A DNA stretch of 61,043 nt, the filler included, from Sphacelaria rigidula (lineage: Eukaryota): the NCBI GenBank assembly GCA_964200075.2. It is 8 parts of 8 records of this genome, joined end to end, with 100 filler letters (N's around TTAATTAATTAA, not from the genome) between each part and the next. Parts side by side here need not be neighbours in the genome. Positions count along the whole stretch, not along the records: positions 38,216 to 45,758 come from CAXNAA020014420.1; 7 more parts are not named here. One strand, 5' to 3'. The translations under genes and the position numbers were made by a program. Below are positions 1 through 61,043 of the stretch, piece after piece. The notes under the pieces were generated by a model. That model was given only the letters and a program-made list of their open reading frames with translations, ran no database searches and was not told the origin of the DNA. Numbering within the stretch: position 1 is the stretch's first letter; each line of letters begins with the position of its first letter.

Positions 1-311
1 CCAAAAACATAAGGGTCTACCCTTTTTTGTATATTGCCCTTCATTTTTTCTCCGACGCTTTATTTTTCGAGAAGTCCGAAAAATTCGAACTGCAACGCAG
101 CACTTCTGGGAGCTGGCCTGTGTGTACGCGGTAACGCTCGCAAGCGTTCAAAAATAATCAGGTGCCTCTCCAGTCCCGACAATTTTGAAGATATCCGAAA
201 AAAGAGCGCCGGTAATAATGGGCTTAAATCGTTTTTTGCATGAAATAGAGGGCACGTGACATGTCGAATCTCTGAAGTAATTCGTGCACCCCGATACCGT
301 TGCACCACTCT

Positions 312-610
312 AAACAATGTTCTCGTGAGATTGAGAGTAGAGCGCTGATTGAGAGTGTGTTTGATCATTTGCTTCCACTAGACCAGTTTCTGTTTGTGCT
401 TTTCTTTGCCTGTAACACTGGCGTGTGCTCACAGCTACACGTCGATATCCTGCTCACGGATATCAATGGTCTCAGTGGCAAAAAACTTCAGAAAGCGTAT
501 CGGGCCTCGTGGAGGGGCATTTCGGAACTGAAAGTACCCATTGAAAAAATTGACCGCTTTTCACGCTCAATCGTATCCTCTACACTCTCAATACCACGAA
601 AACGTTGTTT
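312..610. mobile_element. ~300-bp MITE-like element, family B (copy 1)
   Basis: Imperfect ~28-bp terminal inverted repeats (AAACAATGTTCTCGTGAGATTGAGAGT / ACTCTCAATACCACGAAAACGTTGTTT). A collinear second copy lies at 20707-21008. No clear TSD. Confidence 0.75.
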
Positions 611-990
611 TTTCTAGTCTTGGGGATATCTTCTCCCGCCCTCAATAGATATGCAACAATCAACGTTGCCCGCCAGCAGGAAAGACGTTACAAACATAAG
701 CATGTCGTTGTCGCTGAGATGGCGCGTGAAGCGTGCTTGCGGGATCGCCGCGCCACGCATGACGCAGTCACGTTTTGCCGACTCGATGTATCGTCCGCGG
801 AATCGTAAGCTGTTGGAATCAAAAGGGTGGTACCGCTAGAATGGCGCCGGTGTTTGCTTTGAAGAATAGGTGGTCACATCGACGGTCTCGTGTGGTGCAG
901 GCGGAATTTCGATGAGAAGCATGGCGAGGAGAGAAGGAGGGAAAACATCATCCGATGTTGTCTCTCGAGCGTTTAGCACATTCTATACAG

Positions 991-1429
991 TATTCGGTCA
1001 TCAAAATTGAGGGCGAAGCTTCTCATTGAGGATGATAACCTGTAAAGCTAAAATCTTCGTATCCACATCAATCCTTCGAAATATTGTTGCATCCCTTCAC
1101 CTACCGGTATCTATCGATGAATACTGCACGTCATACAGTTCTGGATCCAATGACCGAAATGTCGGGGTCCTGGGTGGAAAAAAAATGTGGGCAAGGTAGT
1201 AGGTGACCCGTTTCGAAATCCTACATTCCCCAACGTCGCTTCTTCACGTAGGGCCCCAATTTTCGGTTATCCGAATCCGAATTCGTTCGGCGTGTAGTAG
1301 CTGTCAATGGCTGGCAGTAGGTGAACGAATGCAACAATCTTTTGAAGATTTGGTGTGGGTAAGAAAATTTGAACTTTGCAGGTATCATCCTCATCGATAA
1401 GCTTCATTCTCAATTTTGATGACCGAGTG
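991..1429. mobile_element. ~440-bp foldback/MITE element, family C (copy 1)
   Basis: Long imperfect inverted arms (TCGGTCATCAAAATTGAG...GAGGATGATA / TATCATCCTC...CTCAATTTTGATGACCGA). Homologous copies at 15454-15892 and 7474-7543. Confidence 0.8.
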
Positions 1430-1995
1430 ATCTCGGTGTTACCAACGATGCCTGGCAGTTCGCTCGCTTTGCAGAACCCGATGGACACCGCCCAACGACT
1501 GGGGCGAGGTCGTAAGACCATGGCTTACTATTGATTTGCGGTTTCTGACTCATTTGCTTAATATTAATGTTTGTCTTCACGTACAACCGGCGATTCGCCC
1601 AAGGGCGTCACCGGACTACTCGCCGTTTAATGTGCACCCAAGGGCGCATTACACCAAGCACAACACACTTTCCCTATTGACGCAAGGCACACGCCATGAG
1701 TACCTACTGGAGGAGACAGCCACCAGGGTGACATATATGCCGGTGCAACTTATCTGCACGATACATGTCTTCAATTTTCTCTACAGGTTCAATCAAAACG
1801 CGAATTATTCGTAATCGTCTTTGCCCGCTTCCGATGCCGAATCCTTTATCTCCGACCTGCTGCACTCGGAATCTGAATCTCCAATCCACATCCCCTCTGA
1901 ATACTTTGACTTGCCCTCTGTGGGTTCATCTCACGCAGTCCCCTCAACCCCACTTATCTTCTTAACATTGGCGTGGACTGTATCGTCCGCCGCCC

Positions 1996-2251
1996 GAGCG
2001 ACGTTACGGTAGGGGTGCACAAATGTTTTCTGAGGTTATAATCGATAGGAGGGCTTTATGTCATCCCAAACACGACTTGTTAAATATGTGAGAGTACGCC
2101 AGGATCACTATTCCAATGTGTGAGTGATATTCCCAATGAATTTGCAAAGGGGGATACTCTGATCCGTATTCTTATAGATCTAAAATCGTTAAGAGCCCCT
2201 GAACCAGACAAGATTTCGCGCAAGAAGTGCACCCCTACCGTGGCATTGCCC
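1996..2251. mobile_element. MITE family A (GAG...CTC termini, Sola2-like), diverged copy
   Basis: ~25-bp TIR GAGCGACGTTACGGTAGGGGTGCAC / GTGCACCCCTACCGTGGCATTGCCC. Interior is the reverse complement of 31013-31276 and 36702-36958. TSD is not clean. Confidence 0.8.
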
Positions 2252-2495
2252 ATCACCGCATCGAAAATTCCCACCGCTTGCCCCCTGGTGCGCTTGTCGA
2301 GAACAGCTCAGGCATTTGCTGCGGTTCCGGCTTCTGTCAGCCACGAATAAACATCCTCCAGCCTCACAACAAGCCCGCCTCGAGACCCGCAGTTACCTTA
2401 TGGCGTGCTTCTGCAACGAACTCCGGCTCGGCAGGGGTAGGGTGGGGGGGTTACAACAACAGTCGCGGGGGTGAAGTAAGACGGACGGACCGACT

Positions 2496-2972
2496 TTACC
2501 TTCCGTCTATCAATCCTAACCCTGTGTCGCTCAAGAGAGCGCAACAATCATGCCGGCTGCATAAGCAGTCTGAACTCGGTTGGTAGTTCTGCACAAGCGC
2601 AGCCGGGCGCACGTCACCGCCATCCGCACACGATCCCAGAAATAGTCGAACCTCTAGTAATCGTGCCGCGTCTAGATGACACCAGATATCGCCTTCGCCG
2701 GGATCTGGTCGATGGCACGCGAAGCACAGCCGCGATACCGGATCGTGTATCCGACCGCAAGAGGAGCAATTCTTGTATGCGCCGTCGACGAGGGGGACCT
2801 GGACCGCATCCCTGCGTAGGTCTTCCACTCCCCCTTGTACCACTAGCCGCGTTAGACTCTGCCGGCGCGGAATGCTCACTCCTGCAGCTAGCGCTATTCC
2901 TGGGGGGACCATGAGAACTACTGCGACGCGGCGGCTTCCTTTCTCTTGCATCGCGCGCGCGATGTTCACCAC
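2496..2972 (-). CDS. Possible ORF fragment with a RanBP2-like C4 zinc finger
   Basis: Translation contains YKNCSSCGRIHDPVSRLCFACHRP (C-x2-C-x10-C-x2-C). There is no other support for it being coding. Confidence 0.3.
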   Translation of the reverse strand: MVNIARAMQEKGSRRVAVVLMVPPGIALAAGVSIPRRQSLTRLVVQGGVEDLRRDAVQVPLVDGAYKNCSSCGRIHDPVSRLCFACHRPDPGEGDIWCHLDAARLLEVRLFLGSCADGGDVRPAALVQNYQPSSDCLCSRHDCCALLSDTGLGLIDGR

Positions 2973-4953
2973 GATCGGCGTCGGGTTGCGGTGACCGCCG
3001 CTCGGGATGGCTCATCACCTCGCTGGCAGCCCGTTCATTCGCGCCGGCGCTACCTGCTGTTGTCCCGAACTCGCCGAGAATAAGGTGTCGACACCTTCAA
3101 CAGTCCCTGGATCGACCCCAGGGGTGGCAGCATGTATAGCCCTCTTAATTTTCCGCTTCGATTTTGACGCCGACGCGCCCGAAGATGTTGGTTTCGAGGG
3201 GCACGGTGAGCCTGGTCGCTTGTTACGTTGTCCCGATGGCGTGGGAAATCATCTCGGTGACCCTCGATCAGGACCTCGTCCTGCGTTGTCGAGGACTGCG
3301 GATGTGGGTGTTTCCCCGGGAGAGTGCCGAACCACCAACTAATCTTCCTTCACCCTGTTTCTCTGTTGCAATGCATGCCTCTGTTGTTCATCGTATGCTC
3401 CCCATGCGCTATCAACCTCCGGGTAATTGGTGGCGGCCTCTTTCTTCTCGATGTACGTTCGTGAGTATGTGGGGGTGTGCCTCTGCCAGACTTGGGTGGA
3501 GTACGTCTTTTCTTCGCCTTGAGAGATGGAGTTGAATTCTGCACCTCCACGAGCCTACCGCCGGCAGTTCCGCTGCTTTCACGGGGTGATGTTACCCACG
3601 TCGTTGAGAAGTACTACCACGAATTCCGCGGCGATACCTCCCGTGTTTTGTTTTCCGACGCCGAAGTAATCGAGATTTCATATGTCGCGCCTTCCCCGCC
3701 CGATCGACGTTCAAGCTTGTTACGCTCTGCGCTCCGACGGTTATTGCATCCCTCCGCCGACCCCTGGTTTTCTGCAGATGCGCCATCAGCGCACGCGATG
3801 GACGCTTCCGAGGCTCAGAAGAGGGCTATCGCCATCTCTTTTCCGTATGATGGGAAGCTCAGCCACTTTCACGCTGCATCGTGCGTGAGCGTGACCCCCG
3901 GCGATCTCCCTCAACTTTTCCATCGGCGCTGTACGTTCGGAGTGCGACAGTGGACATCTGCTTCCAACCGCGGATGTGGCATGTGTCGGACGGGATGGCG
4001 GCGGGAATGGTGCTGACACTTCACTACCTACCCGGAGGATACGACACAACGATAGATGGGCACAACGTGTCAACCCTGTAGTCTTTTGGTTTTGCGAGCG
4101 TAGGAGTCGCGGGTCCATGTGACAGGACGTCATTCCCAAATGTATGCATACTCAATTCCGTTCAAAACCCGCCACTATCAGCGGGAAGGCGGGGAAGGTA
4201 GTCAGGTGCGGGCGATCTTGGGTACTGATACTTCGCGCGGTATCACAGCATCAAGAGTGTTGTGGTGCTCTTACCTCGAGATCGATTGCGGTGCCGTATC
4301 TCACGTTCGGACTGCCCCGGCCGGCGTCTTAGACAATCGATTGCCTCTTGCGCGAGGAACTCTTGACAGAGGTTAAAGTGTACTACAGTATCTTCTATTC
4401 ATCTCTTATACTCCTCACTCACAAAACACACACACTCCCCCATACGCACGCTCCTCCAGGGCTCAAATATGCACCCAAAATACTGCCCAAAGTGAACTAA
4501 AGCGGTGGGGTGCATCACTCCCATACGCGGTACAAATGTCATGATACAATCCCCTGCTCCTGATTGGCCCCCCATCCTGTAGCGGATCATATCTATCCGC
4601 ATCCAATATCTACCAGGTTGCACCTACACCAGTACACGTACACATGCACAAGCATGCAGCCCGGACATATTCTAATAGCCCCCCTTGTCGGAGCAGATCC
4701 TTACCGATTATCATCACACGGAAAAATTTACAGCTCCTTACTCAGGCCAAAGTCAAATGATGATCATAACACAATCATTGTAAAACTAGAAGGACTCAGC
4801 AATGTCAAAGGCCGAACTTGTCAAGAAAGTGGTACTCCCTACATTTTACGCACGCCTAACCTTTTATGACGTTCCCACTCGCGGGAATACATGCCACAAG
4901 TCGGACGAGTCATTACTCGTCGAAACGAGTGCGCTCGTTGATGCATTTTAAAA

Positions 4954-5186
4954 CACAACGAGCATGACTCGAGTACTTGCCCTATTGATTTTTTCACAAC
5001 GAGCAAAGACTTGAGTACTCGCCCTATTGATTTTTCCACAACGAGCAATAACTCGAGGCCCTATTGATTTTTCCACAACGAGCAGTGACTCGAGTACTCA
5101 CCCTACTGATTTTTCCACAACGGGCTATGATTCGAGTACTCGCCCTATTGTTTTTTCCACAACGAGCAATGACTCGAGTGCTCGAG
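4954..5186. repeat. Minisatellite, ~42-bp unit x ~5.5, inside an imperfect inverted-repeat frame (~4881-5262)
   Basis: Tandem unit CACAACGAGCAATGACTCGAGTACTCGCCCTATTGATTTTTC. Flanks read GGAATACATGCCACAAGTCGGACGAG and CTCGTCCGACGTATGATATATTCC. Confidence 0.85.
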
Positions 5187-5522
5187 GACCTTCAAAAACG
5201 GCCAACGAGCGCGAGCGCCACGATTATTCTCGCGCTCGTCCGACGTATGATATATTCCACGTAATCTCAAGCCATGTTTCTTTTATAATCCAATAAAACG
5301 GCGTACTCCGAAACTCATGAGCAATTGATTGGATTAACGAAAATAGCCCGCTGTGTGCTATGATCCATGAAAGGGTGCATGTCATCAAGTCGACCGACCC
5401 CCTGACCTTTTTCGTGACCATAGTATTTGGTTGGAAACACTTGCATCCACGCCGAAAACTGAAGTCAGACGAAGAGATAATTCAAACTACGTTAGCATCT
5501 GGGTGATATTAGAAACCGAGGT

Positions 5523-5799
5523 GAGCAATGCCACGGTAGGGGTTGCACACTTTTTGTTTCTGGGTCTTGTTTTTGTAGGAGCCCAAATATATGGGGCTCA
5601 CTGTGCAACCCAAATATCCGGGGACCGGACCCCCAGAAACATGGTGTTTGCACGCAGGGGCCTTTTCGTGAATCGGCATCATTTTCAGTCTTTTTCAAGT
5701 AAAAATGATGCCGATTCTCAAAATGACCCATGCGAAACCCCGAGCATCCCCGAGAAACGTTTTCGCCAAAAAAATGCAACCCCTACCGTAGCATTGCTC
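5523..5799. mobile_element. MITE family A TIRs with a different interior (Sola2-like), 4-bp TSD AGGT
   Basis: TIR GAGCAATGCCACGGTAGGGGTTGCA / TGCAACCCCTACCGTAGCATTGCTC, flanked on both sides by AGGT (5519-5522, 5800-5803). Confidence 0.85.
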
Positions 5800-6174
5800 A
5801 GGTTAATACGATCAAACTCGAACTGAACAACGGTGGCACATGCGTGGAAAACTCACACGACGATGCAGTCCAAATAATTCAAAAGGGTCGGACCGAGATC
5901 CCTCCGTAATATCGAAGTCACAAACCTGAATCTTCGAGCGTTTTGACCCGCGCCAGCTACCTCCAAGCAAAATGATCCCGAACAAATCCTGAAATGCCTA
6001 GTGAAGCACGCCAATCATGAACTATTGCAAGTATGACATATCTTATCAAATAAATCACGGCAGCCAGCACAAGTCGCATAAATGCGTCATCACTTAAAAC
6101 TGATCGCGAAAATGGTCACATTCGAAGCATACTATTTTCAAAATCTATCTCCGGCGTCTGCATCTCTCCTCTGG

Positions 6175-7095
6175 TCAAGAGCGTCGACTCCGTATCCGTG
6201 CCCCATTCCAATCCATCTGCATCCCCGTATTCCCATGCCATTCTAGTGCCCCTCTGCTCCCTTGGCTGCCGGTAGTTGACCGCATGGGGATACCTACACG
6301 CCCCCCTGCTTCATTCGACCGGCGCCGACGATGGCACGCGTAAAAACGTGTGACCAATAGAATCGGTGGCAGCGACAGCGGCAGTGGCGGCTGTGCTGTT
6401 TGCGGTGTTGCTGGCAGAGTCGGTATGCGTCCCCGCCCCCCTGCTCTATTCGCCCGGTACCAATGATGCCACACGTGAGACGGTGTTGCCGACAGAGTCG
6501 GCGGTAGCGGCAGCGATAGCGGCAGCGGTAGCGGCTGCGGCTGCGGCTGCGGTATCCACAAGATCGACGGCAATGGTAGTGGCTGCAATGTAGCCGGCGA
6601 CGGTACCGATGAAGTCGCCGGCGCAGCGGCGGGTGGAAATGATGGTGGCGGCGGCGTAGCGGCACCGGCGGGTGGAAATGACGGTGGCGGCGGCGGCGCA
6701 GCAGGATTATTTGAGTGTTGCGGCGTAGCGGTGGGTGGAAATGATGGTGGCGGCGGCGCAGCAGCAGGGTGGTGTTTGGCAGCGGGTGGAAATGATGGTG
6801 GGGGCGGCGTAGCGGCACCGGTGGGTGGATATGACGGTGGCGGTGGCGACGGTGCGACAGTAGAAATATGTGGGTGCATCGCATGACGTGTTGGCGACGG
6901 GAGTGTCGGTAGCGGCTCGGATTTTACCGCGTGAATCAGCGCCTGCGGGCATGCCGGCGGGTCGACGACGGTACTATAACAGCTTCGTTTCCCCCCCTCC
7001 CAGCGAGCGGTATTAGCGGTGGTTGCAGAAGCTGCATACGCGAGACAGGTCCCACAAAAGGTACACCGCTTGCCGAGGAAGCGGGTTGGATACAA
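6175..7095 (-). repeat. GC-rich low-complexity region; minus frame reads as tandem PPPPSFPP repeats
   Basis: About five copies of GGTGGAAATGATGGTGGCGGCGGCG at ~6630-6850, plus GCGGCT/GCGGCA runs. No recognisable domain. Confidence 0.55.
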
Positions 7096-7473
7096 ACACC
7101 TGGATCAGGTATAACGCTTGTAGCGGAAGCGGGCTGGAGACAGGCACCGAGGGGGGAAGACACGACGCCTTCGGCGGAGATATGGCGTAAGTCAACACTG
7201 GGCGGACAGTACGAAATATCTTTTTCTGGCGCTGAGACTGTGTCGACACTCGAGGGCTCCATACAAAATCAACTTCGTTCGTAGGTGAATGAGACGCTAC
7301 AGTAGCCGTGGACGCATCATGGGCCGGTGAAGACTCCACAGTCGAATGTGGATCAACTCCGCTACTGGGGGAGATAATATCAATCTCGCTCGTGGAGGAA
7401 CGAGACTCTTCGGGAGTAGGGGGAAAATCACTTCCGCTACTGAGGGAGGGGTCCTCCACACTAGAAATACAAA

Positions 7474-7543
7474 CAGCCAATCATCTATGTTGAGGATGGT
7501 GCTTTTGATTGAGGATGAGAACCCGGAGGATTAAAATCTTCGT
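7474..7543. mobile_element. Family C element, left end truncated by contig end
   Basis: CAGCCAATCATC...GAGGATGAGAACCCGGAGGATTAAAATCTTCG matches 15454-15522. Confidence 0.75.
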
Positions 7544-7643
7544 NNNNNNNNNNNNNNNNNNNNNNNNNNNNNNNNNNNNNNNNNNNNTTAATTAATTAAN
7601 NNNNNNNNNNNNNNNNNNNNNNNNNNNNNNNNNNNNNNNNNNN
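7544..7643. other. Artificial contig linker
   Basis: N-run / TTAATTAATTAA (stops in all six frames) / N-run, 100 bp. Confidence 0.99.
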
Positions 7644-7698
7644 CTCTACTGCTCGTCGACGTGTGGCGCTGGGGGTGTCTTCCTTGCCTTCGGCTGCC
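7644..7698 (-). CDS. Tentative downstream exon of the ZCCHC10-like gene (runs off contig)
   Basis: Poly-C tract then ACAAACAG acceptor. Phase-compatible with the donor at 8066; reads AAEGKEDTPSATRRRAVE. Confidence 0.35.
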
Positions 7699-8066
7699 CT
7701 GTTTGTCGTGGGGGGGGGGGGGGGGGGGGGGGACTGCGCATTCTTGTTCTGACACCTGGAAACAACCTCTGTTGGCACTTTTTCCATTTGTTTCAACCGG
7801 CATCAATCCACCAATGCCGCGGACATACAACCGGTTGGCGAATGCATGCCGAAGTCGTGCGCTTGCTTGACGCCCCCCTTCGCACAAGAGAAAAATCGTG
7901 CGTGAGGCTGCGCCTGCCACCGCCACAGAGTGGTACACACAAAATACAGAGGCGCTACAGTACCCAATGGGCTGAATGACTTCTAGCAGCACCCAACTCA
8001 TGGTCTCAACGGCGACCAAACTACTTTCTGCCGTTCTCTTGTTGATGTGGCAGCGACCGAACGCAC

Positions 8067-8463
8067 CTGCTACTGCCACTGCTGCTGCCGCTGCTGCTTC
8101 CAGTATCGCTGTCACTGCCACTGTCACTGTCGCTCTCGCTCCCACTGCTGCTGCTGCCGCTGCTGCTACCGCTGCTGCTACCGCTGCTGCTGTTACTGCT
8201 GTCACTGTCACTGTCGCTCTCGCTGCCACTGCTGCTGCTGCTGCTGCTTGACTCGCCCCTCCGCCGTTTCTTACCCGCTAGCTTAGATGAAGTATCGTTC
8301 TTCAGTTTCTTCTGCTTCTTCTTAAGCTCGGCATCCCTTTCCGCTTCCTCTGGGGGTAAGTCGAGGTGAAACTTGGGTTTGAGCGTGGGGTTCTCGAGGA
8401 TTTTGGTCCGAGACACGCGGGCCTTGTATGTTGCTTTCCCCTTGCACTCGTACGTCCAATGAC
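8067..8463 (-). CDS. ZCCHC10: ZCCHC10-like zinc-knuckle protein, exon with knuckle C-half, Lys-rich and Ser-rich tail
   Basis: TTTTTTCAG acceptor, then (G)HWTYECKGKATYKARVSRTKIL...KKRRR followed by poly-Ser/Asp. Putative donor AG|GTGCGT at 8066. Architecture matches the zf-CCHC_3/ZCCHC10 family. Confidence 0.85.
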
Positions 8464-8947
8464 CTGAAAAAAATATGAAATAAAAATTTCGTAAGACGAA
8501 AGGGAACAAGAGTAGAGGTAGAGGACAAAATACGTGACATGTCCGGTGGGTAGATACACCAGTTTCGGGCGATTTTTTTAGGGGAATATTTTGCAATAAG
8601 GACGTCCGACCACTGACGTACAGCTTACACGGACGACTGCTTGGCATGTGCGATAGACGCCCTGGCTGAGTCCGAGACGTCTAACGAGGACACGCGGCAT
8701 TGGAACTATCTGGTAAAACACGGGCGTGTATGTGTAGTACTAGACGGGCGGTACACGTATGTGGCACCGAAAAAGGGAATGCTTACGGATGAGACAGAGG
8801 AGCGGGTACTCCGGCGAACTGACCGAAGAACCTAACAGCAAGGGGTGTGTTTACCGTCCAGAACGCGGTGCATACTGATTGCAGATTTAATGCACAGAAC
8901 GGTGTCGGCAACTCACTCCGCGGTTTTTCTATATATCGTCTTCTCAC

Positions 8948-9011
8948 CTACTTGCAGGCACTTCTGGCATGTCATGGTCTTGGCCTGGTCTTGCCTCTTG
9001 CGGTAAATTCC
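8948..9011 (-). CDS. ZCCHC10: ZCCHC10-like gene, exon with knuckle N-half
   Basis: Pyrimidine tract plus GGCAG acceptor; reads GIYRKRQDQAKTMTCQKCLQV-G; GTGAGA donor. Splicing to 8463 restores CQKCLQVGHWTYEC. Confidence 0.88.
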
Positions 9012-10372
9012 CTGCCGACAGCGTGCGAAAGAGACCGATAGAGAAGGGTGGTGGATGAGCTAGGAAAATGGATTTGTGGAGTAGAAACGTGGAGGCTTCA
9101 GACGCCAACATGTTTATCGACACCATCCTCTATTGATCCATGAGGGCCAGACACACCTTGCCACCCGTGAATGCCCAAAGGGTTAGGGCGTGTAACGACA
9201 CGTAGACAAGAGTTCGAGACCTTACACCATCGTACCGGCCGACCTTCAGGCTATCGTAAGGAAGAGAGTATGGTAGGTGCAACCACATGTGTAACATGGC
9301 ACTTCCGGGTCCTTGGCCCAACTAAAAGAGTAAACGGGAACTGAGTATGTAGCAGCCGAACCGCCTGCTGTTTGAAACATACAATTTCGCCGCCTTGCAG
9401 CAGATGAGCGGCTACAATTAATTGGGGTGGGGCTTTCGTCTCGGCCTGGAAGCAGGAGAGAAATTTCACATCAACACCACAACACTCAATGAGAGCGCCA
9501 CTGAGACCTAACCACTTAGTGCCAAAACAATAAGATACGCATTTAATTGTTCAAGGACGGAGCTTGGTGTTTCAGTGGCAGACCTTGATTGAACATTCGA
9601 TTGTTGTTTTCGCCGAGCGCTGTCAACTAAAGGCGACAAACAAGGGTACACGGGCCCAAGAATATCTGACTGCCCGTGGCATGTTGGAAATTTCAAAGCA
9701 TGTTCCACCAGTAACACTGCGCCGAACTGCCACCTACAACGCTGTTCGAGCACGGTACGGTACAATATTCAAGTATTTATCCTCCTTGTACATCGACGAC
9801 GTAGGTGCTAGACCTCTTTTCGGAACAATATCGTCGTCTGTTCTTCAATGTAACTAACTCCGGAACCGTAACTGAGCAGCTCCTCTCTGTTTCCGAGCAC
9901 CACCGCCAGTGACGAGACCCACGTATATAACGTGGTCCCAACACAGAACTTTATATCATAGTACATATAATTCAAATCAGTCGTTCCCCAGATTTATGAG
10001 TATCCATCCAGGGCTTCATTCGAGTGGGTTTGGCGCTAGAGCTGTCAGTCAGCCAGGCACCATCCGAAGTGAAACCTAAACAGGACAATAAAGTGCCTGT
10101 AAAACAAGCAATTTGTTAACATTTCATAGTCAGGGACTGGGGATCGCAAGATACGGGATATATCATCACTAGGAGTGACGTTCACACAAGGAGGGAGCTA
10201 ATAAGCTATGAGATTTGGGGTGGCTTGATCAAAGGTCAGTCGGTAATAATGTTCCGAAAGGCGATCTCGCGCCCAAGACGAATAAAGCAGAATAGGTTTG
10301 TTTTGTCTGCCTGTACTGTGCGCCTGACCCGTGCTCTGATTCACCTGGATAGCATCACTGCTGGAAGCGTAC

Positions 10373-10431
10373 ATCTGCTCACGCTGCTGCTTACGCTGCG
10401 CCCATCGGCTCACTGGTGCCGCGTCGCCCAT
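10373..10431 (-). CDS. Candidate first exon of the ZCCHC10-like gene
   Basis: ATG-initiated MGDAAPVSRWAQRKQQREQ with several GT donors. Only CCA|GTGAGC is in phase with the 9011 exon, so the boundary is unresolved. Confidence 0.4.
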
Positions 10432-10828
10432 AGCTGATGTTGGTGTAATCTATCTATCAGGCTGGCTGACAACCTCTGGGGTGTACAATATCGTCGGCCT
10501 TGGGAGGAAGCAGGTGCACAAGGCCGCTTTCTAGTCAATGAAATGATGTATGCCGCGCAAAAGAACACGATAACTTGGTCTTCTTCACACTGGTGATTCA
10601 GGGGCCGTGACCAAGCTCGCCCGCGCACGATACCGGCAGTGTACTACTTTACACTTGACTGTGCCACAAGCCGGGGGGCTGGGGAAATACGGGTAGAGAT
10701 CATAATTGGAAAATGACACATTATCTCATGACCTATCGTCATTTGCGGAACATCGCTGTGAAGCATCACGTATCCGTCGTCAGTGGAGTATCTTCGTTGG
10801 CATGCCGGACTCAAGAGGAACAGCGACT

Positions 10829-11059
10829 ATGACGACCCGCTCAAGACAGGTCGTGCAATATTTCTTGATTTTCTTGTCGTTCGCAACATCGTCCTCTCTA
10901 GCATTCCTTGTGCAGCATCATCAAGGACGGCATCTTCGTCACGACTGCCGAGGAACACACATCAACTCCGTCCGCTCCACAGGTGTGACTTCAGCCCCGG
11001 CTTTCGCCTTCAAGCGACGGTCTGTGCAGCTAGCTACCGCTGCGTTAGTGCAGTTGTAA
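10829..11059 (+). CDS. Possible first exon of a divergent gene with a bipartite plastid-targeting-like N-terminus
   Basis: MTTRSRQVVQYFLIFLSFATSSSLA-FLV: hydrophobic stretch, SLA|F (ASAF-like) motif, then an Arg/Ser-rich segment. Confidence 0.3.
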   Translation: MTTRSRQVVQYFLIFLSFATSSSLAFLVQHHQGRHLRHDCRGTHINSVRSTGVTSAPAFAFKRRSVQLATAALVQL

Positions 11060-11729
11060 CCTGTAAATCACTTATGTACGTAGCCTACTGTACTGTTCCT
11101 GCACGCGATTGCTGTACAACACCCTATATCTCATCGCGGTCATTACGCTATGTGAGCTGCAAAGACGTATTTGATGTCTATGAATCATGAACATGCTTCC
11201 TCGATGGGCAACAGCAGCTCAAGGGGAGGCAGCGTTGGGGCGGTGCACGATGATTCTGGCGAGATCAAGAAGGACGGGAGGACGTCGACACAGCTGTCTG
11301 ACGGTGCTTCAAGCTGGAGGCCGCACGGGGGAAGGAAAAAAAAAACGGTTAGTCGGCGTTCTGTTGACATTCTTTTGTGTGTCCCGATCTCTTGCGCTGG
11401 CATCAGACCGTATAAGTTGTACACCGTGGACAATATATGCTCAACATATGCAATAGACGAGAAGTGTACTGCATCAAGTACAGGCCTATTGCAACTATTG
11501 CCGGCCGACAGAAGTCGCAATAGCCCTATACTTGATGCAGTACGTTTCTTGTCTAATGCAACTTTTGACGATATATTGTCCAAGGTGTGATAGTTGTCAG
11601 CGAGAGTATTTCAACCTTGCAGGGTCGAAACGGCACAGCACGCAAGCACCGTGCAGTTTAGTAGCAACACCATTGATTTTCCTCTATTATTAAACGTCTT
11701 CAAGTCATGAAAAAGATGCAAGAAAAACT

Positions 11730-12256
11730 CAGGGTGGGGCAAAATATACTCCGTCCATTCCGTATTATAAGCTGGATGAGAACTAAATGCGGTCTACGGC
11801 CGTTTCTTCCGGTTCGTATTTTGTTCGGCTCGTATTTTCCACTCTTAGGACATTTGACAGAGCCTTTGACCCCCAAACAGGGAAAATCGCCACCACATGT
11901 CTTGGACACTTTATATCACCTACAGCACCTATTTGTGCAATGTATGTTTTCCTCGTATTTTTGTCCATAGGCCGCTCTCGAAATCTCTGATCCAAGCGAA
12001 TCGAAAAACAGGGCTAGGCTCCTCTCGGTGGGGTGATACAAAGTGTCCAAGACGTGTGGTGGCAGTTTTCCATGTTTTAGTGTCAAAAACCTTGTCAAAT
12101 GTCCTAAAATTGGAAAATACGAACCGGAAGAAACGACCCAAGTCCGGTCTGTGTTACCCTTTTTTCGAACATTTTTTCTTTGGTTTCGTCTCTTGCACGT
12201 GGTTCGGCCGGAACCATTTTCTTTCATTTCCCTTCAAAAAAGGTTGTCCCACCCCA
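11730..12256. mobile_element. Foldback element with ~120-bp internal inverted repeat
   Basis: ~11799-11920 is the reverse complement of ~12031-12138. Outer termini CAGGGTGGGGCAA / TTGTCCCACCCCA. Confidence 0.7.
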
Positions 12257-12413
12257 GCAGAAGTAGCTCGAAATCACCACCCTTACGTTGCACCTCCGGT
12301 CAAAAGCCTTCCCATCGTATGGTGAGACATGCTAGGTGTTGGAAGTGCCTCCCAAGTGAAAAAAACGCAAGAACTCCAACGATCTGCGGCTGCCTGGTAC
12401 GCACCTAACTTAA

Positions 12414-13472
12414 CCCTTTTGGGACCGGGCCTGCAGAACGACCAATGAGGCTGGTCAGGAATGACGTGTCTGGTGTCTGCACGTAACAGACAGTGGCGTG
12501 TGACGTGTGAAAATCCGCGTATGTAACCGCAGGGTTATGACGGAGACCGAAAGTTTCATCCAATCTAGACTCAGGTGCAGGGTGCGCATTAGGTGGTGTA
12601 CATCTGATGTAGCAAGCAGCATGGGTCGCGGTAGAGAGCTTCCAATAGGATACGGCGACCGGCGGTGCCCGACCCGCCACTTGTGGCTTTTGACGGTATT
12701 TTCATCCCCATCACCGTGCCACACAGCCCTTTGTGGTCGGGGTAGGCCGCCATTTTCCTCTTTGTTGCATGCGGCAAATTCTCTTCGAAGGGTATATCAA
12801 CTTTGCGGCGCGCATACATACAGTATAGTACAGGACAAGTACAGTGCAGTACACCCCCCCCGACTGCAGCAGCAGCTGCCGTTGTATACTCCCTTGCACG
12901 TTCTGGGCAATTCTCCGTCACCGAGATCAACTGCCTATATACCGCTTCTTCATCCCCACCTACTACATACTCCGTACATATTAACTGAATACTGCAAGTC
13001 ATCGGCATAGGGATAAGCAGAATTCATGACGGTAGATCATTTTGTCTTTCCACGGCCCACCTGGGTTTAGTGCCTCGTGAAAATGACCACATTGTAGCAT
13101 GTACACTCCTTCCCGGTTTTTTCCGGTCCACCCTGTGTTGGTATAAATTACTACGTTTCAGTATAGAATTGGGACCCAAAAAACACTCCGGGAAAACTCG
13201 GGAACGCTATACTTAGTGCAAGTAATACCATTAAACAAGCTGCGACCACCCTGCACTTAGAAGCCTGGGGAGGCTTATTTGGGCCAGGGATAGGGCCCCC
13301 ACACGATCTTTGCAATGGCATTACACTTGATAATAATCCCCGCGCTGATCGTTCGGGTCCGGTCGATAAATTTCGCCTCGCTGTGATTAGGTCGGTCGCT
13401 CGGAGACTTGTTTTTATTATTCCACTAACACAGGGTCAACCCTGTGTTAGTGGGGGTCCAGTCCCAAAAGGG
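12414..13472. mobile_element. Non-autonomous piggyBac-like element
   Basis: TTAA|CCCTTTTGGGACCGG ... CCAGTCCCAAAAGGG|TTAA: CCC/GGG termini, TTAA on both sides, no transposase ORF. Confidence 0.8.
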
Positions 13473-13476
13473 TTAA

Positions 13477-13694
13477 GCGGATTCTAGCGCACTTTCCCGA
13501 TTTTTTGTACGCCTAGTTTTACTTTTGGTCGGGTCCCTGATTTTTTCAGTCAAGCCCAAATCTTCGAGTTGTTGGGGAAAATTACGAGTTTTTACGACAA
13601 CGTGAAGACTTTTGAGGCAACTGAAAAAATCAGGAATCCGGCCAAAAGCAAAACTGGGCATACAGAAAAATCGGGAAAGTGTGCCATAATCCTC
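13477..13694. mobile_element. ~220-bp foldback MITE with ~75-bp arms
   Basis: GCGGATTCTAGCGCACTTTCCCGATTTTT...TTTTCAGT pairs with ACTGAAAA...AAAAATCGGGAAAGTGTGCCATAATCCTC. Starts immediately after a TTAA. Confidence 0.75.
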
Positions 13695-13799
13695 TTGGAA
13701 AGCACAGCAAATTTTCAGAGGAAGCCCAACCCACCAAGGCCCATTTTCCGCCAAATATCCGCCATGAAAGGCCCAAAAAGTGTAGTTCTCAGGAGAGTC

Positions 13800-15130
13800 T
13801 GGTTTCTGACTAGAAGAAGTGGCCTCAATAATTGGTGTACAAACACCTCAAGAGATCGGTGGGTCTTGGTGGAAGGCAATCCGGGGGGCAGCAGTTCATA
13901 AAGGACGAGAACGGCGTCCTACTGAGGAACAAAATTGCCATCCTTGAACGGGAGGCGAGGTTCTCCCGCACACGGCTCAACGCCAAATCGCTCACGCTGA
14001 ACCCAGCCATCATCGAGGAGGTGAAGCTGCGACCGGCAGCTTCAACCATCGGTGATTCGGTACCGCTCGGGGCAGGACCAACACTGGAGGAACCCAGACG
14101 AGCAGTCCGGGGGATGCACAACTGGAGAGCGCCAGGACACGACTCTCTTCCCGTGGAGCTACTCAAAATCGACGACCGCCCCGAACCCATCGTCCTCGAA
14201 CTTCCATACCATTCTCGTCGAGGTATGGAACGGAGGGGCGGCCCCGCAGGAGTGAAAAAATGAAATGATCAAGATGCTGTGCAAGAAACCGGACCGGTCC
14301 ATCTGCTATAACTACAGGGGGATCTCTCTGATATCGCACGCAGGGAAAGTGTTCCTGAAGATAGTGGCCAACCGCCTCAGCGACTACTGCGAAACGCACG
14401 GGATATTACCGGAGGAACAGTGCGGGTTCCGACCTGACCGATCCACTGTCGACATGCTGTTCGTAGTGCGCTGACTCCAGGAGCTGGGGCGGCGGCGGAG
14501 AATACCGCTGTACATGTGCTTCGTCGACCTCTAGACGACATATGACTCGGTCGACCGCAAGATTCTGTGACAGGTACTGACCTGAGCTGGTACTCCGGAT
14601 AAGATGATCGCAGTTATCCGCCAATTCCACGACGGTATGCAGGCTCGCGTACGTATGGACGACGGGGAGCTCTCGGAGTGGTTTGAAGTCACACGGAGAT
14701 TGCGACAAGGATGTGTACTGTCTCCACTGCTGTTCAACATCTTCTTCGCGGCAGTGCTCGAGATAGTCCTCGTGCGATTCAGCGAGGATGGTATCATCAT
14801 GAAGGACGTGGTATATCTCCATGAGGAGACGGGGAGGGGGGCGGAGACACCGCTGAAATGCGTACGGAGAGCGGTATGGGGAATGCTGTGTGCCGACGAT
14901 GCCGGGGTCGTCTCGAGATCTCCCGACGGACTGGCGAGGATGATGACATCATAGGGGACGTGTTTGGGGTCTTTGGACTGACCGTATCGGAGAAGAAGAC
15001 GGAGACTCTCTTGATGCGCGTACCGAGGAAAGCACCGAAGAAGGCGGAGTCACCAGCACAATCTCCCCCACCGCTGATCATCGAAGCAGCGGGCCAGAAA
15101 TACGCCCAGAAAACTAGTTTCCGATACTTA
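13800..15130 (+). pseudogene. RTE-like non-LTR retrotransposon (LINE) reverse transcriptase, inactivated
   Basis: Motifs [61 protein letters not shown] and FRYLG, with several stops and frameshifts. Confidence 0.95.
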
Positions 15131-15186
15131 GGTGTACTCATGATCATGCATGCCATAGTCATCAGACCATTGACCTCGCATCCCTA
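15131..15186 (-). mobile_element. 3' tail of SINE-like family T2, interrupting the LINE RT; cut by contig end
   Basis: GGTGTACTCATGATCATGCATGCCATAGTCATCAGACCATTGACCTCGCATCCCTA matches 44510-44562, 37764-37813 and (inverted) 17219-17257. Confidence 0.8.
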
Positions 15187-15286
15187 NNNNNNNNNNNNNN
15201 NNNNNNNNNNNNNNNNNNNNNNNNNNNNNNTTAATTAATTAANNNNNNNNNNNNNNNNNNNNNNNNNNNNNNNNNNNNNNNNNNNN
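15187..15286. other. Artificial contig linker
   Basis: N-run / TTAATTAATTAA / N-run. Confidence 0.99.
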
Positions 15287-15453
15287 CATTGGCTAGAACG
15301 AACCCAAACGTAGGAATTCCCTGCTTCTCGTTGTGCTCGGCTTTTCCCATTTCGATTTACGTGGCGATTTTTCCTCTCAAAACCATGCACTTTTGGGGGC
15401 GGGGCTATCGTAGAAAGTGTCACAAGTGTCCTATGTTTCTCCACAGGCAATAA

Positions 15454-15892
15454 CAACCGATCATCGAAATTGAGGATGGAGCTCTTCATTGAGGATGAAA
15501 ACCCGGAAAATTAAAATCTTCGCATCCATGCCAATTCTTCGAAATATTGTTTCGTTCCTTCATCTGCTGGTACCTATTGACACCTAGTACACGCCATGAA
15601 AAAATGGATTCCGATTACCAGAATCTGGGGGTCCTAGGTGAAGAAACAAATCATGGGAATTCATGTGATCTGGCCGAATCACCAAAATTCTCAAGATTTG
15701 TTTTTCACGTAGGATACCCAAATTTCGGTCATTAGAATCCAAATTTTCATGGCGTGTAGTAGTTGTCAACAGCTACCGGCAGATGAAGGGATGGAACCAT
15801 ATCTCGGAGAATTGGTGTGGATGCGAAGATTATAACTTTCCGGAGTATCATCCTCAATTTAAAGCTCCATCCTCCATTTCGATGATCGGCTG
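15454..15892. mobile_element. Family C foldback/MITE (copy 2)
   Basis: TIR CAACCGATCATCGAAATTGAGGATGGAGCT / AGCTCCATCCTCCATTTCGATGATCGGCTG; collinear with 991-1429. Confidence 0.8.
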
Positions 15893-16985
15893 TTCAATGC
15901 AGTATAGAACTATGCGGCAAGTGTAATGCGACCCCTTTCGAACTTCTCGCCATTGTGTTGCATATCCAGCTTGGGGAATTTCCCTTAGATTTGTCGAGTT
16001 GAATGAGGTCAGGATTCGAAGCCAGCACGTTTCTTCCACGAGCGATACAGAGGTATCTCTTGATATCGCCAATATGGAAAGGAAAATTGTCCTCGAGGGA
16101 CATTTTTAGGAATGAACCCCTTCTATCCACATCTATGCAATATATATGACAGGTCCAGGGCACGTGGACGGTTCAAGGCCACAGTATTCTAGTCGGAAGC
16201 AATAGTTACTCTGGTTTGCTTCGTGCAGTTATTCTGGAATCAAAGGAGAATCTTTTTACGGACGTCTGTTTGAATGAGTCAAAACTCCAACAACAAAAAT
16301 ACTATTGAAATGGCGGCCTTTAGGTTTCAAGTGTCAAATCCCGCGGGGAAGATCACCGGAAACGCATGTTTCGTACGTAGTGGGATCAGTCTGTACAGCA
16401 TTGAAGTTTGGTCACCGCCGTTTGTGCTCGCTTCCAATTTTTTCTCGAAACGTTGCCTGAATTGGCGGTGGAAGTGCTGAGACCTTCAGTTGGCGTCTGT
16501 GAAGGCGAGTTCGGCCCGATTATGACAAACGTTACATTTACCCCCCTTAACTCGATATCTTTGAGTCAATTCCCCGGCTGGGTTTTTCGATCACCTGCCG
16601 TCAAGACTCCGGATTGGACATATCGGGTGAAGGAACGGTCATTTTCCGATGAAGTGAAGATCAAAATGAAGAAGCGATCTACTCGGATCCGGCGTCTCCG
16701 AAGATGATCCTGTCGACACTTTTACCCAGACGACCGCGGAAGTATCCCTTGGTGCTTCCACGCAAGTTTCGGGGGAACCTGCATGCTGAAATATGACAAC
16801 ATGATCGTACCCACCTCTTGGTAGGTGAAGATGCCAGCAATCTTCCGAGCTGCGCGTAATCCGCCCTCTTCCGTAACGGCCAAGCTGCCAAACCACGGGA
16901 ATGTTCCTCTGCCCTCCAGATGCTGACCAACACCAATTACGTCCCCCTGCCACAGGATGCTATCCCGGTATGTTGACGACCTAAA

Positions 16986-17279
16986 GAGTCATCCTACGAT
17001 AGCGGGGGGGGGGGTATTTTGGGCCATTTGTCGCTCCGAATTTCGAGTCAGATTGTCGTTGAAAGCAGCAACGATTGTTCGAACAAGCTTGTTGTGGATC
17101 AAAAACGCTCATCCATACTGCCTGACACCGTTTGGAACCACATACAAGCGCACCGCAAGTGTGGAAGGATGTCTGACACACTTATGAGCCTCTTTTTTTG
17201 TGCAACCAAATACCCCCCAATGGTCTTATGACTATGGCAAGCATGATCATGAGTACACCCCCCTATCGTAGGATGACTC
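16986..17279. mobile_element. Second GAG...CTC MITE family (Sola2-like), 4-bp TSD TAAA
   Basis: TAAA|GAGTCATCCTACGATAG ... CTATCGTAGGATGACTC|TAAA. The right arm is interrupted by a T2 tail. Confidence 0.85.
17219..17257 (+). mobile_element. T2 retroposon tail inserted into a C-run
   Basis: CCCCCC-AATGGTCTTATGACTATGGCAAGCATGATCATGAGTACA-CCCCCC. Confidence 0.8.
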
Positions 17280-19726
17280 TAAACAACCAACGAATCACAA
17301 ACGATGGCAAGCAGCGTTTTGCGCAGGTGATCAGTCGCGTGTGAGACAAAACAATATGTCGGACACCTGCAAAACAGTTGCGGATCATAAGTGCTAGCGC
17401 TACAGCGTAAAAACGCTCTGCGGATAGGTGTGCACGCACCAAACAAGTGGCCGTCGCTCAAGCCGGCTGCATGGAAAACAGTAGACTTGAGACCTCAACA
17501 GACTCGGGACGTCACGCAACCAAGATTCTTCAGGATCGATGCTTTTTCTACATTGGATATGATCATCTGCCCTACGACACGAGGTACTGCCGCCGTGGTA
17601 GTAAAAAGCATTCTGTCCCCCAACCCTGTGGTCACTCTCCTCCGTCACACAGGTGATTACTTCTGTAACGTACGTACCTTCCTCCGCCGGACAGAACTCT
17701 GCCTCCAACTGCCAACGCTACCACCACGACCGCGCCAGAAAGCAGTTTGCTCCACCACCCTCCACGGCGGGCTACCGTGTGCTCTGCTCTAACACCGTTG
17801 AATACCTCCTCATGTTCGTTGCCCTCGCGGACAGGCTGCTGCTGCCCTTATTGTGCGCCCGCCCCCGCTCGGTCTCTGTTCTCGTCCGACCCATCGTCTG
17901 CTCTCCGCTCGTCGTCACCTGTGCCACCGCCGAGAAGCACCGCCTGTGTGTCCGCCACCGCTGGCCCACCGCCGGCATCTCCGGATCGATTTTTCACAGC
18001 CAGAATCGCGCCCTCCTGCCCCTGCCCCGGCAACGTCTGTTCACCACCAGTCATGTTCACACCCTTCTCCGCCAACACAGGCTCGTCAGGTGGCCCGGCG
18101 GGGGCGGCCGCACCGCTGGGGTGCCTCCGCTCGGCGGCAGGCGCGTTATGGTCAGAATCGATCGTATCTTGCACCGCGTATTGGACATCACCGTCAGCTG
18201 CTTCCTCCGCCTCAACGGATGCCACCGGCCGGACGAGATTCTCTCCCAGTGTGCGCATGCCTGCCGCGGTCGGCGCCGCTGCCACTGCCGTTGCCGCTGC
18301 CGCCGCCGTCGAAACTCCCCTCGCTGCCGCTGCTGCCGCTCGCACTCCCTCGGCATCTTGTTCACAGCGTGTGTTCCTTGTAGTAAAGCATTCTGCTGTC
18401 GACTCTGGCAGGCATTCAGTTGCGGTGACAATCGATTGGAGGGTGGGATGTTGGCGATGGCATCTGCACACACGAGCGCATCCAAACGTCCCAAGGACCC
18501 CCCGAACACGGTGGCGACGAACTGCGGAGGTGCGATCAATACCGTTTTGTGGGTGGATTGCATGCGTACTCAGTAACATCTGATACCAGGTGTAGGACGC
18601 GTCTTTAGCGCGGAGACGAACGTAGACTATGCACAACGGCAGGTAGATGCTTTAGGAATACTACTTCGACGTGCCTCAGTGGAATCTGAGTAAGCAGTAC
18701 TTGTCAATAGACTGGCAGTTTTGATTCATCGGATGCATCGTGAGCGGCCATCTTGTGCGACGTGCTTACTCAACTCAACTACATGAGTACACGTCAAACA
18801 CGCGCCCAAGTGCCGAAAACACCAACCTATACACACGTGACGAAGGAGTGCACGAGACAAACGTCGAATCTCAAGATGGCATGAAAAGTAAACCGCAAAC
18901 GAATTTACGTAGCACGCTGTCAGCTCCGTCACTGCACCTCTACAACCAGAGGTCCAGGGACAACATACTGCACACGCCTACGCATCTAACTAGCTCGACG
19001 CAAAAAGAGACGAATCAGTCAGTCGCACCAAGCCCACAACCGTATACGCGCCTGGATTCGACCAACAAAAGATGGTGCAAGGAATGCAGCGGTGACGAGG
19101 CCACAGCCAAAGCACACCGAACTGAAAGGACCAGTAACGGTCGACATGAAACCAAGTAGATCATGGACATGTCTCAGAGAGTGTATCTTACCAGCCGCCG
19201 GCGTTGGTGGCGGCAGGATCAGGGGTGTGTGCGCCACCGACAAGCCAGCGCTTAATTGCGGTAGAGGCATGCAAATGCGAGTGTCGGGACCAGGCTGTAC
19301 GAACTTCTGACCTCCCCCCATATTGGGCCCTTGGCCGTCAACGTCGGCGGCGCCGCGGGTGCCGGCGCGGCTGCCTACGCGGGTGCCGGCAAGACTCGCA
19401 ACGTTGCAATTGCTGCCCTGCTCATCTTGACCGTGGTTGCTACAAGAAGTGGGGCGGTGACGGCGGCGGTGGGGGCAACAGGTATGCGCCCACGGTTCAA
19501 ACGCGGGAGCCGCATGTCATTCGGTGGCCAATATTTTGAAACACCTGCAAGTTGGAACGGGTACTCGAGTGATTCAGCCCTCCTTATTTTGGTTCCTCTG
19601 CCGCATTCCGGGCTAGCCGCCTAGCTGCGCATGTGACGCAGGAATGTCGATTTGAGCTCGAACGGGCCACGACACAGAGGCCAGACAGCAATTGTCCCAC
19701 AAGCGCTTTTCGAATCCATGTTGTTC

Positions 19727-20278
19727 TTACCGCGGCCGTGGCGCTCCGCAGCGACTGCACATAAGCTTGCTCCGATGACCCCATGCCGGACAACCATCAC
19801 CCACGCATTTCCTGTACAGGGACAGCAGCCGGGCATCGCCATGCCGACTTGAGGAGGGGTGCTTGCCAAAACAAAACAAAAGCAGTTCGCAGGACGACAG
19901 AATGTTGGAAATCGGGGGAATTGTGCGCTTGGAGTCCGCAGCACATGCTCTCGGGAGTTTTTCACATGCCATGAGCAGCAACGCCTCCTCCTCTGACAAC
20001 AGCACAAGTGGAGCCACAAGACAAACTGTGCAACACACTGCGTTTCTTAAAAGTCGCGAACCGCACCGGGCTCTCACCACGCAGAACTTGCTGATTCCAT
20101 TTTCGTCGTGGGTATGTTTCTGCTGCCCTGTAGGTGTACCCTCCTCTACCACGGTTGTTCGAGACCATGTTCCGGCTCCAGTCTGTGAGTGATGCAAGAA
20201 AGAGCATGTGTGAAGGGGTCGCGTCACTAGTGATGTTGAGATTGAACGCAAGATCGATAGACTGGAAACATGGAGCAC
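19727..20278 (-). CDS. Possible ORF with two C4 zinc-ribbon motifs (RanBP2-like)
   Basis: YRKCVGDGCPAWGHRSKLMCSRCGAPRP and KFCVVRARCGSRLLRNAVCCTVC occur in one open frame. Confidence 0.35.
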   Translation of the reverse strand: MLHVSSLSILRSISTSLVTRPLHTCSFLHHSQTGAGTWSRTTVVEEGTPTGQQKHTHDENGISKFCVVRARCGSRLLRNAVCCTVCLVAPLVLLSEEEALLLMACEKLPRACAADSKRTIPPISNILSSCELLLFCFGKHPSSSRHGDARLLSLYRKCVGDGCPAWGHRSKLMCSRCGAPRPR

Positions 20279-20706
20279 TGATGTATAAGGTCATGCGGCT
20301 CCTGCCACAGGGCTCGATTCAACCTGAGCCATCTCCGTCAAATTTGCCAGATGGGTATGAGACCGACGCCATACGTGTTTGCATGAGTGAAGTAGTTCAT
20401 CACAAGGGAGCAACACGCGGACAGGAGCAGGAAGCTTTCAGTGGAGAACGTACGTGCATCGCGAGTGGCAAAAACAAGCGAGAAGGCAACATCACAAACA
20501 ACATGCGGCAGCTAGCTATGGCCGCTGTGAAGAGGGAGACAAAGGATACCGTGACGCGGCAAATCCATGGACAAGACGAGACTGTACGAGGGAAAGCTTT
20601 GGAGCATACTTTCGTTGGTCGAAACAAAGAAAGCGTGAGCTGCTGAAGCGCATCATGGCAATCAGAAACTCATATGCTACACACAATAAAGAACCGAAAT
20701 CGCCGG

Positions 20707-21008
20707 AAACAACGTTTTCGTGAGATTGAGAGTACAACGCTGATTGAGAGTAGCTTTGATCATTCGCTTGCTCTCAGCCATTTTTTCACTCCGTGTATGC
20801 TTTTCTTTACCTCCATCACTAGCGTGTGCTTATAGCTACACGTTGATATCCTACTCAGGGGCATCAAGGACCTCAGTGGCAAGCTGCTGCAGGAAGCATA
20901 TTGGGCCTCGTGGAGGGGCATTTCGGAACAGGAACGATTCATTCATTAATTGAGCGCTTTTTACTCTCAATCGTATCCTCTACTCTCAATCTCACGAAAA
21001 CATTGTTC
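20707..21008. mobile_element. MITE family B (copy 2)
   Basis: TIR AACAACGTTTTCGTGAGATTGAGAGTA / TACTCTCAATCTCACGAAAACATTGTT; collinear with 312-610. Confidence 0.75.
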
Positions 21009-21452
21009 GAAATGGAACGCTACAACTCGGGAGGGGTGAATGCTGAAAACCAAGATCGCACACGATTTCAGGAATGCCAGGTGCAACGACATAAGCTCGA
21101 AGAACAGTGTCCTGAAGACCATACCAACTGAAAAGCACCCTGCAAAACATAGCATGAACCAAAGAAGACGTGCAGAACAGCTGCTGCTGCTGCTGAAGGT
21201 CGTACGGGAAACGTGAGAAGTCCCCGCTGCAAAACGTCATTAGAAACAAACTGCACAAGCGAAATGAGAAGATGGGATCATCAACGATAGCTGCAATAAA
21301 GCCACAGAAACGCATGGCGATGAACACATAGTAGGGTGGTGGCGCTCACACCTTAGTACGGGCTGGTCTTATAATTCGAGACGACAGAGCACAAAAGTGC
21401 CCGCAGATGTCTGATTGGTCAATTTGTTTTAAAAGAAAATTCTAATTGGTTA

Positions 21453-22829
21453 CAGGCTGGTTCACGGTGATCACCCAAAATTGTGTCATCAGCAAATGCC
21501 TTCCGCAATACGCACCCAATAGTCGCATATATGGTATCATACTGACCGCAATGAAGAGACGGAGAGGGTGACATAGCCGGATTTTTGTTTAAGGCCGTAG
21601 CGGTGGCGCTATGGAAGAAAATGTGTCTCAGTCAATCAGCGCCCTTCAAACTGTTCCGAGATCTGAAGTACGAGTACCAAGCCCAATTTTCACCCAATCT
21701 CTAAATGCTTCAAATCGTAGTAACTGTCATCGACACGGAAATCTAACGAGAAAATTAAATTGTTTAAACCGTTACTACGGGGGTCGAATTATACCCAAAA
21801 CCGTGATTTTTCGTGATGTCGGGTGTCGGCGTCGTCTAATATCCACTAATGATACGCACGGAAGACCCAGGGAGCCTCGTGACGATGTCCCCTAAATCTG
21901 TCGTAGAAAAGCTCAGATCGCCCTCAAACTCGGCAGTTCCGTAGGTATTGATGATCAAAATAGATAAATTGTATTGTTGACAATATATCATGTTTTTTTC
22001 CGTTCTCTACCGACTTCCGGGGGTCCCAGCATGAACACCCCCGGAAGGCGGTACAGAATGCCCTAAAAGAAAAATAATGGAATTATGCATCCCGGGATAG
22101 TCCAAGGAACATATGTACAAATTTTGGTGAAGAAACTCGAAAATCTCATACAGCTTTTCTTACCTTGACGTCAAATTCACCCCAGAAGACATTTCCATAC
22201 TAAACCCAAGTAGTTAGGAATTGCACGTTTCAAGCCCACTTCCTCAACAAACGCGCAAACTTTCACGCTGTCATTAAGAGTTAGATCCTTCAACTTCGCA
22301 TAGATATTTCATGTATAATTACTCAACTTTCCACGGACGATTGTTTTGTACTTCTTGAGTTTTTCATCGTTTTTCGGGGGTCCGACGGGATCGAAGTCGT
22401 TTTTCGAAGTAGTCTACATTCTGGGACCCCAGAAAAACGGCACTATGATATTTGTTTCCATTTTTTCGCAAACTATCTGCCTCCGTATAACCCAAGGATG
22501 GGCTCCACATATTTTTGTCACACATCCGATCGACTGATGCTTGAATTTCCATATTCACGTCAAACAAGACCCAAAAACGCCGTTTTGGTGATAAAATCAG
22601 GTAATTTGCTGTTTCACCGCGGTATGGCAAAGTTCATCGCACAAAAGTAAAAACCCCACGCCGTTTTTACGGAGTTATACCCTGACATTTTGCACGAATG
22701 TTCTATGGGTAATTACGCAACTTTTGATGGTTGGGTTTTTTTTGTTACCGTTTTACGGGGGTCCGATTGGGTCGAGGTTTCCCCCAAAAATCTGGGACCC
22801 CCGAAAAATGGTGAAAAAGGCAAAAGGTA
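21453..22829. mobile_element. Non-coding ~1.5-kb dispersed element, family D (truncated by contig end)
   Basis: Collinear reverse-complement match to ~56740-58314. Begins TA|CAGGCTGGTTCAC. Confidence 0.8.
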
Positions 22830-22929
22830 NNNNNNNNNNNNNNNNNNNNNNNNNNNNNNNNNNNNNNNNNNNNTTAATTAATTAANNNNNNNNNNNNNNN
22901 NNNNNNNNNNNNNNNNNNNNNNNNNNNNN
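22830..22929. other. Artificial contig linker
   Basis: N-run / TTAATTAATTAA / N-run. Confidence 0.99.
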
Positions 22930-25682
22930 GGTGGGGGGGGGGGGGGGGGGGGAGGGGGGTATTTGAGGCCAACATTTTTTGCATTATCGATAAAAAGTTT
23001 GTTGCAGCTAGTTTTCCATCATTTTGACGGCAGCTCTTTCAAGGCCAAAACTGTTGCAACAGCTGTACAGTAGATGGGAAGGGGGAGTGTTGATGTTTGT
23101 GCAACGAATGCAAAATGGAGTTCGGTACGGGGATTGTTGGCAGTATATGTATTGTTTTTGTGGATGAATCAGTGTGTCGTTGGTGTTTCTGTCTTGTCTC
23201 GTCTTGTGTTTGTTTTTTTGTTTGTTTTAGCAGATCTCACAATGTTACGAACGCGCATTCCAACACGAGGGGTCTATGAAGTCGTTTGCAGTTGTCTTGG
23301 GGTCGGGAGAGCGACAGGAGGAGGTACTATGGGGACAGCACGGGAGGAAAGGCATGGAAGGGTTAATCCCTCCTCCATCATATTTTGTTTCTTTTAACCC
23401 TGGATCGTTTACTACTCTCGTAAATCAACCCTTTCTATCCTGCAAAAGGGGGTCGAAACTGCATTGACCACGTATCCCTTTCGACACGGAACACGTTGGA
23501 ATAGAAAGGAGGGGGGCGTGGATGAAGGCAATGCATACGAGAGATTTCCCCAGTGTCTTTTGCCCAAACTAGGGATGACGAAAGTACGTGCAATACGTGA
23601 TACATCATATGCCGTGCCATGGTGGTTGCAGCGGTCGAGGTGACTCGAGTGGGGCATACAAATTGTGTATTTGGATCATACGGCTGTATATCACCATCTC
23701 CCGCCTTTCCCACATGACAGACCTTATTGAGTCGATTTTGAAGGAGTGGCTGGGGGCTGAGGGGGAGGGTGGAGGGGGGGGTGGAGGCTTGTGTTTAATG
23801 TGAGAAGGATATTTAATTTCTCCCGCATGCCGGGAGAAAGTAGATATTACTTTGTCATGATCCACCCGCACATACCCGCTTTTTCCCTCCAACTTTTCAC
23901 CTTTTGATCTTCCAGCTTCCTGTAGTTTCTCCTTGATTCTTGCTTTCGTCGTTGATTCTGCTTTGTTGCGGGGGATGGAGGAGGTCAGGGGGGGCAGGGG
24001 GGGCAGCCGTGACGTGAGCTGATACAGACTATGTGCAGTTTAGGGGGCTGTTGCGCATGAAGTGAAACTATTTTTTTTATGCAAGTCTTTGAAAAGAAAT
24101 AGATTGTGCAAGTCTCCCGTTCTCTTGTATGTCTTTTGGATGGGGGGGGGGGAAGAGACTTGCGCGTTCCATTTTCGATACATGGCAATTACGGAAAAGC
24201 GGAGGGATCCGCGTCATGAAGACGGCCTCCGAGGCAGTGTGTGGTTTTTTTCACTCACGTAAATGATGGCCACAAAACGCACATCGTGCCGTTTGCTAGC
24301 AGAACGTGTTATTTGCTTCCCTACAGAAAGTACTCATGTTTTCATTATTTTTTGTTGACCGTTGTTTGCGCCGTGTAGGTTTAGTCACGTACTCGTTTGC
24401 AGTGGCGTAGGTTTTCGTGATATCTTCGCAAAATGTCCGGTTGAGACGTTTTGACGTTGAGGGCTGTAGTGCTACTGTAGCTCAACTAGGGGAAATGTGT
24501 TATACGTCTGTTTTTTTTTTCTTTGTTGTCCGTCGGGAATTTCTCCTGCTCGTTGCTGTTCTCTATACTTTTTTCGGGTGATGTGTGTACGTTTTTCCGT
24601 CTTTTTTCACTAGTAGAGGAAGACCTCAACTCCTTACCTAGCTGCACTCTTGCTGTGGCGGCAAAGAAAGAAAACACGCGAAAAACTAAACTCAAAATAC
24701 AAATGCAACGTTTTGATATGGCGGGCGCTGCGCTTCGAGACTCGCAAGAATTTTGTCTGCATTACTGGGTTCTTACTCCTCCAGAGTCAGCATCAATGAA
24801 TATGATGAGATGCATGTTTATTTCGACGCAGGTTCAGTTTTCGGCGAAGTAACTGCTACGCTCATGCTACCGATTACTTTAGCGGTGCTTGAATTTCGGG
24901 TGGCTTTTTGACGATTCTGTGGGGATGATCGGGGGGGGGGGGGGGGGGGGGGGGGGGGTCACGAATAGGCGGACTGAAATACTAGCTGGCTGGCTGGCTC
25001 AGTTACAACCTGAACGAAATTTAGTCGATCGAAAACAATCGTTTTCTCTTGTGTCAGATGGATTCGTCGATGGGGTGTTAGGATGTGTATCGGGAGAGGG
25101 GCCGGCCGTCGGCCGTGTGTAATTCACCGAAGGACGGCAGATTTGGAGAGCGAATCGGGATGAGGAAACGGGTGGGGTGTTTCGTGTGCAGTAGTTTGAA
25201 GCGGTTGCTGTCCACGGAGCATGAGAATCATGCAACATTCACATGGCAACATTGATGACTGCGTGATGACTGCTTGCAGTGTGGCGTTACTCGAGCCCCT
25301 CGCACTTTGTTGACGAAACGGAAAAAGGTTTTTCGCGTCACGTATCACTGCTGTACCACTGCCTTTTCAACTATTTTAGAGTACACTAGAAAGCGCACCA
25401 CCGGTCCGCCTCTCCACACAGGGTAGACAATGGTAGTTGAGGTTGTTGAGTGTATGGTCGATGACGTTCTCTCTCCACGATGATTCTTCTGTTTATTGCA
25501 GCGCAACACTTGTTCTAGGTAAACAACAAAACGTGAGATTATGCGGAGGCGTGTTTTTGTCGTTTCTCTCCTCACCGCACTGCTAGCCAACGCACACGTG
25601 AGCCTGTTTCCTCGACCTGTTGTGCTGATAATTCGTGGCGCTCGGTGATCAATGTTGTAGGAGGGGTGTGTGGGGTGGGAGG

Positions 25683-25740
25683 CGTACGTCTTTGGTGCTT
25701 GCCTTAGTCGTTTGACCATTGACCACGCATCTTTGGAGCA
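25683..25740 (-). mobile_element. T1 mini-retroposon (LINE 3' tail only)
   Basis: GCTTGCCTTAGTCGTTTGACCATTGACCACGCATC...GGAGCA matches 34633-34698 and 45024-45089. GGGAGG on both flanks. Confidence 0.75.
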
Positions 25741-26844
25741 GGGGAGGAAGATGGCCCGTTCTGTTGACCTCGTGAAAGCAAGGACGCATGTAAGCTAGAG
25801 TTTCTTCGTGGCCCCTGTTGAGAGTGTGGCCGGATGATGATCACATCACCGCGTGGCGTAGAAGGTCATGAAACCTGTCTATGATGGGTATGGTCCCTGC
25901 AGTAGTTGATGCGATTGTTGTGGATGAGTGAAAAAGTGAGAGGGATGGTGAAAGACTTTTCTGTGCCCATTTCCGTGTAGTTTTCTTGTGCGAGTTATGA
26001 TGTGTATTTGCCGTTGGCCGGGGGATGGATGAAGAGGATATTTTCATACTTGTCAAGTTTTTTCGTGTGGTTGCATATTCTAGATGATGTCCCAGCACGG
26101 CAGTTGGAGCTGGTTAGGCCGGAAAATTGTCCCCCTCGCTCTCGCTCCGTATCTGCATCCATTTCATTCCTATCCCCCATTCCTCTGTTGCGCTCGTAGC
26201 TTGCCTGTTTTCCCCGTCTTCCCGCGACTACGAGTGTTCGTTTCTTTTTTGTTTTACTTTAATTTTTGTGTTCATGATTGGTTTGGCTGGGTATCGTGCC
26301 TCAGATTGTCTTCTGTGTGTTTTTTTCGACGTGTGGCTCTTGAGCCTTGTTGTCCACTACCCGCCTCCAACAGGGGTTGAGGCGGCGGCAGCGGCGGCGA
26401 TTACCGGTTAGGCACTGATTTAACATGTGTGTGAGAGCTGGAGAAGAAATGAAAAGTGTGATGCCAATTATCGATCATTAGTTGTGACAGACGGAAAGTG
26501 ATGTAATGGAGCACAAAAAGAAAATGAGGAATTCGCGCACCCCTCAGTCGGCCATGTTTTGGCTTTCGGCTGTTCCTGTTGTGCCATGATGCATGCATAT
26601 TTTGAAAAACAACCAGATACGTACAACCTTTGATGCAGCGGAACATGAAGGGCGTGGTATCAACCGTCATGGACCACAGCAACGGGGCAACTATTGCATG
26701 GGCTGGGGGGCACCTTTCACCACAGCTGGGATCAGTAATCATTTGTATGTTTACTGTCTGGCTCGTCGATTTTGAGACAAGCAGGAACGCACCACCGGGT
26801 CCCGCGTGTCCGACCACCCGTGCCCGAAAACCAGCTGGAGAAAA

Positions 26845-27110
26845 GTCCTGAGACGCGCGTGCGCGACCGTGGTGGCGGGCATGGTCTTGAACGATGTCAC
26901 GATGCATGTGTCCGGCCTTAGTGGCCAAGGATGGTCTTAGAACGGTCTCACGACGCACGTGCGCGACTCTAGTGGTTGAGAACGGTATTGAGAACGGTCT
27001 CACGGCGCATGTGCGTGCGGCCCTAGTGACCGAGAACGGCATTGAGGACGATCTCACGACGCAAGTTTGCGACCAAAGTGGCCGAGGACGGACTCACAAC
27101 GCACGTGCGT
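26845..27110. repeat. Degenerate tandem repeat
   Basis: Recurring GAACGGTCTCACGACGCA(C/T)GTGCG...CTAGTG units. Confidence 0.7.
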
Positions 27111-27633
27111 GATCCTAGGATGCATGCACTCTGAGCGGCTGACCACTTGCTATCGTAGGTGAAAAAGAGAGCAAGTCTCGGGTCACATTCCATCTTTTTA
27201 TGAGACTTTTTTTACCCTCTGTTACAAACAGAATCTGTATAGTGTTGGAGTTCTCGGCATTGGGCGTCGCAACTGGCTTACAGACAGGCGATATGTCTCG
27301 TGGTCTCGAGCAAGCATCCAGTTGAGTCATTTCATGGGCATGCAAATACATGATGACTGATATACCTGTTGATTATGCCGGAACATGCCTCAACTACACA
27401 TCTGTTTGTGCACTGATTTCATTTATCATTATACTATCGTGACGACCATATTTCAAATACTGACGTACCGAGTATGGTTCAGGGATCCGTACTGTATCGT
27501 CTCACCGTGTTCAGCGACCAATCCTCAAAAGCATAGCAAGAGGAAATGCGTCCAACGCAGTACAGTGATCACACCTCCAGAAGCGATTCAGTTTCTCTTT
27601 CATGGTGGTGGTTTTGACAGCCTCATCAATTAG

Positions 27634-27877
27634 ATTCACATAAGCTCTTCGCTCGTTGTTTGCTCGTCTTCAAGAGAGTAAAACGAAGGGTCGCAGAGGA
27701 TCATGAAAACCACGGTGCGCACGGAGGCGTGTCTGTAACCGTTACAACGGACACCACTCCCTCTCCTCTACTTGGAATACCCGTAGGTCACATCAACTAG
27801 CCCTCCGAGCCCATCAGTCGAATAGCTGGCCTCATCATTGTACTGCCCTTCCTCCATGTATGCCGCGATCCATAACA
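27634..27877 (-). mobile_element. LTR (partial) preceded by a polypurine tract
   Basis: Minus strand reads GAGGGGGG|TGTTATGG. A homologous copy without the PPT lies at 38365-38595 and has the same TG edge. Confidence 0.75.
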
Positions 27878-28090
27878 CCCCCCTCAGACCTAGGGTTGAC
27901 AAACCCTTGGGCTGAACGTGGTTCGACGATGGGTCGCCGCGTTACCACATTCCTCGCCCTCGAGTATTCGACGTTGTTTTCGTGCAGTCGTCGATCTTGG
28001 TAACCGCTCTGCCGGATTAGACCGCGAAGGGAATTTAAACACCCGTACAGAAACGATCCCATCCCGTCCGGAGGAGCCCTTGTTCCTGTT
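27878..28090 (-). pseudogene. 3' internal end of an LTR retrotransposon (possibly Copia RNase H C-terminus)
   Basis: Lies directly before the PPT/LTR. FKFPSRSNPA followed by a frameshifted TK resembles the Copia N-x-A-D-x-x-T-K motif. Confidence 0.4.
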
Positions 28091-28099
28091 GATCGCTCT

Positions 28100-28760
28100 G
28101 GGCTGTCCGTAAACCGTTTGCGGATCTTGGTACATCGGGGAATCTACCGCGCAATGGAGCCCCTCTCTGCTTGAGATGGTGTATCAGATGGACATGGCCT
28201 GGTCTGCGGTTGATATAATTTCCCACAAGGCATGAAGCACATCCAACTGTAACTCAGTGAAACTATCTAAATCCTCTCCTCTGAAAGCCAGTGTGGCTCA
28301 GCTCCGTCGTGAAACAACCGTTGATGTTCTCACACTCACGACGATCCTGGGCCCAGCACTGCTTTCCCATCCGTCAGAGTATATAGTAGACGTGTGGACG
28401 TGATGTCCTCAGCAAACCCTAAATCTGCCCCCCCAAGCTAGCTAACAGACCTCGCCTGGAAATGAGTGCTGCAGCTGTTCTGGTTGCACATGAAATGTCT
28501 TCACGTTGGCCGCGAACACTGTTCGCTCTTGTACTTTGCGCACCTGCATTTTGACCTCAAGATTGAGACCTGGTATCACCCCCTACTGCACCGTCCCCGG
28601 CCCAGTCTACATGTCGTGTACTAATTTGGCCGGTACATCTTCGTTCAGAAGGGAGCTGTCAGACTCTTTGACTAGCATCATATATTATACCTCTTCCCTA
28701 TGCCGGTGACGTTGGGTTAACAGCTCATGAACGTCCTTCAATTTCGTCGCTGTTGCTCTA
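28100..28760 (-). pseudogene. Gypsy-like integrase C-terminal region, degraded
   Basis: Manual translation gives LVKESDSSL...AKLVHDM*TGPGTV (GPY/F-like), AANVKTFHV, LAWGADLG, LYTLTD and SFTELQLDVLHALWE, with stops. Confidence 0.6.
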
Positions 28761-29057
28761 CCGTGTTATTCAACGGTGGGGATTCTGCTTCAGGTGACAC
28801 AGAGTCGACTTGGGTGCGAGGCTCGCGCTCAAAAGCAGCATTAATCGCGTTGGGTTATGCGGCAGTGACTGGTCGGAAGTAGTATGATGAATCCATAAAG
28901 AGCAGTGCACACGATCACCCCAATACCACGCGAGGCTCGTCGTCGCCGTCAGAGTTGTGATCGCAAACAGCATCACGAGCTTGCAGCTCGCTCTGCGTAC
29001 CCACTTCACGCGAGTCACACGCCCCTGTTGTTTCGATCATGCAAGGCGTGTCCACAG

Positions 29058-30458
29058 CTACGCGCTGCTCTGGCGGCAATTCCGCCAACCCGGCACCCAC
29101 CTGTCCTTCAAGCAGACACCCCTGCGAAGTATCTGAACGATCTCCCGCCATGTCACTGGCGCAGATAGATTCACCATGAGCACGACAAGCTCCTTGCTCA
29201 CCCTTCTCGTTCGCAATACACGAATAACAGCCCCCGCAGCTTCGAGTATGCAAGGAGTATCTCCAGCTACGCGCTGGTCCGCCGGCAACAAGCAGCTGGG
29301 ACCTCCGCCCACCAGTACTTGCTCATTGGCCCATGTAGGTCTCGCCCTCTCAACACCGCTAACAGCAACAACAGCAGTATCACCCATACTCGCTACAGCC
29401 GCCACCTCCTGTCCAGCTTGCTCCTTGACGGCACTAGCGGCAACGCCTCTAGTACTCTCGTGCCTGTCCCCTCGGACTAGCGATGACTGTGTGACTTGTT
29501 CTCCTCTTGCAACAACACTGCCAGCGGCTGCTAATTCAGCACCGACTACTGTACTCTCACTGTTCTTGCTGCCCAGTGCGTCTCTTCGGACAGACACATG
29601 CGTCGTCCCCTTCGCGCCCCTCAAAGTGGCACCGCATTGTTGCTTCAGTCGCGGGCGAGCTGTTTCTACTACTGCACGCTCAGCAGGGGCACTATCGTGC
29701 CTGTCCCCTCGGGCAGACACATGCTTTTCGGCGTTCACCGTGCAAGCATCTGCCCTGTATCGTTGTTTCAGACGCGGACAACCTACTGCACGTCCGGCGG
29801 GTGCACTGTCGTGCCTGTCCCCTCGGGCAGACACATGTTTCCCGGCTTTCATAGTGCAAGCGGCTGCCCTGTATCGTTGTTTCAAACGTGCACCACCTAC
29901 AGCACGTTCGGCAAGCGCACGGCCGTGTCGGTCCCCTCTGATAGACACATGCTTCTCGCCCTTGACAGTACATGCGAGAGTGCTCTCATGCCTGTCCCCT
30001 CTGACAGACACGTGCTGTGTGACAAGTGCGCGCTCCACAGTGCGATGCACCCCACCGGACGACGCATGCTTGCGCAACGCGAAAAGCAGCTGCTCGTTCT
30101 CAACATCATGAGCATGTTTCAAGAACGTGTTACATAGACATATCGCAATATGTTTCGGCATGAGATTATAGACTGCTGCCACCTCAAACAGGTTTGTCCA
30201 CCGCGCGTTCACCTGATTTACATCTCGCACATATTGCTCGTATTTCCGTAAAAACTCGGCCGATTTATCGCTCGAAAAACTTCGGCCATAGTAGGGCACC
30301 TCCAGGGCCAGTACAGGAATAACGACCATCGACGATGACATATTCCTGCGCCACATCATTTTGAACAGTCGAACAGGTTTTGACGCTACCTCCACGCTGC
30401 TCATCAAGCGCCGAGCCACCACGACATGTGTACATGGTGGAAAATCACACAGCAGCAC
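29058..30458 (-). CDS. 466-aa ORF: gag-like N-terminus followed by internal tandem repeats
   Basis: N-terminal EFLRKYEQYVRDVN helical segment; repeated (KH)VSARGDRH(D/E)S with ~114-bp period. Same strand as, and upstream of, the integrase relic. Confidence 0.5.
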   Translation of the reverse strand: MLLCDFPPCTHVVVARRLMSSVEVASKPVRLFKMMWRRNMSSSMVVIPVLALEVPYYGRSFSSDKSAEFLRKYEQYVRDVNQVNARWTNLFEVAAVYNLMPKHIAICLCNTFLKHAHDVENEQLLFALRKHASSGGVHRTVERALVTQHVSVRGDRHESTLACTVKGEKHVSIRGDRHGRALAERAVGGARLKQRYRAAACTMKAGKHVSARGDRHDSAPAGRAVGCPRLKQRYRADACTVNAEKHVSARGDRHDSAPAERAVVETARPRLKQQCGATLRGAKGTTHVSVRRDALGSKNSESTVVGAELAAAGSVVARGEQVTQSSLVRGDRHESTRGVAASAVKEQAGQEVAAVASMGDTAVVAVSGVERARPTWANEQVLVGGGPSCLLPADQRVAGDTPCILEAAGAVIRVLRTRRVSKELVVLMVNLSAPVTWREIVQILRRGVCLKDRWVPGWRNCRQSSA

Positions 30459-30472
30459 CTCAACAGCTCAAC

Positions 30473-30572
30473 NNNNNNNNNNNNNNNNNNNNNNNNNNNN
30501 NNNNNNNNNNNNNNNNTTAATTAATTAANNNNNNNNNNNNNNNNNNNNNNNNNNNNNNNNNNNNNNNNNNNN
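30473..30572. other. Artificial contig linker
   Basis: N-run / TTAATTAATTAA / N-run. Confidence 0.99.
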
Positions 30573-30910
30573 AGCAGTGTACGTTGAAAAAAAAAAAATA
30601 CGAGTAGTACCGGGGGCAATTGACCCGAGGGAGAAAATGCGTGCATCACTGCATGACTTTCAATTGTCCGCACAAAAAGAAAGGGCTGCCGGGCGGCTGG
30701 AGCGACCACCGCTACGTTAGACAGAGCGCCCAACAGTGTGGCCCGATGCGTGAAACAGAAATATGTAATCATCGATTATAGATCGGGTAAAATGCCCGGC
30801 ATCCACGCGTCAGAGGTACATACCCACTCTTCTTGTACACTCGCAGATCGGGTACCTACTTCACTGCAGTATATGTTGTGCAAGCAAATAAATTAACCGC
30901 CGTCGTCAAC

Positions 30911-30992
30911 TGGGACCCAGCGTTGGAGCGGTTTGGGCTCCACCTATTTTACAGATTTTACAATACCGGAGGAGTAACAATGTGGGTGCAAG
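30911..30992 (+). repeat. Dispersed repeat, probable LINE 3'-end fragment; second copy at ~31789-31855
   Basis: GGACCC(A/G)GCGTTGGAGCGGTTTGGGCT...TACCGGAGGAGTAA...TGTGGGTGCAA occurs twice. Confidence 0.6.
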
Positions 30993-31012
30993 CATGAGAC
31001 AGATAACTAATC

Positions 31013-31276
31013 GAGCAATGCTACGGTAGGGGTGGACTTTTTTCGCGAAGTTATATAATATGTCTAGTTCAGGGGCTCCTAACGATTCAAGATGCACAAA
31101 AATATGGGTAAGGACATCCCCGTTTGCAAATTCATTCGGGATATCCCCAGCACATAGGAGTAGTAATCCTGGCGTACTTCTACATATTTTCATAGGTCGC
31201 AATTTGCATGAGATAAAGGGCTCCTAACAATTCTAACCTCAGAAAATATTTGTGCACCCCTACCGTAGCATCACTC
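31013..31276. mobile_element. MITE family A (Sola2-like), 4-bp TSD AATC
   Basis: AATC|GAGCAATGCTACGGTAGGGG ... CCCCTACCGTAGCATCACTC|AATC. Confidence 0.9.
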
Positions 31277-31316
31277 AATCGTCGGTTGGTAAAATGCTTG
31301 GCATCTCTAGAAACCG

Positions 31317-31690
31317 GTCGCCCCGGTGGCTCAATTGGTAACCTCGGAACCTTCTGACGGCTGGGTCGTGGTTTCAAATCTCGGAGCGATCTGGGATTTT
31401 TTCTCACACCATGCTCACCAGTGGAGAGCGACTATGTCGTGGTGGGTACACAGAAATTCGACTTCACAGTCGACGAGGGAGGGATTGCTGGACCTCTCTC
31501 GCGATAAAGAATAAATAGGCAAGCACCGCAGAAGGAAGGTGCAGTACTAAAAACAAACACAAAAGATGAAACTCCTGTGTTGACCTTCCTCCTGTGTGAC
31601 CCCGGCTGGTGCGCCCATATATACCGAACGGCGTAGACCGGCGTCCAGAAAACATGGGACGACAACACACAACACGCACACATCTCTCAC
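31317..31690 (+). mobile_element. tRNA-derived SINE
   Basis: A-box TGGCTCAATTGG (31327-31338) and B-box-like GGTTTCAAATC (31370-31380); no intact cloverleaf; CA-rich end. The 3' boundary is approximate. Confidence 0.65.
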
Positions 31691-32150
31691 ACGTTCCAGA
31701 GGTATACCCAGTCCTGCATACAGTGGGGTACCCATTCTTCAAGTATGCGGTACACTACGCCAGCCGAAAAACCAACTGCCTTCGACCAAGGACCCGGCGT
31801 TGGAGCGGTTTGGGCTTCACCTTCTCGTACTACCGGAGGAGTAATGTGGGTGCAAACCGGTTTTCACCGTCGCAGAGTGGGACTCCGCTATAGAACGACC
31901 ACCCACGATTATGATTGAATCGGATCGAAACCTGACTGCGCATTTACCCATCTGATGTTTTCTACTTAGAAGGAAGTATCACTACTGTAATATCTCACAA
32001 CACCCACGCCCAAAACACTGCCCCTCCGCTCTCTCGGGTTCATTCACACTCTGTGCCAAAATACACCGATTCGTAGAAAGTCGATGAATGCTCATATTTT
32101 TTTGCGTAAAGGTATATCCTGCAGAAAAGATGATGACCTCATACTCTGTC

Positions 32151-32393
32151 ATGCTACGGTAGGGGCTGCACATTCGGGCCAAGATCTTTCTTATTCAGGG
32201 GCTCCTAAAATTAGGAGCTACACACAAGTATATGGGTCAGGACATTCATTTCCGTTTATATTTTCATTCGGGATATCCCTAGCCCGTTGGAATGCTGGTC
32301 ATGGCGTGCTCTCACATCTTTCAAATATGGTTCTTCGGGCGAGGAAGAGGGCCCCACCGATTCGCACCTCTCAGAAAATATTTGTGCACCCCT
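32151..32393. mobile_element. MITE family A, old degraded copy
   Basis: ATGCTACGGTAGGGGCTGCAC ... GTGCACCCCT, with interior similar to 31013-31276. Confidence 0.75.
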
Positions 32394-33457
32394 GATGTGA
32401 TACCACTCCCCTCACGCCTGACTATTTATTTGACCCTTCGACCGTTTTGGGTCATGTGGGTCTTACTTTCACATTTTCCAGTAAAACCGATGGCGATCCA
32501 ACAGATGACCTACCCTAGCGGTCAAACGTTCAAGAGTCTCGCAGTAAACAGTCCCTGCAGATGTACAACAAAAGGGCGTCTGCAGAATCTACTCCGCAGT
32601 CTTCAGATTTTACAAACACTGTAGATCTGCAGCACTTCGACAGGCGAGGCGTGCCCAGAATTCATGGTGGGCGTGCACAGTCAGTCAGATGTGTGAGTCG
32701 TGACCGTGTCGAGTGACCGCAAAAGCGGTAGTCAAGCGGCGCCCTCACTGCTGTGCATGAAAAATTGTCCCAACAGAATTTCTGGTTTGCGGACAGAGGG
32801 CATGACATGAAACATTAAATTTCGATGACATACCCTTTCGTCGCGGACGCCAGCGTGTACGAATTGGCTACCAAAAAGCACACTAAATCTCAAACAATCC
32901 ACACCAGACCCAAGTGCAACTATAAAATTTCACTACTGTATGTAGATATGTTGGTGACATACGCAAAACATGCACACACGGCTGCTTTGAGGAAGGGATA
33001 CACTAAACTCGGCCCACTCATTCCAAAAAAAGGTATTCAATAATCCGTCCGTCACCTACATCAATCATCTCAATCGAAATCGAAGCGCAACAGAAAAAAC
33101 TCAAGACGTACATCGCATATACAAATCATAAATCCGGCATAACCTTTACGAACAGCATGGCTGCACGATACAAGCACTGCACATTCGGCGTCAAAAGCAT
33201 GTCACAAAGGTGGTGTCAGGTCCAATCGCGTAGACATCAACGTCAAAGTGCTGCGGACAGCACACCGTAGGGAGCGGGAGGAGGGTTTGACAAAATTTTC
33301 CTCTCAAGCGTTTCGGAAGAAAACAAATTCACGAGCGGTAGCAACCTCGTACCATCATCTCGCAACTTTCTCCTGGGGGACATTGCTTCCGTCACGATCA
33401 CATCTTGATATCCAAGCCTTCCGGAAGACAGCTAGGTACGCGCCAAAATCCATTCGC

Positions 33458-33580
33458 AAGCCCCACAGCCCCGCCCTCAACCCCCCTATCGATACATAAA
33501 CCTCAACAACCATGACCAAGACCCCACAGCCCCGCCCGCAACCCCCCTTTGGATACATGAACCTCAACAACCATGACCAA
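33458..33580. repeat. ~60-bp tandem duplication
   Basis: CCCCACAGCCCCGCCC...GATACAT.AACCTCAACAACCATGACCAA occurs twice. Confidence 0.85.
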
Positions 33581-34632
33581 CGTGCTCAACCTTGCTGAAA
33601 ACGCCCAGTATACGTGGACAAACATTTCTATGCGCCGTCTGCCCTAACATTTTTGCCCAGCACTAACTGATACACCCTGCGTTTCTCTGAACAACAGCTT
33701 TGCACCCCCACCTAGATCAATTCAAAAAGCACCCCTCCCTCGAAATTCCCCGCGTAAGTTTGATGAACATTTTGATCAGCCACCACCTCCCTTGCATGAT
33801 TAATTATATCCACAAGTCGAAATCTAGGGTCCCAGCAAAAGTTCAGTCCCCTTGGGTATGACATCTGCAGCAAAGAGTGCCAGCACCGGCGCGCTGGGGT
33901 CTTGATTGGCAGTGTGCACGGCGACCCTCAGCAAATTGGAGCCTGCCTCTGTGCGCGCCCGGCGAAGGTATCTGTGAGCAATACGATTTGTCGGCACGAC
34001 ATGGGATGGTTATCGATTGCGTCCGCATTGCGTACAGAACTCGAAACACGGGGATGGGTGAGCGCAGCTCGCCATCAGAAATGTTGAGTCACGATAAATA
34101 ATCCCAGGTCCGCAAAACACAGATCGACGAGAACGCACGACGCTGCGTTTGGTGTCGTTTTACCATGTGAAAAGAAGCCGCAACGCAGTCACCTTTGAGT
34201 AAAATATGCGGTGGTGTAATGGGAATAGTGTCGAGACCACTCATTAAAGGGACATACACTTCACCACATGTGCCCATGGAATACCAAACACCCTCGATCA
34301 TTAGTCACGCTAGGAGATAACTCTAGTTGCTGTGTTCAAACAAGGTCCCGGTTTCGAACACGGCCCTCGCCAACGCGACAAATACAAAGTGAAGCTGAGA
34401 TGAAATTAAGCGGGAACCACAGAGTCGCACAAACGGTGAGAGACCGGACAAAGCAAGTTTCACGAGCTCACAAAAATCTCGTCAGGAAAGTGTTGGCCGG
34501 GGCGCCGAACACACGCCCCGAATTTGTGACCATCGGTGCAAAATTTCTCACCGACACACAGCCGGCAAACAGCGTTCCACGATTAAAAGGATTTTCTTCG
34601 TAAAGATAACCAAAGCCTCGTGAAGGGGGGGG

Positions 34633-34698
34633 CGTACTCATTTGTTGCTTGCCTTAGTCATTTGACCATTGACCACGCATCCCTTTCGAGACGGAGCA
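34633..34698 (-). mobile_element. T1 mini-retroposon (LINE 3' tail only)
   Basis: Matches the end of the LINE at ~45110-45175. Flanked by AAGGGGGGG and AAGGGAGGG. Confidence 0.85.
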
Positions 34699-35723
34699 AA
34701 GGGAGGGAGGGACGGCGAGCTGGGGGTTGAGGATACTACACTCCCATCACCGAGCTTTATCGGTTTACTGGTCTCGGAACAGGAAGGAAATAAAACAGCG
34801 CGACCAAACGTCTTCATGAAAAAACGGTTTGCAATCCGACAAGTACACTACGAGTAATTGTGTGTAGCAACAAATGCATCCTCGCAATGGTCTGCAATGC
34901 GCGCATTGGTATGGAGACTGTGGTAAATGCCAGTCAGGAGTCATGCCCTGGGCAGGTTTTGTCGGCGGCTGAGCATATCTCGAGATCTTGGCTTTCGCAT
35001 AACAGCGGCGGTGGTGTCATGTTTGAATCAACCCGTTGAGCCTTCAAAAACTGAGACACACGAATTTTGGGTTCCCCCTAGATATTTATACATTTTAAAA
35101 ACATTTCACAGCACAACTCTCAAAACTGAGACACACGAACTTCAGATTTAGTGCACCTAGTGCCCTGCCGTAATATATTGAATTTTGTTTGAATTCTTGT
35201 GTGCGCCATATCTCCAGATAGAAGACGAACTAGGTGAAGGTGAGGGTATCGATTGTTTTCCCGTGCTCCAGGGAATGTCCACACCAAAATTCGTCATTAT
35301 CCGTCGTATACGTCATTCAGGGCTTTATATAGACTTTAGTATAGACCCCATCTCCGTACGCTATAGGAAGTACTGGATATGGCGTTAATCAACGAGAAAT
35401 AAACGGCCCCGGCATTTGAGCAGATGGGCATCTCCCCCCAAGATGAGACGATCAACAAGATATGCGGATCACGGGTCCAACAATTCGTCTGTGTCGATAA
35501 GATATGGGTGTGAGACCTTACATCCGTTCTTGGGCTGGCCCAGCTCGTAACAACTGCTATCCGCACGATGCATTTTCATCACCCCTGTTTGCTAATCCTT
35601 CGACCGCCAGGGGTGGCCATCTGTTGGATCGCCATCGCTTTCGCTTCAAGAATGACTGTCAAGACCCATATATAACCTCCCTTGGTGATCAGGGGGTTGA
35701 TCGTACCTCCTTTATGTATTGTT

Positions 35724-35960
35724 ATTTATTCATTTGTCGCACTCTGGACTCTTTCCCTTCCTCGGGATGAGTCCGTGATCTCAAGGGATCAACCCATCTC
35801 TCCGCGCTACACGCCTTGCATTTTGGTCTCGCGGATTGGGTAATGACTATCAGCTCTCCCACACCGCGTCAACTCACGTCACACAAACTCAGTCAACCAC
35901 TTTGTTTACTCACTCGCTCACGCTTTCCACGGCGGAAATCACATACGAAGTCTATTGTAG
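35724..35960 (-). mobile_element. SINE-like repeat, 3' part; related copies at 37958-38046 and 59325-59648
   Basis: Shared TTTGTCGCACT...CTCGGGA.GAGTCCGTG.TCTCAAGGGATCAA block, A-rich end on the minus strand. Confidence 0.6.
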
Positions 35961-36701
35961 CATTTTATCAACTTTCGGTGCACACCTCGAAATATTCGCG
36001 TAACGCCGCTGATCTACCACCAGCTCTCGATCCACGTCACCCCTGCTCTTCCCGCTGGCACTGGAAATATCTGTCCTCGGGTAAATCCAATCGCGCACAT
36101 GGTGCACCAGGAGCATGTTGCTCTTGCTGGGCTCAGCGGCACCGACTCGCAAGGGGGCCTTAGCGGACGTGGCGGATCTAACGTTGGCGTTCTCCGGGAT
36201 GCGGTTGTCGAAGTCACTCGCGAGTGCAAGCTAACGGGGAAGAGAATAAGAGAGGGGTAGGACAGAGGGGGAAGGTGGGAGGGGCGTGGGGATTGTTCAT
36301 TATCACCATTCCTTTCCTCGCCTTTTGCGTTCTCCTTCTCATTTTCGTCTCTCTTTTTCATTTTGTTGCGTTCATATATACTTCTATATGTAGATATTCT
36401 TCTACGCGGCTCGGTCTCCCTACTCAAGCCATGCGGCAGGCGTCGAACAAGCAATCCCGCCCCCTCCTTCGGGATCGGTACTAGATCTTAGCCAAGCGTG
36501 TTTTTTGAGCTTCTCTTTCCTCTTGTCTTGTTTGATATATTATTTTCAGTTTATTACTGTGTTTGTTCTCTCCTGTCTTGTTTTTCTTGTCCATTGTCTC
36601 GGGTGTTCTTCAGCGAGTGTTTCCTTTTCTTTGCCTCAGGTACGCCAATGGCACGACCATGGCCCCATTCATTTGCAGCGCATCAGTCAGTGAACATGCG
36701 A

Positions 36702-36958
36702 GAGCAATGCTACGGTAGGGGTGCACTTTTTCCGCGAAATTATGTCCAGTTCAGGGGCTCCTAACGATTCTAGAAGCACAAGAATATGGGTCAGGGTATC
36801 CCCATTTGGAAATTCATTCGGGATATCCTCAGCACATTGGAGTAGTAATCCTGGCGTACTTTCACATATTTTCATAGGTCGTGCTTTGCATGAGATAAAG
36901 GGCTCCTAACAATTCTAACCTCAGAAACGTTTTGTGCACCCCTACCGTAGCATCGCTC
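36702..36958. mobile_element. MITE family A (Sola2-like), 4-bp TSD GCGA
   Basis: GCGA|GAGCAATGCTACGGTAGGGGTGCAC ... GTGCACCCCTACCGTAGCATCGCTC|GCGA. Confidence 0.9.
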
Positions 36959-37763
36959 GCGATGGTATCTCGAAAAAGATCAGACTCATCTCTATCAATC
37001 GAGATCACTCGATGCGCAATAACAAAAATCATAATCACGATCACTATCACAATCATAACCTAAACCAACATCAAAACCTCAGTCAGACAACAAGGACGCT
37101 CAAACACGGAGTATGTGTAACCATGTACTTCGAAGTATGATCCACAAATGCCCTCGCACAAGCCATACACACCACTGTGACTCCGCCAACCCCTTGCCCT
37201 GTCCCATGATATATCACGATTTGGATCATGACCCTGCTCGTGCAACTCATCTCTCGTACACACCTACCCCTGATCTTGTGAGGGGTGAAAAGGGACGGAT
37301 CGAGCAGATAAAAATAAACACATGACAATGACACCCACATGCGAGCAAATCCTCATCCTCTCTCCCTCTCTCACACACCTACAAGCACACGCGTGCACAA
37401 ACCTACAGCATTCACTGCATTGCTCATCGGCGTGAATTCGTCGCTCACCACTTCAATCACATGCTAATCCCCTCAACGACGGACCGATTCACACCCTTGA
37501 CCGATCGCAACAACGTTGAGGCTCCTGAAAATCCTCACCTGGCCCGCCACGGTACACACAAAGCCTCGTTTCGGAATGTCTTCCGCGGCTTCCACCCCCC
37601 AGGGACCGCACATGACAGAGACATTTTCGGGCGTCTGCGCGAAATGCGTCACCTGTCGGAACACAGCAGGCAACCCAGTGAAAGTCCAAAAAGAGTTTGC
37701 GGTACGACGTGTCAGCCGATTACTGCACATGTCGAGGTGGGGGGGGGGGGGGGGGGGGGGGGG

Positions 37764-37813
37764 ATACTCATGATCTTGCATGCCGTAGTTTTAAGACTTT
37801 TGACCTCTGTCTA
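37764..37813 (-). mobile_element. T2 retroposon tail abutting a ~25-nt G run
   Basis: GAGGT(G)n-ATACTCATGATCTTGCATGCCGTAG...TGACCTC. Confidence 0.75.
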
Positions 37814-38115
37814 GAGAAGGAGGGGAAGGTGGTGAACTAAACGTGTACCAAATGAGCGAAATACAATGGGCTGCTGCAGATGACCTAGCAACACCAGGTG
37901 CGTCTTAAGCTGAACACATGCGTATATACATTAAAGTATATATATATATATATTTTTTTTTATTTGTCGCACTTTGAACCTCTCCCCTTCCTCGGGACGA
38001 GTCCGTGGTCTCAAGGGATCAATTCATCTTTCCCCGGTACACGCCCGTCTGTAACGAAGATAAGAAAACTCCGGTAGAGTTCAAATGGAAGTGGGGAGAA
38101 GAGGAACTGCCGATC

Positions 38116-38215
38116 NNNNNNNNNNNNNNNNNNNNNNNNNNNNNNNNNNNNNNNNNNNNTTAATTAATTAANNNNNNNNNNNNNNNNNNNNNNNNNNNNN
38201 NNNNNNNNNNNNNNN
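38116..38215. other. Artificial contig linker
   Basis: N-run / TTAATTAATTAA / N-run. Confidence 0.99.
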
Positions 38216-38274
38216 GTGCTCCTAACATTTCTAACCTCGGAAATTATTTCTGTACCCCTACCGTAGCATCACTC
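38216..38274. mobile_element. MITE family A, right end only (contig start)
   Basis: GCTCCTAACATTTCTAACCTC...ACCCCTACCGTAGCATCACTC. Confidence 0.8.
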
Positions 38275-38364
38275 AGCTCATCCTGAATGCCAGGGCGTCT
38301 TGATCGCAGCTTCAGGGTGATGATTTATTTTCGTTTTTATTGGGGGTTTTGGTTGCCTCAATAC

Positions 38365-38595
38365 ATTCACATAATAAGCTCTTCGCCCGTTGCTCACAGA
38401 GAGAGTAAAACCAAGGGTCGCACCCGGTCATGCAACCACGGCGCACACGGAGGCGTGTCTGTAGTCATTACGAACGGACACCCTCCTTCTCCTTTAGTTG
38501 GAATACCCGTAGGTCACATCCCTCCGAGTCCGTCAGTCGAATAGCTGGGTTCATCCTCGTATTACCCTTCCATCATTACGCCGCGATTCATAACA
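38365..38595 (-). mobile_element. Solo/partial LTR
   Basis: Collinear with 27634-27877; ends CATAACA; no adjacent PPT. Confidence 0.7.
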
Positions 38596-41500
38596 AGACA
38601 ACACACACCTCGTAGCTTGGGTCGCTGCTGATCCGGTCAAGTTGTCAGCGATGTCCCGAACGGTGGGCTCTCGATCCCTGTCATGTGTGAAGAATTTCCC
38701 TAGGCGAAGCTTCACGAGTTAAGAAACCAGGCATGAGAATTGGGGGCACACACGTGGACAGAGAGCACCCTGTTGGACGTGCTGCACAGGGTTCTTCGCA
38801 GTTTTTGTGAGAACCCCTGTACGGCATTTACAAACCCTAATACCTCTACCAGCATTTTAGCGTTTTTCTCGACACCCTGTAAGTAACCCCGTGGAAAGGC
38901 ACTCCCAATTTTAACATTCCAAATTATTTTGTCACAAAATCAGTAAATACATTTATTCAGAGAAGCAGTTCGAAAAAAAACAAATCGCCCTATTTCATTG
39001 GGCAAAAAACGATTTATTTCGAACAGATTCTTCTGCTGTACAAATCTCATCATATTGGCAGGTTTGGAATATCAACAGAAGAAGCTGCTCGATATAAATC
39101 CTCACTTTGTCCGCCAATTCATATGGAAATTGGGAAAGAAAAGAACTTTTTGTGAACAGTCTCAGCTGTGCAAGTTCCGCATACTTCACCGTAATCAGCA
39201 GATGAGACTCGAGATGCAGCAAAAGTTGTTGGAAATAATAATCCTCTTGCCCCGCAATTAATATATCATTTGGGCTAAAGGATGAAATTCTCAACAGCTT
39301 TCGCTGAATACAAATCACACACCGCTTACAAGTGTATGTCCGCACGATTGTGCTTCGAAGCGACGCTTCTCCTGCAGGCGTGGGGAAGATGCTGGATTGT
39401 CGGTCTATACCCCGCACGTCTCCGCACATTTTTATTATTATTATTATTATTATTTCCGCACATTAGTCCGATCTCGCGAACCCGTGGTCACAGACGTAGG
39501 NNNNNNNNNNAGGCTCGCCTTTCCAATACCGTCCCTGCTATTCCTTACCAGACACATTATCAGAATAAAGAAAAAAATAGCTCATGAAAACACAGTCGTC
39601 AAATGTCTACCAAAATAAACGAAATGATATTTTAGGTCAGAAACGCGAAAAAACACTGAATCAATTATGCTTCCGTTCACGAAGGGTTTGGTTGATATAC
39701 ACTAGAAGCGCACAAATGACCCCCTTGTCAACAACGAACCGTGGGTGGTTCAATGTATACCACGATGTACTCGCTATCATCAACGCACGAGTTCAAAACG
39801 TACCACTGCCATGTTTCGACCGTTTTTTCTGCCAGTACCGGGCCTGTGCTGTAAGGTGGAGCATATTGTATGTGCGTTATAATACTATACATCACATTCA
39901 CAACAATGAACCGTACACGAGGTGACAATACCCTATGAAACGTTCTGTGTGGCGCAAAAAAACACCCTACAGCCAAATACCTGCGAGAAACATTGCACAG
40001 TTTCCCTGAACCCTGTAGACGTGCCCCACAGGGTGCTATCTGTCCACGTGGACAGCTCGAATTCGATCACGTGCTTGAACACCCCCTTCACCTCACCCAC
40101 GGATAGCGTCGCCACGCACAAACGAAGACAACGCAGAAAGCAGCAATATAGTTGAACCTTCTTGAGGGTGAGCGAAGTGATGTGGAGAGCCGGTTGCCGC
40201 GTGTGATGCCTCCAACCTCCAAAAGTAACCTCCGAAGATGCCTCGATTAAAGTTGCGACAGTCAAGTCTGAGAAGTTCAATCAAGGGCCGCGCTGCTCGA
40301 AAAAGGTCGACTTGGTGTGTTCTTGAGTATGCCCAGAGACAGAAGCGAAACACCACGTCGTGAGCATCAACATAGCTGAAAATTGTTGAGGGCGTCTCAA
40401 TTGATGTTAGAAGAGCGACGGTATGGTGTTTTCGCGCAGCGCGGTTCCGAATACATTCGGAAAGACACAATGCGTGCTTCGGAGCGTCGTAATGATGTCC
40501 GGACGGACACTTTTTTAATTTAGGATCAGTAGAACCCGTTTGAGCCCTGGGAGCCTCAAATGAATTGCTTATAGCGTGAAGAGGCGCGATCCACGCCACG
40601 ACGAGCTAGGATATATTTTCTCGAAAGAAGTCACACGCTTGACCGCATTGCTGCGTGGCCTCGTTGGCGACGTCGAGAAAAGTATACGAAAACGACATGT
40701 TTCTCGTGGTACTGTACATGGAATCGGGAGTTTTGGAGACAAATAGCCGAGCGGTAAGAGACCTACATCTGCGCGCGGCAGAAAGCCCTTGAAAAACGTT
40801 TTACATCGATGCAAGCTTCGACCCTACGGGCCTCATCCAACTTAAATTTGAATCAAACGAGTTCTGCAGGATTGCTATTGTTTCCATCACTAGGAGGAAG
40901 AGAAATTCAAAGTAGGGGGGGGGGTGCCGAAAGACCACAAAAATGACACCTCGACTACCTCGTACAAAGTTTGCATCTTCCGCCCAGGACCGTGACCGCT
41001 GGTGATCGAGTCTATCTTCCCCTCCCCCCAAAAAACAGAAATAACTACATATTCGCCGTAACAAATAATATGTGTTGTATATGTGTTGTCCTTGAACAAT
41101 TCTGTTGACATCGAACGCAAGGGCAAGCGACAGAAAAAAATAGAACCTAGCCATCAGGCGACCGAGACACCCGCGAGTGAAGCCACTGAACTACCACCAG
41201 AGTCAAACCTGCATGCAAAATTAGTTGATGCAGCGATGACAAGCTTAATCAACCACCGACTGGTCCACTGCGTTGCAAAGAGAGGACCTTCGCAGGAGAA
41301 ACCGAGAAGAGAACACCACGATAATGGAGCCTAAGCGTACACTATCGCCCCCATTCCTCACTATAACCGAGCTTGGGAAATGAACGGACAAAAATGAAAA
41401 CATGCAAAATGTTACCCCTTTGCCATGGGCGTCCTTTAGTAGTGAGTAACAAAGGCAATGGTGGGAACTACAACAACTGAAAAGGAGCAGTGACAAGCAC

Positions 41501-41929
41501 GGACACAACACAAGAAAACAAACGCTACGTATCGTGTCAGTACAAGGAGTATGTAATGCATACGCTGGTACGATAAAGCCGAAAACATCGGCCGAACTGC
41601 CAGGTCGAGCAGCGCGGGTAAGCTTCATCGCCTTTTCATGCTATACCCCTTCCTGCTTAAGGTATGATCTTCGTGATGGATGCGCCAGGTAGTACAGACA
41701 TTGGGGACTCAGTGTCTGTCCGACTCCCGCCAGAAACGTTTCCGATTGACGAACGATGATTGGCCCGGCAGCGAGAGGATGGGCCGTCTATTTCCCCCGC
41801 TCGTAGTCATTAGCGATACTCACTCATCGTCCTCCGGCAACGGTCCGCAGTCGTCGGGGTACACGTTGGGGCAAACCTGATCGGACGGATCGGCAGCAGC
41901 GGGAAGCGAGACGAGATATAGGCATTGAC

Positions 41930-42650
41930 GAGATCTAAGTCGTGATATGTGATGGACGCACGAGCATACGAATACACGGGATTTTCGCCTTCGCATTGCC
42001 ACTGGCAAGCAAATTTGGCAATTTGCTATTCCCGCCTTCCGTGGTCTATAACTTAGTGCTGCGCACTGCCAAGAGGAAAGAGAATGAAATATATGCAGTG
42101 CTGAGCCTCGTGCGCAGTGCGCTGCACAGCGGCACCCACCACAACAGAGTGGATTGCAGTAAACGTAAGTAAAACACAACGAAATGCACTGCTTCGATCA
42201 CCGACAGAAGAGACCTTTTCCGACCCTACGGGGGAACAGCTCGTGCCGAAACCTTTCGGAGCAGGCCATCGTGCACTTTTTGCGGGATATTTGCACGAAT
42301 CCAAACGCGTTGAAAGCGCTCGGTGAAAGCACCAGCAGCATAGCTACCACGCTACTATGCTGCTGGAAGCGGCCGTGGCGCCCTCGGTGTAGAGTCCGTG
42401 CAGGATACGAAACCCTCCGTTACTACACGGCAAGTATTTAATTGGTTTCGACATTTCACAATATCCAGAACTCTCAACATGCTCTCTAAGTATGTTGCTG
42501 CGTGCTCCCATTGTGCGTTGAGCATTACTATATGTGTGCATTGCAGGGGTGGGGCAGGGGTGTTGGAGTCAAACGCGGCATCGTAGATGAAAAAACATGC
42601 TGTTGTAGTACATGGGCCAAAAGCACGGCAAATTACTGTCCATGGGGGGG
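41930..42650 (+). pseudogene. Possible degraded Mutator/MULE transposase
   Basis: Frameshift-scrambled motifs in the expected order: VIC-DG/TH, KENE..VLSLVRSAL, TD/RQK, and a SWIM-like VDEKTCCCSTW. Confidence 0.4.
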
Positions 42651-43152
42651 GCGTGGTTACAGTGTCAGTTTTACGCAAATCACGGTTAGCCATGTATACT
42701 ATGGCAATCGGTAGTGATAAACTTGCAACGCAAGGAGTACTGTACATTCAATGTATCAAGTGGAAAGTGTCTTACGCTGGCATCGTTTCCCTCGAACACG
42801 GTGTCAGACGGGTATGTCGTGGTAGTCACCACGGGATCTTCGCCGCGTATGCTGTTGTAGATAGCCGCACCGTTCTGGTAGGCTCGATTGCCGGTGAACG
42901 AGGTGGACCCCGTGAGCCTGGTACGATCACGACGACGGCAGCGGCGACGGGAACGGATGGCAATGAGTACTGGACAGTCTCGCATATTACCATTCCAACG
43001 GGCCGTGGTGTGGTGGTGTGCCGCTTATGAAAATCACGCCGTAGTCATCAGATCGTTGAACTCGCGTCCCACATTGCCGGGCTGAGCGGTATACTTTGTT
43101 TTCGGCGAGCCAGCCTGCATTACAAAATTACCACACACATTCTATGGGGGTG

Positions 43153-43670
43153 TGCAGGATGAAAGTTTACTCATGTTTTTTTATACCGTATTAATAGCCA
43201 TACACTCACCATTGACCTCGCATCCCTACTAAGCCGGGACGAAGCACGCTGGGTTTTCGTCGGACAAGCTCGCAATCAATCACCCAGCGCGAAGCGCCGT
43301 GATGTGTTCGGCGAGTTGCAGGCACGGTGAGCCGCATCCTACTACCGAGATTGTCCGACCCGAAGCATACTGATTATCTTACATTTGGATGACAGCCTAC
43401 AATGAGTTGCTTCATTTCCTGGTTTCGCCATTTCCAGAGACAGCCACGGCTTACACACTGCCTCATGAGTAAAATTAATACACGTGGTATTATCATCCCC
43501 TTTTTGCGGAATCGAGGTTCTCCCACCCCGCACAATATGATCTAGCTCGACCACCATGAGAGTTATCGCAAGAACAACGCAAGCGCGCAAAACGAATCGC
43601 TCACCTGGTTGTCTAACTTACGCAGTCAGTGTCGTGTTCTACAGCATCATGGCCAACCGACGCCAACCCC
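43153..43670 (-). mobile_element. Full-length T2 SINE-like retroposon (copy 1), TSD ATGGGGGTG
   Basis: Collinear with 44510-44995 and has the same 5' end (GGGTTGGCGTCGGTT). ATGGGGGTG at 43144-43152 and 43671-43679. Confidence 0.75.
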
Positions 43671-44509
43671 ATGGGGGTGGGGGTGACGGACCAACAGAGT
43701 TACCCATGGGAAATGATTCCGGCCTGCAGTTCTGGAGTTCGCGTTCGATGATCAAATAACGATGCAGCTTGACGGAGCTAGACTGAACGGTGGGTGGAAG
43801 AATATAATGCGGAGGTGACTGGGCACGTGAACATTTCATTGTGTATACGAATCCTCCCCTGCGGGGGCAATACATCCGGAAAGGTATATGAGCACCACAT
43901 CCTCTACTTTATTTAAAGAGTACGAACACACCTCACCCCGTCATTCATCAAGCCGGCAGCTTGGAACCCGTGCAGTACGGTACCAAGTTCTACATCCACC
44001 CACCGCGGCACCCATCAGCCAGACACAAAGAAACATGCTGTCCACCAAGTAAGTGTTGCACTTGCGACAGCGCTCAGCCGGAGCGTTCTCAGTCAAGGCA
44101 GTTAATTCACCAGCGGTGATCGATAGCATCGTAATAGTGGGTTGGAGACGAGAGAATGTAGAATTATAACGAGAAGTGTGGGTGGGACAATGAACAATTA
44201 TTTTCGACGCCATCTCGAACAGGAAAGAGTGCCCCCCCAAAAACACGAAATTTGTGGAAAGGAACAAGCCAGGTGATTTGAGTGCAAGAAAGCATTCGAA
44301 ACAAAATGAACGGTATTGCTTCCTCCAGCACGACGTAATAGCGATTCACACAGGGTGGAAGAGCTCTAAGGCTTGCACCGATATATGTCAACAAAGAACG
44401 ACATTCAGTGCAAAAAAAGTATAAAATAATCGAGAATATTGCCAGTAACGGGTGGAAACCGATGCAACAAACGGACGTCGGGAATGTTCCCAATGAGGTC
44501 GAGGGGGGG

Positions 44510-44995
44510 TGTACTCATGATCTTGCATGCCGTAGTCAGAAGACCGCTGACCTCGCACCCCTAGATAGCCGGGTTTTCGCTGGACCAGGCTCGCAATCAT
44601 CAGTACGAAGCGCCGTGATGTGCTCGGCGAGTCCCATCAAGGGTAAGCTCCATCCCGCTGAGATTATTCAACTCGAAGCGTGTTGATTATCTTGCATATG
44701 GATGAGAGCCTCCTATAAGTTGCTTCATTCTCTGGTATCGCCAACTCCAGAGGCAGTCACGAGCTACAGAATGCCTCATGGGTGTCTCACCAAATAAAAA
44801 ACACGTATTAACAATATTGTGCGATCATCGACTTTGCACGTAGCTCCGGCTCTCCCACCCCGCACAATATGATCTAGTCCTACCACCATCATGGTTACCG
44901 CAAAAAAACGCAAGCAAAAAAAACGATAGCCTGATTGCCTAGCTTACGCAGTGAGTGGCGTGTTTTACAGCGTCGTTGGTAACCGACGCCAACCC
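44510..44995 (-). mobile_element. Full-length T2 SINE-like retroposon (copy 2)
   Basis: Flanked by AATGAGGTCGAGGGGGG and AACGAGGTGGAGGGGGG. Its 3' tail is homologous to the LINE tail. Confidence 0.8.
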
Positions 44996-45023
44996 TGGAA
45001 CGAGGTGGAGGGGGGATGGGGTA

Positions 45024-45089
45024 CGTACTCATTTGTTGCTCGCCTTAGTCGGGTGACCATTGACCGCGGATCTTTTTCGAGACGGAGCA
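45024..45089 (-). mobile_element. T1 mini-retroposon between duplicated G-rich targets
   Basis: Same boundaries as 34633-34698. CGAGGTGGAGGGGG on both sides. Confidence 0.8.
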
Positions 45090-45109
45090 TTGGACGAGGT
45101 GGAGGGGGT

Positions 45110-45758
45110 CGTCCTCATCTTTCGCTTGCCTTAGTCGTGTGACCGTTGACCACGCATTCCTTTCGAAACGGAGCACCGTTTCTACTCCTAAAAGAGACAC
45201 CTCCAACATTCCAGCGCTCATTACGTTTCTTCCACAGCTCATCGCGCTTCTTTAATACATTACACAAAAGCCTTTTACGTGTCTTCTCCCCATCCTGGTT
45301 CGCCGTCTGTGGCCACCATCTATCTTCTAGTGTAACCATTGTTTTCTCCCTACTGTCTAATGCATCAAACGACTCCATGCCACCTTCGCTTACGTCCCGC
45401 ATTTCCCCCTTTAGCACGTCCCGTTCCTCCTTGTATACATTATGTCACTATATGACTTCTGCTCTCTATGCCTTTGCCACAGAAGCACTTCTGTCCATCT
45501 ACTTCCTCCTCCTTTCGACGACTGGTATATCTCTTCCTTCTTTCTGGCAGGTCCAGGTCCCCCACCCGAAATCGCAATTTCGTAGTTTTCGCAGGGTCGA
45601 GTGGGTCATGCAAATGTGCTTCCAGTCCCATCCCCTCTCCCAACCACCCGTATATCTCAAGGTGATCTTCCTCGTCTACTTTGCGTCTGAGCGCTCCTTT
45701 TCCCCTTATTTCGATCATGTCTCTTACTTTTGCCTTGTTCTCCGCTTCTTCACCTATG
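45110..45758 (-). pseudogene. LINE ORF2 C-terminus with CCHC-type finger and 3' end (non-RTE family)
   Basis: KLRFRVGDLDLPERRKRY...KCFCGKGIESRSHIV...GVSFRSRNGAPFRKECVVNGHTTKAS. The last codons are the T1 tail sequence. Confidence 0.8.
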
Positions 45759-45858
45759 NNNNNNNNNNNNNNNNNNNNNNNNNNNNNNNNNNNNNNNNNN
45801 NNTTAATTAATTAANNNNNNNNNNNNNNNNNNNNNNNNNNNNNNNNNNNNNNNNNNNN
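45759..45858. other. Artificial contig linker
   Basis: N-run / TTAATTAATTAA / N-run. Confidence 0.99.
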
Positions 45859-47794
45859 CTGTGTATTGTACATAGATGTGTGTGAGCGTTGCCGGCATCC
45901 GAGGTCATCGGGACAGGGCGGGCAAAGAGCAGGAGCTAATGTACGAACTCCGCTGAGCCCGCCAGACTTTTCGTTGTTTGTCAGTGTTTGTTGATCAACT
46001 TATTTCAACAATATCAACTCAACAAAAAAAATGAAATGATATCACGACAATTTTCGAAAAAATGTCCTTCGGGAGGGGGGGGGCTGCGTGTCCGAAAATT
46101 TTCTCTCGACAGACCCGTAAAAAGTGTCTAACCTCAAACATCAGATGGGTCAGTCATCAGGGGCACGCAGTAACTTTTCAGCCTAAAATGGTGCCGATTC
46201 CACACAAACGACTATAAGGCTCACTCTGAATCAAAAGTTACACTTTCAATCTGGCGCAATGTTTTTGCAAGTGGATATCCATATTAACTATTTCCACACC
46301 CCCCCAAATAAATTTGCCAGACGGATTCAATCTCTGATAAACACCTCAGATAATTTTCCATATCGGAGGCCCATATCCCAAATACAGATTTGATGTTGGT
46401 AATACCGCGTCAATGAACCATATCGGCATGCGATACTTAGATGTATTTATTTATCTTTGATGTTGCCATGGCTGAGCATGACCGCGGCATTCATGGATTT
46501 GAAGTCGGGTGGCCACTCGAGAGACTCATGCATATTGACTAGATAAGGTACTCGTAGCACATGATGGATGGATGTTGACCCCATCACCGTCAGGATGGGC
46601 CATCTGCTTAATAGGTATCACGTTCACTTGGAAAGTAATTGTGAGACCCAGATCGCCCTCTCTAAAACGGCTCCGAAATGAAAATCCCTTGCACCATCAT
46701 AGCGCACTCTTGCTCACAGACATCTGAAGAGGCACATCATCTGCGGGCATAGACCTGCATACAGCTCACACTTGCATACACAAATTACAAAATCGATCAA
46801 AGTGAAAACGTGAGACTTGAACTTGAAGAGGCACATGATCATTCCACAAACACGACGTAAAAAGCGTAATGGCGCACGACAAAGACAGGCGCACCGCCCA
46901 TCACACCGCGCACGTGCATACCAAGAGAAGCTGAGAGATCCCAGGTACCCACCTAACACTATCCTACATGTAATTTACATATATACATTGTAGTACCAGA
47001 CGCACGTACCAAGTTGCCGTGAATACCAAGTTGCCGTGAATACCAAGTTGACGTGAACAGCACCGTACACGGCTCGGAAGAGACCGGAGTGTATACGATG
47101 TGCTCTTTGTTCACCATCGACTATCTGAGTGTGCTGATCGTGCTCTCTCGTGAAAACTCGAAAATCCTTCAAAGTTGACGTTTCCCTTGTAAGGGGTGAA
47201 ATCCATTTATATACACATGTACCAAAATGTCCAATCGTTTCTTCGGAAATGTTGCACTCAAAGGGTATGTCAAGTAAACCTGGTCTATGGCATACCGTTT
47301 GTTCCTACTTCCCCATTATCAGGCCAAGCTTCAATAACGAAAATGATGTCACTGAACGTCACGAGGCACTGCCCGATCAGTGAACAGGCCGATGAGCTAC
47401 AGTACATCATGCTCGGCAAAACATGTTTCCTTCTACGAGTATGCGAACGAAGTTTCCACGAGATCGGCGCTACTGTCGTCGGCGATGACGCGTTTCATCT
47501 GGGCGAAGCTCACAGAACAACTGATTCCACAGAAAACACACCCGCTTCCTTCAAACGGCAACTTATCCAACGGCACCAGTTTCGATTTGGTGTTCAGTTC
47601 GCAAAAGCCCAGCCAAACCCAGCCAAGCCCAGCCGATGTAATCGTCATCGATGACGTGGATGTTTTCATCACTGGTGACTGCCTGATCTTATGACTTTTG
47701 ATCACACAAAACCTACTTGGTTCCAGCTGTTCATTTGATATCAAGTTGGCTTTGTTCAACGTGGTTCATGTGTCAACGTTCCGGTGTCCAAGGG

Positions 47795-48259
47795 TCATAA
47801 CTGACGACCGAAGTACCCGCACAACGCTGCCACAGCCGCGAGCCACATAGAGACCATAATCTTTGAAATTTTCCATCCTCCGTCTGCCACTTTCATAGCC
47901 CGAAACATGATCCACGCCGCTGCCGCTCCGTGCTCCCACCCCGTCAATCGTACTGCTTTTAATACAACCCTATCGCAGCCGAAGAATACAAACAGGATAG
48001 TGTACAATGCTCCTTGTCCCAACGCCGCTGAAATGGCAAGGCTCAACCGTCCTTGAACCACGCTTTTTGCTGCCGCACTCCCGTCCCCCAAATCGGGTGT
48101 GGTCCATGATTGCTCTCCTGCGGCTATGAGGCCAGCGATACCCCCGTGTGGGAAAAGCGCTTGCCAAGCGCATGCAACAACAAGCTCCACGACTTGAGCG
48201 AGGAGGATTAGGCGGCGGACGCCCAGGAATAATGATCGACGGTTCGCCACATGTACTCC
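47795..48259 (-). CDS. Possible exon of a multi-pass membrane protein
   Basis: Strong acceptor TTCGTTTTCTTTCTGACAG followed by ~154 open codons with three to four hydrophobic segments. Confidence 0.4.
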   Translation of the reverse strand, partial: GVHVANRRSLFLGVRRLILLAQVVELVVACAWQALFPHGGIAGLIAAGEQSWTTPDLGDGSAAAKSVVQGRLSLAISAALGQGALYTILFVFFGCDRVVLKAVRLTGWEHGAAAAWIMFRAMKVADGGWKISKIMVSMWLAAVAALCGYFGRQL

Positions 48260-51200
48260 CTGTCAGAAAGAAAACGAACGGGGGCCTCTAAGTGGTGATG
48301 GACGGGGGTTAGTACGGCGTGTTGGCGAATACCCGCGGGGCCGTGATGGATGACCTAACACACTTCGTGTATACCTACGTACTTGTTGGGCTGCTAATTA
48401 AAACCGTTCACAGGCTCAAGATCGTTGACACAAACAACTTCACAAACAGTGTAACAAACAGTTCAGGAAGTGCGGAGCATTGCGCCGCCGCTGCAGTGTC
48501 CTGGCGTTTACCGGAAGCACGTTCGAGCCATCGGGGTTGATTTCATCTCGTTTTCACCCCCCGCCAAGGCACACTTTACCTCGGGTGTAGGGGCTGGGGC
48601 TTGTGCGGCCAATGCTAGCTCTGACATTGGTCGTTCTCGACTTGACCCCAACAAGGGTGATGCTCTACCTATGCAAACAATTTACTGTCAATGATCGCTA
48701 GGTAAAAGTGATGACAGGCCTGCTTCAGTATCAATACTTGAGAGATACCGCGATAGACCCTCCCAAAACCAGCCCCTGAAGTGTCACCAAGAAAATGGCC
48801 ATACAGCACATGATGGCTGGTTTCAGACTGCATGAAGCGCATCATGTGGGCGACATTGTCGAAGCGATCCCAAGCGTGAGAGTTCCCACCAACTCACAAC
48901 CAATCGGAATCATGAATAGAGGAAAAACGATCCCCAAACCACCACGATCACTTTCACTATCACATCGCGTTCCCACATTTTTGGACTCGATAACGCTCTT
49001 GTCATTCTGGTTTACGTGTAGATTTTGCCTCCTCAAACTAGCCATTTTTCCGGAGGGGGGGCTGCCGCGGCACCACTCGTTCAATAAACTGCAGTACCGC
49101 GATGCTCGAAGCGTGAGAACACCTGTTCGCAATAGTATCAGTGTCTGAAGCACGAAGCCAAAGTACGAAACCTCCGACAAAACAAAGTCCCAACAACGAA
49201 GTCCACGGTGGAGGAACTCATTTCATAACTCAGGAGTGCTCTGGATTTTTTTTCGGCTGTCCCGCACCCCACACATCAAACTATATCAAACAAAAAACTC
49301 AATTCAAGAGCACTCCGACGCAAACGCAAACATCTGCTCATGTCACTCTCCGAGTTCCAGAACACGCAAAGTGTATTTTCGGAAATATTTGAAGAAAACG
49401 AGTTTAATCGCAATTTTTCCGACAACAACGGCGATGCAGCCCGTGAGTACATATTTCGACCAATACCTGATTCGTGCTGTGTGAATCGCAAGACCGCAGG
49501 GTCGACCAAACCAGGAAAGATCGAGTATCGGTTCATTGGTCCAAATTCGCAAAAAGTACACACACTCACTCTACATTTGGGTTCCACCGCACACTACAGT
49601 ACCGTGCTGCACAGACTGCAGTATCTCACAGCTTCGCGTCCCATATAACACCTGCTGCTAGCCATCGTGATGAGCATGCTTCTCAACGAACATGTGCTTC
49701 AAGTAATGAGTCTCTGCTTGAGGGAGCTGTATCATGTCATGCTGACAGAGCCCAGACGCAAGAGTGCATCGCTTTCTGCAGTCAAGCGGGTGGGGCAACA
49801 GCACGATGCCATCGTAGGTGCCTCGTTGCAGTATCTACTACTACTTGCTTCAAGACAAGGTGGATCAGAGTATATTGTTTCAGAGTATAATAGCTGTCGT
49901 AGGCGTTGTGTGTATTTGTGCGACAAAATGCCAGTTTTGGCCATGTCTACAGGGTATCTCCAACCCAGAAAAAAAAGTAATGTATGAGTTCATTCGGCCA
50001 TGTGCTACATAAAAATGTCGTGTTTAGTATTTACATATGGCGTCATCAAATAAAAAGCGCATGTTTTCCTCAGCGTCACAATACGCGTATTTGTTCGTCG
50101 CATTCAATGAGAGTTTCAGAGCTGCCGTAAGCCCAAAAGCGTGCTCCGATTTTCAGCAAAAAAGGGTACTGTAGCGCAATCTAATGTCGGGGCGAGTTAC
50201 CCGTTCCTGCCGAAGGCTGACTTCGTTTCGGAAAAGTAGCTAGTTTGTTCCAGCGGATAAGGAGCGTCCAATTACTCGTCAGAATGATATTTTCGATTGA
50301 AAAGCGATTTGGAGACTCAATATCTCACTGGCACGATCGTACTCACAAAGTATGAAGTCTAAATGTTGCTCAACATCGAAAATGCATACATTTCGTTTGA
50401 CCAAGCAACACAAAAATCCTCCACCATACATTTTTCGATGGCTACAGGGAGGACTCAAAGCTCTGAACACACACCCACTTGATGCTGACATAAAGGCGTC
50501 GACAGCGCCGTGGTTCGACCTGACCTGCGACGTCTGCTCCATGCTGGGAAACACAATCACAGGCGTTGAGCCAAAATGCGCTTTGATTTGTACCGAAGTA
50601 GCGTTTTTCCTACTTGTGAAGAACGTGCAGCCACCAAGCACACTTTACTGCTCAGGAATGCTCTGGTTGTCAAAGTAACGGTTGCATGAACCCGCCAAAC
50701 CCTTGCAATGGAATGCTGATGATCCCAAGGTAATAGGTATCGCCATAGTGACGTAGGAGCGAAGTAGTGCGAGAGCAGCAGTCTCTCGCAACACCACGGA
50801 GCTGGTCCACGTGGGGGTTTGGTGAACACCAATGCAGGGATAAACCCCGCCTTCCACCTCACGCCATCCCATTTCGCTCTATGGTCTCGATTATACCATG
50901 CCCGTCACATGTATATGATATACTGCAATCGTTCTAATAGTCGGTCATAACGTCCGGAACAACTCTTAGTGATGAAAGAAGACGCTCGAGTCCGTTGGTC
51001 CGAAAACACAGAATACGTGACAGCGGAGTCAGTAAAGCCAAAGGCAACCTTTGTAATAATCGACATGCTCAGCGTCCGGCGCCGTAAGAGAAAAAATGGG
51101 AAAGGGGGGCCGAATGATCCGGATCAGAATACTGAGAAGAAGTAATTATCAGACGGATAACGATCTGTCCGACGTGTGTAAGGTAAAGGAAATCACTCCG

Positions 51201-53401
51201 CTGGAAATATATATATATTCCTCTATTTTTTCATCACTTGAGAGAAAAAAATAATAATGGCATGCCCATCACCGTTACCCCAATTATCTACACTGAAAAT
51301 TTTATCCAAATTGATTATTTTCCTCTAGTCTTGCCGCGGGTCAAGAAGGCCGAGTGCGGATTCGAGCTTCGCACACCCTGTGCTCGGTCTATAGTGCTGT
51401 AGGCTCTGGGGAAGTGTGCAGAGAGCAGCCCGCTAACACTTCGTATATCTTGGCGTATGCTCCCCATGTGCGTCCGGCCACGATTCGATCGGACGACACG
51501 CGCGCTCAGAGCGCTGTGACGGCTCTACAGCATAACTTGGGTTTATACAGAAAATGAAGCGAACGCAGATGATGACCGAGCACAACCAGCACTTTCTCTT
51601 CTTTCATTCTGTAGACCGTGTGGGGCAGCGACTCCCAGCACGAGCCAGGTGATGATCGAAACCCTAGTCAGGACCTTCTCGCCGATGCCAGTATCATGTG
51701 CAGAGTTCTTGTTGTTATAGAGAGAAGTGAAGTGAAAAATCTCGTCCTTCGAAGGTTAAAATGTCCACGGTGGACAGCCCTTGCTGAGGGCTTTCATTCG
51801 ACATACGTTCTGATGTGGGGAAGTACTACTGAAGATGAAACCAAACAGTACCCTGGCATGCGAGTGACTTCCGGCCCTGTACTCACTACGTGGTGCAGTT
51901 CGCCCTCATGAAGTGGGCATCATGTGTGCACCTTCCAGCAAACCGCCATATTCGTCAGCATCTACGAAAATACGGGGGCAAATCACGAAGTAAACAAAGG
52001 GCCCTACCAACTGCAGGCCAGGAGATTCCCCCTTCCCTGAGCTTCTCCGATTTCAGGAAAAGCGCCCTGTGGGCGACGCCTGAGGGGGGTAGAGAAGCAC
52101 CCCCGATTTCATGGAGGGTAACCCTGGACACCGCAGACAGTGGCGATAGTGAGCATAGTGTGAAGGGGAACTACTATAACAACTGTGGGCCAGCACCCAA
52201 CCCCTCGAATTTAGGGAAGCTTATTATGGGCGAGGCCTGAGTGCGCGCGCGGGGAGGGGGGGGGGTAGATACAAGAGATTGGTGGTAATAAGTACAGTAC
52301 TAGGAATGAGATTTCTAACGGAGTTTCCAAACGTTTCCTTATTTAGAGAGCCTCGGGGAGGGGGGGAGGCGCAACACGACCTGCTCTGGCTTCACCCCTC
52401 AAACAACATCCAGACGGAAGAATATATGCAGTGTTGTTCCTTTTCAATATTATGGAGGCATTGTACTGCAATCTTAATTCATTATCCGCGGCGTCCGATG
52501 GGGACTGTCGTACTCTAAGGCCTAAAATATGGTGAGACTAGAGGGGCAGACGTCCTCGGAAGAGATATCTCCACATCAGAACGGATATCTGGCGCTACAG
52601 ACCAGCTTTCGCGCGTTTGACAGCCAGATGGGAAAAGATGCATATCACTACGAATGTAAACAGCGTTTATTGCACGATATGCATCCGCGCAATGTAATAC
52701 CCCCAATGAAGTTGGCACTGTGTGTTCCTAGTGCAAGTACAACGAGTATCGTAGAACTGACTGTGCGATGCGAGCCGCGCCTCGACAGGGATAGAATACC
52801 CGCGATCCATTCGTGAAAAAATAACAAATTGCACCTTGCCCTCTGTCCTATTCTGGAACCAAGTGAAAACTCTGCACAACGGTGATCACGCGCCTGCCAG
52901 AGGAAGATAAATATCTTCATGTGGGAGCACACCACGGAAAAATATATTTTTGATTATGATAGAAGAAAACTACAGCAACTGCCCCTGTCATTTTCAGACC
53001 GTCGTGGTGACACCCACGCGTAGTCTGGCACTGTGAGGGAGGAGACGTTGCCCCCTGCCCGAGCAGGTCCGCAGTGGTCCTTGACAGAAGACACTCATCT
53101 CCTTGGCTGCGTTGTGCGGTCGCGTCTTGCTCGGTCTCAGGGGCATCTGCCTCTAACATATGGAGAACCTTCACTAGTGGTTACTTCCGGCCTTGGTGCC
53201 AGCCTCGACCAACAGGGGGTCGATGTTTTCAAGAAGGATGGCAAGATCTACTCCTGCCTCGGCGCGGATTTCATATCGTTACCCGCTAGAATTGTCATCA
53301 GAAAGTGTTTTTGTTTTCGGAATCACTGCAGCCTCGTCCACAGGCATCCCTTCAAGCCACGTGGCGCACAAAACGCCTTGGGTCGCCGAAACTGCTGCGT
53401 C

Positions 53402-53501
53402 NNNNNNNNNNNNNNNNNNNNNNNNNNNNNNNNNNNNNNNNNNNNTTAATTAATTAANNNNNNNNNNNNNNNNNNNNNNNNNNNNNNNNNNNNNNNNNNN
53501 N
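53402..53501. other. Artificial contig linker
   Basis: N-run / TTAATTAATTAA / N-run. Confidence 0.99.
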
Positions 53502-53551
53502 ACCTCAGTTGTAAATCCTCAGTTTTCCATCAACGGTTCCAAAAGGGTTAA

Positions 53552-53725
53552 GGCCAACTCTTATAGGAGCGTTTAGAATTTTATTTTGCAATAATTTTGA
53601 ACGATTTTTTTTTTCTTCTTTGCCGTAGTTGTGTATTTTGTGGCCCTTTATCGTGATGACAAAAAAAAGAACTCCTCTGAAATTGTTGCAAAATAAAATT
53701 ACAAACGCTCCCATAAGAGTTGGCC
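53552..53725. mobile_element. PIF/Harbinger (Tourist-like) MITE, TSD TAA
   Basis: TAA|GGCCAACTCTTATAGGAGCGTTT ... AAACGCTCCCATAAGAGTTGGCC|TAA. Confidence 0.9.
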
Positions 53726-55937
53726 TAAGGGTCAAGAATCGAAATATTTTGGAAAAAAATGCAGACGTCCTCTCCGGCTGTGATGTGCGGCCTCGCTCAT
53801 CTTCGAAAAATATCCCTCCGCATCTTGTAAGATCCCGTGCAAGACCGACTTGTATGGCAGTCAATCCCGAATCTGGCGGGACCAGACCCCAATCTGTGCC
53901 AAATCGGGAGGATTCAGATCCGCGAATCTCAGATCTGTCTGTACCCCTCCTTGTATGGCTCAGTAGTGTTCACCACTTGGTTCATTAGAACCAATACGCA
54001 CCATTCGGTTACGCCGCACGCCTCCTCGCACCCCTCCGGCCTCACACACAGGGAATAAAATAAAGCAACACCCCACCACACTCTTACAGTCGTGATCCTG
54101 CAAAACAAGAGTTCACTTACGGTCTTGTGTCTGTGATTTCATACTCTTAATTTTCGGTTGGCAAGTTGCTCGCTCAACATAACTGCTAAAATCTGATATA
54201 TACCTCGTGTACTGTTATTGTACCTCCAAGTGCTCGTGAAATTTGTGCTACAATAAGGGTAGACACAATAATATTCAACACATTGGAGGTCGTCTGCTGA
54301 ATAATTGCCGCTGTTATCTTTATAAAAAAAAACGTTCCGATATCTGCGTAGTACTCTGTACTGGGCATCTGATGCGGACGCCTTCCGTGGTCACAGGCTA
54401 CATACACTACCCACATTTAGGGCATAACAAATAATAAAACAAAAGCGGAAGAATTCACACAATGATGAGCACCGTTTCCACTCAGGAAATGACTAAAAGG
54501 TCCAGCTGACAGTGAAAGTAAATACACACGCAGCACAGGTCGGTTCGGCTTCTGAGACCACGGACTCGTCTCAAGGACAGGGAGGGTTAGAAGTGAGAGC
54601 TGGATACAGCTGGAACAACAGTACGAGTATGTTCTACAACAAATGCAAACCAAGAGGATGTTTTGTCATGTTTCATCCCCCTCAACCAGGTAGCACATTG
54701 ACTGCCAAGGTGGTGATGGGGGGTTCACGTGTTGAAATCCACGGTAATTCATGTTGAAAGAAGAATACCAATCTCAGCTGCCCATCCATGTGCCAACAGG
54801 GTTGAGCAAAGGAAGGAGGTGTTCTTCACATGTTGCCGGTGATACGTACACGAGGACTTTATGTGGGAGTGTTGGCGACGATGAATTTGCGGAGCATTTG
54901 GTGGAAGAGAACAAAAATTGCGTTCTTGTACTCGTTCTACTCTGTAGAACCGAACGACACCTGTGCCGCAGTCCGTGTTTCTCTCTCGACGACACGACGA
55001 GCGCTGGACTCTGCAAATGATTTCGGGTGAATCTTCGGGTCGATGTCCTCACGTGGATATCCACATCACGAGGGAGAGGTAGTTATCAAGTAAGCAGCCG
55101 GTGCGTTTATCCTCGTTCGCCGTGCCTGCAGTGGAAAGTATCGCCTGTAACAATCTGTGCATATCCTTGTGCTGTTGTACTGTTTGTTGTACCGTCAGTG
55201 CGATCAACTTTCGGCACACAAGCAACCACGAAGTATAAGTATATACAGTACAGTACTACGGATACTGTCTGTATTTGAATCCCCAGGACAAGGAGCACTG
55301 CTACAACTGAAACAGGTGCAAACTTCTGCTGTGGTATGCTTTGGTACGCGATCGTGGTACTGAAAGTAATACGTTCGTACGTACCATTGACTGTACATGG
55401 TGGCAGCGTACGGAGTGCAGTATAATCCAGAAAGTCCTGTTCGACCACTGGAAGAGCTATTAATACGATAGAGGACGAGTAGCCCAACTGGACATCCCAG
55501 TACAGCCACTGCCCTGTGCTGACTGCCGTGCAGTCTCTTTCTTCTTTACAGTACAGTACTGTACTGTCTGTATAATAGTACTCACAGCACCTTCCATATG
55601 GCAATCACCAGCGAGGTAGCCCGGTCAGTGCATTGTGAAGTAAACAATCATATTGAGCAATTGCTAGGGCTGTCCTTCCATCAGCATCGTTTCCCAATGC
55701 CCACCCCCACCTATCGCCGCGACGTGCTGAGCTCTCTTGTGTTGTGCTAGTCGCTATCACAGTAATAAGCGACTGGAAATACAAATGAAAAGAATGGGAC
55801 AAGACCGGACCATCGACTAAACAAGATAACAAAAACAGACAGCCCCCCGGGGAATAACCCTTCCCCCACCCCTACGACACAGACAAAAATACCCGCGCGC
55901 ATATAAACACAGTCGCCATTTCATCAGTAAGACATAC

Positions 55938-56021
55938 CACGGCATCAGCACTTCGCCACAGAAGAGCCACCATGAGCACCAAGACATCCGCGAAGCCCAT
56001 GTTGCTGCTGCGGCTGAACAT
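55938..56021 (-). CDS. Possible first exon encoding a signal peptide
   Basis: MFSRSSNMGFADVLVLMVALLWRSADAV followed by a GTATGT donor. Downstream exon-like Cys-rich pieces contain stops. Confidence 0.35.
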
Positions 56022-56652
56022 CTGCTGGCACAGCCCAAGACACAGCTCCCGTCTGTTCTCTCCGCGTTGATGTGTTTGTGCTGCCTGTACGGTAAGAGAA
56101 TTCCACAGGCTCTCCTCGTTTTTCTCGCTCTCTACCGATTTCTTTTATCAGAGAACTCTGTCCATTCAATAGTCCTTCCTTAGTTGAGCGGTAGATGCCC
56201 ACGCCCTTCCTGGTCAGTTGGGGTATCCGGAGAGCTCATTCACTCTGCATCGACGCTGCGCGTGTCGGTGCCCTTAGTATCGTTACGTACGTCCATATAG
56301 GTCCACACAGCATAGCATCAGACAAAACGCCTCAGTAAACGGTCTCTGTACAACATATATTTTCGGAGAAATTTCCTTGGTTGGACCAGCACTATTTTGC
56401 TATGAGGCTACCGGTTGTGAGGAAGATCCGTCTGATGCATCACTAAAAGGCGCCCCAACCGAAGAACCCCCCCTTCTTGGGCGAAGGGCAAACAGCGTTG
56501 GCCAGCCTGAAGATTTTTTTCGTGTGCCTTCGTGTCTATTTCCCATCATGATGAATATGACTCACACTTTCATCGCCAGGCGAAACTCCGAGCTGTGGAA
56601 AAATCGGGCAGAGGGCAGAGTAGACCAGCAAGTAAGTAGTGATGTAGTGGTG

Positions 56653-58314
56653 CAGGCTAGACCATGATATTTTGCACACATGTTATGTGGGCCATTACGC
56701 AACTTTCGAAGGTCGAGTTTTTTTTTTACTTCTTCACTTTTTCACCGCTTTTCGGGAATCCCAGTATTTTCGGTGAAGTTTTGATCCAGTTGGACCCCCG
56801 TAAAACAGTAAAACAAAATAAAAACCTCGTGTATCCACACTTGCGTGATGACACATAGCGCAGTTCAGTTGTGCAAAATTTCAGGGTCTGTTAATAATGA
56901 CTTTTTAAAACGGCGTGAGGTTTTTCGCGTTTGTGCGATGAACTTCGCCGTGCCGCGGTGAAACCGCAAACTACTTTATTTGGGTACAAAAATTGCGTTT
57001 TTGGACCTTCTTAGGCCACCTCTTATGTAGTATGGGAGCGTTTACAATAGAAATTCGATTTTGCAACAATTTAAAACGATTTTTTTTTCTTTGCCTTAGT
57101 TGTGTATTTTGTGCCCGTTCACCATGATGACAAAGAAGAAAAAAAACTCCTCTGAAATTGTTGCAAAATAAAATTTCACACGTTCCCTCAAGAGTTGGCC
57201 TTAGACGTGAAAATGAAGATTCAAGCATCAGTTCATCGATTTTTGCCACGATTTTTTCAGAGACTCTTCCTTAGGGTATGCGGCGACAACTCGTTTGCGA
57301 AAAAACTGAAAACATGTCGAAGTGCCGGTTTTCCGGGATCCCAGAATAGAGACTTCTTCGAAAAACGACTTGGATTCCGTCGGACCCCCGAAAAACGGTA
57401 AACAAGTCATCATGACGAAAGGAAAATCTCGTCCATAGAAAGTTGCGCAATGACATATAGGATATTTGTGCAATGTTTCAGTGTCTTACTCCTAATAATA
57501 ACGTCGTGAAGTTTTACGCGTTTGTGGAGGACGTGGACTTCAAACGTGCAACTCCTAACTTCTTAGTTTTAGTAAAGAATGATCTTTTTGGGTGAGTTTC
57601 ACGTCAAGGCAAGAAAACTGCATGTGAGGTTTTCGAGTTTCTCACCCAAACTTTGTACATGTAGACTACCCTAGGACGCATCAACTTATTACTATTCTTT
57701 TGGGATATCCGTACCGCCTTCCGGGGGTCCCCGTCTGAAGACCCCCGGAAGCCGGTGGAGAACGAAGAAACTTTGAAATATTGTCAGGAATAAATTTTTT
57801 CCATTTGGAGCACCAATATATACGGAACTGCCAAGTTTGAGGTCGATCTGAGCTTTTCCAAGACATATATAAGGGACACCGCCACGAGGCTCCCTGGGTC
57901 TTTCGTGCATGATCATTAGTGGAAAATAGACGATGCCAACACCCGACGTCATCGAAACATCACGGTTTCGGGTACATTTCGACCCCCGTAGCAACCGTTT
58001 TCAAATACTTTTTTTTGGTGAGATTTCCGAGCCGATAGCGGTCACTACGATTTGAAGGATGTGGGGATTGGGTGATAATTGGGCTTGGGATCCGTAATTT
58101 CAATCTCGGAACAATTTGACTGGCGCTGATCAGTCGATATACATTTTCGTCCTTGGCGCTACCACTATGGCTTTAGACACAACTCCGACTATTTCACGCT
58201 CTTTAGCTGTCCATGGCGGTCAGTTTGATATCATGTACAGACTGTTGGGTAGGTATTGCGAAAGGTATTTGCTGATGACACAATTTTGGGTGATGAGCGT
58301 GAACCACCAGCATG
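56653..58314. mobile_element. Family D element, probably full length
   Basis: Inverted homologue of 21453-22829. Left end CAGGCTAGACCATG resembles the CAGGCTGGTTCACG terminus. Carries a MITE insert. Confidence 0.75.
57014..57200. mobile_element. PIF/Harbinger MITE (copy 2), TSD TTA, nested in family D
   Basis: TTA|GGCCACCTCTTA ... AAGAGTTGGCC|TTA. Absent from the paralogous site at ~22560. Confidence 0.9.
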
Positions 58315-59324
58315 TACGCCATCACCGTTAAAACGGGGCCTCTTCAAAAACCGATAGGAGCCGACGGGCTGCAGTACGGCTGATTCATTGCTGCATCAAT
58401 TATTGCAAATCAAGAATCGGGTGGTCCCTTATTTGAGATTGCGGAAAAGTCCCGAGGGAGGGGAAGGGAGTGACGGTATGTCATGGGTGTGAGAAGAAGG
58501 GCGATCACACGATTACTATCGATCAGATCGTTCATCAAAACCATCGGAAAATGATCATGACCGCAGCACCACCAAGGGCAAGCCAGTTGTACCGCGCAAC
58601 ACAGACAGTTTCCAGCCGTAATCATATGCATGCTATTCAGGTGTAGCCAGCTAAAGTACGGACGGTGGCACACGGGCCCTTCATTGTCGACCGCGGCAGG
58701 GTGTCTTATTGTCACGCAAAGTGACTCCGAAGCTTCTGCAATCGAAACTCACCAAAATACGATACCCATACACGTCTTGAGCGCGGGGTCGCAAGATTCA
58801 GACCGTCAGCTGGTTTCGCGGGCAAGGACGTAACTAGCTACGAGTGCATCTCTCTTTCCCCGGCTTCAAAGTACGAGTCGTCCGCTGGTACCATGTACAT
58901 TGGTCAGTTGTTGTTGATAGTAAACGGCTTGTTGGTGGCAGGGACGGGAACTGCCGTAGTGTACCAGACTACCACGTTTGAGAGGAGCAACAACAGTTCC
59001 ACGGGATGTCAGACCCCGCGTTCGGACCTCTCGTATTTCGGCGTTCCAGGTGAGATGCTGGCTCTCTGAGAGCAATAATACTGCATACTATGTGAGGGTG
59101 CGTCACTTACAGGCGTTACTGACTATGTCGCCCCCATTTCCTCTGCGCCAGCCCGAAGACGCCACGCCCACCAAGGCCAGGTGCTGCTGAAGCGTGCAAT
59201 GCCAACTTCACCCCACCACCACATTCATGCACAAAACGGTGGAATCGCAGTATATTACTCCCAGAACAATACAAGGTCCTGTGCTGAGTGCCCGGTGCCA
59301 CTTGGTGACCATGTATTTGTTATT

Positions 59325-59648
59325 TTCCCTGTTTTCACTTCTGAACCCTCGTCTATCTCGAGACAAGTCTGTGGTCTCAAGAGATCAACGCATACCTCCC
59401 TCGGTACGTACCTTGCATTTTTTTGGTTTGTCCGGTTTGATTGAGCCTCCCGCACCGCGTCGACTGTCGCCAAACAAGCTCGGGCAAACAGGCTTCTTTT
59501 GTTACCCACGTTCTCACGCCTTCGACGACAGAAATCATACACTTTTGGGGAGAAACATAAACTAGACGCATCCGGCGGGAATCGAAGCCGCGTTTCCCGA
59601 GCCCTCGTGGCGTCAGTTGTACTATTAGACTCTAGACCTCCGAAGCGC
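59325..59648 (-). mobile_element. Degenerate tRNA-headed SINE
   Basis: Minus strand has A-box-like GGTCTAGAG and B-box-like GGCTTCGATTCC. 3' body is similar to 35724-35830. Confidence 0.5.
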
Positions 59649-60930
59649 GGCGTTATGTGCCACCAGATAGGGGTAATGCTTCTCGCTGCCCCTGCCTGTT
59701 CTTCTGCTGAGCCTTCCCCCCCGCCCCCTCCTCCACCAACGCTTCTCCCGTTGGTGCTCTGGGAGATTCTAACGTTTCTTTATTGCACGCGAGAAATAAA
59801 TGGCGTTGTCGTGGAGTGCTGACTGCGTTGGTAATTATCACTGAAACAAACCAGAGCAGTCCTTTACATCATACCAGAGCTTCAAAGAAGGACGGGGTAT
59901 AGTAGAGTGGACTCCGCTGTGTTGGTTTACATTAGTCCGACTTGACTTTTTTCTCGGTGAGGTCTTGGTGTATGTCCACGACAGCCAGTCTTCGCTCATT
60001 TCGTCCTTTGTCAGCACTAAGATCGTCCTAGATGTAAAAAAAATAATTGTGTATGTGGTCGACACTGTCATTTATAGTTGCAACTTGTTAGATATCTTCC
60101 GCTAGCGGCAAACGCGCGCGCTTCTCCCGACTACTAAAGGCCGTGGTATTTCGGACAATGGACAGGTGACGGCGGACTCGAGCCGTTTGACACATGCATC
60201 GACAAGAATGGCAGCTTCGTACGATACGAGTGTAGCGAATCCACGGTCCTCATGACCACCTACCTGAACTCCACGTGCGACGACAGCGCAGCGGCAAGCA
60301 TATCTCAGCTCTCCAACGACACATGCTCCAACAACTCTACGACCACCAGCTGCACCGCTATAGGTAAATCTTGTGCTGTACATCTACACATAGGTTGTAG
60401 CTGACAATCACGTCAGGCGGAGCGCTGAGAGAGGGGATATTCGACATTCGCTTCATGGGCAAAGTAAACCAGAGCACACCGCACCCATACTTTTGTAGTA
60501 AGAAGCAGCATTTTCGCCCTTCGGCGGTAAGTAGCTGCTGATATCAAGATTACTATTGCCAAGAGACAGGTGGGAATGGGCACGAGAAGAACGACTCACT
60601 CGTGAAAAACGTAGAACTGCTTAACCTTCTGCGAGTATTTCCTGCTGTTCACTCATTGCTAATTGCTATCAGGCGGTCATGGCGCCTCCGGTGTTGGAAG
60701 TATGTTGTGTAGAATACAGTGTCACATAATTGTAAACTTTGTCGGCATCCTTTGACCCAACCGTAAAAAAATGGGTTTTCTATCCATGCGAGCGTCCTGT
60801 AGACGGCAGGAAATATCTTCATTCGGCAACCTTAAAATATGAACATAAACTTAACTCCGAGGGCACCTGCCTGTAATGCGTGAGAGGACCGCGTGCTTAG
60901 AGGACCGCATCGTAATTTGAATATCTCTAT

Positions 60931-60974
60931 GGTTAGGGCTAGGGTTAGGGTTAGTGTCGGGGTTATGGTCAGGG
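60931..60974 (+). repeat. Short degenerate interstitial TTAGGG repeats
   Basis: GGTTAGGGCTAGGGTTAGGGTTAG followed by degenerate units. Confidence 0.6.
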
Positions 60975-61043
60975 GCGTAGTACCTGCAGGGACTGGCCCG
61001 ATTGGTTTTGAAAAACGTCGATCCTGAGGTGTTTTGAACCACG

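Follow-up and report, generated by a model that had tools for sequence, protein, structure and literature searches.

Serial retroposon insertions as the probable origin of a thrice-repeated G-rich motif in the brown alga Sphacelaria rigidula

Introduction

At one locus of the Sphacelaria rigidula genome, a G-rich motif occurs three times, each time beside the 3' end of a retroposon: why should the same short sequence be found repeatedly in this position? The preliminary description of the locus regarded the motif as a duplicated target, chosen by a selective LINE endonuclease. The reading proposed here, to which we assign a probability of about 0.78, is that retroposons were inserted one after another, in three rounds of target-primed reverse transcription (TPRT), at a C-run target which renews itself, and that one brown-algal LINE family and its dependants have piled up there. 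As far as the catalogue entries on the RTE-X LINEs of Ectocarpus describe them, elements of this kind are already in print (Genome Biol 2025, PMC12477816), and the locus is a neat but ordinary example of their stacking.

Materials and Methods

The window, i.e., the whole stretch of 61,043 nt analyzed (assembly GCA_964200075.2), is not a single locus: it consists of eight chunks of 7543 nt separated by 100-nt linkers (44 N, TTAATTAATTAA, 44 N). The array is located in chunk 6 (38216-45758). All the statistics are based on 10 copies present in the window and two external LINE copies, L001 and L002, the only two obtained from a scan of a collection of genome contigs; the contigs in question are labelled as bacterial MAGs. 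The whole window was searched for the motif using the pattern GACGAGGTGGAGGGGG with up to three mismatches, along with 100 shuffles. The composition of the 5' junctions was assessed by counting the C's in the 12 nt upstream of the five junctions which do not adjoin another tail. A literature search on poly-C tails combined with TPRT in non-LTR retrotransposons gave no match, and none of the matches listed on the target sites of RTE-X non-LTR elements dealt with algae.

Results

The Motif and the Elements Beside It

The pattern was matched six times in the window, as compared with 0.36 expected from the shuffles, and none of the 100 shuffles reached six. Three of these matches each adjoin a retroposon 3' end, as first described (Table 1). 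The fourth (37731-37746) is also next to a tail (t8), and nothing recognisable was found beside the remaining two, which start at 40082 and 59718. On the plus strand, each of the three motif copies is followed by a retroposon 3' end in reverse complement, and the elements A, B, and C therefore lie on the minus strand; the series of three 3' ends in one orientation noted at the outset is borne out. The tail core GCTTGCCTTAGTCR, with up to three mismatches, gave 14 matches in the window versus 7.1 expected, seven of which are true tails, and an eighth true tail, at 37778, was found apart from these core matches.

Table 1. Location of the motif copies, elements, and spacers in the window
Feature	Description	Coordinates	Strand	Basis or remarks
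Motif copy 1	Match to the pattern	44492-44507		3 mismatches
Motif copy 2	Match to the pattern	44999-45014		1 mismatch
Motif copy 3	Match to the pattern	45093-45108		0 mismatches
C	LINE 3' part	45104..45758	-	Translations and BLASTP; cut at 45758 by chunk linker
X1	14-nt spacer, element sense TCCACCTCGTCCAA	45090..45103	-	3' flank of C, putative 5' TSD of B
B	Tail-only LINE-type unit	45010..45089	-	66 nt to GAGTACG, then TACCCCAT, (C)6 at 45010-45015
X2	14-nt spacer TCCACCTCGTTCCA	44996..45009	-	Putative 3' TSD of B and 5' TSD of A
A	Non-coding SINE-like unit, 493 nt	44503..44995	-	Alignments; 5' end GGGTTGGCG at 44995
X3	3' flank of A, TCGACCTCATTGGG	44489..44502	-	First 11 nt, putative 3' TSD of A
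A'	Second A-family copy, degenerate tail	43153..43670	-	Alignments
A''	5'-truncated degenerate A-type copy, just 3' of A'	43016..43120	-	nhmmer 43035-43068 (E 9e-5) and reading by eye; boundaries approximate
t8	SINE-type tail, (C)25, chunk 5	37739..37811	-	
t4	66-nt LINE-type unit and (C)8, chunk 5	34625..34698	-	
t3	LINE-type tail unit, small internal deletion, degenerate C-rich tail, chunk 4	25677..25740	-	
Fragment	Tail-only fragment	23462-23494		5' start within 1-4 nt of the start of B, t3, and t4
t2	39-nt SINE-type tail fragment and (C)6	17219..17263	+	
t1	SINE-type tail, only two C's	15131..15186	-	Cut by chunk end

In C, the C-terminus of ORF2 is split over two frames (45443-45757 and 45118-45444), and since it carries one in-frame stop and one frameshift, this copy is a pseudogene. 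Its 3' end consists of a TGA stop (45115-45117), a 6-nt 3' UTR (45109-45114), and a (C)5 tail (45104-45108). The linker which interrupts it is artificial and does not reflect any biological boundary; the 5' end of C lies outside the chunk and its target-site duplication (TSD) outside the sampled DNA, so that the order of B and C can be read either way. B starts with TGCTCC (45089) and has a broken C-run. Homology with the LINE 3' end covers the last ~57 nt of A, behind which comes a (C)7 tail (44503-44509), and no coding match was found for this unit (44503-44995). X3 continues into unique DNA.

Tails and Non-autonomous Units

All eight strong tails of the window (nhmmer E-values 6e-19 to 6e-14) end with ...ATGAGTAC(R), apart from base changes in a few copies, and the C-runs behind them are 2, 6, 8, 7, 4+6, 5, and 25 nt long, the remaining tail being degenerate. 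When the ten window tails and the two external copies are taken together, the C-runs behind this same ending (...GAGTAC(R)) range from about 2 to 25 nt; the LINE tails are C9-T-C9 in L001 and C13 in L002. The general layout is that of an ORF extending almost to the 3' end, a stop codon, 5-6 nt, and then a (C)n homopolymer tail, the length of which varies.

Two kinds of non-autonomous units carry the LINE 3' end: the unit of ~500 nt, in its last part, and a discrete 66-nt unit corresponding to the final 20 codons of the LINE together with its stop and short UTR. The SINE-type and LINE-type tails align over ~57 nt, in agreement with the proposal that a LINE and non-coding partners have a common 3' end. 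A 3' hairpin, GGTC-N4-GACT, is predicted in this region: each of its seven pairs is kept in at least seven of the eight copies and the loop is variable. It was dropped as a candidate conserved recognition signal, compensatory change having been found in none of the seven predicted pairs. As regards the head of A, ARAGORN detected no tRNA genes, and Rfam gave no hit at the gathering score in the whole window and none at E-values up to 1 in 42900-45300, which argues against a Pol III origin; a head derived from tRNA, 5S, or 7SL, as borne by SINEs in the strict sense, was not found in A.

A shows 72% identity with 43248-43669, within A', and A, A', and A'' all lie in one orientation within 2 kb. 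Over 74 nt, t4 shows 100% identity with the 3' end of the LINE at the external locus L002, where a second LINE-to-A-type junction occurs directly at the C-run, with no spacer (22/27 identical; 0/1000 shuffles). The fragment t2 interrupts a C-run belonging to a 35-nt inverted repeat, the arms of which are located at 16985-17019 and 17208-17280; only one arm is split in this way, its counterpart having an unbroken C11. The copy number is very high, about 11 tails being present in the 60 kb sampled.

Target-Site Duplications and Junctions

X1 and X2 match at 13 of 14 positions with one indel, a score reached in 0/2000 shuffles, as would be expected of the TSD of B. X2 and X3 match at 9 of 11 positions in register (TSD of A), and only 19 of the 120512 11-mers of the window match X2 as well; this pair is significant by the in-register count only, the free local-alignment shuffle test being not significant (246/2000). 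On either side of A' the same C-rich 9-mer, CACCCCCAT, is present (43671-43679 and 43144-43152), an exact TSD with a score reached in 2/2000 shuffles. No significant TSDs were obtained for t4 (375/2000) or t3 (914/2000), and a candidate TSD for A'' was rejected as ambiguous, since the C-run alone aligns (39/2000). X1, X2, and X3 thus behave as nested TSDs, as the initial idea of repeated use of one site would have it. X2 ends with the three bases CCA; the fact that X1 and X2 share them and that X3 lacks them suggests that the duplication of B was made after A was in place.

At four of the five independent 5' junctions (A', t4, t3, and t2), at least seven of the 12 nt upstream are C's, versus 2.5% in the background; the fifth (23494) has 4/12 and is not C-rich. 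The proposal that insertion is tied to G/C runs rather than to T-rich sites is consistent with these counts.

The LINE Family

The C fragment aligns with the last 200 residues of the 1328-aa protein P0004, BLASTP giving two matches, at residues 1129-1225 (64% identity, E 1e-27) and 1230-1328 (49%, E 5e-25). P0004 has an Exo_endo_phos domain (142-383) of the APE type and an RVT_1 reverse transcriptase domain (710-959). The window copy corresponds to the last ~200 codons and its RT and EN lie beyond the chunk end, so that it is through homology with P0004 that it is linked to the APE-type LINEs; the TSDs of variable length (B, A', and A) and the truncated copies (t2 and A'') are also in line with this type. 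Among the named relatives, the closest to the C fragment are from Ectocarpus and others are from Sphacelaria, and its ORF2 C-terminus is ~58-63% identical to the Ectocarpus proteins found.

A Pfam scan of all 260 listed stop-to-stop ORFs of at least 80 aa gave one match above the curated cut-off, zf-CCHC_3 (8024-8680, minus strand). The whole-protein score of Chlam_PMP was just above the cut-off, with no stretch passing alone, and three matches were below it: RVT_1 (14586-14951, plus strand), New_glue, and L37e.

Discussion

How the Array May Have Formed

The mode of insertion can be modelled by analogy with L1. The bottom strand would be nicked at a G-run, and its ...GGG-3' end would pair with the (C)n terminus of the RNA, priming the synthesis of the cDNA, the top strand being cut 0-14 nt further on. 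The element would thereby be left flanked by a duplication beginning with the C-run. The first insertion would have been that of A, at a C-run with TCCACCTCGTT behind it; the insertions of B and C, in either order, would then have occurred on the upstream side, each at a C-run and the same host sequence, which would have been copied again each time to give X1, X2, and X3. Since every insertion leaves target copies led by a C-run, the site would renew itself and arrays would grow.

Several points of the preliminary description have to be revised in this light. Each insertion would leave a duplication starting in the C-run, and the repeated motif can therefore be read as a tail plus a TSD in reverse complement: its run of G's, five to seven in number, passes without a break into the element tails and differs in length from copy to copy. 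The GGGGG that had been taken as the target is the elements' own (C)n tail, which has 2 to 25 C's elsewhere, merged with any C's of the TSD, and the part truly duplicated is not the G-rich one but the 11-14 nt following the C-run. Nor does the pattern call for the target-selective endonuclease which it was thought to imply, since the same result would be produced if a G-ended primer strand paired with the (C)n terminus of the RNA. For motif scans in general, a motif which recurs beside element ends is best tested first as a tail plus TSD.

Alternative Explanations

The array might have arisen by local tandem duplication of a tail and its flank, through unequal crossing-over or replication slippage, in which case B would be a diverged duplicate of the tail of C and the X copies would not be insertion footprints. 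B and the tail of C are indeed adjacent and alike in length, and the 14 nt behind them are almost identical; but the identity of B is 85.3% with t4, which lies at a different locus, and 76.5% with C, and B begins at the same position as t3 and t4, which is exactly where the homology of t4 with the full LINE L002 stops. The fact that B is nearer to t4 than to C and shares its start with t3 and t4 suggests that it is not a local copy of the tail of C. Over ~66 nt the identity argument is weak if B and C are old and t4 young, yet B has none of the private differences of C and agrees with t4 and L002 at those sites; a random breakpoint would not be expected to reproduce the 5' limit of t3 and t4 exactly and that of 23462-23494 within 1-4 nt, and the X2/X3 pair would be left unexplained, A being an unrelated unit of ~500 nt. 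Tandem duplication including element sequence, which had been named as the scenario that would overturn the serial insertions, is thus disfavoured, and we consider it improbable.

The two other alternatives bear on the nature of X. If the C-run were internal and the true 3' end of the elements were the C-run plus TCCACCTCG..., the array would be a spacer-free head-to-tail chain formed in one event, with the RT, on reaching the 5' end of one RNA, passing over to the 3' end of another. X does follow the C-run in all three tails of the array, six of its nucleotides follow the C25 of t8, and in L002 an A-type head comes directly after a LINE tail. This reading, the least probable one in our opinion, conflicts with the fact that, of all the tails, only the three of the array are followed by X: past the C-run, the sequences of the other seven of the ten window tails, and those of the two external LINE copies, are unrelated, an X free of any element is present at 42896-42907, and X3 runs on into unique DNA. 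Alternatively, the endonuclease might recognise the C-run plus TCCACCTCG as a longer word, hence three insertions at one site; the ACCTCG behind t8 and the T directly following the C-run in six of the eight window tails with a readable base would fit in with such targeting. It is hardly to be expected, since the 3' flanks of t1, t2, t4, A', L001, and L002 are unlike X past the C-run, whereas a site-specific LINE would have all its copies in one defined target, and TCCACCTCGTTC (up to two mismatches) is not enriched in the window (8 matches versus 4.4 expected; 9/100 shuffles reach 8).

Comparison with Known Systems

Mammalian L1 and Alu have a poly(A) tail and a TTTT/AA nick site, and new insertions enter the A-tails of older copies. 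The Sphacelaria elements likewise have a homopolymer tail complementary to the putative primer strand at the nick, TSDs beginning with the tail base, and a non-autonomous partner that is mobilised, and their old tails appear to serve as new targets; they differ from L1/Alu in that the homopolymer is C instead of A, that the partner would be recognised via a common 3' sequence and not via the tail alone, and that the clades are unrelated (L1 versus RTE-like). LINE/SINE pairs of the stringent type, such as UnaL2/UnaSINE1 in the eel and the SINEs derived from RTE/Bov-B, have common 3' ends. Here, too, ~60 nt of the 3' end, with the predicted hairpin, are common to the LINE and its partner, and the very short 3' UTR is like that of RTE; unlike in those pairs, the hairpin is devoid of compensatory change and the shared region is coding sequence. 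Certain insect LINEs of the R1 clade insert into microsatellites and are strictly site-specific for the repeat array. The likeness with these lies in the insertion into a simple-sequence tract resembling the element's own end, but the targets in the present case have only a short C-run in common.

The closest likeness is with Ectocarpus. In the supplement to the Ectocarpus catalogue, RTEX-1/2_Ec32 are described as having a "(C)n 3'", "(C)n termini/TSD" and "C-rich" TSDs, and the 607-bp RTEX-N1 as having its "60 bp 3' end 83%" to LINEs and as one that "can be present in tandem," the origin of the partner's head being left as unknown by the curators (PMC12477816). Going by these entries, the Sphacelaria elements resemble RTEX-1/2_Ec32 and RTEX-N1/N2_Ec32 in their single EN-RT ORF (seen here in P0004), their (C)n 3' terminus, and their C-rich TSDs, and RTEX-N1/N2_Ec32 in having a partner of a few hundred nt with a head of unknown origin, a LINE-like 3' end (~57 nt here), tandem copies (A, A', and A''), and a very high copy number. 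The system is not new, since the catalogue already records tandem copies for RTE-X families, as well as C-rich TSDs and (C)n tails. The partners differ in length, 493-518 nt here as against 607 and 188 nt in Ectocarpus, and the discrete 66-nt unit is absent from the catalogue rows covered (PMC12477816). An RTE-X LINE, RTEX-1, has also been reported to have been recently active in the kelp Saccharina japonica (PMC4421812); the likeness is that of an RTE-X LINE in a brown alga, the passages drawn on giving no details of tail, TSD, or partner.

On the basis of these tail, TSD, and partner traits, with the RT of the window copy lying outside the chunk, the LINE with its APE endonuclease and RT most probably belongs to the RTE-X clade. 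Assignment by the names of relatives was abandoned, as the 120 listed relatives of P0004 bear no clade label.

Implications

At the resolution of a single locus, the present case illustrates how tandem arrays may be built by a LINE family with (C)n tails; such arrays are mentioned only in passing in the Ectocarpus catalogue as far as its entries were covered (PMC12477816). The locus also provides a concrete, testable model: a G-run primer and a (C)n RNA end. As such elements are among the most abundant brown-algal repeats, their choice of target would shape the structure of introns and intergenic regions, and it may contribute to the instability of homopolymers. In the 60 kb sampled there are four G-runs of 20-28 nt, and all the A or T runs are at most 12 nt long. 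A further, linked proposal is that arrays seed themselves, each insertion leaving a lengthened C-run beside a new copy of the site, and that the family is a main source of the very long C/G homopolymers of the genome, the 66-nt unit being a retroposon in its own right; we put it forward tentatively and on balance doubt it. The 5' base of this unit is the same in three of the four copies and within 1-4 nt in the fourth. If the proposal is true, the unit would be the minimal RNA recognised by this RT and among the smallest LINE-dependent elements known.

Two minor observations concern sequences resembling X. The exact 12-mer of X at 42896-42907 was considered as part of a repeated coding motif, which was rejected when tblastn of the chunk 6 ORFs against the chunk gave nothing at E < 0.04. 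This 12-mer and the ACCTCG after the C25 of t8, which is the closest X-like flank elsewhere, may reflect either a sequence preference extending beyond the C-run or chance.

The (C)n Tail and the Organization of the Array

In chunk 6 of the window (38216–45758), the 3' part of a LINE (C), a 66-nt tail-only unit of the LINE type (B) and a 493-nt non-coding SINE-like unit (A) follow one another on the minus strand, each with a C-run leading into a short host spacer (X1, X2 and X3, respectively). LINE C ends at 45758 for no other reason than that the chunk ends there. With up to three mismatches, the motif GACGAGGTGGAGGGGG has six matches in the window versus 0.36 expected, and none of 100 shuffles reached six. 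Three of these matches, at 44492 (3 mismatches), 44999 (1) and 45093 (0), are each preceded in the minus-strand reading by a retroposon 3' end, and both the three motif copies and the unit sizes (about 490 bp, 66 bp and a LINE) reported in the preliminary description were confirmed.

Coordinates and layout of the features (array units in element sense)
Feature	Position	Strand	Remarks
LINE C		-	ends ...ATGAGGACGA-C5, then X1
X1		-	TCCACCTCGTCCAA; between C tail and unit B
Unit B		-	ends ...ATGAGTACGTACCCCAT-C6, then X2
X2		-	TCCACCTCGTTCCA; between B tail and unit A
Unit A, 493 nt		-	ends ...ATGAGTACA-C7, then X3
X3		-	TCGACCTCATTGGG; after A tail, unique DNA beyond
Tail-only LINE-type copies	45022–45089, 34633–34698, 25686–25740, 23462–23494	-	
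L001 (external LINE 3' end)			contig JBDWQI010000325.1, filed under bacterial MAGs
L002 (external LINE 3' end)			contig CBRFFM010000043.1, filed under bacterial MAGs
zf-CCHC_3 zinc-knuckle ORF	8024–8680	-	Pfam E 1.8e-10
RVT_1 reverse-transcriptase fragment	14586–14951	+	E 1.9e-6; 28.2 bits, just below the 29.6 cut-off
Linkers between chunks	7544–7643, 15187–15286, 22830–22929, 30473–30572, 38116–38215, 45759–45858, 53402–53501		

With a tail profile, the window yielded eight strong copies (E 6e-19 to 6e-14) and a ninth, degenerate one at 43035–43068 (E 9e-5); two more copies are A', a further member of the A family (43153–43670), and a 33-nt fragment at 23462–23494. The strong tails end in ...GGTC-N4-GACTA-N-GGC-NN-GC...ATGAGTAC(R), some of them differing at a few bases. 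The C-run that follows amounts to 7 in A, 4+6 in B, 5 in C, 2, 6 and 25 in the SINE-type tails t1, t2 and t8, and 8 in the LINE-type tail t4, and is degenerate in t3, also of the LINE type. The two external LINE 3' ends obtained in one scan of genome_contigs carry tails of C9-T-C9 and C13 and show about 72–76% identity to copy C, with 100% identity between the L002 tail and t4 over 74 nt; the occurrence of a eukaryotic LINE in these MAG contigs suggests that algal DNA was binned with bacterial sequence. Since the length of the C-run varies and the sequence beyond it differs between loci, the five to seven G's of the motif, previously taken to be the target, are the reverse complement of the elements' own homopolymer tail (2 to 25 C's), together with whatever C's the duplicated target contributed, and not a separate target word.

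The GGTC-N4-GACT stretch is predicted to form a small hairpin with a variable loop, each of its seven pairs being kept in at least seven of the eight tails; no compensatory changes were found among these eight. Plus-strand G-runs of 23, 20, 28 and 25 occur at 7710–7732, 22933–22952, 24931–24958 and 37739–37763, among others, the longest run of A or T in the window being 12; a recognisable RTE-X-type tail adjoins only the long G-run at 37739–37763.

The LINE and Its Coding End

LINE C carries two minus-strand frames separated by a stop and a frameshift, 45443–45757 and 45118–45444, which align respectively to residues 1129–1225 (64% identity, E 1e-27) and 1230–1328 (49% identity, E 5e-25) of the full-length relative protein P0004 (1328 aa). 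Among named sequences, the nearest relatives of the LINE fragment come from Ectocarpus sp. and Sphacelaria rigidula. P0004 has an RVT_1 domain at 710–959 and, since Exo_endo_phos is present at 142–383, the endonuclease of this closest full-length relative is predicted to be of the APE rather than the RLE type. The C-terminus of P0004 is ...VVNGQMTKASNK, and copy C ends in ...VVNGHTTKASER, followed by TGA at 45115–45117. Since the ORF continues through the conserved tail and its stop precedes the C5 tail by only 6 nt, the 3' region common to the LINE and its non-coding partners is the end of the coding sequence.

Target-Site Duplications and Order of Insertion

Over 14 nt, X1 and X2 differ by a single indel, and none of 2000 shuffles reached this score; the pair is the target-site duplication (TSD) of B. 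Counted from the first base after the C-run, X2 and X3 are identical at 9 of 11 sites, and only 19 of the 120512 11-mers in the window match X2 equally well; in a free local-alignment shuffle test, this resemblance was not significant (246/2000). The terminal CCA common to X1 and X2 is missing from X3, which suggests that the duplication of B took in three bases from the 5' junction of A, and hence that B was inserted after A. The 5' end of C lies beyond the chunk, and C may have been inserted before or after B.

Duplications led by C's are also supported by independent copies. A' is flanked on both sides by an exact CACCCCCAT (2/2000 shuffles), and t2 interrupts the C-run in one arm of a 35-nt inverted repeat, the other arm of which keeps an unbroken C11. 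t4 and t3 have C-rich TSDs that are individually not significant (375/2000 and 914/2000 shuffles, respectively). At four of the five 5' junctions not adjoining another tail, at least 7 C's are present in the 12 nt upstream (background 2.5%); the fifth, at 23494, has 4/12 C and a C6 run 17–22 nt upstream.

The inverted repeat (arms 16985–17019 and 17208–17280, about 190 nt apart; 35 nt, AAATA, C-run, CTATCGTAGGATGACTCT) looks like a MITE, and a similar ...CAAATA plus C-run end is present at a chunk start, 22933–22959(-). Two adjacent units of about 61 nt at 33440–33570(+), each ending in ...CCCCACAGCCCCGCCC-N-CAA-C6-T..GATACAT.AACCTCAACAACC, are a short tandem repeat containing a C-run.

The 66-nt Unit and Alternative Origins of the Array

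The tail-only copies B, t3 and t4 share their exact first base, at TGCTCC/TGTTCC, 66 nt ahead of the C-run, that at 23462–23494 starts within 1–4 nt of it, and the 100% identity of t4 to the full LINE at L002 ends at this point. This common start suggests a discrete 66-nt retroposed unit and not random 5' truncation; no such unit figures among the rows of the Ectocarpus TE catalogue considered here (PMC12477816). The same start argues against a local tandem duplication of tail and flank as the origin of B and the X copies, the case which the preliminary description had named as refuting its own reading. Such a duplication is also disfavoured by the fact that B shares 85.3% identity with t4, which lies at another locus, against 76.5% with the tail of C, and is free of the private changes of C.

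Seven of the 10 window tails, like both external copies, contradict the view that X belongs to the element. Two observations hint at recognition by the endonuclease of a longer word beyond the C-run: ACCTCG, which comprises six bases of X, directly follows the C25 of t8 in another chunk (37728–37738(-)), reflecting either chance or a target preference, and an exact 12-mer of X (TCCACCTCGTTC) is present at 42896–42907(-), 1.6 kb away from the array and on its strand. The probability of the latter match arising by chance in one chunk was estimated at about 1 in 1000; no element adjoins it, and no C-run precedes it. Against this, the longer word is not enriched in the window (8 found versus 4.4 expected; 9/100 shuffles reached 8).

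Repeated Insertion at One Site and Comparison with Ectocarpus

The system comprises an APE- and RT-carrying LINE family ending in (C)n, non-coding units sharing its last 57–66 nt, C-led TSDs and the repeated use of one site; the serial insertions, the LINE/SINE-like pairing and the association with G/C-runs previously described all stand, apart from the identity of the G-run, which is the tail. Taking L1 priming as a model, the nicked bottom strand would end in G's; by pairing with the (C)n end of the RNA, these could prime reverse transcription. With each insertion, copies of the site led by a C-run would be left behind, which would explain the arrays C-B-A and A'-A'' (approximately 43016–43120 in the case of A''), that at L002, where an A-type head directly follows the LINE tail, and the tandem occurrence mentioned in the catalogue. 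The preference for G/C-runs might come either from the endonuclease itself or from priming.

The LINE/partner system is already catalogued in Ectocarpus. In the entries of the manual TE catalogue (PMC12477816), RTEX-1_Ec32 is described as "single EN-RT ORF; (C)n 3'" and RTEX-2_Ec32 by "(C)n termini/TSD", the TSD is "C-rich" in all the RTE-X rows, and the non-RTE-X LINE and PLE families of the table have (CAA)n, (CA)n or (A)n termini. RTEX-N1_Ec32 (607 bp; "5' head unknown ... can be present in tandem"; "60 bp 3' end 83% RTEX-1_Ec32/RTEX-2_Ec32") is given in the main text as the most abundant single family (>6000 copies), and was not called a SINE because a pol III head was not found; RTEX-N2_Ec32 is 188 bp long (PMC12477816). 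Set against these descriptions, the window elements match the entries feature by feature, and for the 5' head of A likewise no tRNA or Rfam match was found. RTEX-1 is also listed in Saccharina japonica (PMC4421812).

Composition of the Window and Coding Context

N-runs recur every 7643 nt and the window consists of eight 7543-nt chunks placed end to end, with 100-nt linkers (44 N, TTAATTAATTAA, 44 N); no meaning therefore attaches to distances or synteny between chunks. A 10-N gap at 39501–39510 is separate from the linkers. The GC content is about 49%. Among the 260 stop-to-stop ORFs of at least 80 aa, the zf-CCHC_3 exon has a Pfam match above the curated cut-off, and a second ORF scores just above it for Chlam_PMP; the DNA is therefore repeat-rich eukaryotic sequence, and it comes from a brown alga. 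Among named proteins, the nearest relatives of the zinc-knuckle ORF are two from Ascophyllum nodosum (67% identity over one third of the ORF), which itself probably represents an exon of a ZCCHC10-like host gene. The RVT_1 fragment belongs to another element, since its strand is opposite to that of the nearby tail t1. The ORF 42689–43024(-), with its weak Chlam_PMP repeat match (E 2.4e-4; 21.5 bits versus a cut-off of 20.6, no single stretch passing alone), may be the remnant of a beta-helix repeat gene.
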